Assembly (NCBI GenBank): GCA_022683945.1
Contig: JAJHSH010000049.1
Span: 12,681 to 76,680, forward strand
DNA: 64,000 bases
Reading direction: 5' to 3'
Origin: Candidatus Acetothermia bacterium
GTDB taxonomy: Bacteria > Bipolaricaulota > Bipolaricaulia > RBG-16-55-9 > DRXL01
The notes under the pieces: generated by a model
Database searches by the model: none
What the model saw: only the letters and a program-made list of their open reading frames with translations
Told to the model about the DNA's origin: nothing
Program-made: the position numbers and the translations under genes
Shown: in pieces, positions 1-64,000 of the stretch
How positions within the stretch are numbered: position 1 is the first letter of the stretch
Layout: the number at the start of each line of letters is the position of its first letter

Positions 1-1
1 C

Positions 2-1624
2 GTTTCGGTCGAGGGCAATGCCGAGACCGAAGTCGTTCTGGAAAATCTTTCGGTGAGCGAGGCCAAGGGGTTCTGTGCCATCTCCGAACCCCAGTGGGTC
101 TGCGCCGACGGCGTACAGGCCCGCGGCAAAGTGAAGATCACCCTTAAAGAGATCTGGCTCTCGGCCAACCGCTGGCGCGGGCTCTTCGTGCGCGATGAAG
201 CGAGAATACAGCTTCTAAATACTGTAGTCACGGGCAACGGCGCGGGTCTTTTCGCTACGGATTCTGCCCAAGTGAGCGTTAACAATTCTCAAGTGCTGGC
301 CAACGACGGCATCGGCGTCTTCGGCGAGAGTTCGGCGCAGCTCGTCATAGCCAACTCCCAGATCGCGCGCAACAGCTGGCAAGGAATTGCTGCTATGGGT
401 GCAGCGCAGCTTACGCTCAACGAAGTCCAGTCTCTGGAGAACGGCTATGACGGACTGCTCCTCAAAGACGCAACGAAAGCCGACGTTCAGAAGAGCAGCT
501 TTCGCAATAACAAGAGTTGCGGCATAGAAGCCTTCTCTGAAGGAGTTCAGATTCGGGGTACACCCAATCTCATGCAGAGCAACGGCAGCGATCTCTGCGG
601 CTTTGTCCCGGCGACGTTGCGCCAGCCCCTCGTACCACAGACAACTCGCACTCAGATCTCAGTGCCCCAAGATTTCAAGAATCTCCAAGAAGCGGTCGAT
701 GCGCTCACACCGGGAGGGACGATCACCCTGGCAGCCGGTACCTACGAAACGGGCGTGACCCTCTGGAAGTCGCTCAGACTGCGCGGCGCGGGCAGAACAC
801 AGACGACGCTCAAAGCGCCCGTGGGTTATCACGTCGTCGTCTCTATAATTACGGAAGCCAAGAACGTCGTCCTAGAAGGGCTAGGGGTCACGGGATCGGC
901 CAGCGATGGGGTCGTCGCTTATGGTGAGTCTAGGCTGCAAGATGTGCAGATCACCCACCACGGGCGCAACGGGATCCATCTGCGGGGTACGGCCAGCGTT
1001 GCTCTCACTCATTCTCAGATTGCCGCGAATGTCACCGGCCTGACCGCGGAGAGCGCTGCGCGCCTCTCCATAGAAAGTTCTCAGTTTTTGCGGAACATCG
1101 GCGTCGGTTTATCGGTGCGCGGCTCCGCTCAAGTCAATGTCGTCAACTCCGTCTTCAGCGCCAACGGCGATCACGGCTGCATCGTAGAGGGAGCATCATC
1201 AGCGTCCTTCAGCCATGCGGTTCTTGCAGAGAACGGGCGCGGCGGACTTCTCGCCGTGGGTTTGGCCAGACTGACTCTGTCGAACTCTCATATTATCGCC
1301 AATCAGTTTGACGGCGTCTGGGCGCGCGGCTCGTCTTCTGTAGAGATACGCCAGAGCACTATTGAAAACAACGGGACGGATCGCGGCTGCCCGAGAACCG
1401 ATCAGTATTGCCACGGAGTCGAAGCTTGGGAGAGGGCGCAGATTAATATTATCGGTGCAAAGATTATGAATAATGCCGATTGGGGCGTTGCGGCCTATCT
1501 GCTCAAGTGCGGCTATTCTACAGATTCGTTCGCAGGCAAGCTCACCGTAGACGCCGAAAGCCAAGTCACGAACAACAATAAGACGGGCAACCATCCCGCG
1601 CCGGGAAATCTCTGTCTGCCGTAG
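2..1624 (+). CDS. Right-handed parallel beta-helix repeat protein, probably 5'-partial. The frame is open to the window edge; an alternative GTG start lies at 53.
   Basis: Repeated NSQV/ANDGIGV/IARNSWQGI beta-helix rungs across the 523-aa ORF. There is no in-frame stop upstream of position 53. Confidence 0.6.
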   Translation, partial: VSVEGNAETEVVLENLSVSEAKGFCAISEPQWVCADGVQARGKVKITLKEIWLSANRWRGLFVRDEARIQLLNTVVTGNGAGLFATDSAQVSVNNSQVLANDGIGVFGESSAQLVIANSQIARNSWQGIAAMGAAQLTLNEVQSLENGYDGLLLKDATKADVQKSSFRNNKSCGIEAFSEGVQIRGTPNLMQSNGSDLCGFVPATLRQPLVPQTTRTQISVPQDFKNLQEAVDALTPGGTITLAAGTYETGVTLWKSLRLRGAGRTQTTLKAPVGYHVVVSIITEAKNVVLEGLGVTGSASDGVVAYGESRLQDVQITHHGRNGIHLRGTASVALTHSQIAANVTGLTAESAARLSIESSQFLRNIGVGLSVRGSAQVNVVNSVFSANGDHGCIVEGASSASFSHAVLAENGRGGLLAVGLARLTLSNSHIIANQFDGVWARGSSSVEIRQSTIENNGTDRGCPRTDQYCHGVEAWERAQINIIGAKIMNNADWGVAAYLLKCGYSTDSFAGKLTVDAESQVTNNNKTGNHPAPGNLCLP

Positions 1625-1634
1625 CGCATAAACT

Positions 1635-2039
1635 ATGCACGAATGGGCCTTAGCCGAAGCTGTGGTCGCTACGGCGCGCCGGTTCGCGCAAGAGCAGAAG
1701 TTGCACGAAGTGACTCTGATCAAAGTGCGCTTAGGGGAGCTGCAACGCATCGAGCGCGAGATCTTTACAGCAGTGCTTCAGCAGCTCTTGCAGCAGGAGG
1801 CTGCACCGTTAAAGAGCGCTCGTCTCTCTATAGAGATCGAGAGCGCTCGCTTTCGCTGTCGTCTCTGTGCGCGCGAGTGGAGCTTGGATGAGACCAGCGC
1901 GAGTCCTGAAGAGTGCGAAGCGATTCACTTTATCCCGGAGATGGCCCACGTCTATCTTCGCTGTCTGGACTGCTCCAGCCCCGACTTCGAGATCGTGCAG
2001 GGACGTGGAGTTTGGTTAGCCGGCCTTGAAGGGATGTGA
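1635..2039 (+). CDS. hypA: Hydrogenase/urease nickel-insertion maturation factor HypA
   Basis: N-terminal MHEW nickel-binding motif and a C-terminal zinc site CRLC...CLDC; 134 aa. Confidence 0.8.
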   Translation: MHEWALAEAVVATARRFAQEQKLHEVTLIKVRLGELQRIEREIFTAVLQQLLQQEAAPLKSARLSIEIESARFRCRLCAREWSLDETSASPEECEAIHFIPEMAHVYLRCLDCSSPDFEIVQGRGVWLAGLEGM

Positions 2040-2773
2040 AGAGCATGGACCCGCGCAGCGCGATTATTCCCAAGAGAATGGAGTCGGTCCGGCGCATTAT
2101 TGCTGTAGCAGCGGGGAAGGGCGGCGTGGGCAAAAGCTCTATAGCCTGTGGGCTTGCGTTGGCCCTGCACGATCTGGGCTACGGAGTGGGCCTGCTCGAT
2201 TTAGATTTCTACGGCCCTTCGGCTCATGTGATCTTGGGAGTCAGAGAAGATATTCGGCCTCAAGAAGAGTATGGGATTCTCCCGCCCACCGTTGACGGCA
2301 TTAAATTTATGTCGTTGGTCTATTATGCAAGCGAGCACCCGGTGCCGCTGCGCGGGCTTGATCTGACCAACGCGCTGATAGAGCTGTTAGCGATCACGTG
2401 CTGGGGCCCTTTGGATTTTCTTATTATAGACATGCCGCCGGGGTTGGGGGAAGCGACGCTCGATCTGATACGGCTCTTGCCACGCGCAGAATTTTTGGTC
2501 GTCACCACGCCGTCACGAGTCGCTCTCGCAACGGTGAGGAAACTCATAGAGCTGCTGAAACAGCAGCGGGTCTCTCTGCTGGGGGTTTTGCTCAACATGC
2601 AGCACGCCGATAGTTCTTCCCTCGTGATCTCTCTTGAGGTTCCGCTACTGGAAGCGCTGCCGTTTGACCCCCAATGGGAAGCGGCCTTGGGAGATCGAGC
2701 GAGGCTTGTGCGGACGCTCGTCTATGGCCGTCTCCGCGAGGTTGCCCAGAAGATCCAGAAAATAATAATATAA
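2036..2773 (+). CDS. Mrp/NBP35/MinD-family P-loop ATPase (ApbC-like), possibly an ATP-type HypB partner
   Basis: Deviant Walker A motif AAGKGGVGKSS. GTG start overlaps the hypA stop (GTGA). Confidence 0.75.
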   Translation: MKSMDPRSAIIPKRMESVRRIIAVAAGKGGVGKSSIACGLALALHDLGYGVGLLDLDFYGPSAHVILGVREDIRPQEEYGILPPTVDGIKFMSLVYYASEHPVPLRGLDLTNALIELLAITCWGPLDFLIIDMPPGLGEATLDLIRLLPRAEFLVVTTPSRVALATVRKLIELLKQQRVSLLGVLLNMQHADSSSLVISLEVPLLEALPFDPQWEAALGDRARLVRTLVYGRLREVAQKIQKIII

Positions 2774-2775
2774 AT

Positions 2776-2800
2776 AGAAGCGAAGCCACTCGCTTCGCCC
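2776..2800. terminator. Stem-loop after the Mrp-like gene, partly related to the GTAGGGGC hairpin family
   Basis: gcgaagc-cactc-gcttcgc stem followed by the cccctac half-site. Confidence 0.35.
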
Positions 2801-3046
2801 CTACGAAGGCACGACGATCCGCGTGTCGGTTCTTTCGATCGCCGAGATCGCGCTGATCTGTTGGATGATCGCCGTCAAGAGTTTGGGGTTGGCGGCTTCG
2901 ACATGCGCGATCCCGTCAATGTCGCCGAAGAGCGCGTAGGCTTCTTTTACGCCGGAGATCGCTCGGATCGCTCCCATCGTCTCTTGGATCGGCACGGCTT
3001 GGCCCACCGTGTGGCGAAAGTTCAGCAGCACATAGGCTCGATGCAT
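2801..3046 (-). CDS. Stand-alone Lrp/AsnC ligand-binding (RAM) domain protein
   Basis: 81-aa ORF with a RAM-domain-like pattern (VKEAYALFGDIDGIAHVEA). No HTH domain is present. Confidence 0.5.
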   Translation of the reverse strand: MHRAYVLLNFRHTVGQAVPIQETMGAIRAISGVKEAYALFGDIDGIAHVEAANPKLLTAIIQQISAISAIERTDTRIVVPS

Positions 3047-3083
3047 GGAGTGAGACCTCCTTTCCGAAGCGTTCAGAGATTAT

Positions 3084-3926
3084 TCAGAATAGATCTTTCT
3101 CGCGCAACCCCAGGGGCGAAAAGAGCAGAAATTCGAGTCTCTCAGCCCCGACGCTCTCGATAGTGCGCAGAGCGCCCTCGGGCAAGAGCACGATCTGCCC
3201 TTGCTCGGCTTCTAACGTCTTCTCTTGCACCGTGATCTTCGCCGCCCCGCGTACCAGATAGAGAAAGTGCACGCCCCGCTCGCTGAGTGTGGCTCGCTCA
3301 CTCACCCGCACCAGCGCTACACTGCCCTCGCGACGCGTCCGGCTGAGATAGCTCCATTCCCACCCCGTCTCGTTATTGTTATATGTGAGAGACAGCTTAT
3401 CCCAAGCCGTCAAAGCTAAGAGCCGCGGCGCGTCCTCGCCCTGCACTTCATAGGGCGGCATGGCCTCCGGCATGAGCGAGTTCGGATCCCCGGGAGGGAG
3501 AAGATCAGCGATCACGACTTGGACCTCATCGTGGGGACTGGGCAGCGGCGTGTAGAACGTCAAGAGTTCGAGCGGCTCTGCACTGATAGTCCTCAATCCC
3601 AAGGCCGTCTGACGAGGGACTATGAAGAGATCCCCCGGCTCTAATTCTATGGAGCTCCGATAGAGAAAGCCCGTGGCTTGTCCGGCGAGCACATGGCTCA
3701 CGGTGTGAGAATCTTGATGGTAATGCGAGAGCAGCCGGCCCGGCACGCGACGGTACTCCAACTGCCCTCCCGGAACGCGCGCCAGAGTCGCCCGCTCTTC
3801 GGTTATCTCGCTGAGCGAGAGCACCGTTGCTTCTAACGGAGGAGCTTTGCCCGTCGTGGCCCACAGATAACCGAGCAACCCTGCAAAGAGCGCCAACGCG
3901 ATCCAGACCCACCAGCGCATGTCCAT
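3084..3926 (-). CDS. Bicupin-domain protein with an N-terminal membrane anchor or signal
   Basis: Hydrophobic N-terminus MDMRWWVWIALALFAGLL followed by two cupin-like segments. Confidence 0.5.
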   Translation of the reverse strand: MDMRWWVWIALALFAGLLGYLWATTGKAPPLEATVLSLSEITEERATLARVPGGQLEYRRVPGRLLSHYHQDSHTVSHVLAGQATGFLYRSSIELEPGDLFIVPRQTALGLRTISAEPLELLTFYTPLPSPHDEVQVVIADLLPPGDPNSLMPEAMPPYEVQGEDAPRLLALTAWDKLSLTYNNNETGWEWSYLSRTRREGSVALVRVSERATLSERGVHFLYLVRGAAKITVQEKTLEAEQGQIVLLPEGALRTIESVGAERLEFLLFSPLGLREKDLF

Positions 3927-4007
3927 TAATACAGAACCTCCTAAGCTACGATCTGTGCTTTTGTATTAAACCAAATTTGGGACAGGCCGCGCAACTCCGT
4001 TAATCTG

Positions 4008-5537
4008 TTAACTATTCGCTGACCGAGAGAATCCCCCAAGCTGTGTCAATCCCAAATAGAGCGCTGTGCCACAGAGCACGGCAGCACTCACCAGCACCAG
4101 CTCCGGCAGAGCGCTCAAAGAGCGTACGAGCAGAGCTACGGTCGCCCCCATCAAGAGGGCAGCCCCCGCCCTCTTCGCTATCTCCGGGAGAATAGGACGC
4201 AGCAGAGCGATTTTCAGTCGTCTCTGGAGGAGCACCAACAGCAGGAGCGCATTAGCGATTCCCGCGAGAGAAGTGGCTAAAGTCAAGCCTCCCACTCCCA
4301 ACGGCCCGACGAAGAGATAATCTAGCCCAACGTTGAGCGCTACGGCTGCGCCTCCGACGAAGACGGGCGTGCGCGTATCTTGCAGCGCATAGAAGGCCCG
4401 CGTCAAGAGATAGACGAGCGCATAGCCTGCAAGCCCGGGGAGAAGCCCCAGCAGCGCATACAGAGTTCTCTGGGTATCTTCTGGAGTGAACTGCCCGTGC
4501 TCAAAGAGCAGTCTGATCACGGGTTCTGCGATAGCCCCAAGCCCGATAGTCGCCGGCAGGACGATAAACGCCGTCAGCTTGATGCCCCGCTGGAGCGTCT
4601 GCGCGAGGGCTTCTCTTTCGTGAAGCGCAGCGTGTTGAGAGAGCTGGGGCAAAATAGCATTAGCAATAGAGACAGCAAAAAGCCCTAAGGGCAACTGAAA
4701 GAGTCGCACGGCGTATTGCAACGCCGAGACGCTGCCCTCGGCCAAGTGCGACGCCAATTTGTTGTCCACGATCACATTAATTTGAAAGATCGCCAGCCCG
4801 ACAATAGATGGGAGCATTAAGAGGCAGAGCTTTTTGAGTTGCTCATCGCGCAGATTGAATTCAGGGCGAAAGCGCCAGTGGTCTCTCAGATAGGGCACTT
4901 GAAAGAAGAGTTGGGCCACGCCCCCGATAAGCACCCCAGCCGCGAGCGCGTAGACCGGCTCCGCGAAGAAGCCCACGAGAGCGACAGTAGCTAGAACAAA
5001 CCCTAGATTAAAGAGCACCGGGGCGAACGAGGGTGCGAAGAAGCGCTCATAGCTGTTGAGCACGCCCATCAAGATCGCCGCGATCCCCATCAAGCCAATA
5101 AAAGGAAATACGATTTGAGCCAACTGAATGGCCAGAGACTGTTCTTCTCTAGAGAAGCCGTCGGCGAGAAAGGGCACATAGAGCGGCGCTAGGAGAATTC
5201 CTAAGAGAGAAAAAAAGGGAAAGAATAAAAGAGCGACAGTGAGAACGTTGTTGGCAAAACGGGTGGCGCCGTTCACGCTCTCGCGCGAGAGTCTTTCGGT
5301 GAAGAGGGGCACGAACGCGCTGGAGAGAGCGCCCTCGGCCAAGAGCCTGCGCAACATATGGGGGATCATAAAAGCGATGAGATACGCGTCGTACGCACGA
5401 CTTGCCCCGAAGAGATGGGCGATCAGAACGTCGCGCACCAGACCCAAGACGCGACTGAGCGCCGTCGCGCCGGAGAGCGTCAAAATATTTTTCAGTAAGC
5501 TGTCTTTGGGAGCAGTGTAAGTCTTTATCGCGTGCAT
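4008..5537 (-). CDS. murJ: Lipid II flippase MurJ (MviN)
   Basis: 509-aa polytopic membrane protein. The N-terminus LLKNILTLSGATALSRVLGLVRDVLIAHLFGAS is typical of MurJ. Confidence 0.85.
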   Translation of the reverse strand: MHAIKTYTAPKDSLLKNILTLSGATALSRVLGLVRDVLIAHLFGASRAYDAYLIAFMIPHMLRRLLAEGALSSAFVPLFTERLSRESVNGATRFANNVLTVALLFFPFFSLLGILLAPLYVPFLADGFSREEQSLAIQLAQIVFPFIGLMGIAAILMGVLNSYERFFAPSFAPVLFNLGFVLATVALVGFFAEPVYALAAGVLIGGVAQLFFQVPYLRDHWRFRPEFNLRDEQLKKLCLLMLPSIVGLAIFQINVIVDNKLASHLAEGSVSALQYAVRLFQLPLGLFAVSIANAILPQLSQHAALHEREALAQTLQRGIKLTAFIVLPATIGLGAIAEPVIRLLFEHGQFTPEDTQRTLYALLGLLPGLAGYALVYLLTRAFYALQDTRTPVFVGGAAVALNVGLDYLFVGPLGVGGLTLATSLAGIANALLLLVLLQRRLKIALLRPILPEIAKRAGAALLMGATVALLVRSLSALPELVLVSAAVLCGTALYLGLTQLGGFSRSANS

Positions 5538-5542
5538 GGAGG

Positions 5543-7186
5543 TTATCTGGGTATCAGGGCCAAGGCTGCGGCGATGGGGCGTCGGCTGCCGATCAGCGTT
5601 CTCTGCGCGCCTTGGCGAAAGAGCAGCGCGCTGGAAGAGCCGCCGTCGAGGGCCAGCGCATCGCGCGCGCCCAGAGCCTTCATCAGCGAGGCCAGAGTCT
5701 GTAAATCCACTCCTACGCTGGTGCTGTCTTTGACGACGGTGACCAAGAGCAGCTCGTCGGATTCTGTGAGGGCGAAGACGCTGCGCGCGGCGAGCGCGCG
5801 GGCGAACTCGTCCGAAAAGCTTTCGGCTTTGATATCGAGTACGATCTGACCGTCGCGCAGCAACAACGGACCCGCGCTGACGGCCTCGCGGACGAAGGGC
5901 AGCGCCGGCTCCAGTCTCTGAGAGATCTCGATGCGCTCGCCGGGGCGCACTCCTCCTAGGCGACTACGGGCCGCTCCCGTCGCCACCAAGAGCGTCGTCT
6001 CCCCATCGGGCAAGACGATACTGTTCTCGCTCACGCTCAGCACTAAATTGCCGCGCAAGCGCACAGCTTTTATGGGGAGATCTCTGCGTATGGGTAGCGC
6101 ATATCGGTTCGTGTACAGAAAGAGCCCGTTGGTGTGGGGAGGGCGGTTTACACCGTCAATTGCGACGCGCTGGCCCAGAATATAAGCGCTGAGCGTCAGC
6201 TTGGGCGCGACAAAATCCAGATCGCCGAAGAGCGTGATCGCGAGGGTGCCGCGCCGGCCATGGGGAGCGCTCTGGAGCAGGCCGTCTTTGATTAAGAGTC
6301 CGATGGGGAGTTGGCTCTGCGGGTCAAAAAAATTGGCGTTGATGGCGGCAAGGGCTTGGGAGGCCAGCTGATCGAGCGGGGCGAGCGAGCCGATCCCATC
6401 GGGCGGCAAGAGCGTCACCAAGCGGTAGCGCTCCTTCCAATGAGAGATCTTGAGATAGCGTAAACTCACCGGGCCGGCGAGCGTGACGGCGCGCGCGTGC
6501 AGATAGAGAATATCTTCGTTGATGCGCGTCTGGGTCTCTGTGCGCAAGAGCGCTCTGGACTCTGAGGGCATCGGTGCGACGATGGGGCGCAGCCAGAGGC
6601 TGAACTCGCGCTCCGATTCTATGACCGTTGCTTGCCAACTTGTCGTTGCGTTGATGGGGAGATGGGCGCGCAGCACGCCGGGCTCATCGGGTGAGAACCT
6701 CACACCCTCACCCCATCCCTCTCCCTGCGAGGGAGAGGGGGAATGGACGTGAAAGAATCTTATCGTCACCGGTTGAGCTTTGGTCTGAAGCTCGAAGGGC
6801 ACTCTGGCGTCAAAAGTGAAGATCACACTGTTATGAGAGAGCGTGCGCACCGCGCGCAGCCGCGCCGGCGCGCTCCAAAGATGATACTCACTGCCCAGTT
6901 TAAATAAGCGAATATCAGCGATCTGGGCCAGTCTTTCTAGCTCTATATAGAGCGTCGGGCCGCGCGCGTGCAGCTCTTCGGATTTCAAAGAGAGCCTGCG
7001 TCCCAGTCCCCAGCGCAACAACACACTGCCGTCATCGTCTCTGATGAGATCCATGCCCAAGCGGCGGGCTATCTCGTGTAGGGAGACCAGAGTCTTGCTC
7101 TCTTGTATGAGTATGGGGACTCTGAGCGTATAGCCGTTGAGAAAGAGCTTGGGGGCTTGGGCAGAAGTGTTGGCGGCGCAGAGCAA
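5543..7186 (-). CDS. Phosphodiester glycosidase family protein with an N-terminal copper-amine-oxidase-like stalk domain. The start is uncertain; a signal peptide is encoded upstream of the TTG start.
   Basis: C-terminal NAGPA-like LDGGSSSAL motif. Upstream in-frame sequence KRFFILLGLGVLLCAANTSA looks like a signal peptide. The gene contains an in-frame palindromic-element insertion (SPSPSQGEGWGEG). Confidence 0.6.
   Translation of the reverse strand: MLCAANTSAQAPKLFLNGYTLRVPILIQESKTLVSLHEIARRLGMDLIRDDDGSVLLRWGLGRRLSLKSEELHARGPTLYIELERLAQIADIRLFKLGSEYHLWSAPARLRAVRTLSHNSVIFTFDARVPFELQTKAQPVTIRFFHVHSPSPSQGEGWGEGVRFSPDEPGVLRAHLPINATTSWQATVIESEREFSLWLRPIVAPMPSESRALLRTETQTRINEDILYLHARAVTLAGPVSLRYLKISHWKERYRLVTLLPPDGIGSLAPLDQLASQALAAINANFFDPQSQLPIGLLIKDGLLQSAPHGRRGTLAITLFGDLDFVAPKLTLSAYILGQRVAIDGVNRPPHTNGLFLYTNRYALPIRRDLPIKAVRLRGNLVLSVSENSIVLPDGETTLLVATGAARSRLGGVRPGERIEISQRLEPALPFVREAVSAGPLLLRDGQIVLDIKAESFSDEFARALAARSVFALTESDELLLVTVVKDSTSVGVDLQTLASLMKALGARDALALDGGSSSALLFRQGAQRTLIGSRRPIAAALALIPR
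6699..6745. repeat. GC-rich compound palindromic element, copy a, in-frame within the glycosidase gene
   Basis: cacaccctcacccc-atcc-ctctccc-tgcga-gggagaggggg. Encodes HSPSPSQGEGWGEGV on the minus strand. Confidence 0.8.
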
Positions 7187-7218
7187 GACTCCCAGCCCAA
7201 GCAGTATGAAAAATCGCT

Positions 7219-7689
7219 TCAGAGGGACGAGCTTGACGATGCTCCCTCCTCCTCTACGTGAATGCGCACGCTCGCCGTGATCTCTTTATAGAGACTGATC
7301 TGTACCGTGTGCGCACCGAGCGCTTCGATGGGCGTCTCTAGAACAATTTTGCTCTTCTCTAGCTCGATATTGAGCTTTTGCAGGATCTCTTCGGCGATCT
7401 CCTCGCGGCGCACCGAGCTGTAGAGTACCCCGTCGTGGGCGCGACGCTTAAAAGTCAGCGTGAAGCCGTCGAGCTTCGCTTGGGCGGCGCGGGCCCAGGC
7501 TTCGCGTTGCTGGAGTTCCGTGGCGCGACGCTCGCGGGCTTTCTTGAACTGACTAACTGTATGCGGCATAGGGAGGACGGCGAGCTTGCGCGGGAAGAGA
7601 TAATTTCGCGCGTAGCCGTCCGCGACTTTGACAAGATCTCCGGGTTCGCCTAATTTCTCGACGCTTTGGGTCAACAGCACTTCTATCAT
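7219..7689 (-). CDS. rplI: 50S ribosomal protein L9
   Basis: MIEVLLTQSVEKLGEPGDLVKVADGYARNYLFPRKLAV matches the L9 N-domain. Confidence 0.9.
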   Translation of the reverse strand: MIEVLLTQSVEKLGEPGDLVKVADGYARNYLFPRKLAVLPMPHTVSQFKKARERRATELQQREAWARAAQAKLDGFTLTFKRRAHDGVLYSSVRREEIAEEILQKLNIELEKSKIVLETPIEALGAHTVQISLYKEITASVRIHVEEEGASSSSSL

Positions 7690-7767
7690 AGCGAGACTCC
7701 TCCTAAGATCTGGCGATGAGATTTGTCTATTCTACCGGCCAGAACGGAGGACTTCCACCGCTCTCTG

Positions 7768-7810
7768 CTCCCTCTCCCTTGTAGGGAGAGGGTTAGGGGT
7801 GAGGGTGTAT
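7768..7810. repeat. GC-rich compound palindromic element, copy b, intergenic between rplI and folP
   Basis: ccctctccc-ttgta-gggagaggg-tta-ggggtgagggtgt. Confidence 0.8.
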
Positions 7811-7845
7811 ATATTTCATGCTATAGTAATAGCGGGTGAACTCTA

Positions 7846-8706
7846 ATGACCGATGTCCTCTCGGAGTTGGGAAAGCGCACCCTCGTGATGGGGATTCTGA
7901 ACGTCACTCCGGACTCGTTCTCCGATGGGGGACGGTTTTACAGTCTCCCAGAGGCGCTGGCGCACGCCCGACGATTGATCGCCGAAGGCGCAGATATTAT
8001 AGATATTGGGGGCGAGTCCACACGACCGGGAGCGCAGCCCGTCTCGTCAGACGAAGAGCTGCGCCGTGTCGTGCCCGTCGTGCGCGCCGTGCATCAAGAG
8101 TTCCCCCATATCCCCATCTCGATAGATACTTGCAAAGCTACCGTTGCCGAAGCAGCTTTAGAAGCCGGCGCGACGATTCTCAATGAGATCAGCGCGCTGC
8201 GCTTCGATCTCCAGATGGCCAAAGTAGCTGCGCAGGCGCGCGTCCCCGTGGTCTTGATGCACATGAAGGGCGAGCCCAGAACGATGCAGCAGAACCCGAT
8301 TTACAGTGACGTTGTCACGGAGATCAAAGAGTTCTTGCGTGAACGCATGGCGTTTGCGCGCGCGCAGGGGATCGAGCAGATTTGGCTTGATCCCGGCATC
8401 GGGTTTGGCAAGCGCGTCGCGCACAATATCGAGATTTTAAGAGGCTTGGGCGAGCTGAGAGAGTTAAGCTGCCCGATCTTGATTGGCACGTCGCGCAAGT
8501 TCTTTGTTGGGCGTTTAGGAGCGACGCGCTCGGAGCCGTTGCCCGTCACCGAGCGTCTGGAGGGCACGATCGCGAGTAATATCATCGCGGTGCTCAACGG
8601 GGCGCAGATCGTGCGCGTACACGATGTAGCCTCTATGAAGAGAGCGTTGGCTATCGCCGATGCCGTGCGCTATGGCTGGGAAGAAGAGAAGTATGCTCAG
8701 ACTTAA
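7846..8706 (+). CDS. folP: Dihydropteroate synthase
   Basis: VMGILNVTPDSFSDGG ... DIIDIGGESTRPGA, the pterin-binding domain signature. Confidence 0.9.
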   Translation: MTDVLSELGKRTLVMGILNVTPDSFSDGGRFYSLPEALAHARRLIAEGADIIDIGGESTRPGAQPVSSDEELRRVVPVVRAVHQEFPHIPISIDTCKATVAEAALEAGATILNEISALRFDLQMAKVAAQARVPVVLMHMKGEPRTMQQNPIYSDVVTEIKEFLRERMAFARAQGIEQIWLDPGIGFGKRVAHNIEILRGLGELRELSCPILIGTSRKFFVGRLGATRSEPLPVTERLEGTIASNIIAVLNGAQIVRVHDVASMKRALAIADAVRYGWEEEKYAQT

Positions 8707-10306
8707 AGGGTTGGGGGGCGGCTTATTGTTGGGTTTTGGCGTGGTGGGGCTGGGATTGGGAGCGCTCTATCTGGTGCCCCACTATCTGCAGCCCATCTTC
8801 GCGCCCGTCTATCGCACGGAGCACTTCGAGATCTATTATCACCGAGATTCGCAGATCGCCAAGAGTATTGCCGAGTGGGGGGATCGGCTCGAACAAGAGC
8901 TGGCTCAAGCGCTGATGACGCTGGAGATCAAGTCCGATAGGCTCTCACTGCCCATCGAAGTCTTAGCCGCCGATGATCGTCCGAGACTGGCTCAAGAGAT
9001 TCAACGACGCCGCAACCCCTATCGCGGCGGTCTGCCTAAAGCGTTCTTGGGGATCAGTTCCGACCAAGAGATACGCGCTCCGATGCTGGGGTTTCTCTTG
9101 CGCAAGGTCTGGGGGAGTCCGTCGTATCGGTTCTTGCGCGTCGGCCTGATCGCGGCGCTCACGCAACCGCCGTTGGAGCCTCTGGTCGCAGCACTGCCTG
9201 AGAGATTGAGCTTCACGCTGGAGGAGCTGCTGCGCTGGGAGAGACGCGGAGGCTTTACGGGCTCTAGTCTCATAAACTGGGAGGACGATCTCGTCTTTCC
9301 GTCGGAGCCTTTGGCCCAGGCGCACGCGACGACGCTGGTGCGGGTGCTCTTAGAGCTGGGAGGGCACTCTCGGCTCCGACAGCTCTGGAGACTGAATTCT
9401 TTTGAAGTAGCGATTCGCTCTGTCTACGGACTGACGCGCGAAGAGCTAGAAAGCCATTGGCGGAGGTGGCTGGACGAAGAAGGGCGAGCGACATCTGAGT
9501 ATAATTTTTATCGGGGGAAATATCTGGCGGCTATCGGGAGGCGAGAAGAGGCCGAGCGCCGGCTGGAGAGGGCGCGTGCAGAGGGCGACGAGCGTGCGCG
9601 TGTAGAACTGGAGAGGCTGCGCTGCGAGCTGCCTGCCAGAGAGAAAGAGTCTTGCGCTTGTTCGCGGCTCTGTGGCGCGAGCGAGAATTTCATCATAAAT
9701 TATTCTGAAGATGAAGATTTGGAAGCAGAAGCTCCAAAGGTACTCGTGCAGGCCGAGGCGAGCTTGGCTCACGTCTTAGGGCGTTTGGGCCTAACCCGCG
9801 ATCAACTGCCCTCTTCGTTGGTGATCTTTCTGCACGCTGAAGACGCGTCAAGTTTTTCTCTCACTGACGCTCTGCGTGGCCTCGTGCATCTAGAAGTAAG
9901 AGATCCGATCGGTTATGCGATCGCGCGGGTGGTCGTGCAGCATTGGCAGAAACACCAGACATATTCGGAAGTTTTGCGTCGCGGGCTCGCGTACTATCTG
10001 GATCGCTCTGGACAGAACTATCTGGAAGAGGCTGAGAGATTGTCCATGACTGCAGATTGGGTGCCCTTCGCCTCTCTGGATTTTGAGGCGTATAAATTTG
10101 AGTCGGTCCGCATCGGAGCTGCAGCAATGGTCGGTTATCTCTTGGAGAGCCGAGGGATAGAAAAGCTGCGCGAGCTTTGGATAGAGACGGCGCCCTTGGG
10201 AGGGGATCGCTCTTTGGATGGTGCGCTGCGCGCTGTCTACGGCCTCACGCGCGAGCAGCTCGAACGCGAGCTGATTGCACAATGGACTCGAGACGCAAAA
10301 CCGTGA
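8693..10306 (+). CDS. Hypothetical membrane-anchored protein with an internal tandem duplication. Alternative start at 8660.
   Basis: N-terminal TM helix. The two halves each begin HFEIYY / NFIINY and end VYGLTREELE / VYGLTREQLE. Confidence 0.5.
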   Translation: MLRLKGLGGGLLLGFGVVGLGLGALYLVPHYLQPIFAPVYRTEHFEIYYHRDSQIAKSIAEWGDRLEQELAQALMTLEIKSDRLSLPIEVLAADDRPRLAQEIQRRRNPYRGGLPKAFLGISSDQEIRAPMLGFLLRKVWGSPSYRFLRVGLIAALTQPPLEPLVAALPERLSFTLEELLRWERRGGFTGSSLINWEDDLVFPSEPLAQAHATTLVRVLLELGGHSRLRQLWRLNSFEVAIRSVYGLTREELESHWRRWLDEEGRATSEYNFYRGKYLAAIGRREEAERRLERARAEGDERARVELERLRCELPAREKESCACSRLCGASENFIINYSEDEDLEAEAPKVLVQAEASLAHVLGRLGLTRDQLPSSLVIFLHAEDASSFSLTDALRGLVHLEVRDPIGYAIARVVVQHWQKHQTYSEVLRRGLAYYLDRSGQNYLEEAERLSMTADWVPFASLDFEAYKFESVRIGAAAMVGYLLESRGIEKLRELWIETAPLGGDRSLDGALRAVYGLTREQLERELIAQWTRDAKP

Positions 10307-10331
10307 TAACATAGAGATCCAAGGAGACCAG

Positions 10332-10826
10332 ATGCTAGATCTCAAGAGATTGCGCGCTACCCCCGATCGTCCGCAGAAGATTGACGAATCCTATGAGTCC
10401 GTAACAGAAGCGAGCTTCTCCCTTCAGGGAAAGGTGCGGGTTCAGGGAGAAGCCGTTCATCATCGGCAGAAGATCTCGGTTGGACTTCAGATAGAAGCGA
10501 CGGTCGTTCAAGCGTGTAGTCGTTGTTTGAATTCTGTTCTCTCAGCGCTTCGCTTGGACGAACTCTTAGAATTTCGTCCCGCGAGCGCTGTAGAGGACCC
10601 TCTGACGAGTGAAGTCTATATCTATAATTTAGAAGAAGCGATGCTCGATCTCAAGCCCTATGTGATGGGATTGATCTCTAACAGTTTGACGGTCAAGCCG
10701 CTCTGTCGCCCGGACTGTAAGGGGCTATGTCCTAAGTGTGGACAAGACTTGAATACAAAGTTGTGCGGTTGCGTGCGCGAGTCCCAAGGCGATCCGCGCT
10801 TCAAGGTGCTCGAAAAATTATTATAA
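10332..10826 (+). CDS. yceD: YceD/DUF177 family protein (large-subunit rRNA accumulation protein). Alternative start at 10275.
   Basis: C-terminal CRPDCKGLCPKCGQDLNTKLCGC cysteine cluster typical of DUF177. Confidence 0.7.
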   Translation: MLDLKRLRATPDRPQKIDESYESVTEASFSLQGKVRVQGEAVHHRQKISVGLQIEATVVQACSRCLNSVLSALRLDELLEFRPASAVEDPLTSEVYIYNLEEAMLDLKPYVMGLISNSLTVKPLCRPDCKGLCPKCGQDLNTKLCGCVRESQGDPRFKVLEKLL

Positions 10827-10828
10827 AT

Positions 10829-11332
10829 ATGCGGGTTTTGGGGATAGATCCCGGTCTGGCGACGACGGGGTATGCGGTCTTAGAGTGTGAGAGAGCGCCG
10901 CGCGTCGTAGAAGTGGGGGTGATTCGCACTCCAGCGGATGAGCTGCTTAGTGAACGATTGCACACGCTCTACAGTGACATGCGGCGATTGATCGAAGAGT
11001 ATCGTCCCGATGTGCTGGCGATCGAAGAGCTTTTTTTCAGTCAGAATCGCACAACAGCGATGGTCGTGGCGCAGGCGCGCGGTGTGGTTCTACTCGCGGC
11101 GCACGGGCTGACTGTCACGAGTTACACGCCCTTGCAGGTGAAGCTACGCATTGCGGGCTATGGGCACGCGAAGAAGCCGCAGATGCAAAAGATGATCCAG
11201 CGACTGCTTCACTTAAAAGAACTTCCTAAGCCCGACGACGCTGCCGATGCGCTGGCCGTGGCGCTTTGTTATATGTTAGAGATGCGCTCACCGCTGCGTA
11301 GGGCGCTGAGCAAGCGAGCGTCGAGAGAGTGA
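10829..11332 (+). CDS. ruvC: Crossover junction endodeoxyribonuclease RuvC
   Basis: MRVLGIDPGLATTGYAVLE ... LAIEELFF ... DAADALAVALC, the RuvC catalytic motifs. Confidence 0.9.
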   Translation: MRVLGIDPGLATTGYAVLECERAPRVVEVGVIRTPADELLSERLHTLYSDMRRLIEEYRPDVLAIEELFFSQNRTTAMVVAQARGVVLLAAHGLTVTSYTPLQVKLRIAGYGHAKKPQMQKMIQRLLHLKELPKPDDAADALAVALCYMLEMRSPLRRALSKRASRE

Positions 11333-11338
11333 AATGAA

Positions 11339-12355
11339 TTATACGAACACAACTATCCCTGCGCCTTTCACAATCTCTCCCACGCGATATGCTCGCTGCC
11401 CGCGGCTCTCTAAGAACTTGAGCACCGTCTCAGCTTGCTCTTTGGGCACGAGGACGATAAATCCCAAGCCCATATTGAAGACCTCCCACAGTTCGTCTTC
11501 AGGTACGTCTCCCCAGTCTTGCAACGCTCTGAAGAGCTTGGGGATCGGCCAGAGACCCTTCTGGACGACAGCGTCTACTCTGTCGTTGAGGGCACGCACG
11601 AGATTCCCGGCAATCCCGCCCCCGGTGATGTGCGCCGCGCCCTTCACGGAGAACTTCTCCCAAAGCTTGAGCACGACGTTGGAGTAGATCGGCATCGGGG
11701 CTAATAAGAGTTCTCCCAGCGGGCGCTCCCCGACTTCAGCATAAATCTTTCTCAGATCGAGTTTCTCTCTCTCTCTAATCTTGCGGATGAGCGAGAACCC
11801 GTTACAGTGTGGCCCACTTGAAGCGATCCCCATCAGAACATCCCCCGGCTCGACTCTCTCTGGATCGGGGATCCGGGAGCGCTCGACGATCCCCACGACG
11901 AAGCCCACTAGCTCAAAATCATCAGCGCGCACGAAGAGATCAGGCAGCTGTGCCGTCTCGCCCCCGATGAGCGCACAGCCCGCTTCATCACAGGCTTTCA
12001 CGAGCTCCGTGAAGATGGCCTTGCTCACTTCTAAGTCCAATTGGGCTGTCGCATAGTAGTCTAAAAAGAAGAGGGGCTTCGCTCCTAAGCAGACCAGATC
12101 GTTGACGTTCATGGCGACCAAGTCTTGACCGAGCCCGTCGAGTTTCCCGTATTCTACGGCGATTCTCGTCTTGGTGCCGATGCCGTCGGTCGAGCTGACG
12201 AGCAGCGGCTCTCGATAGTCTTTGAGAATCTTGCTCAAATCATAAAGCGCTGCGAAGGGGCCGATCTGCGCGCCGCCCTTCGGATTGAGCTTCTTAATAA
12301 GCTCGATGAGCTTATCGGCTTGGTCTCTATCTACACCGGCGTCTTGATAACGCAT
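11339..12355 (-). CDS. purM: Phosphoribosylformylglycinamidine cyclo-ligase (AIR synthetase)
   Basis: MRYQDAGVDRDQADKLIELIK... full-length PurM homolog. Confidence 0.9.
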   Translation of the reverse strand: MRYQDAGVDRDQADKLIELIKKLNPKGGAQIGPFAALYDLSKILKDYREPLLVSSTDGIGTKTRIAVEYGKLDGLGQDLVAMNVNDLVCLGAKPLFFLDYYATAQLDLEVSKAIFTELVKACDEAGCALIGGETAQLPDLFVRADDFELVGFVVGIVERSRIPDPERVEPGDVLMGIASSGPHCNGFSLIRKIREREKLDLRKIYAEVGERPLGELLLAPMPIYSNVVLKLWEKFSVKGAAHITGGGIAGNLVRALNDRVDAVVQKGLWPIPKLFRALQDWGDVPEDELWEVFNMGLGFIVLVPKEQAETVLKFLESRGQRAYRVGEIVKGAGIVVFV

Positions 12356-12361
12356 ATGTGC

Positions 12362-13759
12362 TCACTTCGGCAGCAGATATTCTAACGCCGGATGCTCGCT
12401 GGGGAGGCTCTCTTCAGGATAGCGTGCCGTAAAGCACGACGTGCAGAAATTCTCAGAATCTTTCGCGCAGTACTGCAGTTCCTCAACCGTGAGATAGATC
12501 ACCGAATCGGCCCCCATAAAGCGCGTGATCTCCGGGATCGTCCGAGTTGACGCTACTAATTCTTCACGGGTGGGCATATCTATTCCGAAGTAACAGGGCG
12601 CGACAATCGGAGGAGAGGCTATACGCAAATGGACTTCTCTTGCGCCGAACTCTCTCAAGACGTGGACGATCGCTCGTGAAGTCGTCCCCCGCACAATCGA
12701 ATCGTCCACCAAAGCGATGCAACGGTCTTGCAGCACCTCGCGCAAGGGCAAGAGCTTCATCCGAACTTTGTGAACCCGTGAGGCTTGATAAGGCTCGATG
12801 AAGCTGCGCCCGATATAATGGCTGCGAATCAGCCCGAACTCCAAGGGCTTGTTCAGCCTTCGCGAATACCCCAACGCTGCGGGAAGCCCCGAATCGGGCA
12901 CGGGCACGACAATATCTATCTCGTGCGTCTCTTTTTGCGCTAGGAGATCTCCGCAAGCCTTGCGAAACTCATAGACATTGTGTCCGAAGAGGCGGCTGTC
13001 GGGCCGCGCGAAATAGATGAGCTCAAAGACGCAGTGTCGCCGCGGACGCTGTGGTCCAAAGCGTTGCGAGTGCAGGCCCTCGCGGTCTATAATAATCACT
13101 TCGCCGGGCTCGATCTCACGCACGCACTCTGCGCCGACCATATCGAGCGCCGCCGTCTCCGAAGTGACGATCCAGTCTTCGTTGCGGCGTCCCAGTACCA
13201 GCGGACGAAACCCGAAGGGGTCGCGGAAGGCGATCAGACGATCCCCATCTATCAACAAGGCCGAGTACGCGCCCAAGACTTTCGCAGCGAGCGCGTTCAA
13301 CTTCTCTGCGGGGCTCTTTCCGAGCGCACGAGCGTATAGGTGCAGCAAGCTCTCTGTATCCGAAGTGCTGTTAAAATAGACGCCGTCGCTCAGAAGCTCT
13401 TCGCGCAGCTGGGTAGCATTCGAGAGATTGCCGTTATGGGCGAGGGCCAGCCAGCGCCCGGCTCTTCTCAAGATAAAGGGCTGGGCGTTTTCGGGGCGGG
13501 CGCTCTCGCCTTGAGTAGAATAGCGCGTGTGCGCGATCCCGATCTGTCCTTTAAAGAGTCTTACGTTGCCCTTGGCGTAGACGTCTTGGATCAGTCCCAA
13601 GTCTTTATAGCAGCGCAGCTCGCGTCCGTCAGAGAGAGCAAAGCCGGCGGCCTCTTGGCCGCGATGCTGGAGGGCAAAGAGCCCCAAGTGCAAGACTTCA
13701 GCTATCTCTGAAGACCGACTGTAGATCCCAAAGAGGCCGCACTCGTCTTTGAGCTTCAT
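12362..13759 (-). CDS. purF: Amidophosphoribosyltransferase
   Basis: Ntn-hydrolase start MKLKDECGLFGIY, PRTase domain, and C-terminal Cys ligands CTSCF for a 4Fe-4S cluster. Confidence 0.9.
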   Translation of the reverse strand: MKLKDECGLFGIYSRSSEIAEVLHLGLFALQHRGQEAAGFALSDGRELRCYKDLGLIQDVYAKGNVRLFKGQIGIAHTRYSTQGESARPENAQPFILRRAGRWLALAHNGNLSNATQLREELLSDGVYFNSTSDTESLLHLYARALGKSPAEKLNALAAKVLGAYSALLIDGDRLIAFRDPFGFRPLVLGRRNEDWIVTSETAALDMVGAECVREIEPGEVIIIDREGLHSQRFGPQRPRRHCVFELIYFARPDSRLFGHNVYEFRKACGDLLAQKETHEIDIVVPVPDSGLPAALGYSRRLNKPLEFGLIRSHYIGRSFIEPYQASRVHKVRMKLLPLREVLQDRCIALVDDSIVRGTTSRAIVHVLREFGAREVHLRIASPPIVAPCYFGIDMPTREELVASTRTIPEITRFMGADSVIYLTVEELQYCAKDSENFCTSCFTARYPEESLPSEHPALEYLLPK

Positions 13760-16047
13760 AAGTTCAGCGCCGATTCATAAGCATTGCGTAGCTCTTCGAC
13801 GGAGATCTCCTGACCGTTCAGTTCCAGCTGACGCCCGCTCACCGTGCCCAAAAATCTATACGGCACATCCAAGCTATTCAGTATCTCTTGGAAAGCGCTT
13901 TTGTTCTCTGGTGGGATAGTCACAATAAAGCGCGACGGCCACTCTCCAAAGAGACCCTCTTCTTCCGAGAGATCGTCCAGCTCGAGCTTCGCCCCTAGCC
14001 CCCGCGCAAAGCCCTTCTCGGCAAGGGCTACTAAAAGCCCCCCCTCAGAGATGTCATGGGCACTTCTCAATAGGGGAGAACGGCCGTTCGCTCCTCCCAG
14101 CAGAAGCATCACGCGCAGAAGCCGGCGCTCTAGCTCTAAATCTGTGGGCTCCAGCTCGCCGCCGATCACGTTATAGAAGACTTTCAGATATTCACTGCCC
14201 CCACTCTTGCCCGACAGCTTCCCGATCAGATAGAGCAAATCCCCCTCGCGTTGGAACCCCATCGGCACTCTGTGGACGATATCTGTGAGCAGCCCTATCA
14301 TCCCCACTATAGGAGTCGGGTAGATCTTTCTCCTCTCGGACTGATTATAGAGACTGACGTTCCCCGACACAAACGGCAGCTCAAAAGCTTGCGCCGCTTG
14401 GGCCATCCCCCGAACTGTCTGATCGAGCGACCATAAGACTTCGGGATCGGTGGGGTTGGCGAAGTTCAGACAGTCCGTGATCCCGATGGGCTCCGCGCCG
14501 ACGCTTAAAAGATTATGGACGGCTTCACAGACGGCACGTATCCCGCCTTCATAGGGATCTAGAAAACAGTAGCGTCCGTTGCCGCCCATCGTCACTGCTA
14601 ATGCGAAGCGTTCGCCCTTGACGCGCAAGAGCGCGGCGTCGTGCGCTCCGGGGCCGATCACGGTATTCGTCTGCACGGTGTGATCGTACTGTTCGTAGAC
14701 CCAGCGCTTGGAACCGATTGTTGGAGAGTGCAAGAGCTTTTTCAGCGCTTCGCGCCAGCCGGTGACTGAAGTCACCGGCTGAGCAGGTAGAAGCGTGCTC
14801 AAGCACGCTCCTTCAGCCCCCTTGAGTGGGCTTAAATCTTCTGAGCCGGGCGCTTCAGCGCGCGGCTCCGGGACCCCCTCCACCAACGCACGGACCGGCA
14901 CTTCGGCGATCGTCCGGCCTTCGTGTCGAATTCTATAGACTCTCTCACGGATCACTTCCCCAATCACGTCGGCTTCTAGACCCCACTTGCGATAGATCTT
15001 CAGAAATTTCTGCTCGGAGCCGTCTTTTACGCAGAGCACCATGCGTTCTTGTGATTCTGATAAGAGAATCTCATAGGGGGTCATCTTCTCGGCGCGTAAC
15101 GGTATCTCTTCTATATCTATGGCCATTCCCACTTCGCCGCGGGCAGCCATCTCCGGCGGCGCCGTCGAGAGCCCGCCCGCGCCCAGATCTTGCAGCCCGA
15201 TCAATTCTGAGAGTTGACAGGCTTCGAGCGTCGCTTCTATTAATAATTTGCCCGTGAAGGGATCGCCGACTTGGACGTTGGGGCGCTTCTCTTCGGTTTC
15301 GCCCAAGAGATCTTCCGAAGCAAACGTCGCTCCGTGAATGCCGTCGCGCCCGGTGCGCGCGCCGACTAAGAGAATTCTGTTCCCCACGCCCTGCGCGACC
15401 GCGCGCTTTAACTCAGATTTTTTGAGCAGACCCACGCACATCGTGTTCACCAGACAGTTGTCGGTATAGGCCTCTTCGAAACAAATATCTCCGCCGACGG
15501 TGGGAATCCCGATGCAGTTCCCATAATGGGCGATCCCCGCGACGACGCCCTCTAAGAGACGCTGCGACCTCTCCCCTAACCCCTCCCCTAAAGAGGGAGG
15601 GGAACTCCCCTTCCCTTTAGGGAAGGGGAAGGGGGATAGGTCCCCAAATCTCAGCGAATCTAAAAGCGCGATGGGCCGCGCGCCCATACTGAGAATATCT
15701 CGGATAATCCCGCCCACGCCCGTCGCCGCGCCGTTGAAGGGCTCTACTGCCGAAGGGTGATTATGGCTCTCGACTTTGAAGACGACGCACCAGTTATTTT
15801 CCAGCTCCAAAACCCCGGCGTTCTCCCCCGGCCCTTGCAAGACTCTCTTGCCCGTCGTCGGCAGCAGTTTTAAGAATCTCTTAGAGCTTTTGTAGCTACA
15901 GTGCTCGGACCAGTTGAGCGAAAAAAGCCCCAGTTCTAACTCGTTTGGCTCGCGACCTAAGAGCTCGCAGATCGTTTGGAATTCGCGGGCGGAGAGCCCG
16001 TGCCGCTGCGCCAGAGCGAGCTTGGTCATAGTTTTGGAGGCCCTCAC
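13756..16047 (-). CDS. purL: Phosphoribosylformylglycinamidine synthase subunit PurL (FGAM synthase II). GTG start overlaps the purQ stop; alternative ATG start at 16029.
   Basis: WSEHCSYKSSKRFL ... NHPSAVEPFNGAATGVGG. Carries an in-frame 22-aa insert SPFPFPKGKGSSPPSLGEGLGE from a palindromic element. Confidence 0.9.
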   Translation of the reverse strand: MRASKTMTKLALAQRHGLSAREFQTICELLGREPNELELGLFSLNWSEHCSYKSSKRFLKLLPTTGKRVLQGPGENAGVLELENNWCVVFKVESHNHPSAVEPFNGAATGVGGIIRDILSMGARPIALLDSLRFGDLSPFPFPKGKGSSPPSLGEGLGERSQRLLEGVVAGIAHYGNCIGIPTVGGDICFEEAYTDNCLVNTMCVGLLKKSELKRAVAQGVGNRILLVGARTGRDGIHGATFASEDLLGETEEKRPNVQVGDPFTGKLLIEATLEACQLSELIGLQDLGAGGLSTAPPEMAARGEVGMAIDIEEIPLRAEKMTPYEILLSESQERMVLCVKDGSEQKFLKIYRKWGLEADVIGEVIRERVYRIRHEGRTIAEVPVRALVEGVPEPRAEAPGSEDLSPLKGAEGACLSTLLPAQPVTSVTGWREALKKLLHSPTIGSKRWVYEQYDHTVQTNTVIGPGAHDAALLRVKGERFALAVTMGGNGRYCFLDPYEGGIRAVCEAVHNLLSVGAEPIGITDCLNFANPTDPEVLWSLDQTVRGMAQAAQAFELPFVSGNVSLYNQSERRKIYPTPIVGMIGLLTDIVHRVPMGFQREGDLLYLIGKLSGKSGGSEYLKVFYNVIGGELEPTDLELERRLLRVMLLLGGANGRSPLLRSAHDISEGGLLVALAEKGFARGLGAKLELDDLSEEEGLFGEWPSRFIVTIPPENKSAFQEILNSLDVPYRFLGTVSGRQLELNGQEISVEELRNAYESALNL
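15568..15640. repeat. Divergent double-hairpin variant of the GC-rich palindromic element, copy c, in-frame inside purL
   Basis: cccctcccc-taaaga-ggggagggg and ccccttccc-ttta-gggaagggg tandem hairpins. Confidence 0.7.
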
Positions 16048-16108
16048 CCCGCCTGCGCCACCCCTCTCCCGTGAGTTATCACGGGAGAGGGGCCGGGGGT
16101 GAGGGCCT
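16041..16108. repeat. Full-length GC-rich compound palindromic element, copy d, overlapping the purQ 3' end and the purL start
   Basis: ccctcacccc ... cccctctccc-gtgagttatcac-gggagagggg-ccg-ggggtgaggg. Encodes the PurQ tail PGPSPVITHGRGVAQAG. Confidence 0.8.
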
Positions 16109-16763
16109 GTGCCAACGCTTGAAAGATCTTCAGCCCCTCCCCCAATCCCAATAGTCTCTCGCAGTTGCGCTCCGGGTGGGGCATCATCCCGAAGACCGTC
16201 CCCGTCTCGTCCATGATCCCCGCTATGCTTTCGAGAGAGCCGTTGGGGTTCTCTTCATAATATCTGAAGAGTATCTGACGGTTTCTCTTCAGTCTCTCTA
16301 TAGTCTCTTCAGAAGCGATATAGCGCCCCTCGCCGTGGGCGATGGGCAGCTCTAAGAGCTCGCCCTCGCGACAGAGCTGCGTGAACGGAGTGTAGGCGTT
16401 CTCGACACGCAGTTTGACCGACTTGCAGATAAATCTACGATTTATATTAGGCGCGAGCGCGCCGGGCAGAAGCCCCGCCTCGGTGAGAACCTGAAAGCCG
16501 TTGCAGATGCCCAGCACCAGTCCGCGTTGCTTCTCGATATACTCGGGAAGGGCCTGCACCACTGGGGCAAAGCGCGCGATCGCGCCTGCCCGAAGATAGT
16601 CCCCATAGGCGAAGCCTCCGGGCAAGAGAATCAGATCGTATTCGCTCAGATCTCTCTCGCGGTACCACAGCAGCGTCGTCTCGATCCCTAAGAGATCTTT
16701 GAGGACATAGTACGCATCGAGATCGCAGTTCGATCCGGGGAAGACGACGACAGCAGCGTGCAT
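16044..16763 (-). CDS. purQ: Phosphoribosylformylglycinamidine synthase glutaminase subunit PurQ
   Basis: MHAAVVVFPGSNCD ... GICNGFQ ... HPER, a class I glutamine amidotransferase triad. The C-terminus is about 10 aa longer than in orthologs. Confidence 0.9.
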   Translation of the reverse strand: MHAAVVVFPGSNCDLDAYYVLKDLLGIETTLLWYRERDLSEYDLILLPGGFAYGDYLRAGAIARFAPVVQALPEYIEKQRGLVLGICNGFQVLTEAGLLPGALAPNINRRFICKSVKLRVENAYTPFTQLCREGELLELPIAHGEGRYIASEETIERLKRNRQILFRYYEENPNGSLESIAGIMDETGTVFGMMPHPERNCERLLGLGEGLKIFQALAQALTPGPSPVITHGRGVAQAG

Positions 16764-17017
16764 TATAATTCCTCCACCTCCACAGAATATCGTTCGATGA
16801 CGGGGTTAGCTAAGAGCTTATGGGCGATCTCGGAGACCCGCTCGCGGGCCTGTGGGAGCGAGACGGCTTTGAGCTTGAATTTCACTAATTTCCCCACGCG
16901 CGTCTGCGAGATATGAGCGAGTCCCAGATCTTTGATGGCCCGTTCGACGGCTTGGCCTTGGGGATCGAGCAATTCCGGCTTGGGTTCGATCAGCACGCGC
17001 ACGGTGAATTCTTTCAT
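16763..17017 (-). CDS. purS: PurS subunit of FGAM synthase
   Basis: 84 aa, MKEFTVRVLIEPKPELLDPQG, PurS fold signature. Confidence 0.9.
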   Translation of the reverse strand: MKEFTVRVLIEPKPELLDPQGQAVERAIKDLGLAHISQTRVGKLVKFKLKAVSLPQARERVSEIAHKLLANPVIERYSVEVEEL

Positions 17018-17748
17018 AAGACCCCCATCCGTCGGGCGACTTCTCTATAAGCGCTGATGAGATCGCCCTTATCTTCGCGAAAGACGTCTTTGTCCAGACT
17101 CTCGTTCGTCTGGGCGTCCCAGAGCCTCATCGTATCGGGGCTGATCTCGTCGGCGAGCAGAATCCCCTCTCCCTTGAAGGGAGAGGGCGCGGGGTGAGGG
17201 TGAGGGTACGGGCGCCCGAACTCGAACTTCATATCTATCAATTGGAGGTCCAACTCTGCGAAATATATCTTGAGGATCTCGTTGGCTCTGAGGGCTTGCT
17301 CTTTGATCTGTGTGAGTTCTCTCTCGGTAGCGAGTCCCATCACTTGGGCGTGGGACTCGCAGAGGAGGGGGTCGCCGAGGGCATCGGACTTATAGAAGAG
17401 TTCTAAGAGTGGGGGCTGGAAGGGCCGACCGCGGACGATTCCTAGTCGTTTGGTGATACTGCCGGTGGCGCGGTTGCGCACGACGACTTCGAGGGGAAGA
17501 ATATGCACGTTGTGGGCTAAGAAGCTCTCTTCGTTGAGTTTTCTGATATAGTGCGAGTCTAAGTTATGAGCGGCGAGCAGCTCGAAGAGTTTGCTGGAGA
17601 TGGTATTGCAGAGCGCGCCTTTTTGGGGGAAGAGGGCGCGTTTGGCGGCGTTTCCGGCGGTAGCGGAGTCTTTGAAAGAGACGATGACGGTATGGGGTTG
17701 TGGGCCGGAGAAGAGCTGTTTGGCTTTGCCGTCGTAGAGTAGTGTCAT
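17014..17748 (-). CDS. purC: Phosphoribosylaminoimidazole-succinocarboxamide synthase (SAICAR synthetase). The ORF extends to 17787; the likely start is MTLLYDGKAK.
   Basis: LYDGKAKQLF ... ADEISPDTMRLWD. Carries an in-frame insert PYPHPHPAPSPFKGEG from a palindromic element. Confidence 0.9.
   Translation of the reverse strand: MTLLYDGKAKQLFSGPQPHTVIVSFKDSATAGNAAKRALFPQKGALCNTISSKLFELLAAHNLDSHYIRKLNEESFLAHNVHILPLEVVVRNRATGSITKRLGIVRGRPFQPPLLELFYKSDALGDPLLCESHAQVMGLATERELTQIKEQALRANEILKIYFAELDLQLIDMKFEFGRPYPHPHPAPSPFKGEGILLADEISPDTMRLWDAQTNESLDKDVFREDKGDLISAYREVARRMGVL
17164..17208. repeat. GC-rich compound palindromic element, copy e, in-frame within purC
   Basis: cccctctccc-ttgaa-gggagaggg-cgc-ggggtgagggtgagggt. 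Confidence 0.8.
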
Positions 17749-17802
17749 AGTTCGAGTAGAGTGACGCTTGTATCGTAATCGTAGCAAGTGGCGGGCGGGC
17801 TG

Positions 17803-20800
17803 TCAACGGGGTGAGGTGTATGAGAGGATCTCTTGGTGGAGGGGGATTTGCAGAAAGCGCTGGCGCAGGGCGGGGTCGGTGATGAGAGCTGCTGTCTTTT
17901 GTACTTCTTCTTGGGCTTGGCGCAGGGCGTCTTGGGCTTCGGGGTGGCCGAGAGCTTTGAGAACGCGATAGTGCTGAAAGTGGGCTTGAAGGGCGAACTC
18001 TCCGCTCCATTTATGCTGAGTGAGGAATTGCATGGCTTCGGTGGCGGCTGTGAGAGCATCGGGCAACAGTTTTTGAATGGTTAAGAGCTTACTGAGCGCC
18101 ATCCAACATCGTGCAGTCATATACGGGATCTGTAGAGTTTGCGCAATCGCTAACGCTTGTTGAAGGTGCTTCAGGCTTTCTTCCAGTTTCTGCTGGTTAG
18201 TAAGCGTTTGCCCTAACTCTAATAGGCTTTCGCCTTCTTCGGATTTGGCGTTGAGCGCACGGGCGATCTCCAAAGATCGGTCAAGGCAAACCTGTGCTTG
18301 TAAGAAATCTTGCTGTTCACGATGGAGAATACCCTGCCAACGCAGCATCATCGCTTGACCAGCAAGGTCCTCTAGTTCAACAAAACAACGAAGTGCCTCT
18401 TTGCTCAAAGATTGAGCTTGGTCATATTGCCCTAGCAAGCGGTAGATCTGGGCGAGGTTGCAGAGACTAAATCCTAAGCCAAAGCGGTCGCCCATCTCGC
18501 GGTCAACGTGACAAGCCTGCTCAAGATAGTTCAACGCTTGCTGGTAATCTCCTAAGTAGCGTAGAACTGCACCGATGTTGTTCAGCACCACGCTGGCCTT
18601 TATCAAATCTTTCATATTTTGGTGGATTTGGAGTGCGATCTTATAATGGCTAAGGGCAGATTGGAAGTGTCCGAGCTTTGTAAGAACATTGGCGCAATTA
18701 GTCAATAGATACGCTTCGTGACCTAGATGTTTGGCGCTTCTGGCAAGATTGAGGGCCTGTTCGAGATGCTCTAAAGCTTGTTGATATTCCCCCATAAAGA
18801 AGTAGGTTAATCCTATCTCACTCAAACTGTCTTTGAGCATCTCACGCTCCTGCAGTTGCTGACTCAAGAGATAAGCATCTTGGGCGGACTGGAGAGATTC
18901 CAGATAGCGTCCTAAGCGTCTGTGGATGTGAGCTTGCCGAAGAAGTATCTTGGCTCGATCTCGCTCCTCGATGGTAAGCTGAAGCAACTGGTTTATATCA
19001 TTTTGAGCTACTTTAACCTGTCCAAGTTCGATTGCGAAGCCGATGCGTTGTAACATCAATTCCAGCTCTTTCTCTCTCCACTCACGTTCTGAAAGCCGTC
19101 CTTTGGTTTGTTCTATGATTGCCAGACCACGGGAGGCCAGTTCTAGTCCTTCCCTGTTTTGATAATGCTTATCGCACAAAGCGATGGTTTTGAACACCCA
19201 CTCCAGCGCTCTTTGCGGTTGCCCTCCCCGCTCATAATGCTCTGCCAGCCGCGCCGCTAAGCCCACTACCGTTGGCTCGGTATAGACACTCTCCAACGCC
19301 TGTGCCAGCCGCCGATGCAACCAGAGCTTTCGCGGCCCTTCTAGGGCTCTGTAGATGGCCTCGCGATATTTGTCGTGTGAGAATTCGTATCGCCCCTGAT
19401 GCTCGGTTAAGATTCCCTGAGCGATCAGGTCGTCTAAATGAGCAAAAAGCTCTTCCGATGTGCCCTCCCAAGCACACTCTAACACGTCTAACTCGATCTG
19501 CACGGCGCAGGCGATCAACTGGAGCAAGCGCTGCGCGGCTGGGCCGGCCCGCGCGACGCGATGTTCGATCAACTGCAACACTTGAGGCGGCAACTCCGTC
19601 TCAGCAGGAAGCTGAAGCCGCCACTGAGCGCCGTCGGGGATAAAGCACCCGTTCTCGAAGAGCGACTGCAAGATCGTCGAGAGAAAAAGCGGGTTGCCGG
19701 CGCTCTCGCGATGAAGTCGTTCTGCTGTATTAGTGGCATCAGTGACTCTCTCCAACTTGGTGTCCAAACGGGCGACCAATTCTTGAGTATCGGTTGCTGT
19801 TAAGCGTTTTAAGTCTATCTCTTCGAGCCATTGACGGCGCTGGGCGTGGTCTTTGAGCGTCACCCAGAGAGAGTCGTTCGTGCGTGCGCCCGAACGCACC
19901 GTAGCCAAGATCATCAGCGGGAGATCGGTCCATTTGTCCATCACATAGCAGAGCAGATCTATAGAATCTTCATCGGCCCACTGGAGGTCATCCAGCGCGA
20001 TCAGCAATGGGGCGCGTTGGCGGGCCAGTGCGCAGAGCATCTGAAAGAGCGTCTCGAAGAGCCGATAGGGACGATGCTCTGCCGGCAGAGAGACTTCTTG
20101 GGGCAGTTGTGGGATGACGTTGCACAGGGCAGGAAGGAGCTCAGCGCATTCGGCCAACCACGATCGGTGTAGATGCTCGAGCTTCTCAAGAGAGATTTGT
20201 GAGACCGCCGGTTGCAGTGCCTCCAGCCACGGATGCAACGGCAGGGGATTTTTCAGCTCAAGGCAGCGTCCTGTTAAGAAGAGCGCTTGAACTCTCTCCC
20301 GGGCTTCAGCGCAGAATTCTTCGCAGAGACGGGTCTTCCCCATCCCCGGTTCGCCGGAGACGAGCACCAGCACACCGTGCCCTTCTTGTGCTTTCTGTAG
20401 CGCAGAGCTCAACTGCTGCCATTCGCGGCGACGGCCGCAGAATGGCAGTCGGTGCAATTTCGGAGCGGGCGTGACCGACGGCTCAACAACGATGGGATAG
20501 CGGTCTTGGATCTCTGTAAACTCTCCACGCTGAAGCTGTCTGTAGATCTCTTCCGTCCGTGACGAGGGGTGCTCGCCCAACTCGCGCTCCAGAACTTCGC
20601 GACAACGAAGATAGGCCCGACGGGCTTCGGCGGGTTCTCCTGCACAATGTGCATAGACCATCCATTGACGATAGAGCTGCTCTTGTAACGGTGACTTCTC
20701 GATGGCGCGTCGGACGGTGTGCAGGGCTTCGCGATACCGTCCGCGTTGGGCCAGAGCGTCGGCGAGCTCGCTCAAGAGTTCGACATAGCGCTCGCGCCAG

Positions 20801-21285
20801 CGCTCTCGAAAGTGCAGAGCCCAGTCTTCATAACGATCGTCGGCCAGATACTCACCCCGATAGAGCGCAACGGCTTTTTCGTAGAGAGCGATCGCTTCTT
20901 CTAGCTGTTTCTCGCGCTGGGTGCGTCGACCTTGCTCTTCAAATCGAGTGAACTCTTCCGTGTCAATCCAACAGTCGGCCTCGGCGCGTAGCGCGTACCC
21001 GCCGCGCTGCGTCTCGATATAGTGAGACGCTTCTCTGTGCGCAAGCCCCGGTTCTAAAGTTCTGCGCAGTTCTGCCACGCGAGCCCGAAGATTAGATGCA
21101 GTGCTCTGGATATTCTTCTCTTCTTCCGGCCAGAGATATTCGATCAATTCGTCTACGGAGAAGACCCGTCCGCGCTCGCCAGCGAGAATCTTTAGGAGCG
21201 CTTGAGTCTTCGCGTTTCTCCAGATTAGAAGCTCTCCATTGCGCCGAACTTCGAACTTCCCAAAGAGAAAGATCTCCAACCTCAT
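17803..21285 (-). CDS. AfsR/SARP-family STAND regulator with an OmpR-type winged-helix DNA-binding domain, a BTAD domain, an NB-ARC ATPase and TPR repeats
   Basis: N-terminus MRLEIFLFGKFEVRRNGELL (OmpR/PhoB DNA-binding domain), a Walker A motif GEPGMGKTRL, and many TPR-like repeats in the C-terminal half. 1160 aa. Confidence 0.8.
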   Translation of the reverse strand: MRLEIFLFGKFEVRRNGELLIWRNAKTQALLKILAGERGRVFSVDELIEYLWPEEEKNIQSTASNLRARVAELRRTLEPGLAHREASHYIETQRGGYALRAEADCWIDTEEFTRFEEQGRRTQREKQLEEAIALYEKAVALYRGEYLADDRYEDWALHFRERWRERYVELLSELADALAQRGRYREALHTVRRAIEKSPLQEQLYRQWMVYAHCAGEPAEARRAYLRCREVLERELGEHPSSRTEEIYRQLQRGEFTEIQDRYPIVVEPSVTPAPKLHRLPFCGRRREWQQLSSALQKAQEGHGVLVLVSGEPGMGKTRLCEEFCAEARERVQALFLTGRCLELKNPLPLHPWLEALQPAVSQISLEKLEHLHRSWLAECAELLPALCNVIPQLPQEVSLPAEHRPYRLFETLFQMLCALARQRAPLLIALDDLQWADEDSIDLLCYVMDKWTDLPLMILATVRSGARTNDSLWVTLKDHAQRRQWLEEIDLKRLTATDTQELVARLDTKLERVTDATNTAERLHRESAGNPLFLSTILQSLFENGCFIPDGAQWRLQLPAETELPPQVLQLIEHRVARAGPAAQRLLQLIACAVQIELDVLECAWEGTSEELFAHLDDLIAQGILTEHQGRYEFSHDKYREAIYRALEGPRKLWLHRRLAQALESVYTEPTVVGLAARLAEHYERGGQPQRALEWVFKTIALCDKHYQNREGLELASRGLAIIEQTKGRLSEREWREKELELMLQRIGFAIELGQVKVAQNDINQLLQLTIEERDRAKILLRQAHIHRRLGRYLESLQSAQDAYLLSQQLQEREMLKDSLSEIGLTYFFMGEYQQALEHLEQALNLARSAKHLGHEAYLLTNCANVLTKLGHFQSALSHYKIALQIHQNMKDLIKASVVLNNIGAVLRYLGDYQQALNYLEQACHVDREMGDRFGLGFSLCNLAQIYRLLGQYDQAQSLSKEALRCFVELEDLAGQAMMLRWQGILHREQQDFLQAQVCLDRSLEIARALNAKSEEGESLLELGQTLTNQQKLEESLKHLQQALAIAQTLQIPYMTARCWMALSKLLTIQKLLPDALTAATEAMQFLTQHKWSGEFALQAHFQHYRVLKALGHPEAQDALRQAQEEVQKTAALITDPALRQRFLQIPLHQEILSYTSPR

Positions 21286-21366
21286 AGGAGCTCCACCTTG
21301 CTCCTGTTTGTTGTTTTTGTTTTTTGAGAATGTTCTATTGTAGCTTTTCGCGCGCGGGCCGACAAG

Positions 21367-22614
21367 CTATGCCAGTTCTTCCGGCACCGACTGCTGCGCC
21401 CACAGCTCCTCCGGCCGCTGACGACGACGAATCAAATAATCACGCCCCTTCCAGATCAGAACTTCAGCCGGCGTGGGATGACTCAAAAAATACGGCATAC
21501 TCTCGGTAAATCCGTAAGCCCCCATCTTCTCTATCACGACCAGATCCCCTACTTCAAGAAGATGGGGCAGCTCTACGTCTTTTGCCAAATAGTCCAACGC
21601 CGTGCACAACGGCCCCGCAATCGTCCATCTTTCAGCGCTCAAGGGGGCGAAGCGTGCTTCGCCTCTTCGAATATAGATCGCCCGCACCGGATGGCTCTGC
21701 CCCACCAAGACCGGACGCAACAGATGATGCACTCCCCCATCTACGATCACAAAGCGCACCCCGCGCGTCTCTTTCATATCCAATACGCGCGTCAGATAGA
21801 CCCCCGCCTCGGCCGTCAGATACCGTCCCGGCTCGACTAGAATTCTTGTCTCCATCTGGAGAGACGATATGCTCTCGGCCAACCCGCGCCCGAAGGCGGC
21901 TACGTCTAGCTCCCGCTCGCTCTGGCTATAGGGAACGCCCAACCCGCCGCCTATGTCTATATATCTCAGTGCAAAGCCCGTCTCGCGCGCGAGTGTGAGG
22001 GCCGTCGAGAGAATCGTCTCGGCGTTCTTCACTAGCGCTTCTGCGTCGAGCACATTGGACGCATTAAAAATATGAATCCCGATCAGCTCCAGATGAGAGA
22101 GCTCCTGCGCGAGACGGACGGCTTCGTGCGCCCGCACGAGATCTATCCCGAACTTCTGCGGAGCCGCACCGCCAATAATAACAGCCCCCTCGCCGGGGGC
22201 GAAGGGCACGTTCAGGCGCAGCCCAACACGAGCGCGCTTGTGCAACCTCTGTGCGATCTTTTGCAGGCGTTCCAGCTCGCCCTCGGACTCGACGTTGATC
22301 GAGAATATATCAGCTTTGAGAGCTGCTTCTAGCTCAGCGTCGGTCTTCCCCGGCCCGCTGAAGACGATCTTCTGAGGGGCAATCCCCGCTTTCAGCGCCG
22401 TCTGCAACTCCCCCAACGATGCGATATCCGCTCCCGCACCCAGCTTCCGAAAGACCGAAACAATTGCTAAGTTGGGGTTGCTCTTCATCGCGAAGAAGAT
22501 CTCGATCTGTGAAGGGAGCGCCGCGCGCAATTTCTGATACTGGCGCACGAAGAGGCTCCCGTCATAGAGATAGAGCGGGGTGCCGTATTTGTCCGCGAGC
22601 TGTTGGAGATCCAA
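21367..22614 (-). CDS. lysA: Diaminopimelate decarboxylase. Start uncertain: a TTG at 22614 sits just after the hicB-like stop; the ORF is open to 22737.
   Basis: LADKYGTPLYLYDGSLF ... FFAMKSNPNLAIV ... PLP-dependent fold-III decarboxylase. Confidence 0.85.
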   Translation of the reverse strand: MDLQQLADKYGTPLYLYDGSLFVRQYQKLRAALPSQIEIFFAMKSNPNLAIVSVFRKLGAGADIASLGELQTALKAGIAPQKIVFSGPGKTDAELEAALKADIFSINVESEGELERLQKIAQRLHKRARVGLRLNVPFAPGEGAVIIGGAAPQKFGIDLVRAHEAVRLAQELSHLELIGIHIFNASNVLDAEALVKNAETILSTALTLARETGFALRYIDIGGGLGVPYSQSERELDVAAFGRGLAESISSLQMETRILVEPGRYLTAEAGVYLTRVLDMKETRGVRFVIVDGGVHHLLRPVLVGQSHPVRAIYIRRGEARFAPLSAERWTIAGPLCTALDYLAKDVELPHLLEVGDLVVIEKMGAYGFTESMPYFLSHPTPAEVLIWKGRDYLIRRRQRPEELWAQQSVPEELA

Positions 22615-22615
22615 A

Positions 22616-22843
22616 TCAGACCTCCACAGGGATCGGCTCCAAAAGTCCTCCACCGTGAGGTATCTTCTTCCCAAGGAGCTGATAGGCCTGAACCATCTCG
22701 TGCAGGGCGTCGCGTAAAGCGCTACGGCATTCTTCAAGCGTGCGTCCTTCGGTGACGACTTCCGGCCATTCTATCAGTTGCCCCATATAGCCGGATTTGG
22801 TCTTGGTGTACTGAGCCGTGTAGTGCTGCAGTCTGGTGGCCAT
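22616..22843 (-). CDS. Orphan HicB-family antitoxin-like protein (UPF0150). Alternative upstream start at 22888.
   Basis: YTAQYTKTKSGYMGQLIEWPEVVTEGRTLEECRSALRDAL matches the HicB N-domain pattern. No HicA partner is present. Confidence 0.55.
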   Translation of the reverse strand: MATRLQHYTAQYTKTKSGYMGQLIEWPEVVTEGRTLEECRSALRDALHEMVQAYQLLGKKIPHGGGLLEPIPVEV

Positions 22844-22900
22844 AGGCATCTTCTCCTTGTAAGCTGATTTTAGCGTGTTGTTTCGCAAATGTCGAGCTTT

Positions 22901-23737
22901 CTATCGCAGGGCCTCCTCTAAAACGGTCACGGCGTCGGTCTTCTCGTCGCGATATTTGACGATAATCGGAGCGTAGAGCGCCAGCCCGTGTGCCTGCGCC
23001 AAGCTCCCAGAAAGAGAGCGCGCCCCGGGGACGACGACTGCACCCTCGGGGATCACCAACGGGCGCTCCCTCGTCGCTCGATAGATCTTCTGATGGACGA
23101 GATCATAGACGGGCACCGAAGCCGTCAAGATCACCCCCGCGCCGATCACCGCGCGGCGTTTTATGAGAGTCCCCTCGTAGATCCCGCTGTTGCCGCCGAT
23201 GAAGACGTCGTCTTCGATAATAACGGGCAGCGCCCCTACGGGTTCGAGCACACCTCCCAACTGCGCCGCCGCGCTGAGATGGACACGCCGGCCCACTTGG
23301 GCGCAGGAGCCGACTAAGGCGTGCGAATCTATCAGCGTTCCTTCGTCAATATACGCTCCAACGTTAATATAGGAAGGCGGCATGATCACGACTCCCGCTG
23401 CGACATACGCGCCGTCGCGAATCGCCGTCCCTCCGGGGACGACGCGCACGCGCTGCTCTAAAGTCAAGCTCTGCAACGGATATGTGTGCTTATCGAAGAA
23501 ACAAAACTGTTCGTTGAGCGAAAAATCTGTGAGTTTTCCCAAGCGAAAGCCCAATAAGATCCCGCGCTTGACCCAAGCGTTGACCTGCCAACCATTGTCA
23601 TTGTCCGTCTTCTCGGCGGCTCGCACGCTTCCCGTGTTGAGCAGGCGCTTGAATTCTTCGAAGATCGTCAGGGCTTCCGGCCCCAGCGCGTCGGGGGACA
23701 AGCGCGAAAGACGCTCGATCTCTTCTGCAATCTTCAT
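22901..23737 (-). CDS. dapD: Tetrahydrodipicolinate N-succinyltransferase. The ORF extends to 23851; the likely start is [10 protein letters not shown], which overlaps the dapA stop.
   Basis: Close match to E. coli-type DapD: [17 protein letters not shown] ... [28 protein letters not shown] hexapeptide repeats. Confidence 0.85.
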
Positions 23738-24621
23738 ATCAGCCTTGCTTCTTCCAAGATCTCGCGCAGCTTCTGACGATTCTCCTCGCTGATGGGAGTC
23801 AAGGGGAGTCTGTAGCGCTCTTGGATGAGGCCCATCATCGCCAGGGCGCACTTGACGGGAATCGGGTTTGATTCTATAAAGTTGGCGTTCATCAGTGGGA
23901 GATATTTGTAGTGAATTTCGCGCGCGGTGATAAAATCGCCCCGAAGAGCCGAGTCAGAGAGCGCTTTCATCGCTTGGGGGATCTGATTAGCTGCCACTGA
24001 GACGACGCCGTCGCCGCCACAGGCGATCAGCGCCAGCGCAAAAGCATCATCTCCCGAATAGACTCTGAAGTGATCGGGCTTGGCGCGCAAGAGCTCCATC
24101 ATCTGGGGCAGACTGGCGGATGCTTCTTTCATGGCGAAGATGTTTTCGATCTGAGCGAGTCTGAGTACGGTCTTTGTCTCTATGTTGGAGCCGGTCCGTC
24201 CGGGGACGTTGTAGAGCGTGATGGGAATATGAACCGCGTCGGCGATCGCTTTAAAATGCTGATAGAAGCCCTCTTGGGTCGGCTTGTTATAATAGGGACC
24301 TACAGAGAGAATGCCGTCCGCGCCGAGCTTCTCGGCTAACTTAGAGAGCTTGATCGCTTTGGCCGTGTCGTTGCTTCCTGCACCGACGATCACCGGGACG
24401 CGCCTCTTGACGGTCTCGACGACGGTGCCGACGACTTCTTCATATTCACTATCGTTCAGCGTCGGCGCTTCTCCCGTAGTACCGCAGGGGCTGATCGCGT
24501 CGGTGTCGTTTTCGATCTGAAATTCGACCAACTTTTTGAGCGCTCTTCGGTCAATTTTGTTCGCCGCGGTGAACGGCGTCACCAGCGCTACGATTGAGCC
24601 GCGTAACTCTCTTAGGTTCAT
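23734..24621 (-). CDS. dapA: 4-hydroxy-tetrahydrodipicolinate synthase
   Basis: [10 protein letters not shown] ... TTGE ... GSNDT ... YNVPGRTG ... with the K in AMKEAS as the Schiff-base lysine. Confidence 0.9.
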
Positions 24622-25370
24622 TGAGAATCCCTCCCGCCCAAGATTTCGTCGAGAAAGTCGTCCATCGTGAAGCAGCCCTTCTTATTCTTGTTGACAAGCC
24701 ATTCGGCGGCGGCGAGCGCGCCCAGCGCAAACCCCGAACGATTACGAGCCGTGTGCGTCAGTTCAAGCGAATCTGAGAGACTATCGAATCCGACGATATG
24801 CGTCCCCGGCACCGAGCCAACCCGCGTCGAAGAGATCTGTAACTGTTGCGGCGCGATCTTCGCCGTTGGGCGCTCTATCAACAATTCTCGCTTGCGCTCG
24901 ACAGTATTAAGAAGTAGCTTTCCCAGAGTGAGCGCCGTCCCGCTGGGGCTGTCGAGCTTCTGATGGTGATGGATCTCGTGTACCCAGAGATCATAATCTG
25001 AGAAGCGATTGAAGAGCCGGCCGGCGTGGACGACGATTCTGAAGAGGAGCTGGACGCCCAGCGAGAAATTGGGAGCATAGAGCAAGCCGATCTGAGAGTC
25101 GCGCACGAGCTTCTTGATCTGATCTAGGTGCTCGTACCAACCCGTTGTGCCTTCTAGAATATTCATATGAGCTTGAGCGGCAGCCCGGACGTTTTGGGGA
25201 ACGGCGGCGGGCACGGAAAAATCTATCAGTATATCCATGTCCGTCAGAGGGTCTCTCTCTCTTAGGGGTTGGGCTTCTGTGAAGATGCGAGCGATCTGGT
25301 GGCCCTTCTGGAGCGCTAGGCGCTCGACCTCTTGCCCCATCTTGCCGTGACCGATCAAGCCGATTCTCAT
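24618..25370 (-). CDS. dapB: 4-hydroxy-tetrahydrodipicolinate reductase
   Basis: MRIGLIGHGKMGQ ... EIHHHQKLDSPSGTAL, the DapB signature. Confidence 0.9.
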   Translation of the reverse strand: MRIGLIGHGKMGQEVERLALQKGHQIARIFTEAQPLRERDPLTDMDILIDFSVPAAVPQNVRAAAQAHMNILEGTTGWYEHLDQIKKLVRDSQIGLLYAPNFSLGVQLLFRIVVHAGRLFNRFSDYDLWVHEIHHHQKLDSPSGTALTLGKLLLNTVERKRELLIERPTAKIAPQQLQISSTRVGSVPGTHIVGFDSLSDSLELTHTARNRSGFALGALAAAEWLVNKNKKGCFTMDDFLDEILGGRDSQ

Positions 25371-26725
25371 GGCTCAAAGAACTCCCGATGTAATCTCTCT
25401 AGGACCGTAGGCACGTCGGCCTCACGGATGATAAAGCTGATATTGATCTCCGACGCCCCCTGCGAAATCATATTGATATTAATATCTCGGATCGCGCCGA
25501 AGGCCCGCGCGGCTATCCCCGGCGTGTATTTCATCCCTTCGCCCACCAGACAGATAATCGCTCTCTCGTGCTCGACTGTGACGGTCGAGAACTTCTGTAG
25601 TTCAGAGACTATTCTATCAAGACGACGCGTCTCGTCAATCGTGAGCGAGACGCTCACTTCAGAGGTAGCGAGCAGATCTACCGAAGTCTCGAACCTATCG
25701 AAGATTTCGAAGATCGCCTTGAGAAAGCCGTGGGCCAGCAGCATCCGCGTCGAATAGATGTTAATCACCGTAATGCCCTTCTTATAAGCGATGGCTTTCA
25801 GAGCCCCCGGAGTGGGGGACTCTCTCATGGTGATACGTGTCCCCGGCGACTTGGGGTTTTTCGTATTATAGACATAGACGGGGATGTTCTTGTCTACGGC
25901 GGGGAGAAGCGTGCTGGGGTGGAGCACCTTCGCGCCAAAGTACGCCAACTCGGAGGCTTCTTGAAACGTCACGCTCTCTAGCAGACGCGCCTGGGGGACG
26001 AGCTTGGGATCTGTAGTGAGAATCCCGTCGACGTCCGTCCAGATCTCGATGGCTTCGGCACCGAGCAGCGCGCCGATGATCGCCGCGGAGTAGTCAGAGC
26101 CGCCGCGCCCGAGGGTCGTCGTCACGCCTTGGGGTGTCGCGCCGATGAAGCCCTGCGTCACGGGGATGGCGTCGCGCTCCAGCAGCGGGAGCACGAGGGA
26201 GCGAGCACGGGGATCGGACAACTCCAGCGACGGAGTCGCTTTGGTGAAGCGATCGTCGGTGATGATAAATTGGCGCGCGTCCAGGAGCTGGGCGTCCAGA
26301 TTCTGTTCTTGCATAGCTGTTGTAAGAATGAGCGTGGAGAGGCGCTCGCCGTAAGAGACTATCGCATCGAGCGAACGAGGAGAAAGCTCTCCTAAGATTG
26401 CCAGCCCGTGTATGAATGTGCGCAGTTCGACGATATATTGGTCGAGCGACTCTTGGAGAGCGCGGCAGCGCGGCTCGGAGACGACCAATTGGGTTGCGGC
26501 TTGTCGGTGGCGCAGGGCGACGACCTCGGTGAGCAGTTTCTGGGCCTGGTGCTCTTGGCCTTCGCGGGCGAGCTGGGCAGATCTTATGAGAGTATCCGTG
26601 ATCTTGGCCATGGCCGAGGCGACGACGATGGGCTGGCGCGCGCGCTTGCTGCGCACGATCTCGATGACTTGTCGCATCGCTGCGGCATCTTCTACCGAGG
26701 TGCCGCCGAACTTCATCACGATCAT
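25367..26725 (-). CDS. lysC: Aspartate kinase
   Basis: MKFGGTSV ... amino-acid kinase fold and a C-terminal pair of ACT domains. Confidence 0.9.
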   Translation of the reverse strand: MIVMKFGGTSVEDAAAMRQVIEIVRSKRARQPIVVASAMAKITDTLIRSAQLAREGQEHQAQKLLTEVVALRHRQAATQLVVSEPRCRALQESLDQYIVELRTFIHGLAILGELSPRSLDAIVSYGERLSTLILTTAMQEQNLDAQLLDARQFIITDDRFTKATPSLELSDPRARSLVLPLLERDAIPVTQGFIGATPQGVTTTLGRGGSDYSAAIIGALLGAEAIEIWTDVDGILTTDPKLVPQARLLESVTFQEASELAYFGAKVLHPSTLLPAVDKNIPVYVYNTKNPKSPGTRITMRESPTPGALKAIAYKKGITVINIYSTRMLLAHGFLKAIFEIFDRFETSVDLLATSEVSVSLTIDETRRLDRIVSELQKFSTVTVEHERAIICLVGEGMKYTPGIAARAFGAIRDININMISQGASEINISFIIREADVPTVLERLHREFFEP

Positions 26726-26865
26726 GGCTGATCGCTCCTTGAGAGAGTCTGTCTATACAACCAAAAAGATCAAACTCTGTCAAGGGGACTAAGAATTTTG
26801 ACGGTGCCCCTTGCCATCGGATATGGTTAGCGTTACAATAAATTTTAAAGGAGGCTGGTTGACCT

Positions 26866-27762
26866 ATGTCTCCCAAAATTGGGAAGTGGTTCGTAGCGGT
26901 CGGTATGTTGGCCCTCGTCGTTGGGCTGGTCAGTGGGATTCCCCAAGCGCAAACGCCGACGTTCAAAGTCTGCTCGGACATCGCCTGGCCGCCGTTCGAG
27001 TGGGTGGATGCCAAAGGACAATTTGTGGGGTTCGATCTGGATGTGATGCGGATCATCGCCCTGCTGAAGGGTTATAGAGTAGAGATTCAAAATCTCGGGT
27101 TCGATTCGATCATTCCCGCGGTACAAGCCGGTCAGTGCGACATCGGCGCGTCGGGGTTCACCATCACCGATGAGCGCAAGAAAATCGTAGATTTCTCCGA
27201 TCCGTATTGGGAGTCCAACCAAGCGGTGCTCGTTCACACTGCCTCTGGTCTCAATATCATCACGGCCTTCAAAGCCGGCAACATCATCGGAGCACAGCGG
27301 GGCACAACCGGGGCAGACTGGGTGGAGCAGAACGTTATCAAACAGGGAATTAACGTCACGCTCAGACTCTATGAGACCTATCCCTTGGCAGAACAAGATC
27401 TGATCAATAGACGCATTCATGCCGTCGTCGAAGATGAACCGGCAGCAAAGGTCGCGGTCAAAGCGTCGAAAGGAGCGCTCAAGATCGCCGGGGTCATCAA
27501 TACCGAAGAGCTCTTTGGTTTCCTCGTGCAGAAGGGCGACCCCAAGAGATTGCTGGCCAGAATCAACGACGGCATGAAAGAGATGAGGCGAAAGGGCATC
27601 TGGAACAACTTGGTAGAAGCTTATTTCGGGGTGGACGTCAATCTCGACAGGGTAGCGCAGTGTTATGGCGATCTCAAGGGCTGGTTGGATAAGAACCAAC
27701 CCGAGGCCTATGCCGAGAATCTTGCGGCGTGCATGTCCGGGCAGGCTTACAAGAAGCCTTAG
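26866..27762 (+). CDS. Polar amino acid ABC transporter substrate-binding protein (family 3)
   Basis: Signal peptide followed by WPPFEWVD ... DIGASGFTITDERKK. Confidence 0.85.
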   Translation: MSPKIGKWFVAVGMLALVVGLVSGIPQAQTPTFKVCSDIAWPPFEWVDAKGQFVGFDLDVMRIIALLKGYRVEIQNLGFDSIIPAVQAGQCDIGASGFTITDERKKIVDFSDPYWESNQAVLVHTASGLNIITAFKAGNIIGAQRGTTGADWVEQNVIKQGINVTLRLYETYPLAEQDLINRRIHAVVEDEPAAKVAVKASKGALKIAGVINTEELFGFLVQKGDPKRLLARINDGMKEMRRKGIWNNLVEAYFGVDVNLDRVAQCYGDLKGWLDKNQPEAYAENLAACMSGQAYKKP

Positions 27763-27790
27763 CTCTCAAAGTTTATGCGTAAAGGGCAAA

Positions 27791-27820
27791 GAGGGTGTGC
27801 GAGAGAGCGCACCCTCTTTT
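27791..27820 (+). terminator. Intrinsic terminator/attenuator between the SBP gene and the permease gene
   Basis: 10-bp stem gagggtgtgc/gcgcaccctc, loop gagaga, followed by tttt. Confidence 0.7.
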
Positions 27821-27858
27821 TCTCTCTCTCAAAGCGCTCTGGAGAGGGTGTGTAACTG

Positions 27859-28551
27859 TTGGAGAGACTAGATCTGATCTGGCAGAGCCTCCCGCTGCTT
27901 TGGGAGGGCGCGCGCGTCACGGTGACGTTGACGATCTGCTTGTTGGGAGTGGGGCTTTTGTTGGGAGTGCCTGTGGCTTTGGGGCAGGTCTATGGGCCGC
28001 GCCCTTTAGTGATATTGATCTCAGGCTATGAGCGCTTCTTTCGCGCTATGCCCATCTTAGTCTTGTTGATGGTTTTCTTTTACGGACTGGCGTTTTTAGG
28101 GGTGAGCTTGCCGGCGTTCGGCACGGCGGTGTTGGTTTTTGGGCTGCACTCGTCGGCCTATCAGTCGCAGATCTTTCGCGGGGCGATTCAAGCGATTAAA
28201 GAGGGCCAGCTGCTGGCTGCACGGGCTCTGGGGATGTCTCGCCTTCAGGCGATTCGTTATATAGTCCTGCCCCAAGCCCTGCGCTTGGCGCTCCCCGCGT
28301 GGTCGAACGAATATTCGGGAGTCTTGAAGGACACATCGTTTGTTTTTGCTATCGGCGTGACGGAGCTGACTCGTCAGGGCTGGCAGATCATGCAGCGCAC
28401 CCGCGAGGTCTTTCTGATCTTTATCGCTGTCGCGTTGATCTATTTGGTCTTGACGTATTTGGGGACTTGGCTGCTCGAGCTCTTAGAGCGGCGCTTCGGT
28501 ATCCCCGGTTTGGCGGGGCAGCGCCGGGAGGAGCATGGTCGTGTCGTCTAA
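27859..28551 (+). CDS. Amino acid ABC transporter permease
   Basis: HisM/GlnP-type permease with the EAA-like loop [20 protein letters not shown]. Confidence 0.85.
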
Positions 28552-29302
28552 GATCGTCGTGCGCGTGGAAGACCTTCACAAGCGCTACGGGAACGAAGAG
28601 GTGCTGAAGGGCGTCTCGTTTATTCTGCGCCAAGGCGAAGCTCTAGCTATTATCGGCCCTTCGGGCACGGGCAAGAGCACGCTCTTGCGCTGCATCAACA
28701 GACTGACAGAACCCGACAGCGGGCGCATCTGGCTAGAAGATACAGAGATCACCGGTGCGAAGACGGATATGAACAAAATTCGTCAGCAGATCGGCTTTGT
28801 CTTTCAGGATTTCAATCTCTTCGCGCACCTGACGGCCTTAGATAACGTGCGTCTGGGCTTGATGAAAGTGAAGAAGCTCTCTAAGGGAGAAGCGAGCGAG
28901 CGCGCCATGACGGAACTGAAGCGAGTCGGATTGGCCGAAAAAGCGAAGGCCTATCCAGCGCAGCTCTCCGGCGGGCAGCAGCAACGGGTCTCCATCGCGC
29001 GCGCCTTGGCTATGGACCCCAAACTGATGCTCTTTGACGAGCCGACCAGCGCGCTCGACCCTGAACTCATCGGAGAAGTCCTCCAAGTGATGAAAGCGCT
29101 GGCCGGCGAAGGGATGACGATGGTCGTCGTGACGCACGAGATGGGCTTTGCCCGTTCTGTATGCGACGAAGTGATCTTTATGGAGCAGGGCGTGATCGTC
29201 GAGCAGGGCCCGCCGGAGCACATTTTTCTACAGCCGCGCCAGCCGCGCACTCAACAGTTTTTAGGCAAGATCGGTGAGCTCTACGGAGGGACGGGATCGT
29301 GA
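28535..29302 (+). CDS. Amino acid ABC transporter ATP-binding protein
   Basis: Walker [10 protein letters not shown], signature [15 protein letters not shown], Walker [13 protein letters not shown]. Confidence 0.9.
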
Positions 29303-30024
29303 ACCCGCTCGCGCCGTTCTGTCAAACTCTGGAAGAGGGGAGCTTCGTTCGGCTCGTCTGCGATATATCGCCTCGTCTGCTTCAGGGCACAGCGACGACT
29401 TTTCAGTTGACGGTGCTCGCTATCGCGCTCGGTCTGGTGGGGGGACTTCTGTTGGCGTTGGGTCGCGTCTACGGGAAGAAGCCGATCTATTGGTTGAGCA
29501 CAGCTTATGTGCAGTTCGTGCGCGGGACGCCCGTTTTGGTGCAGCTCTTTTTGATCTATTACGGGTTGCCCGCGTTCGAGATTCGTCTCGATCCGCTCAC
29601 AGCGGCAATTATCGGGCTGGGGCTTAACAGTGCTGCTTATCAGGCCGAATATTTTCGCGGGGCGATTCAGTCTATCGGTCGCGGTCAGATGCTCGCCGCC
29701 CGCGCGGTGGGCCTGACCAACGTTCAAGCGATCGGCTACGTCATTCTGCCGCAAGCGTTGAGAATGGTCATCCCTCCGTGGTCGAACGAACTGATCTATA
29801 CACTGAAATACTCTTCGGTAGCGTTCATCATCGGGACCCCAGAGCTTATGGCCACGGGGCAGATTATCGCCTCCAGTCTGCGTGGGCCGGGGGCCTTTCG
29901 GCACTTCGAAGTCTTTCTTATAGTCGCTTTTATTTATTTAGTCTGCGTGTTGGTCATCTCGAAGCTCTTGGATCTCTTGGAGCAACGTGTGAAGATTCCG
30001 GGGCTGGAGATGCAAAGAGCGTAG
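29299..30024 (+). CDS. Amino acid ABC transporter permease (second)
   Basis: Paralogous to the 27859 gene: [20 protein letters not shown]. Confidence 0.85.
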
Positions 30025-30056
30025 TCTTTACGCTAAAATAACTCAGGTGGTGCTCG

Positions 30057-30338
30057 ATGATGGACGTTAAAATGGAGTCGGAGTTGAGTGAGATTCTCAA
30101 CGCTTTGCAAGCCGGGCGCTCTAAAGATCTGCGCGGGCGCGTTGGGGAACTACTGAGCGAGCTGGGCGTCTGGGAGGTGGCGCATCGCCTGAGAGTTTTG
30201 CCCTCGGAGCGCACGCAGATCTTTGTGAGATACATGGAACGTGAGTATCCCGCGGCAGCAGATCGCATTCAGATTCTGCTGACGGCGACCAAGGGCGAAG
30301 ACAAAGAGTTCGTGAAGCGTGAGTTCGGCGGAGATTGA
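30057..30338 (+). CDS. Hypothetical small helical protein
   Basis: 93-aa ORF with no recognisable motif. Followed immediately by four stem-loops. Confidence 0.35.
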   Translation: MMDVKMESELSEILNALQAGRSKDLRGRVGELLSELGVWEVAHRLRVLPSERTQIFVRYMEREYPAAADRIQILLTATKGEDKEFVKREFGGD

Positions 30339-30344
30339 GAGCCA

Positions 30345-30364
30345 CCGGATGCTGAAGCATCCGG
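30345..30364. repeat. GGATGCTGAAGCATCC hairpin repeat, copy 1
   Basis: Near-identical 27-nt stretch recurs at 34024. Confidence 0.6.
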
Positions 30365-30449
30365 CTCAGCAGATGGAAGCCCGCTCAAGCGGGCTGTGAG
30401 CGTGCTTGAGCACGCTTGCACCTGGTGAGCCGGTGGATTCATCCACCGG
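30345..30449 (+). other. Cluster of four consecutive stem-loops between the small ORF and coaD, possibly a terminator array or a small structured RNA
   Basis: ccggatgctgaagcatccgg; agcccgctcaagcgggct; agcgtgcttgagcacgct; ccggtggattcatccaccgg. Confidence 0.5.
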
Positions 30450-30486
30450 GGCAAAGGCGACTTAGCTGTAGTTTAAGGAGAAGATC

Positions 30487-31005
30487 GTGACCAAAGCCCT
30501 CTATCCCGGCAGTTTCGATCCCATCACGTATGGGCATATTGACATCATCAAGAGAGCTCAAAAGCTCTTTGATAGGCTCGTCGTCGCCGTGATGCGCAAC
30601 CCGGACAAAAAAATGCTCTTCACGTTGGAAGAGCGCCATCGTCTTGTTATTGAGGCCCTGCGCGAAGTCAAACTGAACACGATAGAGATCATCACCCATG
30701 ACGGGCTGCTCGTCGATCTCGCTCGCCAATTGCGCGTGGACGCCGTCGTGCGGGGATTGCGCGCCAGCACCGATTTCGAGTACGAGTTTCAGTTGGCGCT
30801 CACCAATCGTGATTTGGATCCCGGCTTTGAGAGCGTCTATCTGATGACCAGTCGAGATTTTTCGTTTATCAGTTCCAGCATCGTCCGCCAAGTGAAGAGT
30901 TACGGAGGAGATGTGCGCCGCTTTGTGCCGGCGAGTGTAGATTTAGCATTAGAAGCGCACTTCAAAGAGCGGCGCACAGAGATGAACGGGCAGAGCCGTT
31001 CGTAG
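30487..31005 (+). CDS. coaD: Phosphopantetheine adenylyltransferase
   Basis: GTG start after an aggaga RBS. ALYPGSFDPITYGHIDII is the (H/T)xGH nucleotidyltransferase motif. The stop TAG lies inside the GTAGGGGC hairpin. Confidence 0.9.
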   Translation: MTKALYPGSFDPITYGHIDIIKRAQKLFDRLVVAVMRNPDKKMLFTLEERHRLVIEALREVKLNTIEIITHDGLLVDLARQLRVDAVVRGLRASTDFEYEFQLALTNRDLDPGFESVYLMTSRDFSFISSSIVRQVKSYGGDVRRFVPASVDLALEAHFKERRTEMNGQSRS

Positions 31006-31575
31006 GGGCGATGCGCGCATCGCCCCAGCCTCTGGAGCATCGGCATTAAATCCTACGGTCCCCAAAAGAGCCGCCAGAAAGATGGGAAACGAGAGGCGCG
31101 TCAAGAGAAAGACCTGCTCCGTCCAAGGGATCAAAAACTCCCAACCCATGCTCTCAATAAAGAACTCCATGGCTTTTACGATCCCCGCTGCCCAAGCAAA
31201 CCCGGTGATCGAGCCGACCGCAGCAAACCCATAGGTGAACAGCATTTTTCGCGGAGTAATCTCCAGATCGCGCAGCCAGCCCGCGGCGACAATCCCGACC
31301 GAAGCCGCACCCGGAAGCGTAATTAAGTAGATCGTCGTGCGCAGGGCAAAGATCCCCAAGCCGGTGCAGAGATCGGGATCGGGGTTCTCGCTGCAGAGCA
31401 AGCTTACATAGAACCATTCAAAAAACGGGCCGCCTGCAAATCCTCCCACCAATCCATACGTAAATTCCTCCCAAAAATAATTGGCCGACTGCTCCGCAGG
31501 AGGTTGAGCATAGCTCACAACGCTGTTCCCGATGATGCCAAGTATGCAAAGCCCCAAAGAGGCCCAGAATTTCAT
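30949..31575 (-). CDS. Hypothetical polytopic membrane protein. Its 3' end overlaps coaD convergently by 57 bp.
   Basis: Signal/TM-rich sequence. The C-terminal codons run through the palindromic hairpin. Confidence 0.45.
   Translation of the reverse strand: MKFWASLGLCILGIIGNSVVSYAQPPAEQSANYFWEEFTYGLVGGFAGGPFFEWFYVSLLCSENPDPDLCTGLGIFALRTTIYLITLPGAASVGIVAAGWLRDLEITPRKMLFTYGFAAVGSITGFAWAAGIVKAMEFFIESMGWEFLIPWTEQVFLLTRLSFPIFLAALLGTVGFNADAPEAGAMRASPLRTALPVHLCAPLFEVRF
31001..31028. repeat. GTAGGGGC...GCCCC palindromic hairpin, copy 1, at the coaD stop
   Basis: cgtaggggcgatgcgcgcatcgccccag, a perfect 11-bp palindrome. Confidence 0.7.
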
Positions 31576-31633
31576 ATACTCTTTTTAACACAGAACCGGC
31601 GCGGCTGTCAAGTGCGCTGTATAATCTTTATCT

Positions 31634-32002
31634 ATGACCCGTTCGCAGTTTGAAGAGCTGGTTCACGAGACGCTGCACGCCCTACCAGCGTTCTTTCGCC
31701 GGCGCCTTCAGAATGTACTTATTATCGTACAGGACGCTCCCGATCCGGAGATCGCCCGCGAGCTGGGAGATGACCTCTTAGGTCTCTATCACGGGACGCC
31801 CTTAACGGAGCGCTCGGTCTTTCACGAACGATTGGAGCCCGATATTATCTATATCTATCAAAAGAACATCGAATCGCTGGCAGACTCTGAAGAGGAGGTT
31901 CGCCGCCAGGTGCGCATCACCGTGATACACGAGATCGGCCACTACTTCGGGCTTGACGAAGCACAGCTGGAAATCTTGGAGTCCTATGCGCACCCAGACT
32001 GA
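31634..32002 (+). CDS. Zincin-like metallopeptidase family protein (DUF1025-type)
   Basis: [11 protein letters not shown] HExxH motif in a ~120-aa protein. Confidence 0.7.
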
Positions 32003-33983
32003 TACCCAAGAGTTCAAACTCGTCTCGCCCTTCACGCCGCGCGGCGATCAACCCAGAGCCATCTGCGAACTGACCAAGGGAATCCAAGCCGTCTTGCAGC
32101 ATCAGACCTTGCTTGGCGTCACCGGCTCCGGCAAGACGTTTACCATCGCCCACGTCATCCAAAACGTCCAAAAGCCGACTCTCGTCATCGCCCATAACAA
32201 GACGCTCGCCGCCCAGCTCTGCAACGAGTTCCGAGAATTCTTCCCCCACAACGCCGTGCATTACTTCGTTAGCTACTATGACTACTATCAGCCCGAAGCG
32301 TATATTCCCCAAACAGATACTTATATCGAAAAAGACGCTTCGATCAACGATGAGATAGATCGGCTGCGCCACGCCGCCACAAGCGCACTCCTAGAAAGAC
32401 GCGACGTCATCGTCGTCGCCAGCGTCTCTTGTATCTACGGTCTGGGCACCCCGGAAGAGTACGCCGCGATGACGCTCTCGCTGAGAAAGGGCGCGACCAA
32501 GCCCCGCGACGAGATCTTGCGAAGATTAGTAGATCTTCAATACGAGCGGAATGACATCGGCTTTGGACGCGGGACGTTCAGGGCTAAGGGCGACACCATC
32601 GAAATTATCCCGGCGTACAGCGAGAACGCGATCAGAGTCGAACTCTTCGGCGACGAGATCGAGCGAATTTTAGAGCTCGACGCGCTCACGGGCAAACGGC
32701 TGCGCGAGCTGAGCTTTACAGCTATCTATCCGGCCACGCACTGGGTCACGGGACGCGAAAAGCTCGAACGCGCTCTGCAAACCATCCAAGCTGAGCTGGC
32801 AGAACGGCTTCCCGAACTGCGCCGACGCGACAAGCTCCTCGAAGCTCAACGCTTGGAGCAGCGCACCAAGTATGACTTAGAGATGCTGCGCGAACTGGGC
32901 TATTGCTCCGGCGTGGAGAACTATTCGCGCCACCTCGACGGGCGCGATCCGGGGACGTCGCCGCATACGCTCATAGACTACTTCCCCAGAGATTTTTTGA
33001 TAGTGATTGACGAATCTCACCAGACTATTCCCCAGATTCGCGGGATGTACAACGGAGACCGCGCGCGCAAAGAGATCTTAATAGACTACGGCTTTCGCCT
33101 GCCCTCGGCTCTCGACAACCGTCCGTTGAAGTTTGAAGAGTTCGAGCGCAAGATCAACCAAGTGATCTATCTCTCGGCGACGCCGGGGCCGTATGAGCAC
33201 CAGAAGAGTCAAAAGATCGTAGAACAGATCATTCGGCCCACAGGCTTGGTCGATCCCGAAGTGATCGTCCGACCGGTGAAGGGTCAGATTGACGATCTGA
33301 TAAGCGAAGTCAGAAGAGTGACCGAGCAGGGCGAGCGCGTCTTAGTCACCACGTTGACCAAGAAGATGGCCGAAGACCTGACAGAGTATCTGGTCGAGTT
33401 GGGGATCAAAGCGCGCTATCTGCACTCGGAGATCGAGACGTTAGAGAGAGTAGATATTCTGCGCGATTTGCGTTTGGGCGAATTTGATGTGCTAGTGGGG
33501 ATCAATCTCTTGCGCGAGGGTCTTGACTTGCCCGAAGTCTCGCTGGTGGCGATCTTAGATGCCGACAAAGAGGGCTTCTTGCGCTCGGAGACTTCGCTTA
33601 TACAGACCATCGGGCGGGCGGCGCGCAACGTGCGCGGGCAAGTCATTCTCTATGCCGACGACGTGACCGGCTCTATGGAGCGGGCGATTGCTGAGACAGA
33701 GCGTCGTCGCCGGCTCCAGCTTGAGTTCAATCAAACGCACGGGATCACGCCGGAGACGGTGAAGAAAGCCGTCCGAGAGTTCATGCCGGAGCTGGCGCGC
33801 GAGAGCGTCGAGAAGAAGAGCAAGAAGAGACTTGTGGTGAAGACGCCCACGGAGCTGGCCGATCTGATTAAAGAGTTGGAGCAAGAGATGCTCGCGGCAG
33901 CCAAGCGCCTAGAATTTGAGAGGGCCGCGAGGTTGCGCGATGAGATTAAAGAGCTGAGACAAGAGCTCATCGGGGTTCTCTAG
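31986..33983 (+). CDS. uvrB: Excinuclease ABC subunit B. The ORF is open from 31953.
   Basis: GDQPRAI ... VTGSGKTFT ... helicase motifs, and a C-terminal UVR motif [13 protein letters not shown]. Confidence 0.95.
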
Positions 33984-34023
33984 CTGACGCGATGCGCAGG
34001 TTTTGGGTTTCTCGCCTCTGTAT

Positions 34024-34042
34024 CGGATGCTGAAGCATTCGG
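34024..34042. repeat. GGATGCTGAAGCATTC hairpin repeat, copy 2, downstream of uvrB
   Basis: cggatgctgaagcattcggctgagca; compare copy 1 at 30345. Confidence 0.6.
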
Positions 34043-34058
34043 CTGAGCAACCATAGGG

Positions 34059-34131
34059 TGCCGAGGGGCGGACTCGAACCGCCGACACCAGGATTTTCAG
34101 TCCTGTGCTCTACCAGCTGAGCTACCTCGGC
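34059..34131 (-). tRNA. tRNA-Phe (GAA)
   Basis: Cloverleaf on the reverse complement: acceptor GCCGAGG/CCTCGGC, anticodon loop CUGAAAA, T-loop GGTTCGAGTCC. Confidence 0.9.
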
Positions 34132-34204
34132 CCAAGCTTCGCTTGACCTTCAGCTTCGCCAGCCGCAGGCCGGCGAAGGCGAACAGTCCAGACGAAGTCT
34201 GGGG

Positions 34205-34278
34205 CGGGGATGACGGGATTTGAACCCGCGGTCTCTGCCTTGACAGGGCAGCGTGTTAGGCCACTACACCACACCCCC
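34205..34278 (-). tRNA. tRNA-Asp (GUC)
   Basis: Reverse complement GGGGGTGTGGTGTAGTGG...CTGCC-CTGTCAA-GGCAG...GGTTCAAATCC; anticodon GUC. Confidence 0.85.
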
Positions 34279-34329
34279 GGAACGTCAGCATTATAACGGC
34301 TTGAATAGAGCTCGTCAACCGTAAAAGAC

Positions 34330-34360
34330 CGTAGGGGCGAACGGCCGTTCGCCCCTACAG
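34330..34360. repeat. GTAGGGGC...GCCCCTAC hairpin, copy 2, downstream of the metalloprotease gene
   Basis: cgtaggggcgaacggccgttcgcccctacag. Confidence 0.7.
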
Positions 34361-34368
34361 ACAGACCG

Positions 34369-36969
34369 TCACTCCCGAACAACGATCTCGCGAACGCGCC
34401 GCTGCGCCTCTAAGAGATGCGCCCGACTCAACGCGTCCAGATCGGCTCGCTCGACCAGCAGATCGCTGATCGCTTCATCTAAGCGCACCAACTCGGCGTA
34501 GGCCATCGCGACGGCATCGCTGAGACGACTCGGTGTCGTGTCGTTGACCATCGCGATCAGCATATCCAGATAGATGCTCTGAATCGCGCGTTGGAAAGAA
34601 TCTATAGGTGACTGCTTGCTCAGCACATCGCCCCAGATGGCCTCGGTGAAACCCATAAAGTGCTCATCTAATCTATAGGGCTTCGCTTCTTCAGAACGAT
34701 AGGCGTTGTCGGTGATTCTGAGCAGACGCTCCGGCCAGAAGGCCATCGTCAGCACCTGCACGCGCATCCCCGTGATCGCATCATGAATGGGAAAGTGAAA
34801 GCGCTGGTTGACTTGCCAAGTCGAAGCCCAATCCCACCAGCGCTCGCGCGGCATCTTGTCCAAGAAGTGCTTGGGGAAGCGCTTCTGGACGTCGGAGCTG
34901 AAGATCTCCGTGACGAATTTGAGCGCTTCACGCTGGTACTCGGCCGAGAGCGGCTTGAGCGGGGTGAGATCGTCGCCCTTGTGCGCGCGCGTCACTTCCA
35001 TGCCGCCCAAGGCTTTAGTATAGTAAATATAGCCCCGGAGCTCTTGGAAGAGCAGCGTGTTCACCGCGCCGCGCAGCGGCCAGTACTCGTCGTCATCGGC
35101 GAGCAGCCGGTCTTCGAGATGGCCCCACAGACGCGCTACGAGCTTCTGCAGATCTTTATAATAAGCAACGGGATCGGCGCTCAGGTCCCACTGAGTGATC
35201 GCCGGATCGAGCGCATAAGGATAGAGCCAAGCGTCTTCATCCGTGCCGTAGATGTGCTCGCGTGTGCCATGTTGCAGTGCGATCTCTTGGAGTTGCGGGT
35301 GCGGAGCCAGCGTTTCGTTTCCCACCGGAGTGTAGCCCCACTTGATCGCCCAGATGTCCCACGTGCCTACGGTGGAATGAAAGTACTCGCCCTGATGCTC
35401 TCGGTCTGAAGAGATATTGGCCGGACTGTACTCCATCACCGAAGCCGTGATGCCGTATTTGGACGTGTAGTCTTTATTATGAAGTTTGTCAAATGGTACT
35501 GCCGTGCTCGCTTTGAAGTTATGGCGCAAGCCCAGGGCGTGTCCCACTTCGTGCATGACGGTATCACGGATCGCTGCTCCCACGTACTCTAGGGGGATTC
35601 CTCCGCCGGGCGCGACCAGGCCGTCAGCGGCAAGCGTCATCATCAGCGTGGCCATGTGCGGTACCATGCCCGCTTCGTAGGCGCAGAGCAAATGAGCGGC
35701 ATTGGGGTTGAGCTTGCGAGCTGTTTCTAGGGCTTCGCTCTCGTCTTGCAAGAACTGCATGGGGCTTTCGACCATGCGCAGATACTCGTTGGTGAGCGCC
35801 CGCACCCAATCGGCGGTGAAGAGAATATCTGAATTTAAGATCTCGCCGCTGCGCGGATCGACATCTGATGGCCCGATGGCGAAGATCGAAGCGACCGAGG
35901 GCATCCATCTGATAGTGGAGTAGCGCGCGTCGGCAGGGTCCCAGTTGGGATCGTTCGGCTGCTCTTGGGCGAGAATGGCGTTCTTGAAGCCAGCCGCTTC
36001 AAAGGCTTTGTTCCACGCTTCGATGCCCTCTTTGATATACGGGCGCAGCTCTCTGGGGACGGTATTCTCTATATAAAAGATAATGGGCTTGACGGGTTCG
36101 CTTATCGGCGCATAGGGGTCTTTCTTCTCCAAGCGCCAGCGATTGACGAGCCGCACGGAGTTCGTCGGCCCCGTCTGGCGACTGTAGTCTTTATAAGTAG
36201 TGACGAAGTAGCCCATACGATCATCGGCCAGTCGCGGCTTCATCGGTTGTTCGGGCAGAGCTAATAAACTATAGTGCAGCGCGACGGGCAGCGTCTTTTC
36301 ATCGGGGAGTACTGCATAGACGCGTGGCGGCACGTTCTGCATCGGGGCGGTGGCAGCAAATGTCAAATCGGCGTCTATCTCTAAGTTGCGCGGGAAGCCC
36401 TTCACGGTCGTGATCGCCGAGCGACCTGTGTCTAGGCGAAAGCTCGTTCTGAAGACACCGGGGAGATAGTCTCCCAGATTGGGCCAATCGGAGAGAAAGA
36501 GTCCTGTCGCATCAATGAGATAGCGTCCAGTCGCTTCGTCGCGGGCGACGATGGCGAAGGTGCGTCGCACCGAATCCCGAAAGCCCAGCTCGACCATGCG
36601 CCCCAAGGGAGTGCCGGGATCGGCCCGAAAATGGGGGTTGCGCGTCCAGAGTTCGATCTTGTCGTTGCGCATTCTAAACTGCAAGAGATCCGAATCCAAC
36701 GGAAATCCCGTCAGCAAGAACGACTCGCCGATGCCGCGAGCTATCTGCACGACCACCAGAAAATCTTTGTCTAACTGTTGACGCATGACCTCCAGATAGA
36801 GGGTGCCGTCTCGCTTGAGATAGGCGTTAAAATAACCGGGAATGGCTTTCATCTCGGTAACAAACGTCTCGATAGGGCCTTTCCCGGGTGCCTCCTGCCC
36901 AACGAACGGGACAGCCAAAGCGACCACTAGCAAGACCGCAACCGTGATACGACGAAGCAGACTCCTCAT
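34369..36969 (-). CDS. Secreted zinc-dependent metalloprotease (large DUF4953/DUF5117-type family)
   Basis: Signal peptide MRSLLRRITVAVLLVVALA and an HEVGHALGLRHNF zinc-binding motif. 866 aa. Confidence 0.75.
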   Translation of the reverse strand: MRSLLRRITVAVLLVVALAVPFVGQEAPGKGPIETFVTEMKAIPGYFNAYLKRDGTLYLEVMRQQLDKDFLVVVQIARGIGESFLLTGFPLDSDLLQFRMRNDKIELWTRNPHFRADPGTPLGRMVELGFRDSVRRTFAIVARDEATGRYLIDATGLFLSDWPNLGDYLPGVFRTSFRLDTGRSAITTVKGFPRNLEIDADLTFAATAPMQNVPPRVYAVLPDEKTLPVALHYSLLALPEQPMKPRLADDRMGYFVTTYKDYSRQTGPTNSVRLVNRWRLEKKDPYAPISEPVKPIIFYIENTVPRELRPYIKEGIEAWNKAFEAAGFKNAILAQEQPNDPNWDPADARYSTIRWMPSVASIFAIGPSDVDPRSGEILNSDILFTADWVRALTNEYLRMVESPMQFLQDESEALETARKLNPNAAHLLCAYEAGMVPHMATLMMTLAADGLVAPGGGIPLEYVGAAIRDTVMHEVGHALGLRHNFKASTAVPFDKLHNKDYTSKYGITASVMEYSPANISSDREHQGEYFHSTVGTWDIWAIKWGYTPVGNETLAPHPQLQEIALQHGTREHIYGTDEDAWLYPYALDPAITQWDLSADPVAYYKDLQKLVARLWGHLEDRLLADDDEYWPLRGAVNTLLFQELRGYIYYTKALGGMEVTRAHKGDDLTPLKPLSAEYQREALKFVTEIFSSDVQKRFPKHFLDKMPRERWWDWASTWQVNQRFHFPIHDAITGMRVQVLTMAFWPERLLRITDNAYRSEEAKPYRLDEHFMGFTEAIWGDVLSKQSPIDSFQRAIQSIYLDMLIAMVNDTTPSRLSDAVAMAYAELVRLDEAISDLLVERADLDALSRAHLLEAQRRVREIVVRE

Positions 36970-37097
36970 ACAGCTCTTCCTCCTTCTGTATAGCTTGTGT
37001 TTGCGGTTTTCTTCAGAAGAGTATCATACAGATTCTCCGAGCGTTTGGCTAGTGATCTATCGAGATGTCGCTACGGCCGAAGCGACGGTGGGAGTCG

Positions 37098-37709
37098 TCA
37101 CCGCTTTGTAATACGCTCCTGAGCGAAGAGCTGGGCGTATCTGGCGATCTCGACGCCCAAGTTGACCAAGCGTTCTTTGATTTTGGGGTCTTGCAGTTGG
37201 CCGTCGCCGGCGAACGCACTCCCCGGAATGGCCACCGAAGACGGCGCGACCCACGCGCGTATCGCTCTACAAGTGTGCAGCATACTGTTGATGGTATTAA
37301 TTCCAGAATTGCCCCCGGCGACGCTGATCAACCCGACGACTCTGCCTTCTAACCACGGGGGCTGGTCGTGGCCGAGCAGTTCGAGAAAGTCTAGGGCGTT
37401 TTTCATCGCGCCGCTGAGCGTGCCGTGATAGACCGGGGAAGCCAATATTAGCCCATCGGCCCAACGCACTCGTTCGATGAACGCAAAGACAGAGGGCGGA
37501 TAGCTCTGAATATCAAAGCGATCATCGTAGAAGGGGAGCGCGAGCTTTTTCAGATCCAAAAGTTCGGTCTGTGCGCCAGCGTCGGCTGCGCCGCGCAGCG
37601 CGATCTCCAAAGCGCGCAGCGTGCGCGAGCCTTCTCGTCTCAGGCTGCCATTGATAGCTAGCACTTTGGGTGTCAGTCTCACCTCAGCGTCCAAACAACC
37701 AACCTCCAT
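37098..37709 (-). CDS. NADPH-dependent FMN reductase family protein. Alternative GTG start near 37683.
   Basis: KVLAINGSLRREGSRT ... LILASPVYHGTLSGAMKNALD flavodoxin-like motifs. Confidence 0.75.
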   Translation of the reverse strand: MEVGCLDAEVRLTPKVLAINGSLRREGSRTLRALEIALRGAADAGAQTELLDLKKLALPFYDDRFDIQSYPPSVFAFIERVRWADGLILASPVYHGTLSGAMKNALDFLELLGHDQPPWLEGRVVGLISVAGGNSGINTINSMLHTCRAIRAWVAPSSVAIPGSAFAGDGQLQDPKIKERLVNLGVEIARYAQLFAQERITKR

Positions 37710-37719
37710 TACATCAACG

Positions 37720-38328
37720 TTAGGGCTGCGCCGACCAAGGCTCGACCATGCCCACGATGAACCGCTGGATCTTTGTATCTCTTGCGTCTATAGCCCGGAG
37801 GACGCCTTGACAGATCTCTTCGTGGGTGAGCCAGCGGGAGCGCCTGCCCTCAATGACGAACCCCAAGATCACTTCATGGTAACGAATGTTAGGGAGCGCT
37901 TCAAAGCGAACCCGACGTTCTGGATTGACTCGAGAGGGATCGGCGGCGCTGCTGCCCAGCACGTGAAAATAGTCGCACGGCTGCTGAGGGCTACCGACCA
38001 GATGTGCTACGTCCAGTGAGTCATTCGGAGAAGCCCAGTCTACTACTAAGATAATGGTGCCGAGACGCTGGATAGCCTCTTTGAGTTGAGCTACTAGTTC
38101 ACGCTCCCTATAGACATCAACTGCGACGGGATGGATGAAGCCTCCGGCGGCGCGAGCGGCTTTGATCAGCTCTTGCAGTCTTGGTTCTCTCCGTGCAATG
38201 ACGGACGTGTTATACCCGCGCCGAGCCAGTTCTAGCGAGAGGCCCCAGAGCATCCCGGTGCCTCCGACCACAAGGGCATGGCCGCGTGTCTTAGATGGAC
38301 TCGCTTGCGGTAGATACGATCCATGCAT
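37720..38328 (-). CDS. NAD(P)-binding Rossmann-fold (SDR-like) protein
   Basis: ALVVGGTGMLWGLSLELARRGY glycine-rich dinucleotide-binding motif. Confidence 0.5.
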   Translation of the reverse strand: MHGSYLPQASPSKTRGHALVVGGTGMLWGLSLELARRGYNTSVIARREPRLQELIKAARAAGGFIHPVAVDVYRERELVAQLKEAIQRLGTIILVVDWASPNDSLDVAHLVGSPQQPCDYFHVLGSSAADPSRVNPERRVRFEALPNIRYHEVILGFVIEGRRSRWLTHEEICQGVLRAIDARDTKIQRFIVGMVEPWSAQP

Positions 38329-39037
38329 AAGTCTCCTCCGGGCCTTGATACCTTCCTGGCTTTGCAGTACCTAACGGCTCTATAGAAACCGTGACGCGCT
38401 TCAATTCAGGTTGTGCTCCCTTGCCAATCCTCAGAAGTTGGCCGCTAGCCGCTAAAAGTCCCTCTGCGGTAACAACAAGCCCTAGTTGCTTATAAAAAGA
38501 CTCCACTCGTGCAGGTTGAAGCGAAGTGACTTCAATGCCCCTTAAGATAGGGGCTTCGAACGCCATGGTGTCTTCAGCAAGATAAACTAGTTCCAGGACG
38601 CGACCGTCGGGATCAGCCAGTTCCGCGATGAGTGAGGCTTGTCTCAAAGGAGTAAAGATCTCAACACCTGAGGGGATTATGCGTCTTAGCTGACTAGTTC
38701 CCATTGTTGAGCTGCCGACGGATCTCACTTGGTCGAGGAGTCTTCTCTGGGCTAAGTGCAGGAGAGCTTCGTAAGGGGTAGCAGCCTTGAGCTGCAGCTC
38801 AAGGTGATGCCAGCCAGTATGATCGCTGAGGAATAAACCGATGAAGTCTTTTCCTGAAGGTCTCCAACGTAAGAAAATCTCTCGCTCAAAAGGACCTCGC
38901 TGCACATTCAGTCCCAGGATTTCTACACAAAAGTCCATAGCTTGCTCAAGATCTCGTACTCGCAAGTTCAAGCCGAGAAACCGCTGCACGTACGGTTTGT
39001 ACAACCGTCTTACCCTCCTCGCTCGGCAGTATAACAC
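38291..39037 (-). CDS. VOC/glyoxalase-like two-domain protein. Start uncertain.
   Basis: Weak glyoxalase-like betaabbb pattern (NLRVRDLEQAMDFCVEILGL). Confidence 0.4.
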   Translation of the reverse strand: MLYCRARRVRRLYKPYVQRFLGLNLRVRDLEQAMDFCVEILGLNVQRGPFEREIFLRWRPSGKDFIGLFLSDHTGWHHLELQLKAATPYEALLHLAQRRLLDQVRSVGSSTMGTSQLRRIIPSGVEIFTPLRQASLIAELADPDGRVLELVYLAEDTMAFEAPILRGIEVTSLQPARVESFYKQLGLVVTAEGLLAASGQLLRIGKGAQPELKRVTVSIEPLGTAKPGRYQGPEETYAWIVSTASESI

Positions 39038-39074
39038 ATTTTTACAACTTTGTCAAGTATTAAGTTTATATAAT

Positions 39075-39102
39075 TTGCAAAGTTCTTTCTATGGGCTATA
39101 AT
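39075..39102 (+). promoter_or_regulatory. Sigma70-like promoter TTGCAA-16-TATAAT. It places the transcription start next to the ATG at 39112, giving a leaderless mRNA.
   Basis: Near-consensus -35 and -10 hexamers read directly from the sequence. Confidence 0.5.
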
Positions 39103-39111
39103 GGCGCTGCT

Positions 39112-39756
39112 ATGGAGACGATAGCGACGTATCATGCGCCGGAGACGCGCCGCAAGATCCTAGAACTCTTGAAGCTCCACGGGCCGATGACGGCGCATCA
39201 GCTCGCTAAAGCGCTGGGGATGACCGTCATGGGCGTGCGCGGACAATTGGCTGCTTTGGAGCGCGATGGGCTTGTCTCTCATAGCGTTACTCCAAGAAAG
39301 CTGGGACGCCCCAGCTACCTCTACTTGCTCACCGGGTTAGGGAACGAACTCTTCCCGCGCACCTATGCGCAATTCGCCCAGAGCTTGCTCGAAACGATCC
39401 AAGCGCTCGAGGGCGCTCAGGCCATCGGACGGCTCTTTGATCAGCGCACAGAGCTTTTAGCTGTCCAGTACCGCGCGCGCATGAACGGCAAACTCCTGAG
39501 AGAGCGCGTCGCGGAACTTGCTCAAATCCGTACCGAAGAGGGCTACATGGCCGACTGGGAAGAACTGAGTAAAAATAAATTTTTGCTGACGGAGCACAAC
39601 TGCGCGATCTGTCAGATCGCCCAGAAATGCCCGATGGCGTGCAGCCACGAGCTGGAACTCTTTCGTCGGGTCTTGGAGGACGCCGAAGTCACTCGCGACC
39701 AGCATATCATCAAGGGCGACTGGGCCTGCACGTATGTGATCCGCCCCAAACGCTGA
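39112..39756 (+). CDS. Winged-helix transcriptional regulator with a C-terminal Cys-rich domain (ArsR/COG2345-like). The ORF is open from 39091.
   Basis: ETRRKILELLKLHGPMTAHQLAKALGMTVMGVRGQLAALERDGLV wHTH. C-terminal motifs CAICQ...CPMAC...C. Confidence 0.65.
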   Translation: METIATYHAPETRRKILELLKLHGPMTAHQLAKALGMTVMGVRGQLAALERDGLVSHSVTPRKLGRPSYLYLLTGLGNELFPRTYAQFAQSLLETIQALEGAQAIGRLFDQRTELLAVQYRARMNGKLLRERVAELAQIRTEEGYMADWEELSKNKFLLTEHNCAICQIAQKCPMACSHELELFRRVLEDAEVTRDQHIIKGDWACTYVIRPKR

Positions 39757-39760
39757 AGCT

Positions 39761-40171
39761 ATGAAACTGCTGCTCATCTACGACGGCACGTGTGCTTATT
39801 GTCGTGGCTTTGCGCGACTAGTGCGCGCGCTCGATCTGCGAAAGAGATTTGTCTTGCTCCCGTTTGAGAGCGAGCAAGCCCAAAAGCTGCTGCGCGCGCA
39901 GTTTGGGAAAGACTTCGGGTTCGCGATGTTTCTCTTTGAAGAAGACTCTGTCAGTTGGGGTTCCGAAGCTGCGAAGAGAATTGTGCAGGCGCTTTCGTTG
40001 CCGGGGTCGTCTGTGGCTTTCTGGCTCTATCCCAAGATCGTTCAGATAGTTTCGTGGCTGACGCGCCGCCCAAAAAGAGTCTGCGGGCCGGACTGCGCAG
40101 GGCTGCGCAAGGCTTCACAAACGCAGAGCCTCCCCCTTAAGTCTGAGGTCTGCCGGATGCTCAAGTCGTAG
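39761..40171 (+). CDS. DCC-family thiol-disulfide oxidoreductase (DUF393)
   Basis: LIYDGTCAYCRG motif. The stop TAG is provided by the palindromic hairpin. Confidence 0.7.
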   Translation: MKLLLIYDGTCAYCRGFARLVRALDLRKRFVLLPFESEQAQKLLRAQFGKDFGFAMFLFEEDSVSWGSEAAKRIVQALSLPGSSVAFWLYPKIVQIVSWLTRRPKRVCGPDCAGLRKASQTQSLPLKSEVCRMLKS

Positions 40172-40196
40172 GGGCGAGGTCACCTTGCCCCTACAG
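40167..40196. repeat. GTAGGGGC...GCCCCTAC hairpin, copy 3, acting as a bidirectional terminator between the DCC gene and the OMP-like gene
   Basis: cgtaggggcgaggtcaccttgcccctacag. Confidence 0.7.
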
Positions 40197-40679
40197 TTAG
40201 AAATAAAAGTGCACGCCCAGTCCACCGGTCACGCCGCCGCGCGTACCCCCTAAGCCGAAGATCCCTACTTCACCCGTGAACGCAATATTGGGAATGAAAC
40301 GCATCTCCAGCCCCGTGAAGATCTGAACTGGCGTGTAGAGCATCAGAGCGTCATTGGGAGGAGTGTAGGCGAAGAATCCCATTCCCGCTCCTATGTAAAT
40401 ATCGGCCAGATCAAGATTGATGAGCTTAAAGAGCGCTCGCGGTGCGAAACTGAGCGACGTCCCGACCAAGAAGAAGTTCGCATCGAAGCCGATCAGATCT
40501 GCGATCCAGACGCGCAGGCTCAACCCCGACGCCGGCACAGTATGCGGCGGCATGACGGGGAACGTCAATTGAAACCCTGTTCCTAACCATGTTGTGCGCG
40601 AGGGGTCTTCAGCACACACAGTTGTTGACCAAACGAGCAACACGAACAGCGCGAGCGTTACGGGCCTGGCCCATCTCAT
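40197..40679 (-). CDS. Small outer-membrane beta-barrel-like protein
   Basis: Signal peptide; alternating amphipathic strands; C-terminus GLGVHFYF ends in an aromatic residue. Confidence 0.55.
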   Translation of the reverse strand: MRWARPVTLALFVLLVWSTTVCAEDPSRTTWLGTGFQLTFPVMPPHTVPASGLSLRVWIADLIGFDANFFLVGTSLSFAPRALFKLINLDLADIYIGAGMGFFAYTPPNDALMLYTPVQIFTGLEMRFIPNIAFTGEVGIFGLGGTRGGVTGGLGVHFYF

Positions 40680-40781
40680 AGCGAACCTCCCTGATGTCTA
40701 GAGCTTCTGTGTACTACTCTAGCTCTTGTGCTCTTGACTCCCAAGCCCTCTCGTAAGCTCTCTATGTGACAACGATCACAT

Positions 40782-41297
40782 TCACTCCAAGGGAGGCTCG
40801 ACTCTCACAGGCTTTAAGAAATAATAGTGCAGCCCCAAGCTGAATGTCGGCTGGAAGCCGACGCGCGTCGGCTCGAAGAAGATCGCCTGCCCGAACTCCA
40901 AGTTGATCGCTAAACTTGGCAGAATGCTCAGTTCCATGCCGCCCAAGATAGCTACATCAGCGATGCTGGGCTGTGCATAGTCGCCCAAGTGGAGATTGGC
41001 CCAGAGCACCGCGTAGAAATCGAAAATATCGGTATTGGCGAGACGAAGCAACGTTTTCGCTGCCAGACAGCCGATGGTGAAATCCCCGGTGGAGATCAAG
41101 AACGCATTGGCTTCTAAACCGAGGCTCTCAGTTAGCCAGAAGCGAAAGCTGAAGGCGCAGGGCGCCTGCAGCCCGATTCCCAAGCTGCGATCCTGCGAAA
41201 GATCACGCGACGCTCTTGGTTCTTGCGCGATAGCTGCAACGGCTGTTCCCAGACCGATACCTATAATGACGACTATCAAGACAAGCTTCTTAAGCAT
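40782..41297 (-). CDS. Paralogous small outer-membrane beta-barrel-like protein. The ORF is open to 41525; the likely start is MLKKLVLIVV.
   Basis: Signal peptide; C-terminus SLGLHYYF; similar to the 40197 gene. Confidence 0.5.
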   Translation of the reverse strand: MLKKLVLIVVIIGIGLGTAVAAIAQEPRASRDLSQDRSLGIGLQAPCAFSFRFWLTESLGLEANAFLISTGDFTIGCLAAKTLLRLANTDIFDFYAVLWANLHLGDYAQPSIADVAILGGMELSILPSLAINLEFGQAIFFEPTRVGFQPTFSLGLHYYFLKPVRVEPPLE

Positions 41298-41365
41298 TCT
41301 CTCCTCCTTCGTCTGATCCGTTGTCGGTATAAAAAGAGCAGGTGCAGGGTTCCCCCTGTCTCCAA

Positions 41366-44209
41366 TTAATTCCCTCTGAACTCCTGCTCGGATTCGGCGT
41401 TGGCTTTGATCGCATCGTCGGTGAAGAGCACCGGATAATAGTCGTTCACAAGCCAGTACGCGATAAGATCTCCAAAGTGCGACGTGTTCGCGACCCCGCT
41501 CTGGCCGGTGGGCAGCGCGTTCCAAGCTCGGATCCCCTTAGGATTCAACTCAACAATCTGTCGCTGCGACGGTCCGCGGCTGAACCCGAAATCTTCAGCT
41601 TTTGTGCCCTTCACGCTGTAGTTTGCCACGTCCACAGCAGCTAAAGTGCCATCTACCGGCAACCCATCGGCGTATTCGGGCTGAGGGTAGACCGCCGGGG
41701 GTATGCTGAACTTATGCGTCTGCGGGTGCATTGAGCTTCTGAACGTGATGCGATGAAGCTTGCCCCAACGATAGTCTTCAAGCTTTTCGGATTTGTTATA
41801 GGCTTTGGCAAAGGCGTCGCCTCTGAGCAGATCGAGCGCATCTTGCAGGCTCTTCAAGATGCGCCAGTCGCGCTCCTCTTCGGGAGACAAGAAGAGATCG
41901 GGCACATCAAAGAAGTCTACGCCCGACTCGCCGCGACCCTGCTTGCGCGGGAATCTCTCCAAGAGATTGAGCAGCGCGTTCACCGCGAAGAACCCGCCCG
42001 GCTTGGCCATCGTCTTGTCCAGACGATCTAGTGTGTCGTCAATAACACGCCGGATGAAGACGCTCAGCCAGACGTTGAAGATCGTCGTAGCGACGCTATC
42101 GGTGATCTCGCTCTCCGACGGCGTGTTGAGTGTAAAGCTCTTGCCGTCGGGGCTCACAGAATCGTTCTCATCAAAACCCTCGGGGATGCCCGTCGGCGTG
42201 GCGAAGCTCCACTTAGCTATGTATTTTTCAATCGCATCGGCCAGACGGGTGTCTCTGAGCAGCGCTTTGAGTTCATCGGGTGCATCTGCAGATCGGGCGT
42301 TCTTGAGCGCTGTGAGTAGGCTGGCCGTCAAACGTCGTCCGATGAGCGAGACCGTGTCCGATTGAATCTTCGCCATATCTTCGACAGAGAACTTCTCGCC
42401 CTTGGCGATCTTCGCTTTGATCAGTTCTGTGATTCTGCCAGCGCGAAAGCCGATATCGTAGCTCCAGTCCAGATAATAGATCGCGTTGCTGCCGCGACGC
42501 CTCTGGTTGAGCGGGTCGTTATCTAACGTCGTGCCGAGCGGGTCGTTGTTGGCGCTGACGATAAAGCCTGCCGGAGGATTGACGATCTGCGGCATCTCTT
42601 CTATGGGAAGAATAGCAGATGGAGTAGCATGTCCGGGGGCGCGCCCGCCCTCCATAGAGATCCACTGGTGCAATGCAGAGCCGGTGCCATCGCGCACGAA
42701 GAAGGGCGGCAGGCCCAGATCTACCCGACCCGCTTCCAAGTCCTGGCGCAGCGGCGCTTCGGCTCCCGTGAAATACGCGATGTTTCCCTCAACGTCGGCA
42801 TAGCCCCAGTTCTGCGAGCCGACATCGAAGAATTTAACGCCCTCGCGGAACTGCTCGAGATTTCTCGCGCGATTCCAGAGCCGGAAGGTCAGAAGCTCTG
42901 TCGTCGCATAAAAACCCGTGTACTGGACGGAGATCGCTTGGCCGATCTTGAGATCGAGACTGACCACCGGGCCGTGTCGGGGAATAATATACGTCGTCGT
43001 CTTGGGAGCCTCGGCGAGATTATCGAACTGACCGTCGCCTAGTTTATTGACGCGATAGGACTCTTCTAGCGCCGTTACGGGTTCCAGCTTCCCCTGAAAA
43101 TTGCTGAAGAGCTTACCGTCGCGCTCCACAACAGCCTCTTGGAACATATCGGTCTCATCCAAAGGGTTGACGGTCGCTGACCAAGCGATCTTCTCATTGT
43201 GTCCCAAGATCACATAGGGGATGCCGGGGAAGGTCGTGCCGACGACGTTGATCCCGTCGGCGGATTTTTGATCTATCGCGTACCAGACGCCGGGCATCTC
43301 TAAGCCCAGATGCGGGTCGTTGGCCAAGAGAGCATACCCGGTTGCAGAGTGCTTCGAGCCGATGAGCCACCAGTTGCTGCCCGTCTCCATCAGCGCCTCG
43401 CGATTTAAGATGGACTTGAAGAAGTCAATATCTTTAATGCGCTGATAGAACTTCTCCAGCATGGCTAAGACCGTCGGTGAGACTTCGGGCAGGTCTGCGG
43501 TGGGCGGGCGGACCTCCAAGCGCCCTTCGGCATCGCGGACGACGACGGCCGGATCTGCAGGAGCGCTTCTGAAAAGATCTTCAAAGAAGAGCGCGTGCCC
43601 GTTGAAGCCCTTTTCGGTTCCCACTGCGCGATACTTAAAATACGTCAATACGTTGGAAGCATCTATATTGAACGAGAGATCGAAAGTCAAGAGCTTGCCG
43701 ATGGCCAGCGAATCCAACCCCGACCATGACGCGACCTTGGAGAGCTCCAGTTCTTTGTACTCCGGCGGGAGCTGTCCAGACTGATTGATAGTATTTATAT
43801 AAGCGTTGACGCCCGTGACGTAAGCGTTCATCTCTTCGCGGGCGTCATTGGGGATGATCTTTTCGGTCAACTCGGCCGCGCGCCGCAGGCCGAATAAGCG
43901 CAGTATCGTGTCTTGTCCCAGCACTCTCTCCCCAAACAGCTCGGCCAGTGTCCCGCTGGCGGTGCGGCGCAGCACGTCCATCTGAAAGAGCCTGTCTCTG
44001 GCGTGCAGCCAGCCCACCACGCGATACAAGTCAGAAGCGCTTTGTGCAAAAACGTGCGGAACCCCGAACTTATCCGTTACGACTCTTACCGGGGCTTTGA
44101 GGCCGGGAATGCTGACCGGATCGAGCCTCGCTCCGGTCTGAGCCAGAGGCCCCAACGAAAAGATGAGGACGACCGCTACGACCAGTGCAACGATTGACCA
44201 TCGACGCAT
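41366..44209 (-). CDS. Penicillin acylase family protein (S45 Ntn-hydrolase)
   Basis: Signal peptide followed by VVRDKFGVPHVFAQSASDLYRVVGWLHARDRLFQMD ... SNWW (nucleophile Ser region). Confidence 0.85.
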   Translation of the reverse strand: MRRWSIVALVVAVVLIFSLGPLAQTGARLDPVSIPGLKAPVRVVTDKFGVPHVFAQSASDLYRVVGWLHARDRLFQMDVLRRTASGTLAELFGERVLGQDTILRLFGLRRAAELTEKIIPNDAREEMNAYVTGVNAYINTINQSGQLPPEYKELELSKVASWSGLDSLAIGKLLTFDLSFNIDASNVLTYFKYRAVGTEKGFNGHALFFEDLFRSAPADPAVVVRDAEGRLEVRPPTADLPEVSPTVLAMLEKFYQRIKDIDFFKSILNREALMETGSNWWLIGSKHSATGYALLANDPHLGLEMPGVWYAIDQKSADGINVVGTTFPGIPYVILGHNEKIAWSATVNPLDETDMFQEAVVERDGKLFSNFQGKLEPVTALEESYRVNKLGDGQFDNLAEAPKTTTYIIPRHGPVVSLDLKIGQAISVQYTGFYATTELLTFRLWNRARNLEQFREGVKFFDVGSQNWGYADVEGNIAYFTGAEAPLRQDLEAGRVDLGLPPFFVRDGTGSALHQWISMEGGRAPGHATPSAILPIEEMPQIVNPPAGFIVSANNDPLGTTLDNDPLNQRRRGSNAIYYLDWSYDIGFRAGRITELIKAKIAKGEKFSVEDMAKIQSDTVSLIGRRLTASLLTALKNARSADAPDELKALLRDTRLADAIEKYIAKWSFATPTGIPEGFDENDSVSPDGKSFTLNTPSESEITDSVATTIFNVWLSVFIRRVIDDTLDRLDKTMAKPGGFFAVNALLNLLERFPRKQGRGESGVDFFDVPDLFLSPEEERDWRILKSLQDALDLLRGDAFAKAYNKSEKLEDYRWGKLHRITFRSSMHPQTHKFSIPPAVYPQPEYADGLPVDGTLAAVDVANYSVKGTKAEDFGFSRGPSQRQIVELNPKGIRAWNALPTGQSGVANTSHFGDLIAYWLVNDYYPVLFTDDAIKANAESEQEFRGN

Positions 44210-44329
44210 CTTCTGCCACCTCCGTAGGATTTTCTCTGCTGGGACTATTTATAGCAGATCGCACCTGCGCATGGCAAATAGTTTTGACTTTTCTCGGTAA
44301 GAATGAGTATTATACTTGGAGGTGATTCG

Positions 44330-44968
44330 GTGAAAGAGGCAAGCCTCGCGCTTGGATTCTTAGAGACAGAATCTATACAGATACGTCCCTCAGAACCATT
44401 TCGACTGGCCTCCGGACGGCTTTCGCCCGTCTATGTGGACTGTCGTCGCCTGATCTCTTTTCCAAAATGGCGAGAGATCATCACTACGAGTCTCGTGCGC
44501 ATGGTCCAAGAAGAGATCGGTCTTCCGCAAATAGACGTCATTGCCGGGGGAGAGACTGCGGGCATCGCTTACGCGGCGTTTGTAGCGCAGGCTCTGCGCA
44601 AGCCGATGATCTACGTGCGCAAAGAGCCTAAGGGTTACGGAAAATCTTCACAAATTGAAGGGGTTCTCACGCCGGGCCAGCGCGTCTTGCTCGTGGAAGA
44701 CTTGGTCACCGATGGGGGCAGCAAACTCAATTTCAAGCGCGGGATCGAGAATGCCGGTGGGATTGTTCGGCATTGTCTTTGTGTCTTTGAGTATTTTTCA
44801 GAAGAAGCGGGGCTGCATCGCGCGCGGGAGATTCTCAGAGAGAACGGGATCGAGCTGCACGCGCTGGTCAATTGGGATGATGTGTTGAGCGTTGTTCGAG
44901 AGCAGAAGACCTTCACCGAGCAAGAGGTTGCAACAGTCCTGCAATTTTTCGCGGAATTGGCAACGTAA
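44330..44968 (+). CDS. pyrE: Orotate phosphoribosyltransferase. GTG start after a ggaggtga RBS; the ORF is open from 44303.
   Basis: SGRLSPVYVDCR ... LLVEDLVTDGGS, the PRTase motif. Confidence 0.85.
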   Translation: MKEASLALGFLETESIQIRPSEPFRLASGRLSPVYVDCRRLISFPKWREIITTSLVRMVQEEIGLPQIDVIAGGETAGIAYAAFVAQALRKPMIYVRKEPKGYGKSSQIEGVLTPGQRVLLVEDLVTDGGSKLNFKRGIENAGGIVRHCLCVFEYFSEEAGLHRAREILRENGIELHALVNWDDVLSVVREQKTFTEQEVATVLQFFAELAT

Positions 44969-44975
44969 GCGCTCT

Positions 44976-45305
44976 ATGTCAGATTACATACAGGTCATCA
45001 CCACGGTCGCCGGCAAAGAAGAAGCCGAGTGCATGGCTACAGCGCTGCTGGAGAAGCATCTGGCGGCCTGCGTGCAGATCGTGGGCCCAATAACAAGCCT
45101 ATATTGGTGGCAAGGGAAGATCGAGCGCTCAGAAGAGTGGCTGTGCATCGCCAAGTCGGAACTCAAGCTCTTCCCGCAGATAGAAGAGAGAATCAAAGCG
45201 TTGCACTCTTACCAAGTGCCGGAGATTTTAGCTGTCCCCGTGGGCGCGGGGAGCCAGCAATATCTGCAATGGCTGAACGAGCACGTGCGTAAAGAGCGTG
45301 GTTGA
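44976..45305 (+). CDS. cutA: Divalent-cation tolerance protein CutA
   Basis: MSDYIQVITTVAGKEEAECMATALLEKHLAACVQI ... YQVPEIL, the CutA1 fold signature. Confidence 0.85.
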   Translation: MSDYIQVITTVAGKEEAECMATALLEKHLAACVQIVGPITSLYWWQGKIERSEEWLCIAKSELKLFPQIEERIKALHSYQVPEILAVPVGAGSQQYLQWLNEHVRKERG

Positions 45306-45310
45306 TAGAT

Positions 45311-45406
45311 GTGCGGATTTATGAGATCATTTGGAAGGAGCAGTTCGTCGAGAAGATTGCTCGGAAACATAGAGTGACAAGAGAGGAAGTCGAGCAAGCG
45401 ATATGA
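45311..45406 (+). pseudogene. Truncated BrnT/DUF497-like toxin N-terminal fragment (31 codons then a stop) inside a low-GC islet
   Basis: VRIYEIIWKEQFVEKIARKHRVTREEVEQAI fits the [I/F]xW..K...RKHGV.FEE pattern. Followed by a decayed sequence and a 20-bp inverted repeat. Confidence 0.45.
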
Positions 45407-45478
45407 CTTCCGCCAGAAGCTGGCTTGTAAGAAGTGAGGCAGTTATACTAATACTGATTTGACTTGATCATGTTATCG

Positions 45479-45568
45479 AGAGCTGACAGCGGATTCGGGT
45501 AACAGATTAAGCAGATTCGGCGAAAGAAATCAGCTCAATCCGCTACCGAAATCTGCTGTCAGCTCTAC
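45479..45568. repeat. Long imperfect inverted repeat (about 20-bp arms) enclosing cagatt direct repeats, in the low-GC region between cutA and obg
   Basis: agagctgacagcggattcgg ... ccgaaatctgctgtcagctct. Confidence 0.5.
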
Positions 45569-45598
45569 GCACTGTGCGTTTGATTGAAAGACCAGAGA

Positions 45599-46888
45599 TT
45601 ATTTCTCGCTATAGACCAACTCATACTCTCCCAACCGAATCGCGCTGCCCTCTCGCAACCCGCGACGGCGCAGCTCGGCCATAACGCCAAGAGCTTCTAA
45701 GCGCTCATAAAGATACTCTTGTGCATCGCGCTCCTCCAACGAAAGGCGCGACAGCCGCTCGACCGCGCGACCAGACAACACAAAAACGTTATCTTGGAAA
45801 TCTATCTCCCACTCCGGACCGCCGCTGAACGTGTAGATACGTCGCTTTACATCTTCGGTCTCGGAGAGAGGCGCACGCGGCTGGGCCGCCTTCAGCTCCT
45901 GTAACTTTTGGTAGCACTCGTAGATCAGTTCTCGCGTGCCCTCGCCCGTGAGCGCCGAGATCAGACGCAAAGAGATCTTGCGCTCGGAGAAACGCGCTCG
46001 GATCGCCTCTCGCTGCCCTTTTTCTAGCATGTCGATCTTGTTCCCGACCACAATCTGCACTTTCTCTGCGAGCACCGGCGAGAACGAGCGCAACTCGTTA
46101 TTGATGATCTCATAATCTTTCACGGGGTCGCGCGCGTCGTCCGTGGGAGCTAAGTCAATCAGATGCACCAACAGCCGCGTGCGCTCAATGTGTTTGAGAA
46201 ATCTATCGCCCAAGCCCTTGCCTTCATGCGCTCCTTCTATTAATCCGGGAACGTCAACAATCACGAACTCTTGGAACTCTTCGACTCGGACGACCCCCAG
46301 ATTCGGGGTTAGTGTCGTGAACGGGTAGGGTGCGATCTTGGGGCGAGCTGCCGAGATTTTAGCAATTAGACTAGACTTTCCTGCGTTGGGAAAGCCGATA
46401 ATCCCGACATCGGCTATGAGTTTTAGTTCTAATTTGAGCCAGCGCTCTTCGCCGGGAGCGCCGCGCTCGCGAATGCGTGGCGCCTGGCGCGTCGAACTCT
46501 TAAAGTGGACATTCCCACGTCCGCCCTCTCCTCCGCGTGTTATGATCAGCTCTTGCCCTGCGACACTGAGATCGGCGAGCACTTCGCCAGTGTGAAGTGC
46601 TTTGACGACCGTGCCTACGGGAACCGAGACCATCAGATCTTGTCCGTCTGCACCGTAGCGGTTGTTCTTGCCGCCGGGCTGGCCGTGCGGGGCTTTAAAG
46701 TGGATCTGGTGCTTAAATTTCAAGAGTGTATTGAGATGTGGGTCGGCTCTTAAAATAACGGAACCCCCTCGACCGCCGTCGCCGCCATCGGGGCCGCCCT
46801 TGGGACGATATTTCTCTCGCAGAAAGCCGATGATACCGTCTCCGCCCCGGCCGCCCACGACGCAGATCTTCGCCTCGTCAATAAACAT
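45599..46888 (-). CDS. obg: GTPase Obg/CgtA
   Basis: MFIDEAKICVVGGRGGDGIIGFLREKYRPKGGPDGGDGGRGGSV ... GFPNAGKSSL G1 motif. Confidence 0.95.
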   Translation of the reverse strand: MFIDEAKICVVGGRGGDGIIGFLREKYRPKGGPDGGDGGRGGSVILRADPHLNTLLKFKHQIHFKAPHGQPGGKNNRYGADGQDLMVSVPVGTVVKALHTGEVLADLSVAGQELIITRGGEGGRGNVHFKSSTRQAPRIRERGAPGEERWLKLELKLIADVGIIGFPNAGKSSLIAKISAARPKIAPYPFTTLTPNLGVVRVEEFQEFVIVDVPGLIEGAHEGKGLGDRFLKHIERTRLLVHLIDLAPTDDARDPVKDYEIINNELRSFSPVLAEKVQIVVGNKIDMLEKGQREAIRARFSERKISLRLISALTGEGTRELIYECYQKLQELKAAQPRAPLSETEDVKRRIYTFSGGPEWEIDFQDNVFVLSGRAVERLSRLSLEERDAQEYLYERLEALGVMAELRRRGLREGSAIRLGEYELVYSEK

Positions 46889-46945
46889 AAAAAACCACAG
46901 AGATCACAAATGTGCTCTTTGTGCGCCCTGTGGTGAGTCCCGAAG

Positions 46946-47215
46946 TTACTCGGCGTGGACGTGTACGAGACGCCCTTGAAAGACCACTTGGCCATCGCGC
47001 AGCGCGAAGAGCGTGTGATCGCGCCCCAAGCCGACGCCATCGCCGGGGCGAAAGCGCGTGCCGCGCTGATGAAGAATCACGCTGCCCGTGCGCACGAACT
47101 GGCCGCCGAAGGCTTTAACCCCAAGCCGTTTGGCGTTGGAGTCGCGCCCGTTGCGCGAGCTGCCGCTGCTCGTCTTGTGTGCAAAAAGCTGCAGATCGAA
47201 TCTAAACTTTGACAT
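46946..47215 (-). CDS. rpmA: 50S ribosomal protein L27 with a Prp-cleavable N-terminal extension
   Basis: [12 protein letters not shown]|[22 protein letters not shown] ... the cleavage motif precedes the L27 core. Confidence 0.9.
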
Positions 47216-47543
47216 TGCTGACGACCTCCTCTGTCACCCGCAGGTGTTCCGGGTATTCACGCTCTAGAGACTTAAGCCCTAGCACCATCGTTTCCAATAC
47301 GGCGTCAATTTCACGATTCAGAAATATATCGCGCTCCAACTGACAGTGCAACAACCCTTTCTCGTGCTCAACCTTGGGGTCGAGCTTGAGATACTCTTCT
47401 AGCCCCAGTACAGCCGTCTGCAACAGCGTAGAGACTCCGGCACAGACGATATCTTTGCCCTCTTCGGCATAATCTGTGTGACCGAGGCTGCGAAAGGCAA
47501 AGATCTTTCTATCACTATCGCGCGAGATCTCGACCGAGGTCAT
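47202..47543 (-). CDS. prp: Ribosomal-processing cysteine protease Prp
   Basis: DUF464 pattern [20 protein letters not shown], a His/Cys dyad; located between rplU and rpmA. Confidence 0.85.
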
Positions 47544-47857
47544 GCGCGGATCTCCTTGATCGTCGCTTCGAGATAATACTGACGATGGCCGATCTTTCTG
47601 CGCCTGCGGGTCTTGCGCTTATACTTAAAGACATCGAGCTTCGGGCCCCGGAGATTTCGGGTGACCTCGGCGATGACTTTAGCGCCCTTTAGATGAGGCG
47701 CTCCCACCTGGAGCTTCTCGCCCCCAACCAAGAGCACATGGCCGAACTCCACGCGCTCCCCGACTTGAGCGCCCTTGAGCTTCTCGATGACGATGCGATC
47801 GCCTTCGCAGACGCGATACTGTTTGCTGCCCGTCTCAATCACTGCGTACTTATTCAT
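47540..47857 (-). CDS. rplU: 50S ribosomal protein L21
   Basis: MNKYAVIETGSKQYRVCEGDRIVIEKL. Confidence 0.95.
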   Translation of the reverse strand: MNKYAVIETGSKQYRVCEGDRIVIEKLKGAQVGERVEFGHVLLVGGEKLQVGAPHLKGAKVIAEVTRNLRGPKLDVFKYKRKTRRRRKIGHRQYYLEATIKEIRA

Positions 47858-47964
47858 AAGTCACCCGTGCCGTCCTTCTTTCTTTTCTTTTCTTGGCTTT
47901 CTGTAATCAGAAATGTCCCGAACGAGACTTATTCTATCGGGAAGTTGAGCCTTTTGCAAGAGAA

Positions 47965-49365
47965 TCACAAGATATAGCGACTCAGATCAAGATCTTCTAC
48001 AATCTCGTGCAGTTTTTGGCGCACGTAGGCTGCATCCATAACGAAGCTCTTGGGAACGGGGAGATCGCACGTCTCAAAAGCAACATCTTCCATCAGTTTT
48101 TCCATCACCGTCTGCAAGCGACGCGCCCCGATGTTTTCTAGCCGTTCGTTCAAGCGATGCGAGATCTCTGCGATCTCTTCTATGGCGTCTTCGGAGAACT
48201 CTAAGCGCAAACCCTCGACGGCCATCAGCGCCTGATACTGCTTGGCAAGCGCGTCTTCGGGCTCGGTGAGAATTCTCTTAAAGTCGGCTTTCCCCAAGGA
48301 CTGTAGCTCTACACGAATGGGCAGCCGCCCTTGAAGCTCCGGAATGAGATCCGATGGCTTCGCCATCGTGAACGCGCCGGCTGCGATAAAGAGAATGTTA
48401 TCGGTACGGACGTTGCCGTGGCGCGTGCGCACCGTCGAGCCCTCTAAAATGGGCAGGAGATCGCGCTGCACGCCCTGGCGCGAGACCCCCGGTCCGAAGC
48501 GCTCCTCTCGCCCTCCCGCGGCGATCTTGTCTATCTCATCAACGAAGACAATCCCCGACTCTTCCGCCCGGCGCAGCCCCTGGCGGCGAATCTCTTCATG
48601 ATTGATGAGCGTATCGGCCTCTTGATTGAAGAGCACGTCGCGCGCCTCTTTGATCTGCAAGCGCTTGGTGATATAGCCAAAACCCATCGGATTGAGCTTT
48701 TCAAAAAGCTCGCCTAAGTCAACCCCCAATTGTTCCGAGCCCTCCATCGAGAAGACGTTGACTTGGGAGAAGGGCGATTCGCGCTTGACCCGTAGCTCAA
48801 TATATCGCTCTTCGAGCTCGCCGGCGCGCAGTTTCTCGCGAAAGCGTTCGCGCGTCCGCTGCCAAGACTCTTGACGCTCCAGATCCGAGCCCGCCGGCGG
48901 TGCAGCGCCGGCCAGCGCGTCGAGCACGCGCTCCTCTACGAGATGCTCGGCCTCGCGCCGGACTTTCTCGATGGCTTCTTGGCGCACTATATGCAGGCTC
49001 GCTTCTACTAAATCGCGAATCATCGAATCCACATCGCGCCCGACGTAGCCGACTTCGGTGTACTTCGTCGCTTCCACTTTCAAGAAGGGCGCTTTCACTA
49101 AATGAGCCAAGCGCCGAGCAATTTCGGTCTTGCCCACCCCCGTCGGGCCGATCATTAAGATATTCTTGGGCAGAATTTCACGGCGAATGGGATCGGTGAC
49201 GCGCATCCGCCGCACCCGATTGCGCAACGCGATCGCCACGGCTTTCTTGGCTTCGTACTGCCCGACGATATACTTGTCCAGCTCTGCGACGATCTCCTTG
49301 GGCGAGAGCGGGCGCTCCCGTTCGCGCTCCTCGGGCATAGCTTTCAGTTCGATCATCTCAGACAT
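47965..49365 (-). CDS. hslU: ATP-dependent protease ATPase subunit HslU
   Basis: LSPKEIVAELDKYIVGQYEAKKAVAIALRNR ... IGPTGVGKTEIARRLA. Confidence 0.95.
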   Translation of the reverse strand: MSEMIELKAMPEERERERPLSPKEIVAELDKYIVGQYEAKKAVAIALRNRVRRMRVTDPIRREILPKNILMIGPTGVGKTEIARRLAHLVKAPFLKVEATKYTEVGYVGRDVDSMIRDLVEASLHIVRQEAIEKVRREAEHLVEERVLDALAGAAPPAGSDLERQESWQRTRERFREKLRAGELEERYIELRVKRESPFSQVNVFSMEGSEQLGVDLGELFEKLNPMGFGYITKRLQIKEARDVLFNQEADTLINHEEIRRQGLRRAEESGIVFVDEIDKIAAGGREERFGPGVSRQGVQRDLLPILEGSTVRTRHGNVRTDNILFIAAGAFTMAKPSDLIPELQGRLPIRVELQSLGKADFKRILTEPEDALAKQYQALMAVEGLRLEFSEDAIEEIAEISHRLNERLENIGARRLQTVMEKLMEDVAFETCDLPVPKSFVMDAAYVRQKLHEIVEDLDLSRYIL

Positions 49366-49369
49366 AGAT

Positions 49370-49924
49370 TCACCACTCTAGTTCTTCAAGAGAGATATTT
49401 TGATTGGTATAGATGTCCAAGCCGGCGGCGATCTCCAGCGACTTGCGGGCGATCTCGCGGATGGGCATCTGGGTATTCTCACGCAGGGCCTTAGCAGCTG
49501 CCAGAGCATACGGGCCACCGGAACCAAGCCCGATGATCTCATCGTCGGGCTCGATGACGTCTCCGGCGCCGGTGACGAGCAACAGAGCTTCAGGATTCGC
49601 TACGGCCATCATCGCTTCTAATCTTCTCAAGACGCGATCGGTGCGCCAGTCTTTGGTCAGTTCGACGGCGGCGCGTTTGAGATTGCCCCCGAATTCTTTG
49701 AGCTTGCGCTCGAAGCGCTCAAAGAGCGTGATCGCATCGGCCGTCGCTCCGGAGAAGCCCACCAGCACCTGATCGCTATAGATACGTCGCACTTTTTTTG
49801 TCGTATGTTTGATAACGATATTATTCAGTGTCGCTTGGCCATCACAAGCGATGACGGTGCGGCGCTCGGCAGCAGAGCGGATCGCCAGAATCGTTGTGCC
49901 GCGAAGCTGATAATAATTACGCAC
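49370..49924 (-). CDS. hslV: ATP-dependent protease subunit HslV. The ORF is open to 50008; a GTG start at 49924 gives a short propeptide before TTILAIR.
   Basis: GTTILAIRSAAERRTVIACDGQATL ... GFSGATADAITLFERFE. Confidence 0.85.
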   Translation of the reverse strand: MRNYYQLRGTTILAIRSAAERRTVIACDGQATLNNIVIKHTTKKVRRIYSDQVLVGFSGATADAITLFERFERKLKEFGGNLKRAAVELTKDWRTDRVLRRLEAMMAVANPEALLLVTGAGDVIEPDDEIIGLGSGGPYALAAAKALRENTQMPIREIARKSLEIAAGLDIYTNQNISLEELEW

Positions 49925-49946
49925 AAGCACTATTCTAGAGCAAGCG

Positions 49947-50945
49947 CTAGCGTTTCTCAAACTTCTGCACGCGATGGTTATCCGAGTCGGCGATATAGAC
50001 CAGAGCATCTAAGACAGCCACGCCGCGCGGGCGTTTGAACTGTCCGGGTCTAGTGCCTTCGCCTCCCCAAGCGAGCACAAAGTTACCCTGAGCATCGAAG
50101 ATCTGAATGCGATGATGCCCCTGATTGGCAACATAGAGATTATTGGCGCTGTCCAATGCTATATGATAAGGTCGGCGCATCTGCTCCGGTCTATCTCCGG
50201 GGCCGCCGAGTCTCGCTAAAAATTTCCCGGCAGCGTCAAACTTTTGAACCCGATCGTTGCGATTATCAGAGAGATAGATATTCCCGGCGCCGTCCAGAGC
50301 GATCCCCGCGGGGACGTTGAACTGGCCGTCGCCTGCGCCGGGGAGACCGAACTTGCCCAAAAATCTCCCTGTGGGACTGAACTTCTGCACGCGATGGTTG
50401 AACCCATCGGTGATATAGAGATTGCCCTCTTTATCAAGAGCGATGCCTACGGGGATGCTGAACTGTCCGTCACCGCGCTCTAAGGGGCCCGCGCCGTCGG
50501 GATCCACGCAGCCTTTGCCGATCTCTTTGGTAAAGGGGTTCTGGCCGTAAAGGTCACAGAGAGTTCCCCATTTGGCTAAGAATTTTCCGCTCTTGTCAAA
50601 CTTCTGGATACGATGATTGAACGAGTCTGCGATATAGATATGGCCCTCTTTGTCTAGAGCGATTCCGCCGGGGGAGTCGAACTGCCCGTCGCCCAAGCCC
50701 TTCGCGCCCCATTTCGCTAAAAATCTTCCGTTGGCGTCGAATCGCTGAACGCGATGGTTCTCCGTGTCCGCGATGTAGATCGTCCCGTCGTCGGCAACGG
50801 CGATCCCTTCGGGAGCTTTGAACTGGCCGTCGCCGCTGCCCTCGCGTCCCCATTGCGTAACGAAGCTGGGCGCGCTCATCTGGGAGAGCGCGAGTAGAGT
50901 CGCCAGAAGAACTGTTGTGAGGCCGAGATAGAGAGATTTGTGCAT
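49947..50945 (-). CDS. Secreted NHL-repeat beta-propeller protein. The ORF is open to 51023; the likely start is MHKSLYLG after a gagggagg RBS.
   Basis: Six repeats of the type IYIADTENHRVQRFD / LYVANQGHHRIQIFD. Confidence 0.75.
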   Translation of the reverse strand: MHKSLYLGLTTVLLATLLALSQMSAPSFVTQWGREGSGDGQFKAPEGIAVADDGTIYIADTENHRVQRFDANGRFLAKWGAKGLGDGQFDSPGGIALDKEGHIYIADSFNHRIQKFDKSGKFLAKWGTLCDLYGQNPFTKEIGKGCVDPDGAGPLERGDGQFSIPVGIALDKEGNLYITDGFNHRVQKFSPTGRFLGKFGLPGAGDGQFNVPAGIALDGAGNIYLSDNRNDRVQKFDAAGKFLARLGGPGDRPEQMRRPYHIALDSANNLYVANQGHHRIQIFDAQGNFVLAWGGEGTRPGQFKRPRGVAVLDALVYIADSDNHRVQKFEKR

Positions 50946-50976
50946 GGTGCCTCCCTCTTGGTTTGGAGTCTGTTTA

Positions 50977-52131
50977 TTATAGCGCTGCGGGAGTCGAGGC
51001 TGCCAGTTGACGGAAGATTTCAATCAGACGCTCCGCGCAGCGCTCGATGCTCATCTCGTGGGCCTTGCGCTTCGCTCCCGCGCGGAGCTTCTGTCGTTCT
51101 TGCTCGTCGCGCAAGAGCGACAAGATCGTTTCAACAAAGTCCTCTTCGGAGACCAAAACGCCCGTCTCGTCGGGGAAGACGACCTCTTGGACGCCCATCG
51201 CGCGCACGGCCACCGTTGGAAGCCCGGCGGCCATCGCTTCCATCAAGACCAGCCCTTGCGTCTCGGTCTTGGACGCGAAGAGAAAGAGATCCGCAGCGCG
51301 ATAGTGATCTACCAACTCTTCTCTAGGGATAAATCCCGTAAAGATCACGCGATCTCCCAATTGTAGTCTCTGCGCAAGCTGTTCCAAATGCTCACGATAG
51401 GAGCCATCGCCTGCGAGCACCAAGCGCAAAGCTCGCTCTCCTCCCCAGCGATCCAAGAGGGCACGAAAGCTCTGTAACAGAAAATCTAAGTTTTTCTCGG
51501 CTCCCAGCCGGCCCGCATAGAGCAAGAAAAGCTCTTGGGGGGATAGCCCCAGCTTTTGGCGCGCGTCGAATCTCAGAGGGCGCTCATAGGGCTCGGTATC
51601 GACTCCAAACGGGAGCAAATAGATGGGCTTGTGTACGCCGTAGCGCAAGAGCTCCGCACGCATGGCTTCCGATGGAACAGTAGTCGCGTCGCAGCGGTTG
51701 CAGAAGGCTGCGCTCAGTCGTTCGGTCATCTGGCGCGAGGGGCGAACGAGTCGCGGGAGATAGTGCAGATACTCCGTGAAGAGCGTGTGGTACGTATGAA
51801 TATGTGGCAGCTTATATCTTCTTGCTACGCGGAGCGCCAAGAGCCCCATAGAGAAGGGCGTGTGGCTATAGACGGCTTCCAACTGTGCAAAGACAGAGAA
51901 GGCCCGACGGTCATAGGGGATGACGATGCGGCTCTCTTTGTGGAAGCGCGCGTTGACCGCAGGAAAACGAAAGATATGGCCGTTCTGGTGACGCTGCTCG
52001 CGAAAATACGCGGGCGCGAAGATATAGACTTGGTGTCCTTGGCGCATGAAGACGCGCTCCAGATCGCAGACGATGCTGGTCACGCCGTTGATCTGCGGTG
52101 TAAAAGTATCTGTAAAGATTCCTAGTTTCAT
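50977..52131 (-). CDS. GT4-family glycosyltransferase
   Basis: MKLGIFTDTFTPQINGV ... EAMAAGLPTVA, the GT-B C-terminal motif. Confidence 0.8.
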   Translation of the reverse strand: MKLGIFTDTFTPQINGVTSIVCDLERVFMRQGHQVYIFAPAYFREQRHQNGHIFRFPAVNARFHKESRIVIPYDRRAFSVFAQLEAVYSHTPFSMGLLALRVARRYKLPHIHTYHTLFTEYLHYLPRLVRPSRQMTERLSAAFCNRCDATTVPSEAMRAELLRYGVHKPIYLLPFGVDTEPYERPLRFDARQKLGLSPQELFLLYAGRLGAEKNLDFLLQSFRALLDRWGGERALRLVLAGDGSYREHLEQLAQRLQLGDRVIFTGFIPREELVDHYRAADLFLFASKTETQGLVLMEAMAAGLPTVAVRAMGVQEVVFPDETGVLVSEEDFVETILSLLRDEQERQKLRAGAKRKAHEMSIERCAERLIEIFRQLAASTPAAL

Positions 52132-52652
52132 AGAGTATCCTCCGCACAGAGCGGACAGAACTCACTCTCGCAGAGCGTACTGCAACGTGGGCAGGGCTTC
52201 CAGCCCCACTCGCGTCGCGCTCGCTCTATGCGCTTGGCCGTGCTCATCAATCGTTTCAGATCTTCACGCAGTTCGGCGCTCTCGATCTCCGTTGCGAGCT
52301 GCTCGATCTCGCGCTCTTCTTGAGGCAGCAACGGAACCCGCGCGAGCGAGAACGGCGGCTCTCCCTTCGGCTTAGATTCTACCACAAAACGGACTTCGCG
52401 CACGCGCTCCTCGCCGAAATGCTCGTTGAGCTTCTTGCGAAACTCTGCGCGCATGAGAGTGAACTCATGCTGAAAGACATGACTGGTTACAGCCACAAAG
52501 AGCACGCCGTTCTGCACATAAAGCGGCTCGGTTATTTTAGCCATGCGTGCGCCGACGACCTTGGGCCAGTGCAGCGCCGGCTCCTGCGCACGATACTCTT
52601 CGCCCAAGCCGTGACGACGAAAGAGCTTCTCCATCAGTATTGCTTCGATCAT
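52128..52652 (-). CDS. DUF721 (DciA-like) protein with a C-terminal zinc ribbon
   Basis: Located immediately after recF, as is typical for DUF721. C-terminal CPRCSTLCESEFCPLC. Confidence 0.6.
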   Translation of the reverse strand: MIEAILMEKLFRRHGLGEEYRAQEPALHWPKVVGARMAKITEPLYVQNGVLFVAVTSHVFQHEFTLMRAEFRKKLNEHFGEERVREVRFVVESKPKGEPPFSLARVPLLPQEEREIEQLATEIESAELREDLKRLMSTAKRIERARREWGWKPCPRCSTLCESEFCPLCAEDTL

Positions 52653-53740
52653 AGTTTCTCTGTGATCTGTCCCGCTGTGATCAGATAGAGACGACGAGCG
52701 CCTCGGCGCAACTCGCTGGGCATCTCTTCATCGGTAGAAGCTGTGTGCGTCAAGAAGATCTGCAGATTTTTAGGCAAAAGCTGGAGAAGCCGCTGGGTGC
52801 GAGCGCGATCCAATTCGGAGAGCACGTCGTCCAAGATTAAGATGGGGTAATCGTGAAAGCGTTCGTAGTGGAGCTCGACTTGTGTCAGCAAGAGGGCGCA
52901 GAGCACCGATTTCTGTTCGCCTTGAGAGCCAAAGCGCTTTACGTCGTGTTCGTTGAGGTCGAAGCGCAGGTCATCGCGCTGAGGCCCCACGAGCGCTTGT
53001 CGGCGTCGCAACTCTGCGCGGCGGGCCTTGGCCAGTAATTGCGCCAGATCCCTTTGGAGATCGTCGTTCTGAGAGAGCGCTGTTTCATAGTGCGCGCGTA
53101 GTTGTGAGGTCTGGTCGGAGATCTGCTGGTAGTGCTGGGAGAGCTTTTCGTTGATCTTGTGCAGATATGACCGTCTTTGGGCGACCAGCCGTGCGCCGCG
53201 CTCGCTCAGTTCTTCGTCATAAACGTCCAGCAGATCCATATTAGGGCGCTCGGAGCGCAGGAGCGCGCTCTTGCGCCGCAGGATCTGTTCGTACTCCAAA
53301 AGCGTATGTTTATAGGTACGATGCAGATCGGCGATGCTGCGATCTAAAAAGCGTCGGCGCTGCTCCGGGCTGCCCTTGATGACTTGTAGCTCATCGGGCG
53401 TGAAGAGCAGGACGCGCAGTAGAGCGCTCAGCTCGCTCTGGCTCTTCTTCTCGTGATTGAGTTCTATGGTCTTCGCTCTGGCGCTGCCGTTGAGATGGAG
53501 ACGGATGTGATCTCCGCTGAGAGAGAATTCTAAGAGCGCTTCGCTCTGATCCCAGCTGATCAGATCGCGCTGACGTTCTCCCTTAAGCGGCCAGCCCTTG
53601 GCGGCGTAATAGATCGCCTCGCAGAGGTTGCTCTTGCCCGCGGCGTTGGGCCCGGCGATGATATTCAGCCCGCCGTCGGGAGCGAGATCTATAGAGACCA
53701 AATTGCGGACATGGCGCAAGACGATGCGATCTAATTTCAT
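52649..53740 (-). CDS. recF: DNA replication and repair protein RecF
   Basis: Walker A GPNAAGKSNLCEAI, signature FGSQGEQKS, Walker B LILDDVLSELD. Confidence 0.95.
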   Translation of the reverse strand: MKLDRIVLRHVRNLVSIDLAPDGGLNIIAGPNAAGKSNLCEAIYYAAKGWPLKGERQRDLISWDQSEALLEFSLSGDHIRLHLNGSARAKTIELNHEKKSQSELSALLRVLLFTPDELQVIKGSPEQRRRFLDRSIADLHRTYKHTLLEYEQILRRKSALLRSERPNMDLLDVYDEELSERGARLVAQRRSYLHKINEKLSQHYQQISDQTSQLRAHYETALSQNDDLQRDLAQLLAKARRAELRRRQALVGPQRDDLRFDLNEHDVKRFGSQGEQKSVLCALLLTQVELHYERFHDYPILILDDVLSELDRARTQRLLQLLPKNLQIFLTHTASTDEEMPSELRRGARRLYLITAGQITEKL

Positions 53741-53753
53741 CTCGGTTTTTATT

Positions 53754-54836
53754 TTACTTGGGATAGGCGGGAGCGGCCAACTTGAGAAGATACTCTCTCA
53801 GCGCGTCGATCTCGGAGCGAAAGAGCGGGCTTTCCGCCAGCGCTTTGGCCTTGCGATAGGCGTACATAATAGTGCTGTGATCGCGCCCGCCGAAGGCCGC
53901 GCCCAGCGCGGGGAAGGAGCTTTCGGTCAGCTCGCGCGCCAGATAGATCGCTAATTGTCGGGCCTGCGCGACGCGCCGCTCGCGGCTCTCGCTCTCCAAG
54001 TCTTCTGTGCGAAGCTGATAGTGCCGGGCAATCTCTCTCTTAACAGTTGCGACATCGAGGACCAGAGGGCGCTCGACCTCGGCGGGCAGCAACTCAAAGA
54101 CCAACTGCGACGTGATCTCTTGGCTATGAAGCGCGGCGCTCGCGGCCAGACGGATGAGCGCCCCTTCGAGCGCGCGCACGTTGGTGCGCACGCGCTGGGC
54201 GATCAATTCTAAGATCGCTTCGGGGATATCCAAGTTATGGTCTTGGGCTTTGGCACGGAGAATAGCGAGTCGCGCTTCAAACGGGGGCGGCTGAATATCG
54301 GCGACCAAGCCCCAGCGAAAGCGTGAGACCAGTTGTTCTTGCAGTTGGGGCAGCGCCTCTGGAGAGCGATCCGAAGCAAGAACAATCTGTTTACCCCGTT
54401 GATGAAGCTCGTTAAACGTATGACAGAGCTCTTCTTGCAGGGCTGCTTTTTCTCTCAAAAAGTGCACATCGTCCAGGAGCAAGAGATCGGCGCTGCGATA
54501 GATCTTGCGGAATTGCGCGGTCTTGTTCTCTTGGATCGCGCGATAGAACTCTGTCGCCAAGCGCTCGCAGGTGCTATAGATAATATGGAGAAAGCGATGC
54601 TGCTGCAGCGCGCCGTTGCCGATGGCATGGAGCAGATGGGTCTTGCCCAGCCCCGGAGCGCTGTAAATATAGAGGGGGTTATAGGCGTGTGCCGGGTGCT
54701 CTGCCACAGCCAGCGACGCCGCATACGCGAGACGATTGTTCTCCCCGCGAACAAAACGCGCGAACGTATAATCTTCGCAGAGCGTCGGTGCCGTGACAGG
54801 GGCCCATGACTCCTTGAACTCCGCTCCTGTTCTCAT
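53754..54836 (-). CDS. dnaA: DnaA-like initiator consisting of AAA+ domain III and DNA-binding domain IV only; it lacks N-terminal domains I and II
   Basis: YTFARFVRGENNRLAYAAS, GLGKTHLL, DDVHFL, VLASDR, VSRFRWGLVADIQPPPFEARLAIL, GGRDHSTIMYAYRK. Only about 22 aa precede domain III. Confidence 0.8.
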   Translation of the reverse strand: MRTGAEFKESWAPVTAPTLCEDYTFARFVRGENNRLAYAASLAVAEHPAHAYNPLYIYSAPGLGKTHLLHAIGNGALQQHRFLHIIYSTCERLATEFYRAIQENKTAQFRKIYRSADLLLLDDVHFLREKAALQEELCHTFNELHQRGKQIVLASDRSPEALPQLQEQLVSRFRWGLVADIQPPPFEARLAILRAKAQDHNLDIPEAILELIAQRVRTNVRALEGALIRLAASAALHSQEITSQLVFELLPAEVERPLVLDVATVKREIARHYQLRTEDLESESRERRVAQARQLAIYLARELTESSFPALGAAFGGRDHSTIMYAYRKAKALAESPLFRSEIDALREYLLKLAAPAYPK

Positions 54837-54861
54837 CTTGTGCTAACCCCTGTTGCGGTAG

Positions 54862-54893
54862 GTAGAGAGAGCATAGCAGAGATTTCGCCCGGC
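54862..54893 (-). promoter_or_regulatory. Putative sigma70 promoter for the dnaA-like gene (TTGACA, ~18-nt spacer, TATGCT on the minus strand), overlapped by a 10-bp inverted repeat cagagatttc/gaaatctctg
   Basis: Hexamers read from the reverse complement. The inverted repeat arms lie at 54870-54879 and 54919-54928. Confidence 0.35.
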
Positions 54894-55279
54894 TGTCAAG
54901 TGAGGATTCCAGAGAGAGAACGCTGAAATCTCTGTTAAAGAGGGCGTTTTTGTGCAGAGCCTGCGCTGGGCATCCGACGGCATTTGAGCAAGCGGGATTT
55001 TTTCAAAGAACGATGACCATCTTGGGCGCACCAGATGATCGCTCTTTGATCTTCAGTCTGAAGTGCAGGAAGTTGATCACCTTTAGCAAAACGTTCTCTG
55101 CAAGAGAGAAAACGCTTGGGACGCTTGCCGGTCGCGCATTGGAGAGAGCCTAGATAAGAGCACAATCTGAAAAGATTCCCCAACGTCCCATCAATTAGCG
55201 GACGCAAGAACGTCAGACAACTTCTATTGCGTGTTAAAGCGATTCATCACGGTCTCTATAGCTGGTTTGTTAGGCGCTC

Positions 55280-55525
55280 TTAATCCGGCCAAGTCTCTTC
55301 GAGGCGCTCCATCTCCTGAAGCAGGTCCTTGATCTTCATCTGTAGCCATTCCAACTGGACTGCCATCTCCGCCCAGTGGTTGATGTAGTCGTCGCTACCG
55401 GGAGATTGCTGTTTCAAAGCATCAAGCTCTACTAAATAGCGATGGCTTAGTTCAGCAACTTCGTGAGAGATCGTATCCAGCAGATCAGATGTCCATTTTA
55501 TAGATCTAGTTTTCGTAGCTTTCAT
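55280..55525 (-). CDS. Hypothetical 81-aa coiled-coil protein (second gene of the mini-insert)
   Basis: ORF with a 3-nt gap to the upstream 65-aa ORF. No known motif. Confidence 0.35.
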   Translation of the reverse strand: MKATKTRSIKWTSDLLDTISHEVAELSHRYLVELDALKQQSPGSDDYINHWAEMAVQLEWLQMKIKDLLQEMERLEETWPD

Positions 55526-55528
55526 CCA

Positions 55529-55726
55529 TTACCTCCTACGGTGCTGCAACCGTCGCTCCAGTTTCTCGATCTGTGCCTGAGCATTGGCAATCTGCTTGCG
55601 CCACAGTTCGATACGGGCCTCATTCGGGTAGGGTTTCGCCTGTTCGGCTCGAATCTTGGCCTCATGTGTAGCGATCATCCGTTGGTGTCCTTCTATTCGC
55701 TTACGGATATCTCTGGCTATCCCCAT
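55529..55726 (-). CDS. Hypothetical 65-aa basic coiled-coil protein (first gene of the mini-insert), possibly leaderless
   Basis: A TTGTCT-18-TATACT promoter-like sequence ends 8 nt before the ATG. C-terminus RRLQHRRR. Confidence 0.35.
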   Translation of the reverse strand: MGIARDIRKRIEGHQRMIATHEAKIRAEQAKPYPNEARIELWRKQIANAQAQIEKLERRLQHRRR

Positions 55727-55813
55727 CGCGGTCAGTATACTTTAAATCCCCACCCTTAGACAAGTGCCTTGGGGATCATTAGATCATCTTGAGGAAGTTT
55801 TTGCAACCAACCC

Positions 55814-56365
55814 TCACGGCAAATTAAAGCGATTCATCACGGTTTCTATGTCACTCTCCACGAAGCACCCTATCGCTGCCGCCGCGCGAGCAAGAAACTC
55901 TGAGAGCTGCTTGGCTTCGTCCTCGCTGAACTCTTCCAGGACATAATCTGCCAGTTCGCTCAAGGGCTGCTCCGAGCCGATCCCCAGCTTCAATCTGGGA
56001 ATCTCTTGGGTCTGCAGCGCTTCGATAATAGATAACATTCCGTGATGCCCTCCCGCTCCGCCCTGGGCTTTCGCGCGCATCTGGCCAAAGGGGAGCGAGT
56101 AGTCATCATAGACGATGAGCAATTCTTGCGGCGTGACGGAGCAGCGCTCGCAGACTTCTTCGACAGAGATCCCGCTGAGATTCATATAGACTGAGGGCTC
56201 CACGACGAGCGTTTCGCCTACACGATAGATTACGGAGAAGTCGTGCTCTTGCTTGGCGACGCCAGCAAGTCTCGACAAAAACGCGCGCACCGCCATTCGG
56301 CCTAGATTGTGGCGCGTGCGTTCGTAGCGCTTGCCGGGATTGCCCAAACCGACAACGGCTTTCAT
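55814..56365 (-). CDS. pth: Peptidyl-tRNA hydrolase
   Basis: MKAVVGLGNPGKRYERTRHNLG ... HNG catalytic region GGHHGMLSI. Confidence 0.95.
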   Translation of the reverse strand: MKAVVGLGNPGKRYERTRHNLGRMAVRAFLSRLAGVAKQEHDFSVIYRVGETLVVEPSVYMNLSGISVEEVCERCSVTPQELLIVYDDYSLPFGQMRAKAQGGAGGHHGMLSIIEALQTQEIPRLKLGIGSEQPLSELADYVLEEFSEDEAKQLSEFLARAAAAIGCFVESDIETVMNRFNLP

Positions 56366-56383
56366 AAAGATTCAGAAAGAATT

Positions 56384-56410
56384 GTAGGGGCAAGATCACC
56401 TTGCCCCTAC
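56384..56410. repeat. GTAGGGGC...GCCCCTAC hairpin, copy 4, between rplY and pth
   Basis: tgtaggggcaagatcaccttgcccctac. Confidence 0.7.
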
Positions 56411-56427
56411 TCCATGCACTAGCTAGC

Positions 56428-57126
56428 TTACTTCTTCTTCTCTTCTTTTTCTTTCTTAGCCGGCTCTTTCTTGGCAGTGGCCTGCTCGGCCGTTGCCGGA
56501 GCAGCCGGTGCCCCTGTTGCCCCCTCGACTGGAGCGGCACCCGGAACGGCGGCTTCAGCACCCGGCACCGGCGCGGCTACGACCTCTTCCTTGCGCGGCG
56601 CAACGATGCTGACAATCGTCGCCTCACCCGCTGTGAGCAATTGTACGCCCGTCAGAGAGAGATCGCTGGCATGGATCGCTTCGCCGATCCCCAAGTTGCT
56701 GATATTGATCTCGATCGCTTCGGGGATCTGGTCTATGACTCCGCGCACCTGAACCAGATCGCGAAGAACTTGAAGAACTCCGCCCTCTTTGAGCCCCTTG
56801 GCCTCGCCTCGCACTCTTACAGGCACGTCTATAACCACAGGGCGATCGGGCGCCGGATGGTAGAGATCTACATGCTGCACGTGATCGGTGAGCAAATCGT
56901 GCTGAATCTCTTTGATAAACGTCGTGAGCTTCTGTCCGTTCAACTCCAACGTAATGCGCGAGCTGCGCGTCACTCTCTCTAAGAGTTTTTCAAACTCTTT
57001 GGCGTTCAGCGCGATCAACTGATGCACGCCGGAGCCGTAGAGCACTCCCGGCACGCGCCCCGCGCGCCGCAGCGCACGCGGGTTCGGCTTTGCTCCGCGC
57101 ACGTCGGCTTTAATGGCGTATTCCAT
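56428..57126 (-). CDS. rplY: 50S ribosomal protein L25/general stress protein Ctc, with a Lys/Ala/Pro/Glu-rich tail
   Basis: RGAKPNPRALRRAGRVPGVLYG ... long L25/Ctc form. Confidence 0.9.
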   Translation of the reverse strand: MEYAIKADVRGAKPNPRALRRAGRVPGVLYGSGVHQLIALNAKEFEKLLERVTRSSRITLELNGQKLTTFIKEIQHDLLTDHVQHVDLYHPAPDRPVVIDVPVRVRGEAKGLKEGGVLQVLRDLVQVRGVIDQIPEAIEINISNLGIGEAIHASDLSLTGVQLLTAGEATIVSIVAPRKEEVVAAPVPGAEAAVPGAAPVEGATGAPAAPATAEQATAKKEPAKKEKEEKKK

Positions 57127-57173
57127 AGAATCTCCTCCTGCGAGAGACGGGCCACCGTCTCTCTGAAAAGTTA

Positions 57174-58109
57174 TTAGTCATGGGGAAACATCTCGCTGAC
57201 CGATTTATTATAGTGAATCCGTTTGATCGTCTCCGCCAAGAGCACGCCGACCGGGATGACATCTATCTTGGGGCTCTGGGGCACCGGGATCGTGTTGGTG
57301 ACGGCGATCTTTCGGATCGGCGACTCTTCGAGTTTCTTTATGGCATCTCCGGCGAAGACGCCGTGAGTGAACGCCGCATAGATCTCCGTCGCGCCACAGT
57401 CTAATAAGAGCTTAGCCGCTTGGGTGATGGTACCCCCTGTGGAGAGGATGTCATCTACCAGCACGGCGCGCTTGCCCTTCACTTCGCCGATGATGCTGAG
57501 CGCGCGGACTTCATCGGGGCTGACGCGGCTCTTCTCGACAATCGCTATAGGCAGCCCCAAGCGCTCCGCGATGGCGCGCGCGCGCTTGGCCGCCCCGACA
57601 TCGGGAGCCACGATCACGGCGTCCTCTAAGTTCTGCTTTTGATAATAGCCGGCAATAATGGGATCTCCTCGAAGATTATCCACGGGGATATCAAAAAAGC
57701 CCTGTATCTGACCGGCGGGCAGGTCGAGCGTCAGCATGCGCCCCGCCCCGGCGCGCACGATCATATTGGCCACTAATTTAGCGCTGATCGGCACACGCCC
57801 AATATGCTTTCGGTCTTGACGGGCGTAGCCGTAATAGGGCACGACAGCCGTAATGCGCTCGGCAGAAGCGCGTTTGAGCGCATCGGTCATGAGCAAAAGC
57901 TCCATCAGATGGTCGTTGACGGGAGGGCAAGTCGGCTGAATGATAAAGACGTCGGCGCCGCGCACGGTCTCACGAATATAAATAGACGTCTCGCCGTCGG
58001 GAAAGCGTCCCACGTCAACGGCCGTGAGCTTGATTCCCAAATGACGACTGATCTCTTGGGCCAGGGCGGGATTGGCGCTCCCGGCGACCAGCTTCAATAG
58101 ATCTTGCAC
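57174..58109 (-). CDS. prs: Ribose-phosphate pyrophosphokinase
   Basis: LKLVAGSANPALAQEIS ... YYGYARQDRK ... VLVDDILSTGGT. Confidence 0.95.
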   Translation of the reverse strand: MQDLLKLVAGSANPALAQEISRHLGIKLTAVDVGRFPDGETSIYIRETVRGADVFIIQPTCPPVNDHLMELLLMTDALKRASAERITAVVPYYGYARQDRKHIGRVPISAKLVANMIVRAGAGRMLTLDLPAGQIQGFFDIPVDNLRGDPIIAGYYQKQNLEDAVIVAPDVGAAKRARAIAERLGLPIAIVEKSRVSPDEVRALSIIGEVKGKRAVLVDDILSTGGTITQAAKLLLDCGATEIYAAFTHGVFAGDAIKKLEESPIRKIAVTNTIPVPQSPKIDVIPVGVLLAETIKRIHYNKSVSEMFPHD

Positions 58110-58176
58110 CGTAACGCTCTTCCTCCCTCTGGAAAACTAAAACTATACGGGGGCATAACGCGCTACTATAGCACAT

Positions 58177-58590
58177 TTAGCGAGATTTTGCAATCAGATT
58201 GCAGATCTCTTCTAGAGAGCGCTTTGGCGAAGTGCGCACGATGGAATGGACCGTCCCGCCGCCGTCGTTCTCGTAGCGGGGCAGAATATGAACGTGCAAA
58301 TGGGGTACGACCTGCCCCGCGGCTGGGCCGTTATTGATCCCAATGGTTGTCGCTGGAGCGCTGAAGGCTTTTTCAAGCTTCTCTGTCACCGCGCGCACGG
58401 CTTGAGCGACTCGGGCCGTAAGATCAGGATTGAGGTCTTGCAGGCGGATATAGTGCGCCTTGGGGATCACGAGCGTGTGGCCCTCCACGAGCGGGAAGAG
58501 ATCTAAGAACGCCAGAGTCTCTGCGTCCTCATAGACTTTATACGCCGAACGCTCGCCGCGCACGATCTGGCAGAAGATACAGTCGGTCAT
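58177..58590 (-). CDS. HIT-family (histidine triad) protein
   Basis: CIFCQIV ... HLHVHILPR histidine triad. Confidence 0.9.
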   Translation of the reverse strand: MTDCIFCQIVRGERSAYKVYEDAETLAFLDLFPLVEGHTLVIPKAHYIRLQDLNPDLTARVAQAVRAVTEKLEKAFSAPATTIGINNGPAAGQVVPHLHVHILPRYENDGGGTVHSIVRTSPKRSLEEICNLIAKSR

Positions 58591-59801
58591 GGGGAATGCT
58601 CCTTTAGATAGAATTCTGCGAATCTATGCTTGCCAACTTTGATGAGCAAACCGTCACGGAAGAGCACATCTTGGTCGTCCTGAGCGATCTTGACGCCGTC
58701 TAGCTCTACGGCTCCTTGCTCGATCAGTCTCTTGGCTTCCGAGCGGCTCTTGGTCAACGGAGCGATCAGCTCGACGACCCAAACGGTGCCGTTGGGTTTG
58801 AGCACTCTCTTATCCAGATAGACTTTTTGAACTTCTGCAGGGCGCTCTTTGCGCGCGAAGACGCGCTCAAACTCCTCTAACGCTGCGTCCGCCGCTGCTT
58901 CACTGTGATAGCGTTTCACAATGGCGTGCGCCAGCTTCTGTTTCTGCTCTTTGGGGTGAAGTTCTTTCAGTTTTTCCCAATCGAGATCTGTCATGAACGT
59001 CACGTATCTTTCTATGAGGGCGTCGGGGATGGACATCAATTTGCCGAAGATCTCATTGGGAGGCTCCGTGACGCCGACGTAATTCCCAAAACTCTTGCTC
59101 ATCTTCTTGACGCCGTCCAGTCCTTCTAAGACCGGCGCGGCGATAAAGCAGACTTGGGGTTCTTGCCCACAGCGCTCTTGGATGGCGCGCCCCACTAAGA
59201 GATTGAACCGCTGGTCTTCGCCGCCCAGCTCGACATCGGCCTGAATCGCCACAGAGTCATAGGCCTGCGCCAGCGGGTAGAGAAACTCCACAATACTAAT
59301 CGGCGTGCCGGACTGATAGCGTTGAGCGAAGTCATCGCGTTCCAGCATCGCCGCGACGGTGTAGCGCGAGGCCAGCTCCAAGAGTTTGGCGAAGTTCATA
59401 TGTTCGAGCCATTCGGAGTTATAGCGAAACTCCAGACGGCTCGGATCGAGAATCTTGAGGGCTTGCTCTTTGTAATGGCGCATGTTCGCTTCGATCTCTG
59501 CTTGGGAGAGCATCTTGCGCTGGGCACTGCGCCCGGAGGGATCGCCGATGCGAGCCGTAAAATCTCCGACGATTAAGACCGCCGTGTGCCCACAATCTTG
59601 GAAGTCGCGCAATTTCTGCAAGACAACCCCGATAGCGATGTGTATATCCGGGCTGGTGGGGTCAACGCCGAGTTTGACTCTTAAAGGCTTTTGGGTGCGC
59701 AGCGCGCGCTCCAGCTTTTTGACTAAATCTGATTCGGGAATAATATCTACGGCGCGACGCTTGATGAGTCTAAGCTGTTCCTCCAAAGGCGGAACCTTCA
59801 T
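58587..59801 (-). CDS. tyrS: Tyrosine--tRNA ligase
   Basis: HIAIG (HIGH-like), the KMSKS motif, and a C-terminal S4-like domain. Confidence 0.95.
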   Translation of the reverse strand: MKVPPLEEQLRLIKRRAVDIIPESDLVKKLERALRTQKPLRVKLGVDPTSPDIHIAIGVVLQKLRDFQDCGHTAVLIVGDFTARIGDPSGRSAQRKMLSQAEIEANMRHYKEQALKILDPSRLEFRYNSEWLEHMNFAKLLELASRYTVAAMLERDDFAQRYQSGTPISIVEFLYPLAQAYDSVAIQADVELGGEDQRFNLLVGRAIQERCGQEPQVCFIAAPVLEGLDGVKKMSKSFGNYVGVTEPPNEIFGKLMSIPDALIERYVTFMTDLDWEKLKELHPKEQKQKLAHAIVKRYHSEAAADAALEEFERVFARKERPAEVQKVYLDKRVLKPNGTVWVVELIAPLTKSRSEAKRLIEQGAVELDGVKIAQDDQDVLFRDGLLIKVGKHRFAEFYLKEHSP

Positions 59802-59861
59802 ATGGGCTGAGTTTAGCGGAGGCTAGAGAGAGATGCAACTTTGACAACGGAACCGGCAAAC

Positions 59862-60767
59862 CTAAGCCGAGGGCTGCAAGACCCGACCAAGACGCGACTC
59901 GCTTGATCGCTTCACGTAGGAAGCCAGAATCTTGGTTGCTGCCACCACATTTTCCGGCTTTACAGCAACTTGTGCGCCTGAGGCTTGCAGCGCATAGACA
60001 AGATCTTCAGTAGCTAGGTTGCCGGAGGCCCCAGACGCATAAGGACAACCGCCGAGTCCGCCCGCCGATGCGTCGAACGCACAAATTCCGTACTCCTCCC
60101 AAGCTACTAGGGCATTCGCGATCGCAAGTCCATAGGTGTCGTGCAAGTGCAGCGCCAGTTTATCTTGGGGCGCGAACAGCAAGACAGTCTCTAGTAGGGC
60201 GCGCAGATCCCGCGGCGTGGCCTTGCCGATCGTGTCCGCTAGGGAAAGCTCATCTACGCCGAGATCCAGCAGCGCTTGGGCTACGGGTTTCACTCTCTCG
60301 GGCTGAATCTTGCCTTCGTAAGGGCAGTAAAAGGCCGTTGAAACGTATCCGCGCACGGGCAAGCTTTGCGTCTTTGCACGCGCGACGACCGGCCGAAAGC
60401 GCTCCAGCGACTCGGCGATCGTTGCGTTCGTGTTCTTTTTATTGAAAGTCTCTGAGGCCGCTGTGAATACGGCAATCTTGGCCACGCCGACAGCTAGAGC
60501 CCGCTCCAGGCCCGGCTCATTCGGCACGAGGGCCGAGTAAATCAAGCCCGGCGCGCGCTCGATTCTCTTGAACACATCTTCGGCATCGGCCAGCTGAGGC
60601 ACCCACGTGGGCGAGACAAACGAAGAGACTTCAATCTCGGAGAGGCCGGTCTTGGAGAGCGCGTTCACAAAGGCCACTTTGACTTCGGTCGGGAGGATTG
60701 TCCTCTCGTTCTGAAGTCCGTCACGAGGCCCCACTTCGACAATCCGAATGGGCGACCGAACGCTCAT
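59862..60767 (-). CDS. Hydroxymethylglutaryl-CoA lyase
   Basis: IVEVGPRDGLQNE ... DTYG ... TIM-barrel DRE-TIM family. Confidence 0.9.
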   Translation of the reverse strand: MSVRSPIRIVEVGPRDGLQNERTILPTEVKVAFVNALSKTGLSEIEVSSFVSPTWVPQLADAEDVFKRIERAPGLIYSALVPNEPGLERALAVGVAKIAVFTAASETFNKKNTNATIAESLERFRPVVARAKTQSLPVRGYVSTAFYCPYEGKIQPERVKPVAQALLDLGVDELSLADTIGKATPRDLRALLETVLLFAPQDKLALHLHDTYGLAIANALVAWEEYGICAFDASAGGLGGCPYASGASGNLATEDLVYALQASGAQVAVKPENVVAATKILASYVKRSSESRLGRVLQPSA

Positions 60768-61321
60768 CGAGCCTCCTCTGTCACGAACGGTTTGAGCCGG
60801 ATAAGCACTTGTCCAAAATCTACAAGCTGGCCCTCGCTGCAGCTTACCTGCTCGACCATAGCCGGCTGAGAGGCTTCCAGTTGGTGCTCCATCTTCATGG
60901 CTTCCATGACAGCCAAAATCTCGCCCGGCTGGACGTGTTGGCCCGGATGCACGCGCACGGCTACGATCTTGCCCGTCATCGGTGCACGGATCTCGGACTC
61001 CGCTCGAATAGGCTTTTCGGCGGCTACCCCTGTCCCCGGCTTCACAAATTCAAAGAACTCCGTGCGTCCTTCGTGACTCACCCAAACGCCTTTATCGTCT
61101 CGAATCGCTGCGCAACGCCATGCTCCTTCTGGGGCGCGGATGATCCGATACGGAGGCTGTCGCCGGATCTCCGCCTCCAACGGTGGGATGGGTTTCGTAT
61201 CGGTCGGCTTGCTTCGACGCACGCCAGTCAGACGGTAACGAGAGCTTAGTTTCTCCAGCTGTAGCTCATAAACCGCCTCCCCGGAGCGCAAGGTGAACGT
61301 CTTCTTCTCTCTGGTCTTCAT
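60764..61321 (-). CDS. Biotin carboxyl carrier domain protein (BCCP-like). The ORF is open to 61369; the likely ATG at 61321 overlaps the upstream stop (ATGA).
   Basis: C-terminal biotinyl domain with EAMKMEH. Confidence 0.75.
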   Translation of the reverse strand: MKTREKKTFTLRSGEAVYELQLEKLSSRYRLTGVRRSKPTDTKPIPPLEAEIRRQPPYRIIRAPEGAWRCAAIRDDKGVWVSHEGRTEFFEFVKPGTGVAAEKPIRAESEIRAPMTGKIVAVRVHPGQHVQPGEILAVMEAMKMEHQLEASQPAMVEQVSCSEGQLVDFGQVLIRLKPFVTEEAR

Positions 61322-62823
61322 GGCTGCTCCAGGTTGCGCCAGCGCCCGAGTCTTGCCCAGGGCGAGCAAGAACGATCGCTTGCGACTCTCTCATCTCTAC
61401 GCTCTTTTTCGTTTTTGTGTTCATCCGCCAGAACGGCAGCCAACAAGAGCGCCGGCGGCAGAGGCTCCTCAGATTTTGAAGCCCACTCCATCGCCAGAGT
61501 TTCAACGGTGCCGGTGAACGTAGTGCCTTGTCCGAATGGCCGACTCTCAAGAAGCTCGATCAAGTGTCCGAGATTGTTCACGAGCCCGAGCAAGACGGTC
61601 TCGCGCAGACCAGCGAGCAGCCGACGCCGCGCCTGCTCCCGATCAGGCGCCCACGCGATGCATTTGGCCAAGAGCGGGTCATAATGCGTATCTATCGTTT
61701 GATCTTCGCAAATGCCGGAGTCAATGCGCAAACCCGGCAAAGCGGGCCAATGCAGTTTTAGAATTTTTCCGCTCGCGGGCAAAAACTGCCGTTTCGGATC
61801 TTCTGCATAGAGACGCGCCTCTATAGCGTGTCCCCGCAACGTGATAGCCTCTTGGTTGATCCGAAGCTTTTCGCCTGCAGCGCTCTCGATCTGAAGCTTC
61901 ACCAGATCCAGCCCCGTCACCAGCTCCGTAATCGGGTGTTCTACTTGAAGGCGAGCGTTCACCTCAAGAAAATAGAACGAACCGTCTGGGGCCAGCAAGA
62001 ATTCCACGGTGCCCGCGTTCGTATAATGGACGGCTTGAGCGAGTTTGCAAGCGGCCTCTTGAAGCTGTTGGCGCAGTTCTTGACGAACCGCCGTGGACGG
62101 TGCCTCTTCGATGATCTTCTGATGTCGTCGTTGCAGGCTGCATTCGCGCTCCCCCAGCGCGACGACGTTGCCGTGTCGGTCGCCCATGATCTGGATCTCG
62201 ATGTGGCGAGCGGGTTCGATCCATTTTTCCGCGATCATGCGCCCATCTCCAAACGCAGCTTGCACCTCGCGTTGCGCAGAGACTATCGCTTCCATGAGCT
62301 CGCTTACATCGGCCACACGGCGCATGCCTTTGCCTCCGCCCCCGGCAGCGGCTTTGAGCAGGAGCGGCATCCCTAAACGCTTCGCCTCTGCTTGAAGCTC
62401 CTCGACAGAGTCGTATGCACCGGTGCCCGGCACCACGGGCACGCCGATCTTCTGGGCCCGCGCGCGCGCTTCGGCTTTGTCGCCGAGCGCCCGCATCGCT
62501 TGAGGCGGCGGCCCGACAAAAACCAATCCTGCGCGCTGAACGGCTTCTGCGAACTCCGGATTCTCCGATAAAAAGCCATAGCCGGGATGGATGGCTTCTG
62601 CGTCGCTCTTCCGGGCGGCTTCCAAGATTTTGGCGATATTCAGATAACTCTCACGCGGGGGTGGCGCGCCGATGAGAAACGCCTCGTCTGCAGCCCAAAC
62701 GTGGGGGGCATTCGCATCGGCTTCCGAGTAGACCGCAACGGTTTTGATGCCCAGATCTTTTAATGTACGAAAGATCCTCAGGGCAATTTCACCGCGATTG
62801 GCAACTAGGACTTTCTTGAACAT
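61318..62823 (-). CDS. Biotin carboxylase subunit of an acyl-CoA (methylcrotonyl-CoA-type) carboxylase. The ORF is open to 62922; the likely start is MFKKVLVANRGEIA.
   Basis: VLVANRGEIALRIFR ... ATP-grasp motifs ... C-terminal extension typical of the MccA type. Confidence 0.85.
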   Translation of the reverse strand: MFKKVLVANRGEIALRIFRTLKDLGIKTVAVYSEADANAPHVWAADEAFLIGAPPPRESYLNIAKILEAARKSDAEAIHPGYGFLSENPEFAEAVQRAGLVFVGPPPQAMRALGDKAEARARAQKIGVPVVPGTGAYDSVEELQAEAKRLGMPLLLKAAAGGGGKGMRRVADVSELMEAIVSAQREVQAAFGDGRMIAEKWIEPARHIEIQIMGDRHGNVVALGERECSLQRRHQKIIEEAPSTAVRQELRQQLQEAACKLAQAVHYTNAGTVEFLLAPDGSFYFLEVNARLQVEHPITELVTGLDLVKLQIESAAGEKLRINQEAITLRGHAIEARLYAEDPKRQFLPASGKILKLHWPALPGLRIDSGICEDQTIDTHYDPLLAKCIAWAPDREQARRRLLAGLRETVLLGLVNNLGHLIELLESRPFGQGTTFTGTVETLAMEWASKSEEPLPPALLLAAVLADEHKNEKERRDERVASDRSCSPWARLGRWRNLEQP

Positions 62824-62824
62824 T

Positions 62825-63613
62825 TTAGTGCTCTTCACTTTGGCGCGCGCGCCCACGCAAAAACGCTCTGAGCCCATGTTGGCCCTCTTCAGAGGTGCGT
62901 ATGCGGGCGATCGTCTCTGCACAGAAGTTCAACGTCTGCTCCGGCGGCAGCGTGAGCAGTTCTCTGAGGAGGACTTTTGCTGCGCGCACGGCTCGCGGGC
63001 CGTTTTGCAAGAGCGCGTCTATCCACTCTTGTACTTTGTTGTCGAGCTGTGCCGCGGGCATGACTTCATGCACCAGTCCGATCTCTTCAGCGGTCTGCGC
63101 CGAAAACGTCTCTGCGGTGAGAAAGTAACGGCGAGCTTGCGAGATCCCCATCTTAGAGAGCGCAAAGGACGAAATAACCGCTGGGACGATTCCAAGCTTC
63201 ACTTCTGTGAAGGCGAATTTCGTATCTGCAGTTGAGACGACCAGATCACAGACGGCAACCAACCCCAAACCGCCGCCGAAGGCCCCGCCTTGAACTCGAC
63301 CGATCACAGGAGAGGGAAATTCGTTGATCGTCTGGAGCATCTGCGCCATGCGTCGGGCATCTTGCAGATTCTCTTCTTGCGTGTACTGAATAGACTGCTG
63401 CATCCAGTGAATATCGGCCCCGGCGCAGAAGACTTTGCCCGCGCCGGCGAGCACCACCGCTCGCAGAGTTTCGTCGTGGTTGAGCTTTTCGAAACAATCC
63501 GTCAGCTCGGCGATGAGCTGCTCATTGAACGCGTTGCGAACCTCGGGGCGATTCAGCGTCACGCGCGCCCACTGATCTTGTCGTTCGAGCAAGAGATATT
63601 TATAGTTTTGCAT
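62825..63613 (-). CDS. Enoyl-CoA hydratase/methylglutaconyl-CoA hydratase (crotonase family). Alternative start at 63622.
   Basis: VLAGAGKVFCAGADI ... crotonase fold. Confidence 0.85.
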   Translation of the reverse strand: MQNYKYLLLERQDQWARVTLNRPEVRNAFNEQLIAELTDCFEKLNHDETLRAVVLAGAGKVFCAGADIHWMQQSIQYTQEENLQDARRMAQMLQTINEFPSPVIGRVQGGAFGGGLGLVAVCDLVVSTADTKFAFTEVKLGIVPAVISSFALSKMGISQARRYFLTAETFSAQTAEEIGLVHEVMPAAQLDNKVQEWIDALLQNGPRAVRAAKVLLRELLTLPPEQTLNFCAETIARIRTSEEGQHGLRAFLRGRARQSEEH

Positions 63614-63622
63614 CTTACACAC

Positions 63623-64000
63623 TCACATACGAAAGACGGGATAGTGCGTTTTGCTGATCGGGGCAGTGAGGGCCGCAGAGAGAGAGAGTCCTAGGACTTC
63701 ACGTGTCTGCGCCGGGTCTATGATCCCGTCGTCCCAGAGACGCGCCGTGCTGTAGTACGGATGGCCTTCTGCTTCGTACTTTTGGCGAATGGGCGCGGCG
63801 ATCTTTTCGGCCTCTTCCCCAGATAATGACCGGTTCGTCCGCATGAGCTGTTGTTGCTTGACCGCCACCAATACGCGAGCTGCTTGTTCCGCGCCCATCA
63901 CGGAGACGCGGGCGTTGGGCCACATAAACAGAAAGCGCGGCTCGTAGCCACGGCCGCACATGGCATAGTTGCCCGCTCCGTGGGACGCCCCAATGATCAC
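63623..64000 (-). CDS. Acyl-CoA carboxylase carboxyltransferase subunit (MccB/PccB-like), C-terminal part only; the gene continues beyond the window end
   Basis: [27 protein letters not shown], a carboxyltransferase C-terminal motif. Confidence 0.8.

Follow-up and report, generated by a model that had tools for sequence, protein, structure and literature searches.

The window, by which we mean the whole 64-kb stretch of DNA analysed, comes from a tightly packed genome of an uncultured Bipolaricaulota (Acetothermia/OP1) bacterium and includes a pur operon, a glycosidase gene, and rplI and folP. All five palindromic features that an earlier note had reported in this region were found where it had placed them. 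One of them is a doublet, giving six units, hereafter referred to as TM (triplex motif/BoxC) units. The genes and units are as follows (basis in brackets).

5543–7054, minus strand: NAGPA phosphodiester-glycosidase gene (Pfam)
6699–6745, minus strand: TM copy in the NAGPA gene, in frame (hairpin scan, Pfam, orthologue alignment A3)
7219–7689, minus strand: rplI
7768–7810, plus strand: intergenic TM copy between the divergent rplI and folP (core match, hairpin scan, fold prediction)
7846–8706, plus strand: folP
12362–17748, minus strand: host operon purC-purS-purQ-purL-purF (Pfam, PDB homologues, dN/dS)
15566–15604, minus strand: variant TM unit, half of the purL doublet (hairpin scan)
15605–15642, plus strand: variant TM unit, second half of the purL doublet (hairpin scan)
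16041–16108, no strand assigned: symmetric TM across the 3′ end of purQ, closely preceding the purL start codon (ATG 16029) (core match, fold prediction)
17014–17748, minus strand: purC
17164–17208, plus strand: TM copy in purC, in frame, antisense to the gene (core match, indel relative to the sister genome)

Units are about 35–45 nt long and tripartite. A pyrimidine arm (CCCTCTCCC) comes first, a short loop leads to the complementary purine arm (GGGAGAGGG), and another loop of 2–4 nt is followed by GGGGTGAGGG, a G-rich mirror of the purine arm. The core CCCTCTCCC-N3..16-GGGAGAGGG occurs four times in the window (6717–6739, 7770–7792, 16062–16091 and 17165–17187) and never in 100 dinucleotide shuffles of it; GGGGTGAGGG lies 2–4 nt off one arm at all four sites. 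A general scan of the window for homopyrimidine/homopurine hairpins returned exactly six, against none in 20 shuffles. The six fall in the interval 6.7–17.2 kb, and a G-rich mirror block, the "third strand", comes after each hairpin. Five of the six units are in coding sequence, in frame (NAGPA, purL twice, the purQ tail and purC). They span only 10.5 kb of the window, with four in one operon, a clustering left unexplained by a model of purely random passengers. Identical sequences are present in independent assemblies (JGI, an NCBI MAG and a Logan run); the repeats are therefore not an assembly artefact.

In the NAGPA gene, the minus strand at 6699–6745 reads CCCCTCTCCC TCGCA GGGAGAGGG AT GGGGTGAGGG TGT and encodes SPSPSQGEGWGEG. 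The intergenic copy reads CCCTCTCCC TTGTA GGGAGAGGG TTA GGGGTGAGGG TGT, and its second loop, TTA, is that of the E. coli "type A"/HPG1 repeat. The purL feature had been described as divergent from the core, and it indeed consists of two variant units in inverted arrangement (15566–15642), with the exact core absent. Its halves, CCCCTCCC TCTTTA GGGGAGGGG TTA GGGGAGAGG on the minus (sense) strand and CCCCTTCCC TTTA GGGAAGGGG AA GGGGGATAGG, jointly encode SPFPFPKGKGSSPPSLGEGLGE in PurL, and the doublet as a single strand is predicted to form a three-way structure (−30.4 kcal/mol, z = −4.7). The unit at 16041–16108 codes for the PurQ tail LTPGPSPVITHGRGVAQAG, and that in purC contributes PYPHPHPAPSPFKGEG. 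The peptides had been quoted correctly, and none of the four intragenic copies puts a stop into the reading frame. Between two and four of the six frames are open in each copy, and the absence of stops is, taken alone, unremarkable.

We rejected the earlier assignment of GGGGTGAGGG as primarily an outer hairpin arm: the block is a mirror of the purine arm and co-varies with it in 52 of 57 variant units. It may act as "third strand" in an intrastrand triplex, or it may belong to a G-quadruplex. Two pairable blocks of this type occur only in the symmetric copy (CCCTCACCCC-N10-CCCCTCTCCC-N12-GGGAGAGGGG-CCG-GGGGTGAGGG), for which fold prediction does give the nested hairpin with paired outer arms that had been proposed (−35.5 kcal/mol, z = −8.5).

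Host proteins and differences between related genomes

Pfam assigned the host proteins to NAGPA phosphodiester glycosidase, PurL, PurQ, PurS and PurC, with intact domains, in agreement with the gene identities proposed earlier (glycosidase, purL, purQ and purC). The dN/dS values against a sister genome were 0.10–0.42 for purC, purQ, purL and purF. The pur operon genes are intact and under purifying selection; they are not the pseudogenes that the earlier note had allowed for. Relative to solved homologues, extra residues are present in PurC, PurL and PurQ, as had been claimed. PurL has about 19 past LRFG (compared with 3VIU), an insert that T. thermophilus PurL lacks, and PurC has 11–12 past EFGR; the PurQ tail is longer by about 16–20 residues rather than the estimated 10 or so. 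The NAGPA peptide is present only in relatives with at least 75% identity (alignment A3), the loop of 60% relatives being about 6–10 residues shorter. In the AlphaFold model of PurC, the insert is the sole segment with pLDDT below 50 (residues 184–193) and lies at a β-hairpin turn, the rest being confident; the model thus shows the insert as a predicted disordered loop.

We compared the window with the sister genome, which is about 97% identical (locus L124). The intergenic copy is kept there (L124 19913–19950). In purC, 36 nt are missing (window 17177–17212), leaving only CAAGGGAGAGGGG (KGEG), and this "empty" allele already carries GGGAGAGGGG; no target-site duplication is visible at the indel between the two genomes, which may stem from either an insertion or a partial deletion. 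In the purQ tail, the outer arms enclose the 45-nt core in the opposite orientation (43 of 45 positions identical to the reverse complement), so that the tail differs in sequence and is equal in length. The purL site has another TM in place of the doublet, and an additional 116-nt TM-containing segment lies between dapA and dapD. Presence or absence, core inversion and replacement between two genomes this similar show that the copies are unstable on a short timescale. Across Bipolaricaulota, the PurC loop past EFGR is empty in some genomes and bears a half unit, a doublet or a nested symmetric unit in others: the doublet type of the window purL recurs in purC of L208, another Bipolaricaulota clade, and the half unit, in L210, is GGGGAGGGG-CCG-GGAGAGGGG, lacking a pyrimidine arm. 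The 36-nt difference in purC, the replacement in purL and the restricted occurrence of the NAGPA peptide support the earlier proposal that the copies are lineage-specific additions in functional genes, tolerated at permissive sites.

Relation to the BoxC/PIT/TMECO and HPG repeats

Judged by their sequence, the window palindromes are shown to be copies of the known E. coli repeat BoxC/PIT/TMECO/HPG1–2, and we rejected the view that the family is private to this genome. The published consensus is CCCTCNCCC N3-6 GGGNGAGGG N3 GGGNGAGGG, with TTA or CCG as the second loop (Holder et al. 2015, PMC4666352), and for the HPG motifs Kaplan et al. (2016, PMC5100583) give GGGAGAGGGTTAGGGTGAGGG and GGGAGAGGGCCGGGGTGAGGG as the cores of the G-quadruplex. 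The window copies have the published arms and both loop types in the same three-block design, although one has a 12-nt first loop and their third-strand block begins GGGG. Inverted pairs, and local indels or rearrangements between close strains, are likewise features of the published repeat. In HPG terms, the same sequences appear as four G3 tracts with 1–7-nt loops, preceded by a complementary C-rich tract.

The difference lies in location. The repeat is on record for E. coli and over 260 proteobacteria (earlier BoxC accounts, as cited in PMC4666352, include Bergler 1992 and Hoyne & Maher 2000/2002). Published work treats it as strictly intergenic, as described for E. coli, and HPG copies were reported to flank ORFs with "none within" (PMC5100583), whereas five of the six units here are translated in frame. 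The published counts are confined to Proteobacteria, with related G/C-rich motifs mentioned for cyanobacteria; in E. coli, neither a tie to transposons, phages or plasmids nor a triplex in vivo was found (PMC4666352). We collected about 140 copies of the roughly 40-nt hairpin-plus-mirror design from many bacterial phyla: Proteobacteria, Chloroflexota, Planctomycetota, Verrucomicrobiota, Acidobacteriota, cyanobacteria, Armatimonadota and Bipolaricaulota. Outside Bipolaricaulota, too, copies lie in frame with Pfam domains on either side: in a meaB-mcm fusion, in metG (two genomes) and in mfd, lpdA, ligA and GH31.

The likeness to Rickettsia palindromic elements (RPEs) drawn in the earlier note holds for behaviour, in that RPEs are also palindromic repeats in frame in unrelated housekeeping genes, adding surface peptides while function is kept (PMC10969869). 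Membership of the RPE family was rejected: RPEs share no sequence similarity with the units and lack the mirror/triplex block. RPEs are, moreover, about 100–150 bp long, restricted to Rickettsia and divided into ten families by conserved encoded peptides (PMC10969869).

DUF559 genes and the proposed origin of the copies

Five DUF559 ORFs in the TM-selected loci are each enclosed by a pair of TM copies 380–620 nt apart, four of the five pairs being inverted. We also picked metagenome loci by DUF559 homology alone (n = 80), a sample seeded from TM-associated DUF559 genes and therefore descriptive of one subfamily. In it, TM lies within 200 nt in 65 loci, on both sides in 40 and in the canonical order TM(+)-gene-TM(−) in 35 (median unit 433 nt); 15 have no TM, and TM density is about 25-fold higher close to the gene than far from it. 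Two TM-DUF559-TM units, 88% identical, have unrelated flanks, their similarity stopping no more than 2 nt from the outer TM edges. In E. coli, ycjD (DUF559) adjoins fabI, where Kaplan's table lists an HPG1 copy (PMC5100583); a TM-like hairpin covers the ycjD stop codon and a full TM lies about 165 nt downstream. Such a link to an endonuclease gene is unreported in the BoxC/PIT/TMECO literature (PMC4666352). Most TM copies are solo: a DUF559 gene is nearby in 6 of 120 genomic and 2 of 120 viral loci, and none is present in the 64-kb window or the 20-kb sister locus. The association alone does not prove mobilisation.

The DUF559 profile matched PDB entries 3HRL (E = 2.8e-36) and 3R3P, a "mobile intron protein" (E = 4.5e-4), both of which Steczkiewicz et al. 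(2012, PMC3424549) place alongside Vsr and a homing endonuclease from a group I intron. This Vsr/EDxHD I-Bth0305I clade (PDB 1CW0, 3HRL, 3R3P) thus includes a genuine homing endonuclease, but its homing endonucleases sit in group I introns rather than between triplex-motif repeats, and the DUF559 proteins are, by comparison, without a demonstrated substrate. Among predicted programmed-inversion targets, DUF559 genes have been reported as enriched 14-fold.

The related genomes suggest a tiny selfish element that carries an endonuclease gene and has these repeats at its ends. As in-frame copies occur in other phyla and many DUF559 genes are bracketed by inverted copies, we infer both that the solo copies are MITE-like derivatives and the manner in which they would spread. 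Solo units and doublets would be non-autonomous derivatives of a unit of about 430 nt, in which two inverted copies enclose the gene for a Vsr-like PD-(D/E)XK endonuclease, a relative of an EDxHD homing endonuclease. New copies may arise through the DUF559 enzyme acting in trans, or by recombination or template switching at existing G-rich arms; we propose an endonuclease step only tentatively. In a tightly packed genome, units would have landed, or been kept, within coding sequence, where their translation simply yields short disordered loops or tails, rich in Pro/Ser/Gly/Glu, at positions permissive on the protein surface. In essential genes, only copies with a length that is a multiple of three and a stop-free host frame would survive. 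With two to four of its six frames open, a unit would pass this filter easily, and the copies can therefore be read as passengers rather than as pur-gene adaptations. We consider it likely that a known BoxC-type repeat of MITE-like origin has been retained, or has landed, in frame in coding sequence as a selfish or neutral passenger.

Alternatively, the units could be selected regulatory elements of the pur operon and its neighbours, acting as a hairpin/G-quadruplex/triplex switch that pauses transcription or translation, by mRNA stabilisation or through purQ-purL translational coupling, with the peptides as a by-product. Their clustering, the unit exactly on the purQ stop/purL start junction, the very stable predicted structures and the G4-hairpin-duplex switch proposed by Kaplan et al. 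(PMC5100583) favour such a role, as does the G-rich strand of DUF559 units, which lies 10–20 nt upstream of the ATG and resembles a ribosome-binding site. Genomes about 97% identical nevertheless differ in copy presence, orientation and sequence, a variability that lends the role proposed for HPG1/HPG2 (PMC5100583) no support; copies occur both sense and antisense to the gene, the same PurC loop holds none, half, double or nested units, and PIT elements in E. coli showed neither promoter or terminator activity nor a gene-class association. Thus, regulation seems an unlikely explanation.

If replication errors at Gly/Glu codons rich in G (GGN GAR GGN) made the units locally and repeatedly, no element movement would be required; the errors would comprise fold-back or template switching, correction of quasi-palindromes, and gene conversion from other copies, and DUF559 genes would merely accumulate the repeats around them. 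Several observations fit: the "empty" purC allele has GGGAGAGGGG and the 36 extra nt provide its exact complement plus a third-strand block, the L210 half unit has no pyrimidine arm, template switching or recombination classically inverts a core that lies between inverted arms, and a target-site duplication is not seen. We judge this origin quite unlikely, as it leaves unexplained why phyla share a near-identical 40-nt design and the TTA/CCG loops, where the 25 non-local nt (CCCGTACCCTCACCCTCACCCCGCG) in the purC insert come from, and why TM-DUF559-TM units are discrete and sharp-ended in unrelated contexts. That no element was inserted, and the segments are native low-complexity linkers or decaying pseudogenes, is extremely improbable. 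Pro/Ser/Gly-rich loops are common in proteins, and stop-free reading is not improbable with so many open frames, but the segments are missing from orthologues and solved structures (for purC also from the 97%-identical genome), the DNA is a precise palindrome-plus-mirror repeat that also occurs between genes at 7768–7810, and dN/dS below 1 and intact domains speak against decay.

The TM repeats and their DUF559 units have a parallel in REP/REPIN elements, in which a short structured repeat has many solo or doublet copies and a single-copy gene lies inside two inverted copies. These elements and their RAYT transposases were reportedly described by Nunvar in 2010 and by Bertels and Rainey in 2011. 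REPs have a GTAG head, and their proposed mobiliser is an IS200/IS605-like HUH tyrosine transposase, whereas here a motif of triplex/G4 type brackets a gene for a DUF559 endonuclease. The window has a further palindrome family, GTAGGGGCGAA, that is closer to REPs than the TM units are.

Triplex-motif repeats in the window and their class

The window carries six hairpin repeats composed of a pyrimidine arm, a purine arm and a G-rich third block, hereafter referred to as triplex-motif (TM) units.

Triplex-motif units in the window
6699-6745, in the NAGPA phosphodiester glycosidase gene, oriented opposite to the remaining canonical copies
7768-7810, in the gap between rplI and folP
15566-15604 and 15605-15642, in purL, two variant units in a doublet
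16041-16108, in the purQ tail, a symmetric copy
17164-17208, in purC

Pfam identified the genes of this region as those for the NAGPA phosphodiester glycosidase, rplI, folP, purF, purL, purQ, purS and purC, and five of the six units fall within coding sequence. An earlier note had described palindromic elements at these sites; all were present in the window sequence, and translation of the intragenic copies gave the peptides quoted there. The motif CCCTCTCCC-N3..16-GGGAGAGGG occurred four times (6717, 7770, 16062 and 17165) versus none in 100 dinucleotide-preserving shuffles, and each of these copies had GGGGTGAGGG 2–4 nt past one arm. A scan for homopyrimidine/homopurine hairpins returned six units, all between 6.7 and 17.2 kb, and none in shuffles; the 'double hairpin' at 15566-15642 in purL proved to be two variant units with variant arms. 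The third block mirrored the purine arm in all six. Thus GGGGTGAGGG, previously read as an outer arm of a nested hairpin, is the mirror ('third strand') block, although the proposed pairing holds for the symmetric purQ/purL copy, which carries a GGGGTGAGGG block on each side so that the two can pair. The folds predicted for the window units were Watson–Crick hairpins, and an Rfam scan of the whole window returned two tRNAs only, with no RNA family at the elements. The identical sequence was also found in a 305-kb JGI metagenome contig, the NCBI MAG GCA_022684025.1 and a Logan assembly, which excludes an assembly artefact.

The palindromes had been taken for a novel family, a reading that does not survive comparison with published repeats. 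Holder et al. 2015 (PMC4666352) described 'TMECO', formerly BoxC or PIT elements, with the pattern CCCTCNCCC N3-6 GGGNGAGGG N3 GGGNGAGGG and a second loop of TTA (type A) or CCG (type B), and counted 3610 of them in 262 proteobacterial genomes. In vitro, these elements folded into a very stable intrastrand triplex of the class II purine-motif type, which was not detected in vivo; they were frequently found in inverted pairs, were 'always located intergenically', and showed local rearrangement between E. coli strains (PMC4666352). In these sequences, listed as GGGAGAGGGTTAGGGTGAGGG and GGGAGAGGGCCGGGGTGAGGG, Kaplan et al. 2016 (PMC5100583) saw a G-quadruplex-hairpin-duplex switch (HPG1/HPG2), with 'none within' ORFs; Enterobacter sp. 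638 has 100 such hairpins. With one mismatch allowed in the TMECO pattern, the copies at 6699, 7768 and 17164 matched in the arms and the first loop (5 nt), while the first loop of the 16041 copy is 12 nt, beyond the 3–6 nt of TMECO. The second loop of the former three is 2–4 nt because the third block starts with GGGG, and both published loop types occur, TTA at 7768 and in a purL unit and CCG at 16041. Like TMECO, the window units are multi-copy and over-represented relative to shuffles, and their mirror blocks give them, as judged from sequence, the potential for a class II purine-motif triplex. HPG1/HPG2 are defined by four G tracts of at least 3 nt with loops of 1–7 nt, preceded at about 3 nt by a complementary C-rich tract; four window copies fit this motif, reading GGG-AGA-GGG-N2-4-GGGG-TGA-GGG with the C-arm 5–12 nt upstream. 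Having the published arms and both loop types, the window copies are members of a known repeat class and not a private family. They differ from the strictly intergenic E. coli copies in their predominantly coding location; being intergenic is a described property of the E. coli copies and not part of the sequence definition. The repeat class is known; the habit and the phylum are new.

In-frame units in working genes and their turnover

Homologue comparisons bore out the view that the PurC, PurL and PurQ segments are lineage-specific additions. Between LRFG and RS..LLxGV, PurL is ~19 residues longer than T. thermophilus PurL (3VIU), PurC has 11–12 additional residues from EFGR to ILLADEISPD relative to a solved homologue, and PurQ is ~16–20 residues longer at its end than T. 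maritima PurQ. The PurC gene call begins at an internal ATG (244 aa versus a 257-aa ORF), and the nearest database PurC (92% identity, 232 aa), encoded at locus L124 of a sister genome, is without the insert. The NAGPA-insert peptide is common to relatives of at least 75% identity and missing in the many 60%-identical Bipolaricaulota orthologues. The genes were intact, with dN/dS values against L124 of 0.20 (purC), 0.32 (purQ), 0.42 (purL) and 0.10 (purF). In the AlphaFold model of PurC (mean pLDDT 91.5), the sole segment below 50 was residues 184–193, which are the insert, at an inter-strand turn; the model shows the insert as a predicted disordered loop.

On these results, together with the purC indel described below, we reject the readings that the pur genes are pseudogenes or that the segments are native linkers: Pfam domains are intact, the solved homologues are without the segments, and dN/dS is low. 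They also support the likeness, drawn in the earlier note, to the behaviour of Rickettsia palindromic elements (RPEs), namely in-frame palindromes within functional housekeeping genes, in that the genes are intact, dN/dS is below 1, and the L124 indel and the PurC model agree. RPEs are ~100–150 bp long, encode a family-specific conserved peptide and occur in Rickettsia (PMC10969869). The TM units measure 43–77 nt, reside in Bipolaricaulota and encode peptides that vary with frame and orientation, and we therefore reject RPE membership; the likeness is one of behaviour. Stop-free frames are no sign of special design, since 2–4 of the six frames are open per copy regardless, so that the absence of stops is unremarkable; a length that is a multiple of three is the property that selection would enforce.

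L124 is syntenic with the window and ~97% identical across most blocks. The purC unit is present in the window and absent in L124, as a single clean 36-nt indel (window 17177-17212) with 1 nt of microhomology and no flanking duplication. The shorter allele keeps CAAGGGAGAGGGG (KGEG), and its loop length is then normal for the family. A search for a relative between 92% and 73% identity that could polarise the indel found none. Tentatively, we read the difference as an insertion and not as a partial deletion. In the purQ tail, the 45-nt stretch that separates the inverted outer arms is flipped in L124 (43/45 identical to the reverse complement), which turns the tail LTPGPSPVITHGRGVAQAG into LTPAAPPLSRESSRERGRG at constant length. 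The purL insert of L124 is a different variant unit in place of the window's. A further difference is a palindromic segment of 116 nt, holding a symmetric unit, that L124 carries in addition between dapA and dapD. The PurC loop of a second Bipolaricaulota clade exists in four states: it may be empty (TAAGA), hold only two G blocks, hold a doublet of the type inserted in the window's purL, or hold such a doublet with a symmetric canonical unit in place of its interior. In the same clade, units of this kind also lengthen several purC and purQ 3′ ends. The multiple loop states and the L124 differences mark these sites as permissive hot spots where units turn over rapidly, and G-rich arms already in place seem to draw in more units. 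These results show in-frame, lineage-specific and recently variable copies in genes under selection. Repeat-caused indel, inversion and replacement thus occurred in coding sequence within ~3% genome divergence, which is direct evidence for the 'genomic instability' earlier inferred from E. coli strains.

Some related observations were made at these loci. The dapA-dapD segment (L124 3904-4020, equivalent to window ~23738, where it is missing) has its symmetric unit nested in a longer inverted repeat, GCTGACAGCAGATTC ... GAATCCGCTGTCAGC, which suggests composite elements exceeding the core unit. Two purC 3′ ends of another Bipolaricaulota clade (L210 and L211) have a symmetric unit followed by 2–3 tandem GGGAACGGGTGAGGT (GTGEV peptide repeats), suggesting that the third-strand block is able to amplify in tandem. 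Beside purC, the C-terminal TPR part of a BTAD-AAA-TPR regulator (window 17803-21285, L124 6467-9952) has low identity with many small indels, diverging far more than the surrounding ~97%-identical genes.

Distribution of the units and their association with DUF559

We scanned a species-representative genome collection with GGGAGAGGG-N2-4-GGGGTGAGGG, which leaves the pyrimidine arm outside the query, and obtained at least 120 stretches. Nearly all of the ~140 copies among the matches listed nevertheless had the pyrimidine arm where its spacing predicts. These matches included Pseudomonas, Xanthomonas, Enterobacter, Acinetobacter, Bradyrhizobium, Chloroflexota, Planctomycetota, Verrucomicrobiota, Acidobacteriota, cyanobacteria, Armatimonadota, Bipolaricaulota and others. 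In a scan of viral contigs, the arm/third-block pattern was common too. The range of TM units is far broader than published; Salmonella is reported to carry none. One canonical unit lies on a predicted viral IMG/VR contig (L271) of metagenome 3300045950, the metagenome of the source contig.

Among the matches listed, 47 of 142 copies of other genomes lay within long stop-free frames, to which we applied a filter of codon-position GC. Nine copies in seven ORFs passed and most of the 47 failed, so we discarded long spanning ORFs as proof of intragenic copies in GC-rich genomes. In all seven passing ORFs, Pfam placed same-frame domains on either side of the copy or found a domain split by it.

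In-frame copies in other genomes, by Pfam
MetRS, two betaproteobacterial MAGs, in-frame copies
Mfd, in-frame copy
MeaB-MCM fusion, in-frame copy
LpdA, in-frame copy between the lipoyl and FAD domains
LigA, in-frame copy within the adenylation domain
GH31 enzyme, in-frame copy

Translation of copies, shown here for other phyla, is therefore a general minority behaviour, and the window is unusual in having five of six units coding. We found no report of in-frame TMECO/PIT/BoxC copies in the open-access literature.

In both MetRS genes, the linker has two inverted units around a domain of DUF559 (PF04480), a Vsr-like PD-(D/E)XK endonuclease family, all in frame. The complete domain and its flanking units (L005 1324-1777 and L027 2123-2637, both from betaproteobacterial MAGs) precede the C-terminal tRNA-binding domain of metG. 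The position resembles that of an intein, but nothing points to splicing. Among the matches listed for TM-selected loci, five DUF559 ORFs lay between two units 380–620 nt apart, four pairs being inverted and the Acinetobacter pair direct, and a sixth locus had a unit beside a DUF559 fragment. We define a TM-DUF559-TM unit as a DUF559 ORF between inverted TMs with the third strands gene-proximal; several TM-selected loci contain it. We also picked 80 metagenome loci by DUF559 homology only, with queries seeded from TM-associated DUF559 genes. A unit was found within 200 nt in 65 of them and on both sides in 40, and unit density near the DUF559 gene was ~25-fold above that more than 200 nt away. 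The canonical arrangement was seen in 35 of the 80 (median length of the whole unit, 433 nt), with the sense-strand unit a median of 34 nt upstream and the antisense-strand unit a median of 21 nt downstream. Arms differed between units, and the third block changed along with them in mirror fashion, T or A facing A; it matched at 8/9 or better in 102 of 114 hairpins, including 52 of 57 with variant arms, versus 40–50% for foreign tails. Two TM-DUF559-TM units 88% identical to each other had unrelated flanks, the similarity ending at most 2 nt from the outer repeat edges. These results show that one DUF559 subfamily is strongly associated with inverted units, in a stereotyped physical layout.

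The E. coli K-12 DUF559 gene, ycjD, lies at the site by fabI where BoxC was first noticed. A unit-like hairpin spans the stop codon of ycjD, followed ~165 nt downstream by a full unit of type A. The gene adjoins fabI, where an HPG1 copy is listed in Kaplan's table (PMC5100583). In 3346 of 5426 complete E. coli genomes, ycjD and its flanking units (L127 and L332, the E. coli fabI-sapF region) were covered. A clean empty site was sought and not found: in the other genomes, such as O157:H7, similarity ends ~40 nt before the TM and gives way to an unrelated efflux-pump island, and these breaks show variability, not precise excision. In one strain ycjD is disrupted or duplicated around IS1.

Against the PDB, the DUF559 profile matched 3HRL and, weakly, 3R3P ('mobile intron protein'). 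Steczkiewicz et al. (PMC3424549) grouped Vsr and DUF559 with 3HRL and 3R3P in a clade to which a homing endonuclease of a group I intron also belongs. According to Milman et al., DUF559 proteins show a 14-fold enrichment among predicted targets of programmed inversion, which fits a gene that lies between inverted repeats. No paper linking DUF559 with BoxC/TMECO was found in the open-access literature.

Proposed origin, and other palindromes in the window

To our knowledge, the BoxC or triplex-motif repeats of E. coli have lacked an explanation since the 1990s. From the arrangement of the loci, we tentatively infer that solo units derive from TM-DUF559-TM cassettes and that DUF559 acts on TM units. 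Tentatively, with a little less than even confidence, we propose that a pan-bacterial selfish element of ~430 nt has BoxC/TM repeats as its terminal inverted repeats and as its non-autonomous offspring. Its sole gene would encode a DUF559 (Vsr/EDxHD-type) endonuclease that recognises the hairpin-plus-mirror, and the system would spread across phyla. As solo units or doublets, the window copies would derive from the TM-DUF559-TM unit; solo units would have colonised purC, purL and purQ, and the entire endonuclease cassette, in frame, the betaproteobacterial metG. Being short and stop-poor, a unit could colonise even essential coding sequence. The proposal has weak points: no DUF559 gene or TM-DUF559-TM unit was found in the 64-kb window or in L124, no target-site duplication was seen, the DUF559 sample was TM-seeded, and the clustering of the six window units in 10.5 kb is not accounted for by it.

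Two established systems bear comparison. In REP/REPIN-RAYT systems, a GTAG-headed palindrome goes with an associated RAYT gene (IS200/IS605-like). The parallel with TM-DUF559 is obvious, but gene family and repeat type differ: TM units have no GTAG head, and Pfam identifies the gene between them as DUF559, so we reject membership. Classical MITEs have terminal inverted repeats and a target-site duplication. The TM unit is itself palindromic, and no duplication was seen at the purC indel or at the unit ends in the loci L161 and L167.

If they hold, TM-DUF559-TM units could explain the repeat class; the association provides a testable candidate enzyme behind the repeat, with E. coli ycjD as a tractable model, and suggests a function for a large domain-of-unknown-function family. 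The picture of the repeat is corrected in that it extends beyond Proteobacteria and intergenic DNA and is carried in essential enzymes as predicted disordered loops, which bears on gene annotation, on protein-length variation in MAGs and on claims of G-quadruplex or triplex 'regulation'.

The window also has a second palindrome family, REP-like with a GTAG head, GTAGGGGCGAA...TTCGCCCCTAC (six matches at one mismatch or fewer versus 0.9 expected).

GTAG-headed family
window 34331-34358
window 40168-40194
window 2794-2804
window 31002-31012
window 13988-13998
window 14072-14095, in purL
L124 ~1804-1850

Two copies are intergenic, and the near-palindrome in purL is in frame, encoding GGANGRSPL. 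One copy is in frame in the aspartate kinase gene of the sister genome, where the window has a different hairpin. Finally, three or four distinct short hairpins (CCGGATGCTGAAGCATCCGG, AGCCCGCTCAAGCGGGCT, AGCGTGCTTGAGCACGCT, CCGGTGGATTCATCCACCGG) stand in a row at window 30345-30449, in an apparently intergenic gap between ORFs.

Follow-up and report, generated by a model that had tools for sequence, protein, structure and literature searches.

We found that the 3′ end of pth, the gene for peptidyl-tRNA hydrolase, carries a 590-bp insert in a 64,000-nt stretch of DNA from a Candidatus Acetothermia bacterium (the whole stretch is referred to as the window below). The insertion is real: pth has been preserved, and its old end has been displaced to the far side of the insert. 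The two small genes of the insert, which we call A and B, form a mobile, lineage-restricted operon, and the insert itself encodes no mobility function. We give about an even chance to the reading that the insert is a cargo-only, att-flanked remnant of a mobile element whose cargo would be an addiction-type pair in which B protects against a harmful A.

In general terms, the insert most likely belongs to a known kind: small insertions, decayed or reduced to their cargo, that are flanked by att-like repeats. If this is true, few described att-flanked element remnants would be as small, and this one comes from a phylum for which metagenomes are the only source; A and B would be a pair of unannotated protein families behaving like mobile addiction cargo. 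The A-B unit is also a possible marker for tracing gene flow in Bipolaricaulota. The understanding of integration or of toxin-antitoxin systems would remain unchanged unless a recombinase-free mechanism is true; the main puzzle is the mechanism behind perfect duplications of 26 and 130 nt with no visible recombinase.

The duplicated 3′ end of pth

The first-pass annotation of the window had noted a 26-bp sequence that occurs twice, 590 nt apart, and this repeat was recovered with 25 of 26 positions identical (Table 1). Its other factual statements held as well, and its interpretation is correct for the most part. Read on the minus strand, both copies encode I-E-T-V-M-N-R-F-N, after which copy 1 continues with L-P-stop and copy 2 with T-Q-stop. 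The last 11 codons of pth are made up of copy 1 and a new tail, Leu-Pro-stop, and copy 2 is an out-of-context duplicate of the same codons, as had been proposed. The displaced original tail forms the end of a spurious ORF (55224..55349).

Table 1. Features of the pth locus in the window, in order of position
Feature	Position	Strand	Remarks
dnaA, 360 aa; next gene downstream, outside the insert	53754..54836	(-)	PF00308 + PF08299
Displaced original pth tail	55224..55233	(-)	(AA)C ACG CAA TAG = N-T-Q-stop
Direct repeat copy 2 (displaced, non-functional pth codons)	55234..55259	(-)	TTAAAGCGATTCATCACGGTCTCTAT
Spacer from B stop to repeat copy 2, 20 nt	55260..55279	(-)	Similarity with other cassettes stops precisely at the B stop codon
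Gene B, 81 aa, pI 4.8, proposed antidote	55280..55525	(-)	Helices 4-38, 45-78
Gene A, 65 aa, pI 11.4, proposed harmful partner	55529..55726	(-)	Helices 3-29, 36-64
Upstream spacer; ~50 nt, then the cassette promoter	55727..55813	(-)	Promoter scan
Cassette promoter TTGTCT-18-TATACT	-35, 55763-55758; -10, 55739-55734	(-)	Promoter scan; conserved in L090, L001
New pth tail from the insert side	55814..55823	(-)	(AA)T TTG CCG TGA = N-L-P-stop
pth, peptidyl-tRNA hydrolase, 183 aa, intact	55814..56365	(-)	PF01195, E = 7e-54, full length
Direct repeat copy 1 (pth-proximal)	55824..55849	(-)	TTAAAGCGATTCATCACGGTTTCTAT; IETVMNRFN(AA-) codons of functional Pth

A sister strain type is 98.8% identical to the window over the locus (1.2% apart). 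Similarity between the two copies stops at 26 nt in the window and at 27 nt in the sister strain. The single G>A change of copy 1 relative to copy 2 is synonymous and specific to the window's strain type; the sister strain keeps the G, carries a C>G change in copy 2 and has TTG TCG TGA as its new pth tail. Since the two strain types differ at different repeat positions, the ancestral repeat was a perfect 26-mer (or 27-mer). An empty site would be predicted to have the junction ...GTGAC-ATAGAGACCGTGATGAATCGCTTTAA-CACGCAATAG... and an excised circle the junction ...AACAAACCAGCT-ATAGAGACCGTGATGAATCGCTTTAA-TTTGCCGTGAGG....

A chance repeat, or a repeat that is part of a structured RNA (the latter had been named earlier as an alternative), is effectively refuted. 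None of 100 dinucleotide-preserving shuffles of the window gave any match to the 26-mer, there was no Rfam match in 54700-56000 (E <= 1), and the 26-mer is the coding sequence of the conserved C-terminal motif IETVMNRFN of Pth. A dif/Xer-type site was rejected on inspection, as the repeat is without dyad symmetry. On the dnaA side, no oriC or DnaA boxes above chance level adjoin the insert and the GC-skew gave no usable signal; dnaA has its own promoter-like site at 54899-54870.

A comparison of the region between pth and dnaA in related genomes had been recommended. The nearest relatives of Pth in two large collections (genome and metagenome contigs) were 64-65% identical and lie at loci L006, L007 and L091. 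In all three, the 26-mer occurs once and the cassette is absent, but hslU rather than dnaA follows pth, and no closer relative was found. An ancestral Pth ending in ..NRFNTQ was absent in an exact look-up among 15 billion proteins.

A and B are the only genes between the repeats, and neither protein contains a recombinase domain, in agreement with the earlier description of an insert without any integrase. No terminal inverted repeats or attC-like structures were found in the insert; a second repeat-flanked insert, described below, has no terminal inverted repeats either. A mimic of the pth end had 0 matches in viral contigs, and no autonomous element with such a mimic was found. The earlier description of the locus was that of a site-specific insertion that regenerates the gene end. 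Its first part stands, with an insertion, an intact pth and a displaced old end. The event may have been site-specific, but neither an integrase nor a pth-end mimic was found, and a repair-mediated duplication looks alike.

The first-pass annotation had also considered that the cassette may still be mobilisable. The 590-bp unit would then be an active miniature satellite that depends on an integrase gene elsewhere in the genome for mobilisation in trans, with the two 26-mers as attL and attR. Both the flanking repeats and the operon are intact, and CIMEs can be mobilised in cis or in trans by related elements (PMC5704250). However, the A-B unit is present as a single copy in the window, and all 21 conspecific contigs that were read, covering both strain types, have the insert at the same site. 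Moreover, differences have started to accumulate between the two repeat copies, no integrase or excisionase was detected in the insert or among ten mid-sized window ORFs scanned (174-404 aa), and the collections contained no empty-site allele. The data thus speak against continued mobility, and we regard an active satellite as very unlikely.

Genes A and B

The ORF list agrees with the two minus-strand reading frames of 65 and 81 aa that had been reported 3 nt apart, and an AGGAGG site precedes B. The promoter-like sequence reported just before the first ATG was recovered by a promoter scan, and homologous loci have kept it. Only 7 nt separate the end of its -10 box from the ATG of gene A, and the same spacing is seen in homologous loci and in a relative from Meiothermus; the mRNA of A is therefore probably leaderless.

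A and B are real genes. Pairwise comparison of the window with the nearest cassettes gave dN/dS values of 0.04-0.07, indicating strong purifying selection on both. Alignments revealed invariant residues in A (M-G, H-E-x-K-I and I-A-N-A) as well as in B (an AELSHRYL motif and a C-terminal W-P-D). Coiled-coil proteins had been predicted, and AlphaFold modelled both as confident two-helix hairpins (pLDDT 92.8 for A and 86.2 for B). Searches of Pfam (with single sequences and all family members), NCBIfam, PHROGs and PADLOC yielded no match beyond coiled-coil noise, and comparison with the PDB (profile search, Foldseek) was negative or returned generic hairpin folds only. No relatives of A or B were found in GenBank phages or plasmids.

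Like the genes of the WXG100 proteins EsxA/EsxB, A and B are adjacent genes for small helical hairpins that would be expected to form a four-helix bundle. Unlike these proteins, they have no WXG motif or Pfam match, and they are shorter (65 and 81 aa). Membership in the WXG100 family was rejected on the basis of the hairpin turns, AKPYPNE in A and SPGSDDY in B, and the lack of a Pfam match; type VII secretion genes were not seen in the flanks examined.

Both proteins are rare. A word-indexed search of 5.8 billion proteins returned six relatives of A and nine of B, and an exhaustive profile search with B among 1.84 billion cluster representatives returned 15 proteins, eight of them with E < 1e-10. 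All members with a named source are from Candidatus Acetothermia or Bipolaricaulota (this excludes a distant A-like protein of Meiothermus ruber). At the DNA level, the window cassette is 88.9% identical to that of locus L090 and 86.4% identical to that of L001, and the similarity between the window and these closest loci begins at the -35 box (55763) and breaks off precisely with the stop codon of B (55280). In one lineage (L179, L180), A and B are naturally fused to a single 148-aa protein (P0019), which argues that the two proteins act as a complex.

Chromosomal contexts of the A-B unit

A search for other copies of the two small proteins, as had been suggested, located the A-B unit in at least eight unrelated gene neighbourhoods (Table 2). 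Of the nine loci that were searched, seven (six of eight contexts; L181 was not judged) had no flanking repeat above chance.

Table 2. Gene neighbourhoods of the A-B unit
Context	Loci	State of the unit
pth|dnaA	window	A-B
alr|fdhA	L001, L002, L090	A with 1-nt deletion in L001/L002
HerA-like ATPase|ABC-F	L003, L004	Flanking repeat
ubiE|pheT	L005	B only
urocanase|PKD protein	L086	Promoter + B only
rpsB|P450	L087-L089	
rpe|guanylate cyclase	L179, L180	A and B fused
CoA-transferase neighbour	L181	

A second repeat-bracketed copy was found next to a HerA-like gene. At loci L003 and L004, the last 130 nt of this gene, including its stop codon and 7 nt past it, occur twice, 1340 nt apart, and the two copies bracket a 95-aa ORF, A and B. 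Comparison of the two strains indicates that the 130-nt repeat was perfect at formation and that later changes were only synonymous and in the functional copy. The inserts at pth and at the HerA-like gene have nothing in common except A-B. A search for a core shared by the 26-mer and the 130-mer gave nothing significant, only the 9-mer GTGATGMAT, which we estimate to be at chance level.

At alr|fdhA, the empty site was available for comparison. Seven contigs (L182-L188, in two clusters) encode an FdhA that shares 85-88% identity with the L090 protein; in each of them, alr and fdhA converge, their stop codons overlap, and no sequence separates the two genes. At the same place, L090 has ~950 nt inserted, consisting of a 97-aa ORF and A-B. 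There is no duplication, and the stop codon of B overlaps that of fdhA in TTAA. A candidate for the alr|fdhA site of the window's own genome, P0046, belongs to another assembly and was rejected.

Between L090 and L001, dS was 0.82 for B, 0.82 for fdhA and 0.96 for alr. The cassette and its flanks are equally diverged; the cassette has therefore co-diverged with them and was vertically inherited in that lineage. Between the window and L090, the dS of the cassette was 0.49-0.60 and thus lower than between L090 and L001, yet the window cassette resides at a different locus. We conclude that the cassette has relocated between loci. For housekeeping genes, dS between the window and L091 was 1.3-3.4; no housekeeping genes are common to the window and the cassette-bearing loci. 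L091, one of the nearest relatives by Pth, comes from the same metagenome assembly as L002, and the two may represent one organism. The case for horizontal transfer of the cassette is therefore strong but not closed, whereas its relocation holds in either case.

The equal divergence of cassette and flanking genes in the L090/L001 lineage would also be expected if A-B were an old, vertically inherited gene pair that is not mobile, with neighbourhoods that vary by loss of synteny and with a pth repeat that is an unrelated local duplication. The different synteny downstream of pth in relatives (hslU instead of dnaA) points the same way. Nevertheless, we consider this highly improbable. Only 15 clusters exist among the 1.84 billion representatives, as opposed to numerous FdhA orthologues from the same clade as the A-B carriers. 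Precise empty sites are seen in the seven contigs from two clusters of close FdhA relatives, two independent copies are bracketed by repeats, and the window cassette is closer to that of L090 than L001 is, but at another locus.

Proposed origin of the insert and probable role of its cargo

A promoter-bearing A-B operon was inserted into the last codons of pth in an ancestor of the Acetothermia species. This event left a perfect direct repeat of 26-27 nt and a functional pth with a substitute tail of two codons. We propose that the parent element integrated by recombination in a short stretch identical to the 3′ end of pth, and the mode of integration would have been either site-specific or Campbell-type. 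Later loss of the recombination genes would have produced a remnant unable to move alone.

The architecture resembles that of icd, icdC and e14 in E. coli (PMC13626634). As with e14 and phage 21 in icd, an element is located in the 3′ end of a housekeeping gene that is functional with an element-side end, and, as with the icdC fragment at e14 (PMC13626634), the original 3′ fragment was left as a pseudogene at the far end, forming direct repeats. In contrast to the insert, which has 590 bp and no recombinase and for which excision was not observed, e14 has ~15 kb, encodes its own integrase and excises. The insert also differs in its repeat of 26 nt, in its host (Bipolaricaulota) and in its target, pth. 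CIMEs are defined as having kept attL and attR but lost the genes for integration and transfer (PMC5704250). The insert is similar in that it has no integrase or transfer genes, contains cargo only and is flanked by repeats that are candidate att sites. It differs in being far smaller than described CIMEs and in that other copies of A-B are without repeats; moreover, an ICE, IME or prophage that shares its att and could be its parent is not known.

Scanning viral contigs with the alignment of A identified two proviruses (L189 and L190) that encode a 61-aa A-like protein, which is annotated in Meiothermus ruber. From the contig end, L189 contains a partial 3′ fragment of a type-II tRNA, 170 nt that hold a TTGACA-17-TAATAT promoter, the A-like gene (45% identity to A), a gene for an acidic, helical partner of 88 aa that ends in ..LPDEG, and an XRE-type HTH gene. 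Beyond the HTH gene, and convergent with it, are genes for a small coiled-coil protein with a C-terminal hydrophobic segment and for a large beta-helix protein, which we read, from sequence and position rather than from a family match, as putative phage lysis and tail-fibre genes. In L190, the A-like module comes after two partial tRNA fragments and the A-like gene has an in-frame stop. Homology of the acidic Meiothermus partner to B was not demonstrable (hhalign E = 0.08). As judged from these comparisons, the Meiothermus module is a homologue of A only, and the partner is a positional analogue of B. The first-pass annotation had suggested that the insert could be the remnant of a larger element. 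This gains support from an A-type gene with an acidic partner adjoining a prophage att site, but no parental element is known.

In the main rival reading, the same duplications could have arisen by repair. A free A-B fragment would have been captured at a staggered break or template switch in the end of pth, with fill-in of the overhangs creating the repeat, no element or att site being involved and selection keeping only those events that spared pth. The duplications vary in length (0 nt at alr|fdhA, 26-27 nt at pth and 130 nt at the HerA-like gene) and were perfect when formed. Furthermore, what is conserved amounts to a transcription unit alone, lacking inverted repeats, hairpins and any recombination site; there is no core common to the two repeats, and no integrase was found among the ORFs scanned. 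On the other hand, both duplications cover exactly the 3′ end of a gene and leave the gene intact, which is typical of att-type integration, though selection could yield the same result. Moreover, bacteria rarely show fill-in duplications as long as 130 nt, and in the prophages the distant A-type gene and its acidic partner are cargo located close to an att site. Taking both sides into account, we judge repair-mediated capture to be rather unlikely. A clearly unlikely reading is that A-B constitutes an unrecognised two-hairpin addiction family, or else a minimal selfish cassette, free of a recombinase, that enters gene ends via host recombination or repair and produces perfect duplications of variable length (26 and 130 nt).

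Two other kinds of element were rejected. An insertion sequence or MITE does not fit the lack of terminal inverted repeats, the duplications of 0, 26 and 130 nt and the single copy in the window. An integron gene cassette was rejected because there is no inverted repeat and the unit has its own promoter.

Returning to the preferred reading of an element remnant, we tentatively propose, at somewhat less than an even chance, that its cargo is an addiction-type pair in which A is harmful and B is the antidote. The two proteins would form a four-helix heterocomplex in which the acidic B neutralises the basic A. Such addiction logic would explain why the module outlasted the decay of its element and why its spread is patchy.

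A toxin-antitoxin-like pair had been suggested for A and B, and several properties are indirectly in favour. The two small adjacent genes with their own promoter have the gene layout of type II toxin-antitoxin systems. As in these systems, the operon is tiny, its products are oppositely charged, it is patchily distributed and mobile, and it is often near other toxin-antitoxin genes and at prophage ends, with one-sided decay and one fusion. Unlike them, A and B resemble known toxin or antitoxin families neither in sequence nor in fold, and a DNA-binding or enzymatic domain is recognisable in neither protein.

In four independent loci, A is broken or missing and B (or the partner in the position of B) is intact. 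The lesions are a 1-nt deletion in L001/L002, loss of A in L005 and L086, and a stop codon in L190. No locus read on both sides had the opposite, an intact A with B lost; this count is small (4 vs 0), and one of the cases is a 1-nt deletion in a metagenome assembly. Other toxin-antitoxin genes are located nearby in L001 (UPF0150/HicB-like) and in L087 (BrnT/CopG-like). An addiction-type pair is consistent with this one-sided decay, with the opposite charges of A and B, with the toxin-antitoxin genes in the vicinity and with a provirus location close to an att site.

Variable gene junctions

At the alr-fdhA junction, one of the sites occupied by the A-B cassette (A, 65 aa and basic; B, 81 aa and acidic), the stop codons of alr and fdhA overlap in the relatives with an empty junction. 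In the occupied junctions it is the B stop that overlaps the fdhA stop, the two sharing a TTAA palindrome. Which small gene fills the slot upstream of A depends on the lineage: in L001 it is UPF0150/HicB-like, whereas L090 has a hydrophobic ORF of 97 aa there. We conclude that the alr-fdhA junction is a small variable hotspot.

The pth 3' flank is variable in relatives too, since one relative (L006, labelled Fraserbacteria) has a multi-pass membrane ORF of 226 aa separating pth from hslU that is absent from L091.

Coordinates of the features described
Feature	Location	Remarks
Occupied alr-fdhA junction	L090 4490-5447; L001 4418-5246	compared with L182-L188 near 5527-5570
226-aa multi-pass membrane ORF	L006 4551-5231	between pth and hslU
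Alternating purine-pyrimidine tracts and palindromes	L003 4050-4205	upstream of A, within the 1.3-kb HerA-site insert
A-like, acidic-partner and XRE-HTH module	L189 1-911; L190 7400-8464	Meiothermus proviruses
Direct repeat CGGATGCTGAAGCATYCGGCTSAGCA	window 30346-30371 and 34024-34049	26 nt, 24/26 identical, spacing 3678 nt
tRNA-Phe	window 34057-34131	minus strand
NHL-repeat beta-propeller gene	window 49947-51023	internal repeats of 130-141 nt
dnaA region	window 52128-54836	dnaA, then recF, then DciA-family gene

HerA-site and provirus loci

In the HerA-site insert, the purine-pyrimidine alternation runs in long tracts accompanied by palindromes (examples: GCGCGCACGCGCGCGTACGCGCG, TATACGCGCGCGATATATAATACACACGCACGCGCATGTATA). 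The Meiothermus provirus-end module adjoins partial tRNA 3' fragments in both contigs. L190 carries two such fragments, oppositely oriented and separated by 340 nt, which suggests stacked or decayed integrations.

Other repeats and the dnaA region of the window

Besides the repeat at pth, the window has the CGGATGCTGAAGCATYCGGCTSAGCA direct repeat, also of 26 nt. Both of its copies contain a hairpin; the second lies 8 nt past the tRNA-Phe 3' end, and a row of three hairpins occupies 30346-30420. As the enclosed genes, a coaD-like cytidylyltransferase and uvrB, are housekeeping genes, the repeat has the look of a terminator or REP-like hairpin present in dispersed copies rather than of the borders of an island. 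The repeats of the NHL-repeat gene are ordinary repeat-protein coding sequence.

Around dnaA, neither a cluster of TTATCCACA-type boxes nor a GC-skew switch was visible. Its product has only 360 aa, comprising the ATPase and C-terminal DNA-binding domains and lacking N-terminal domains I-II. The recF and DciA-family genes follow directly, and dnaN is absent from this run.
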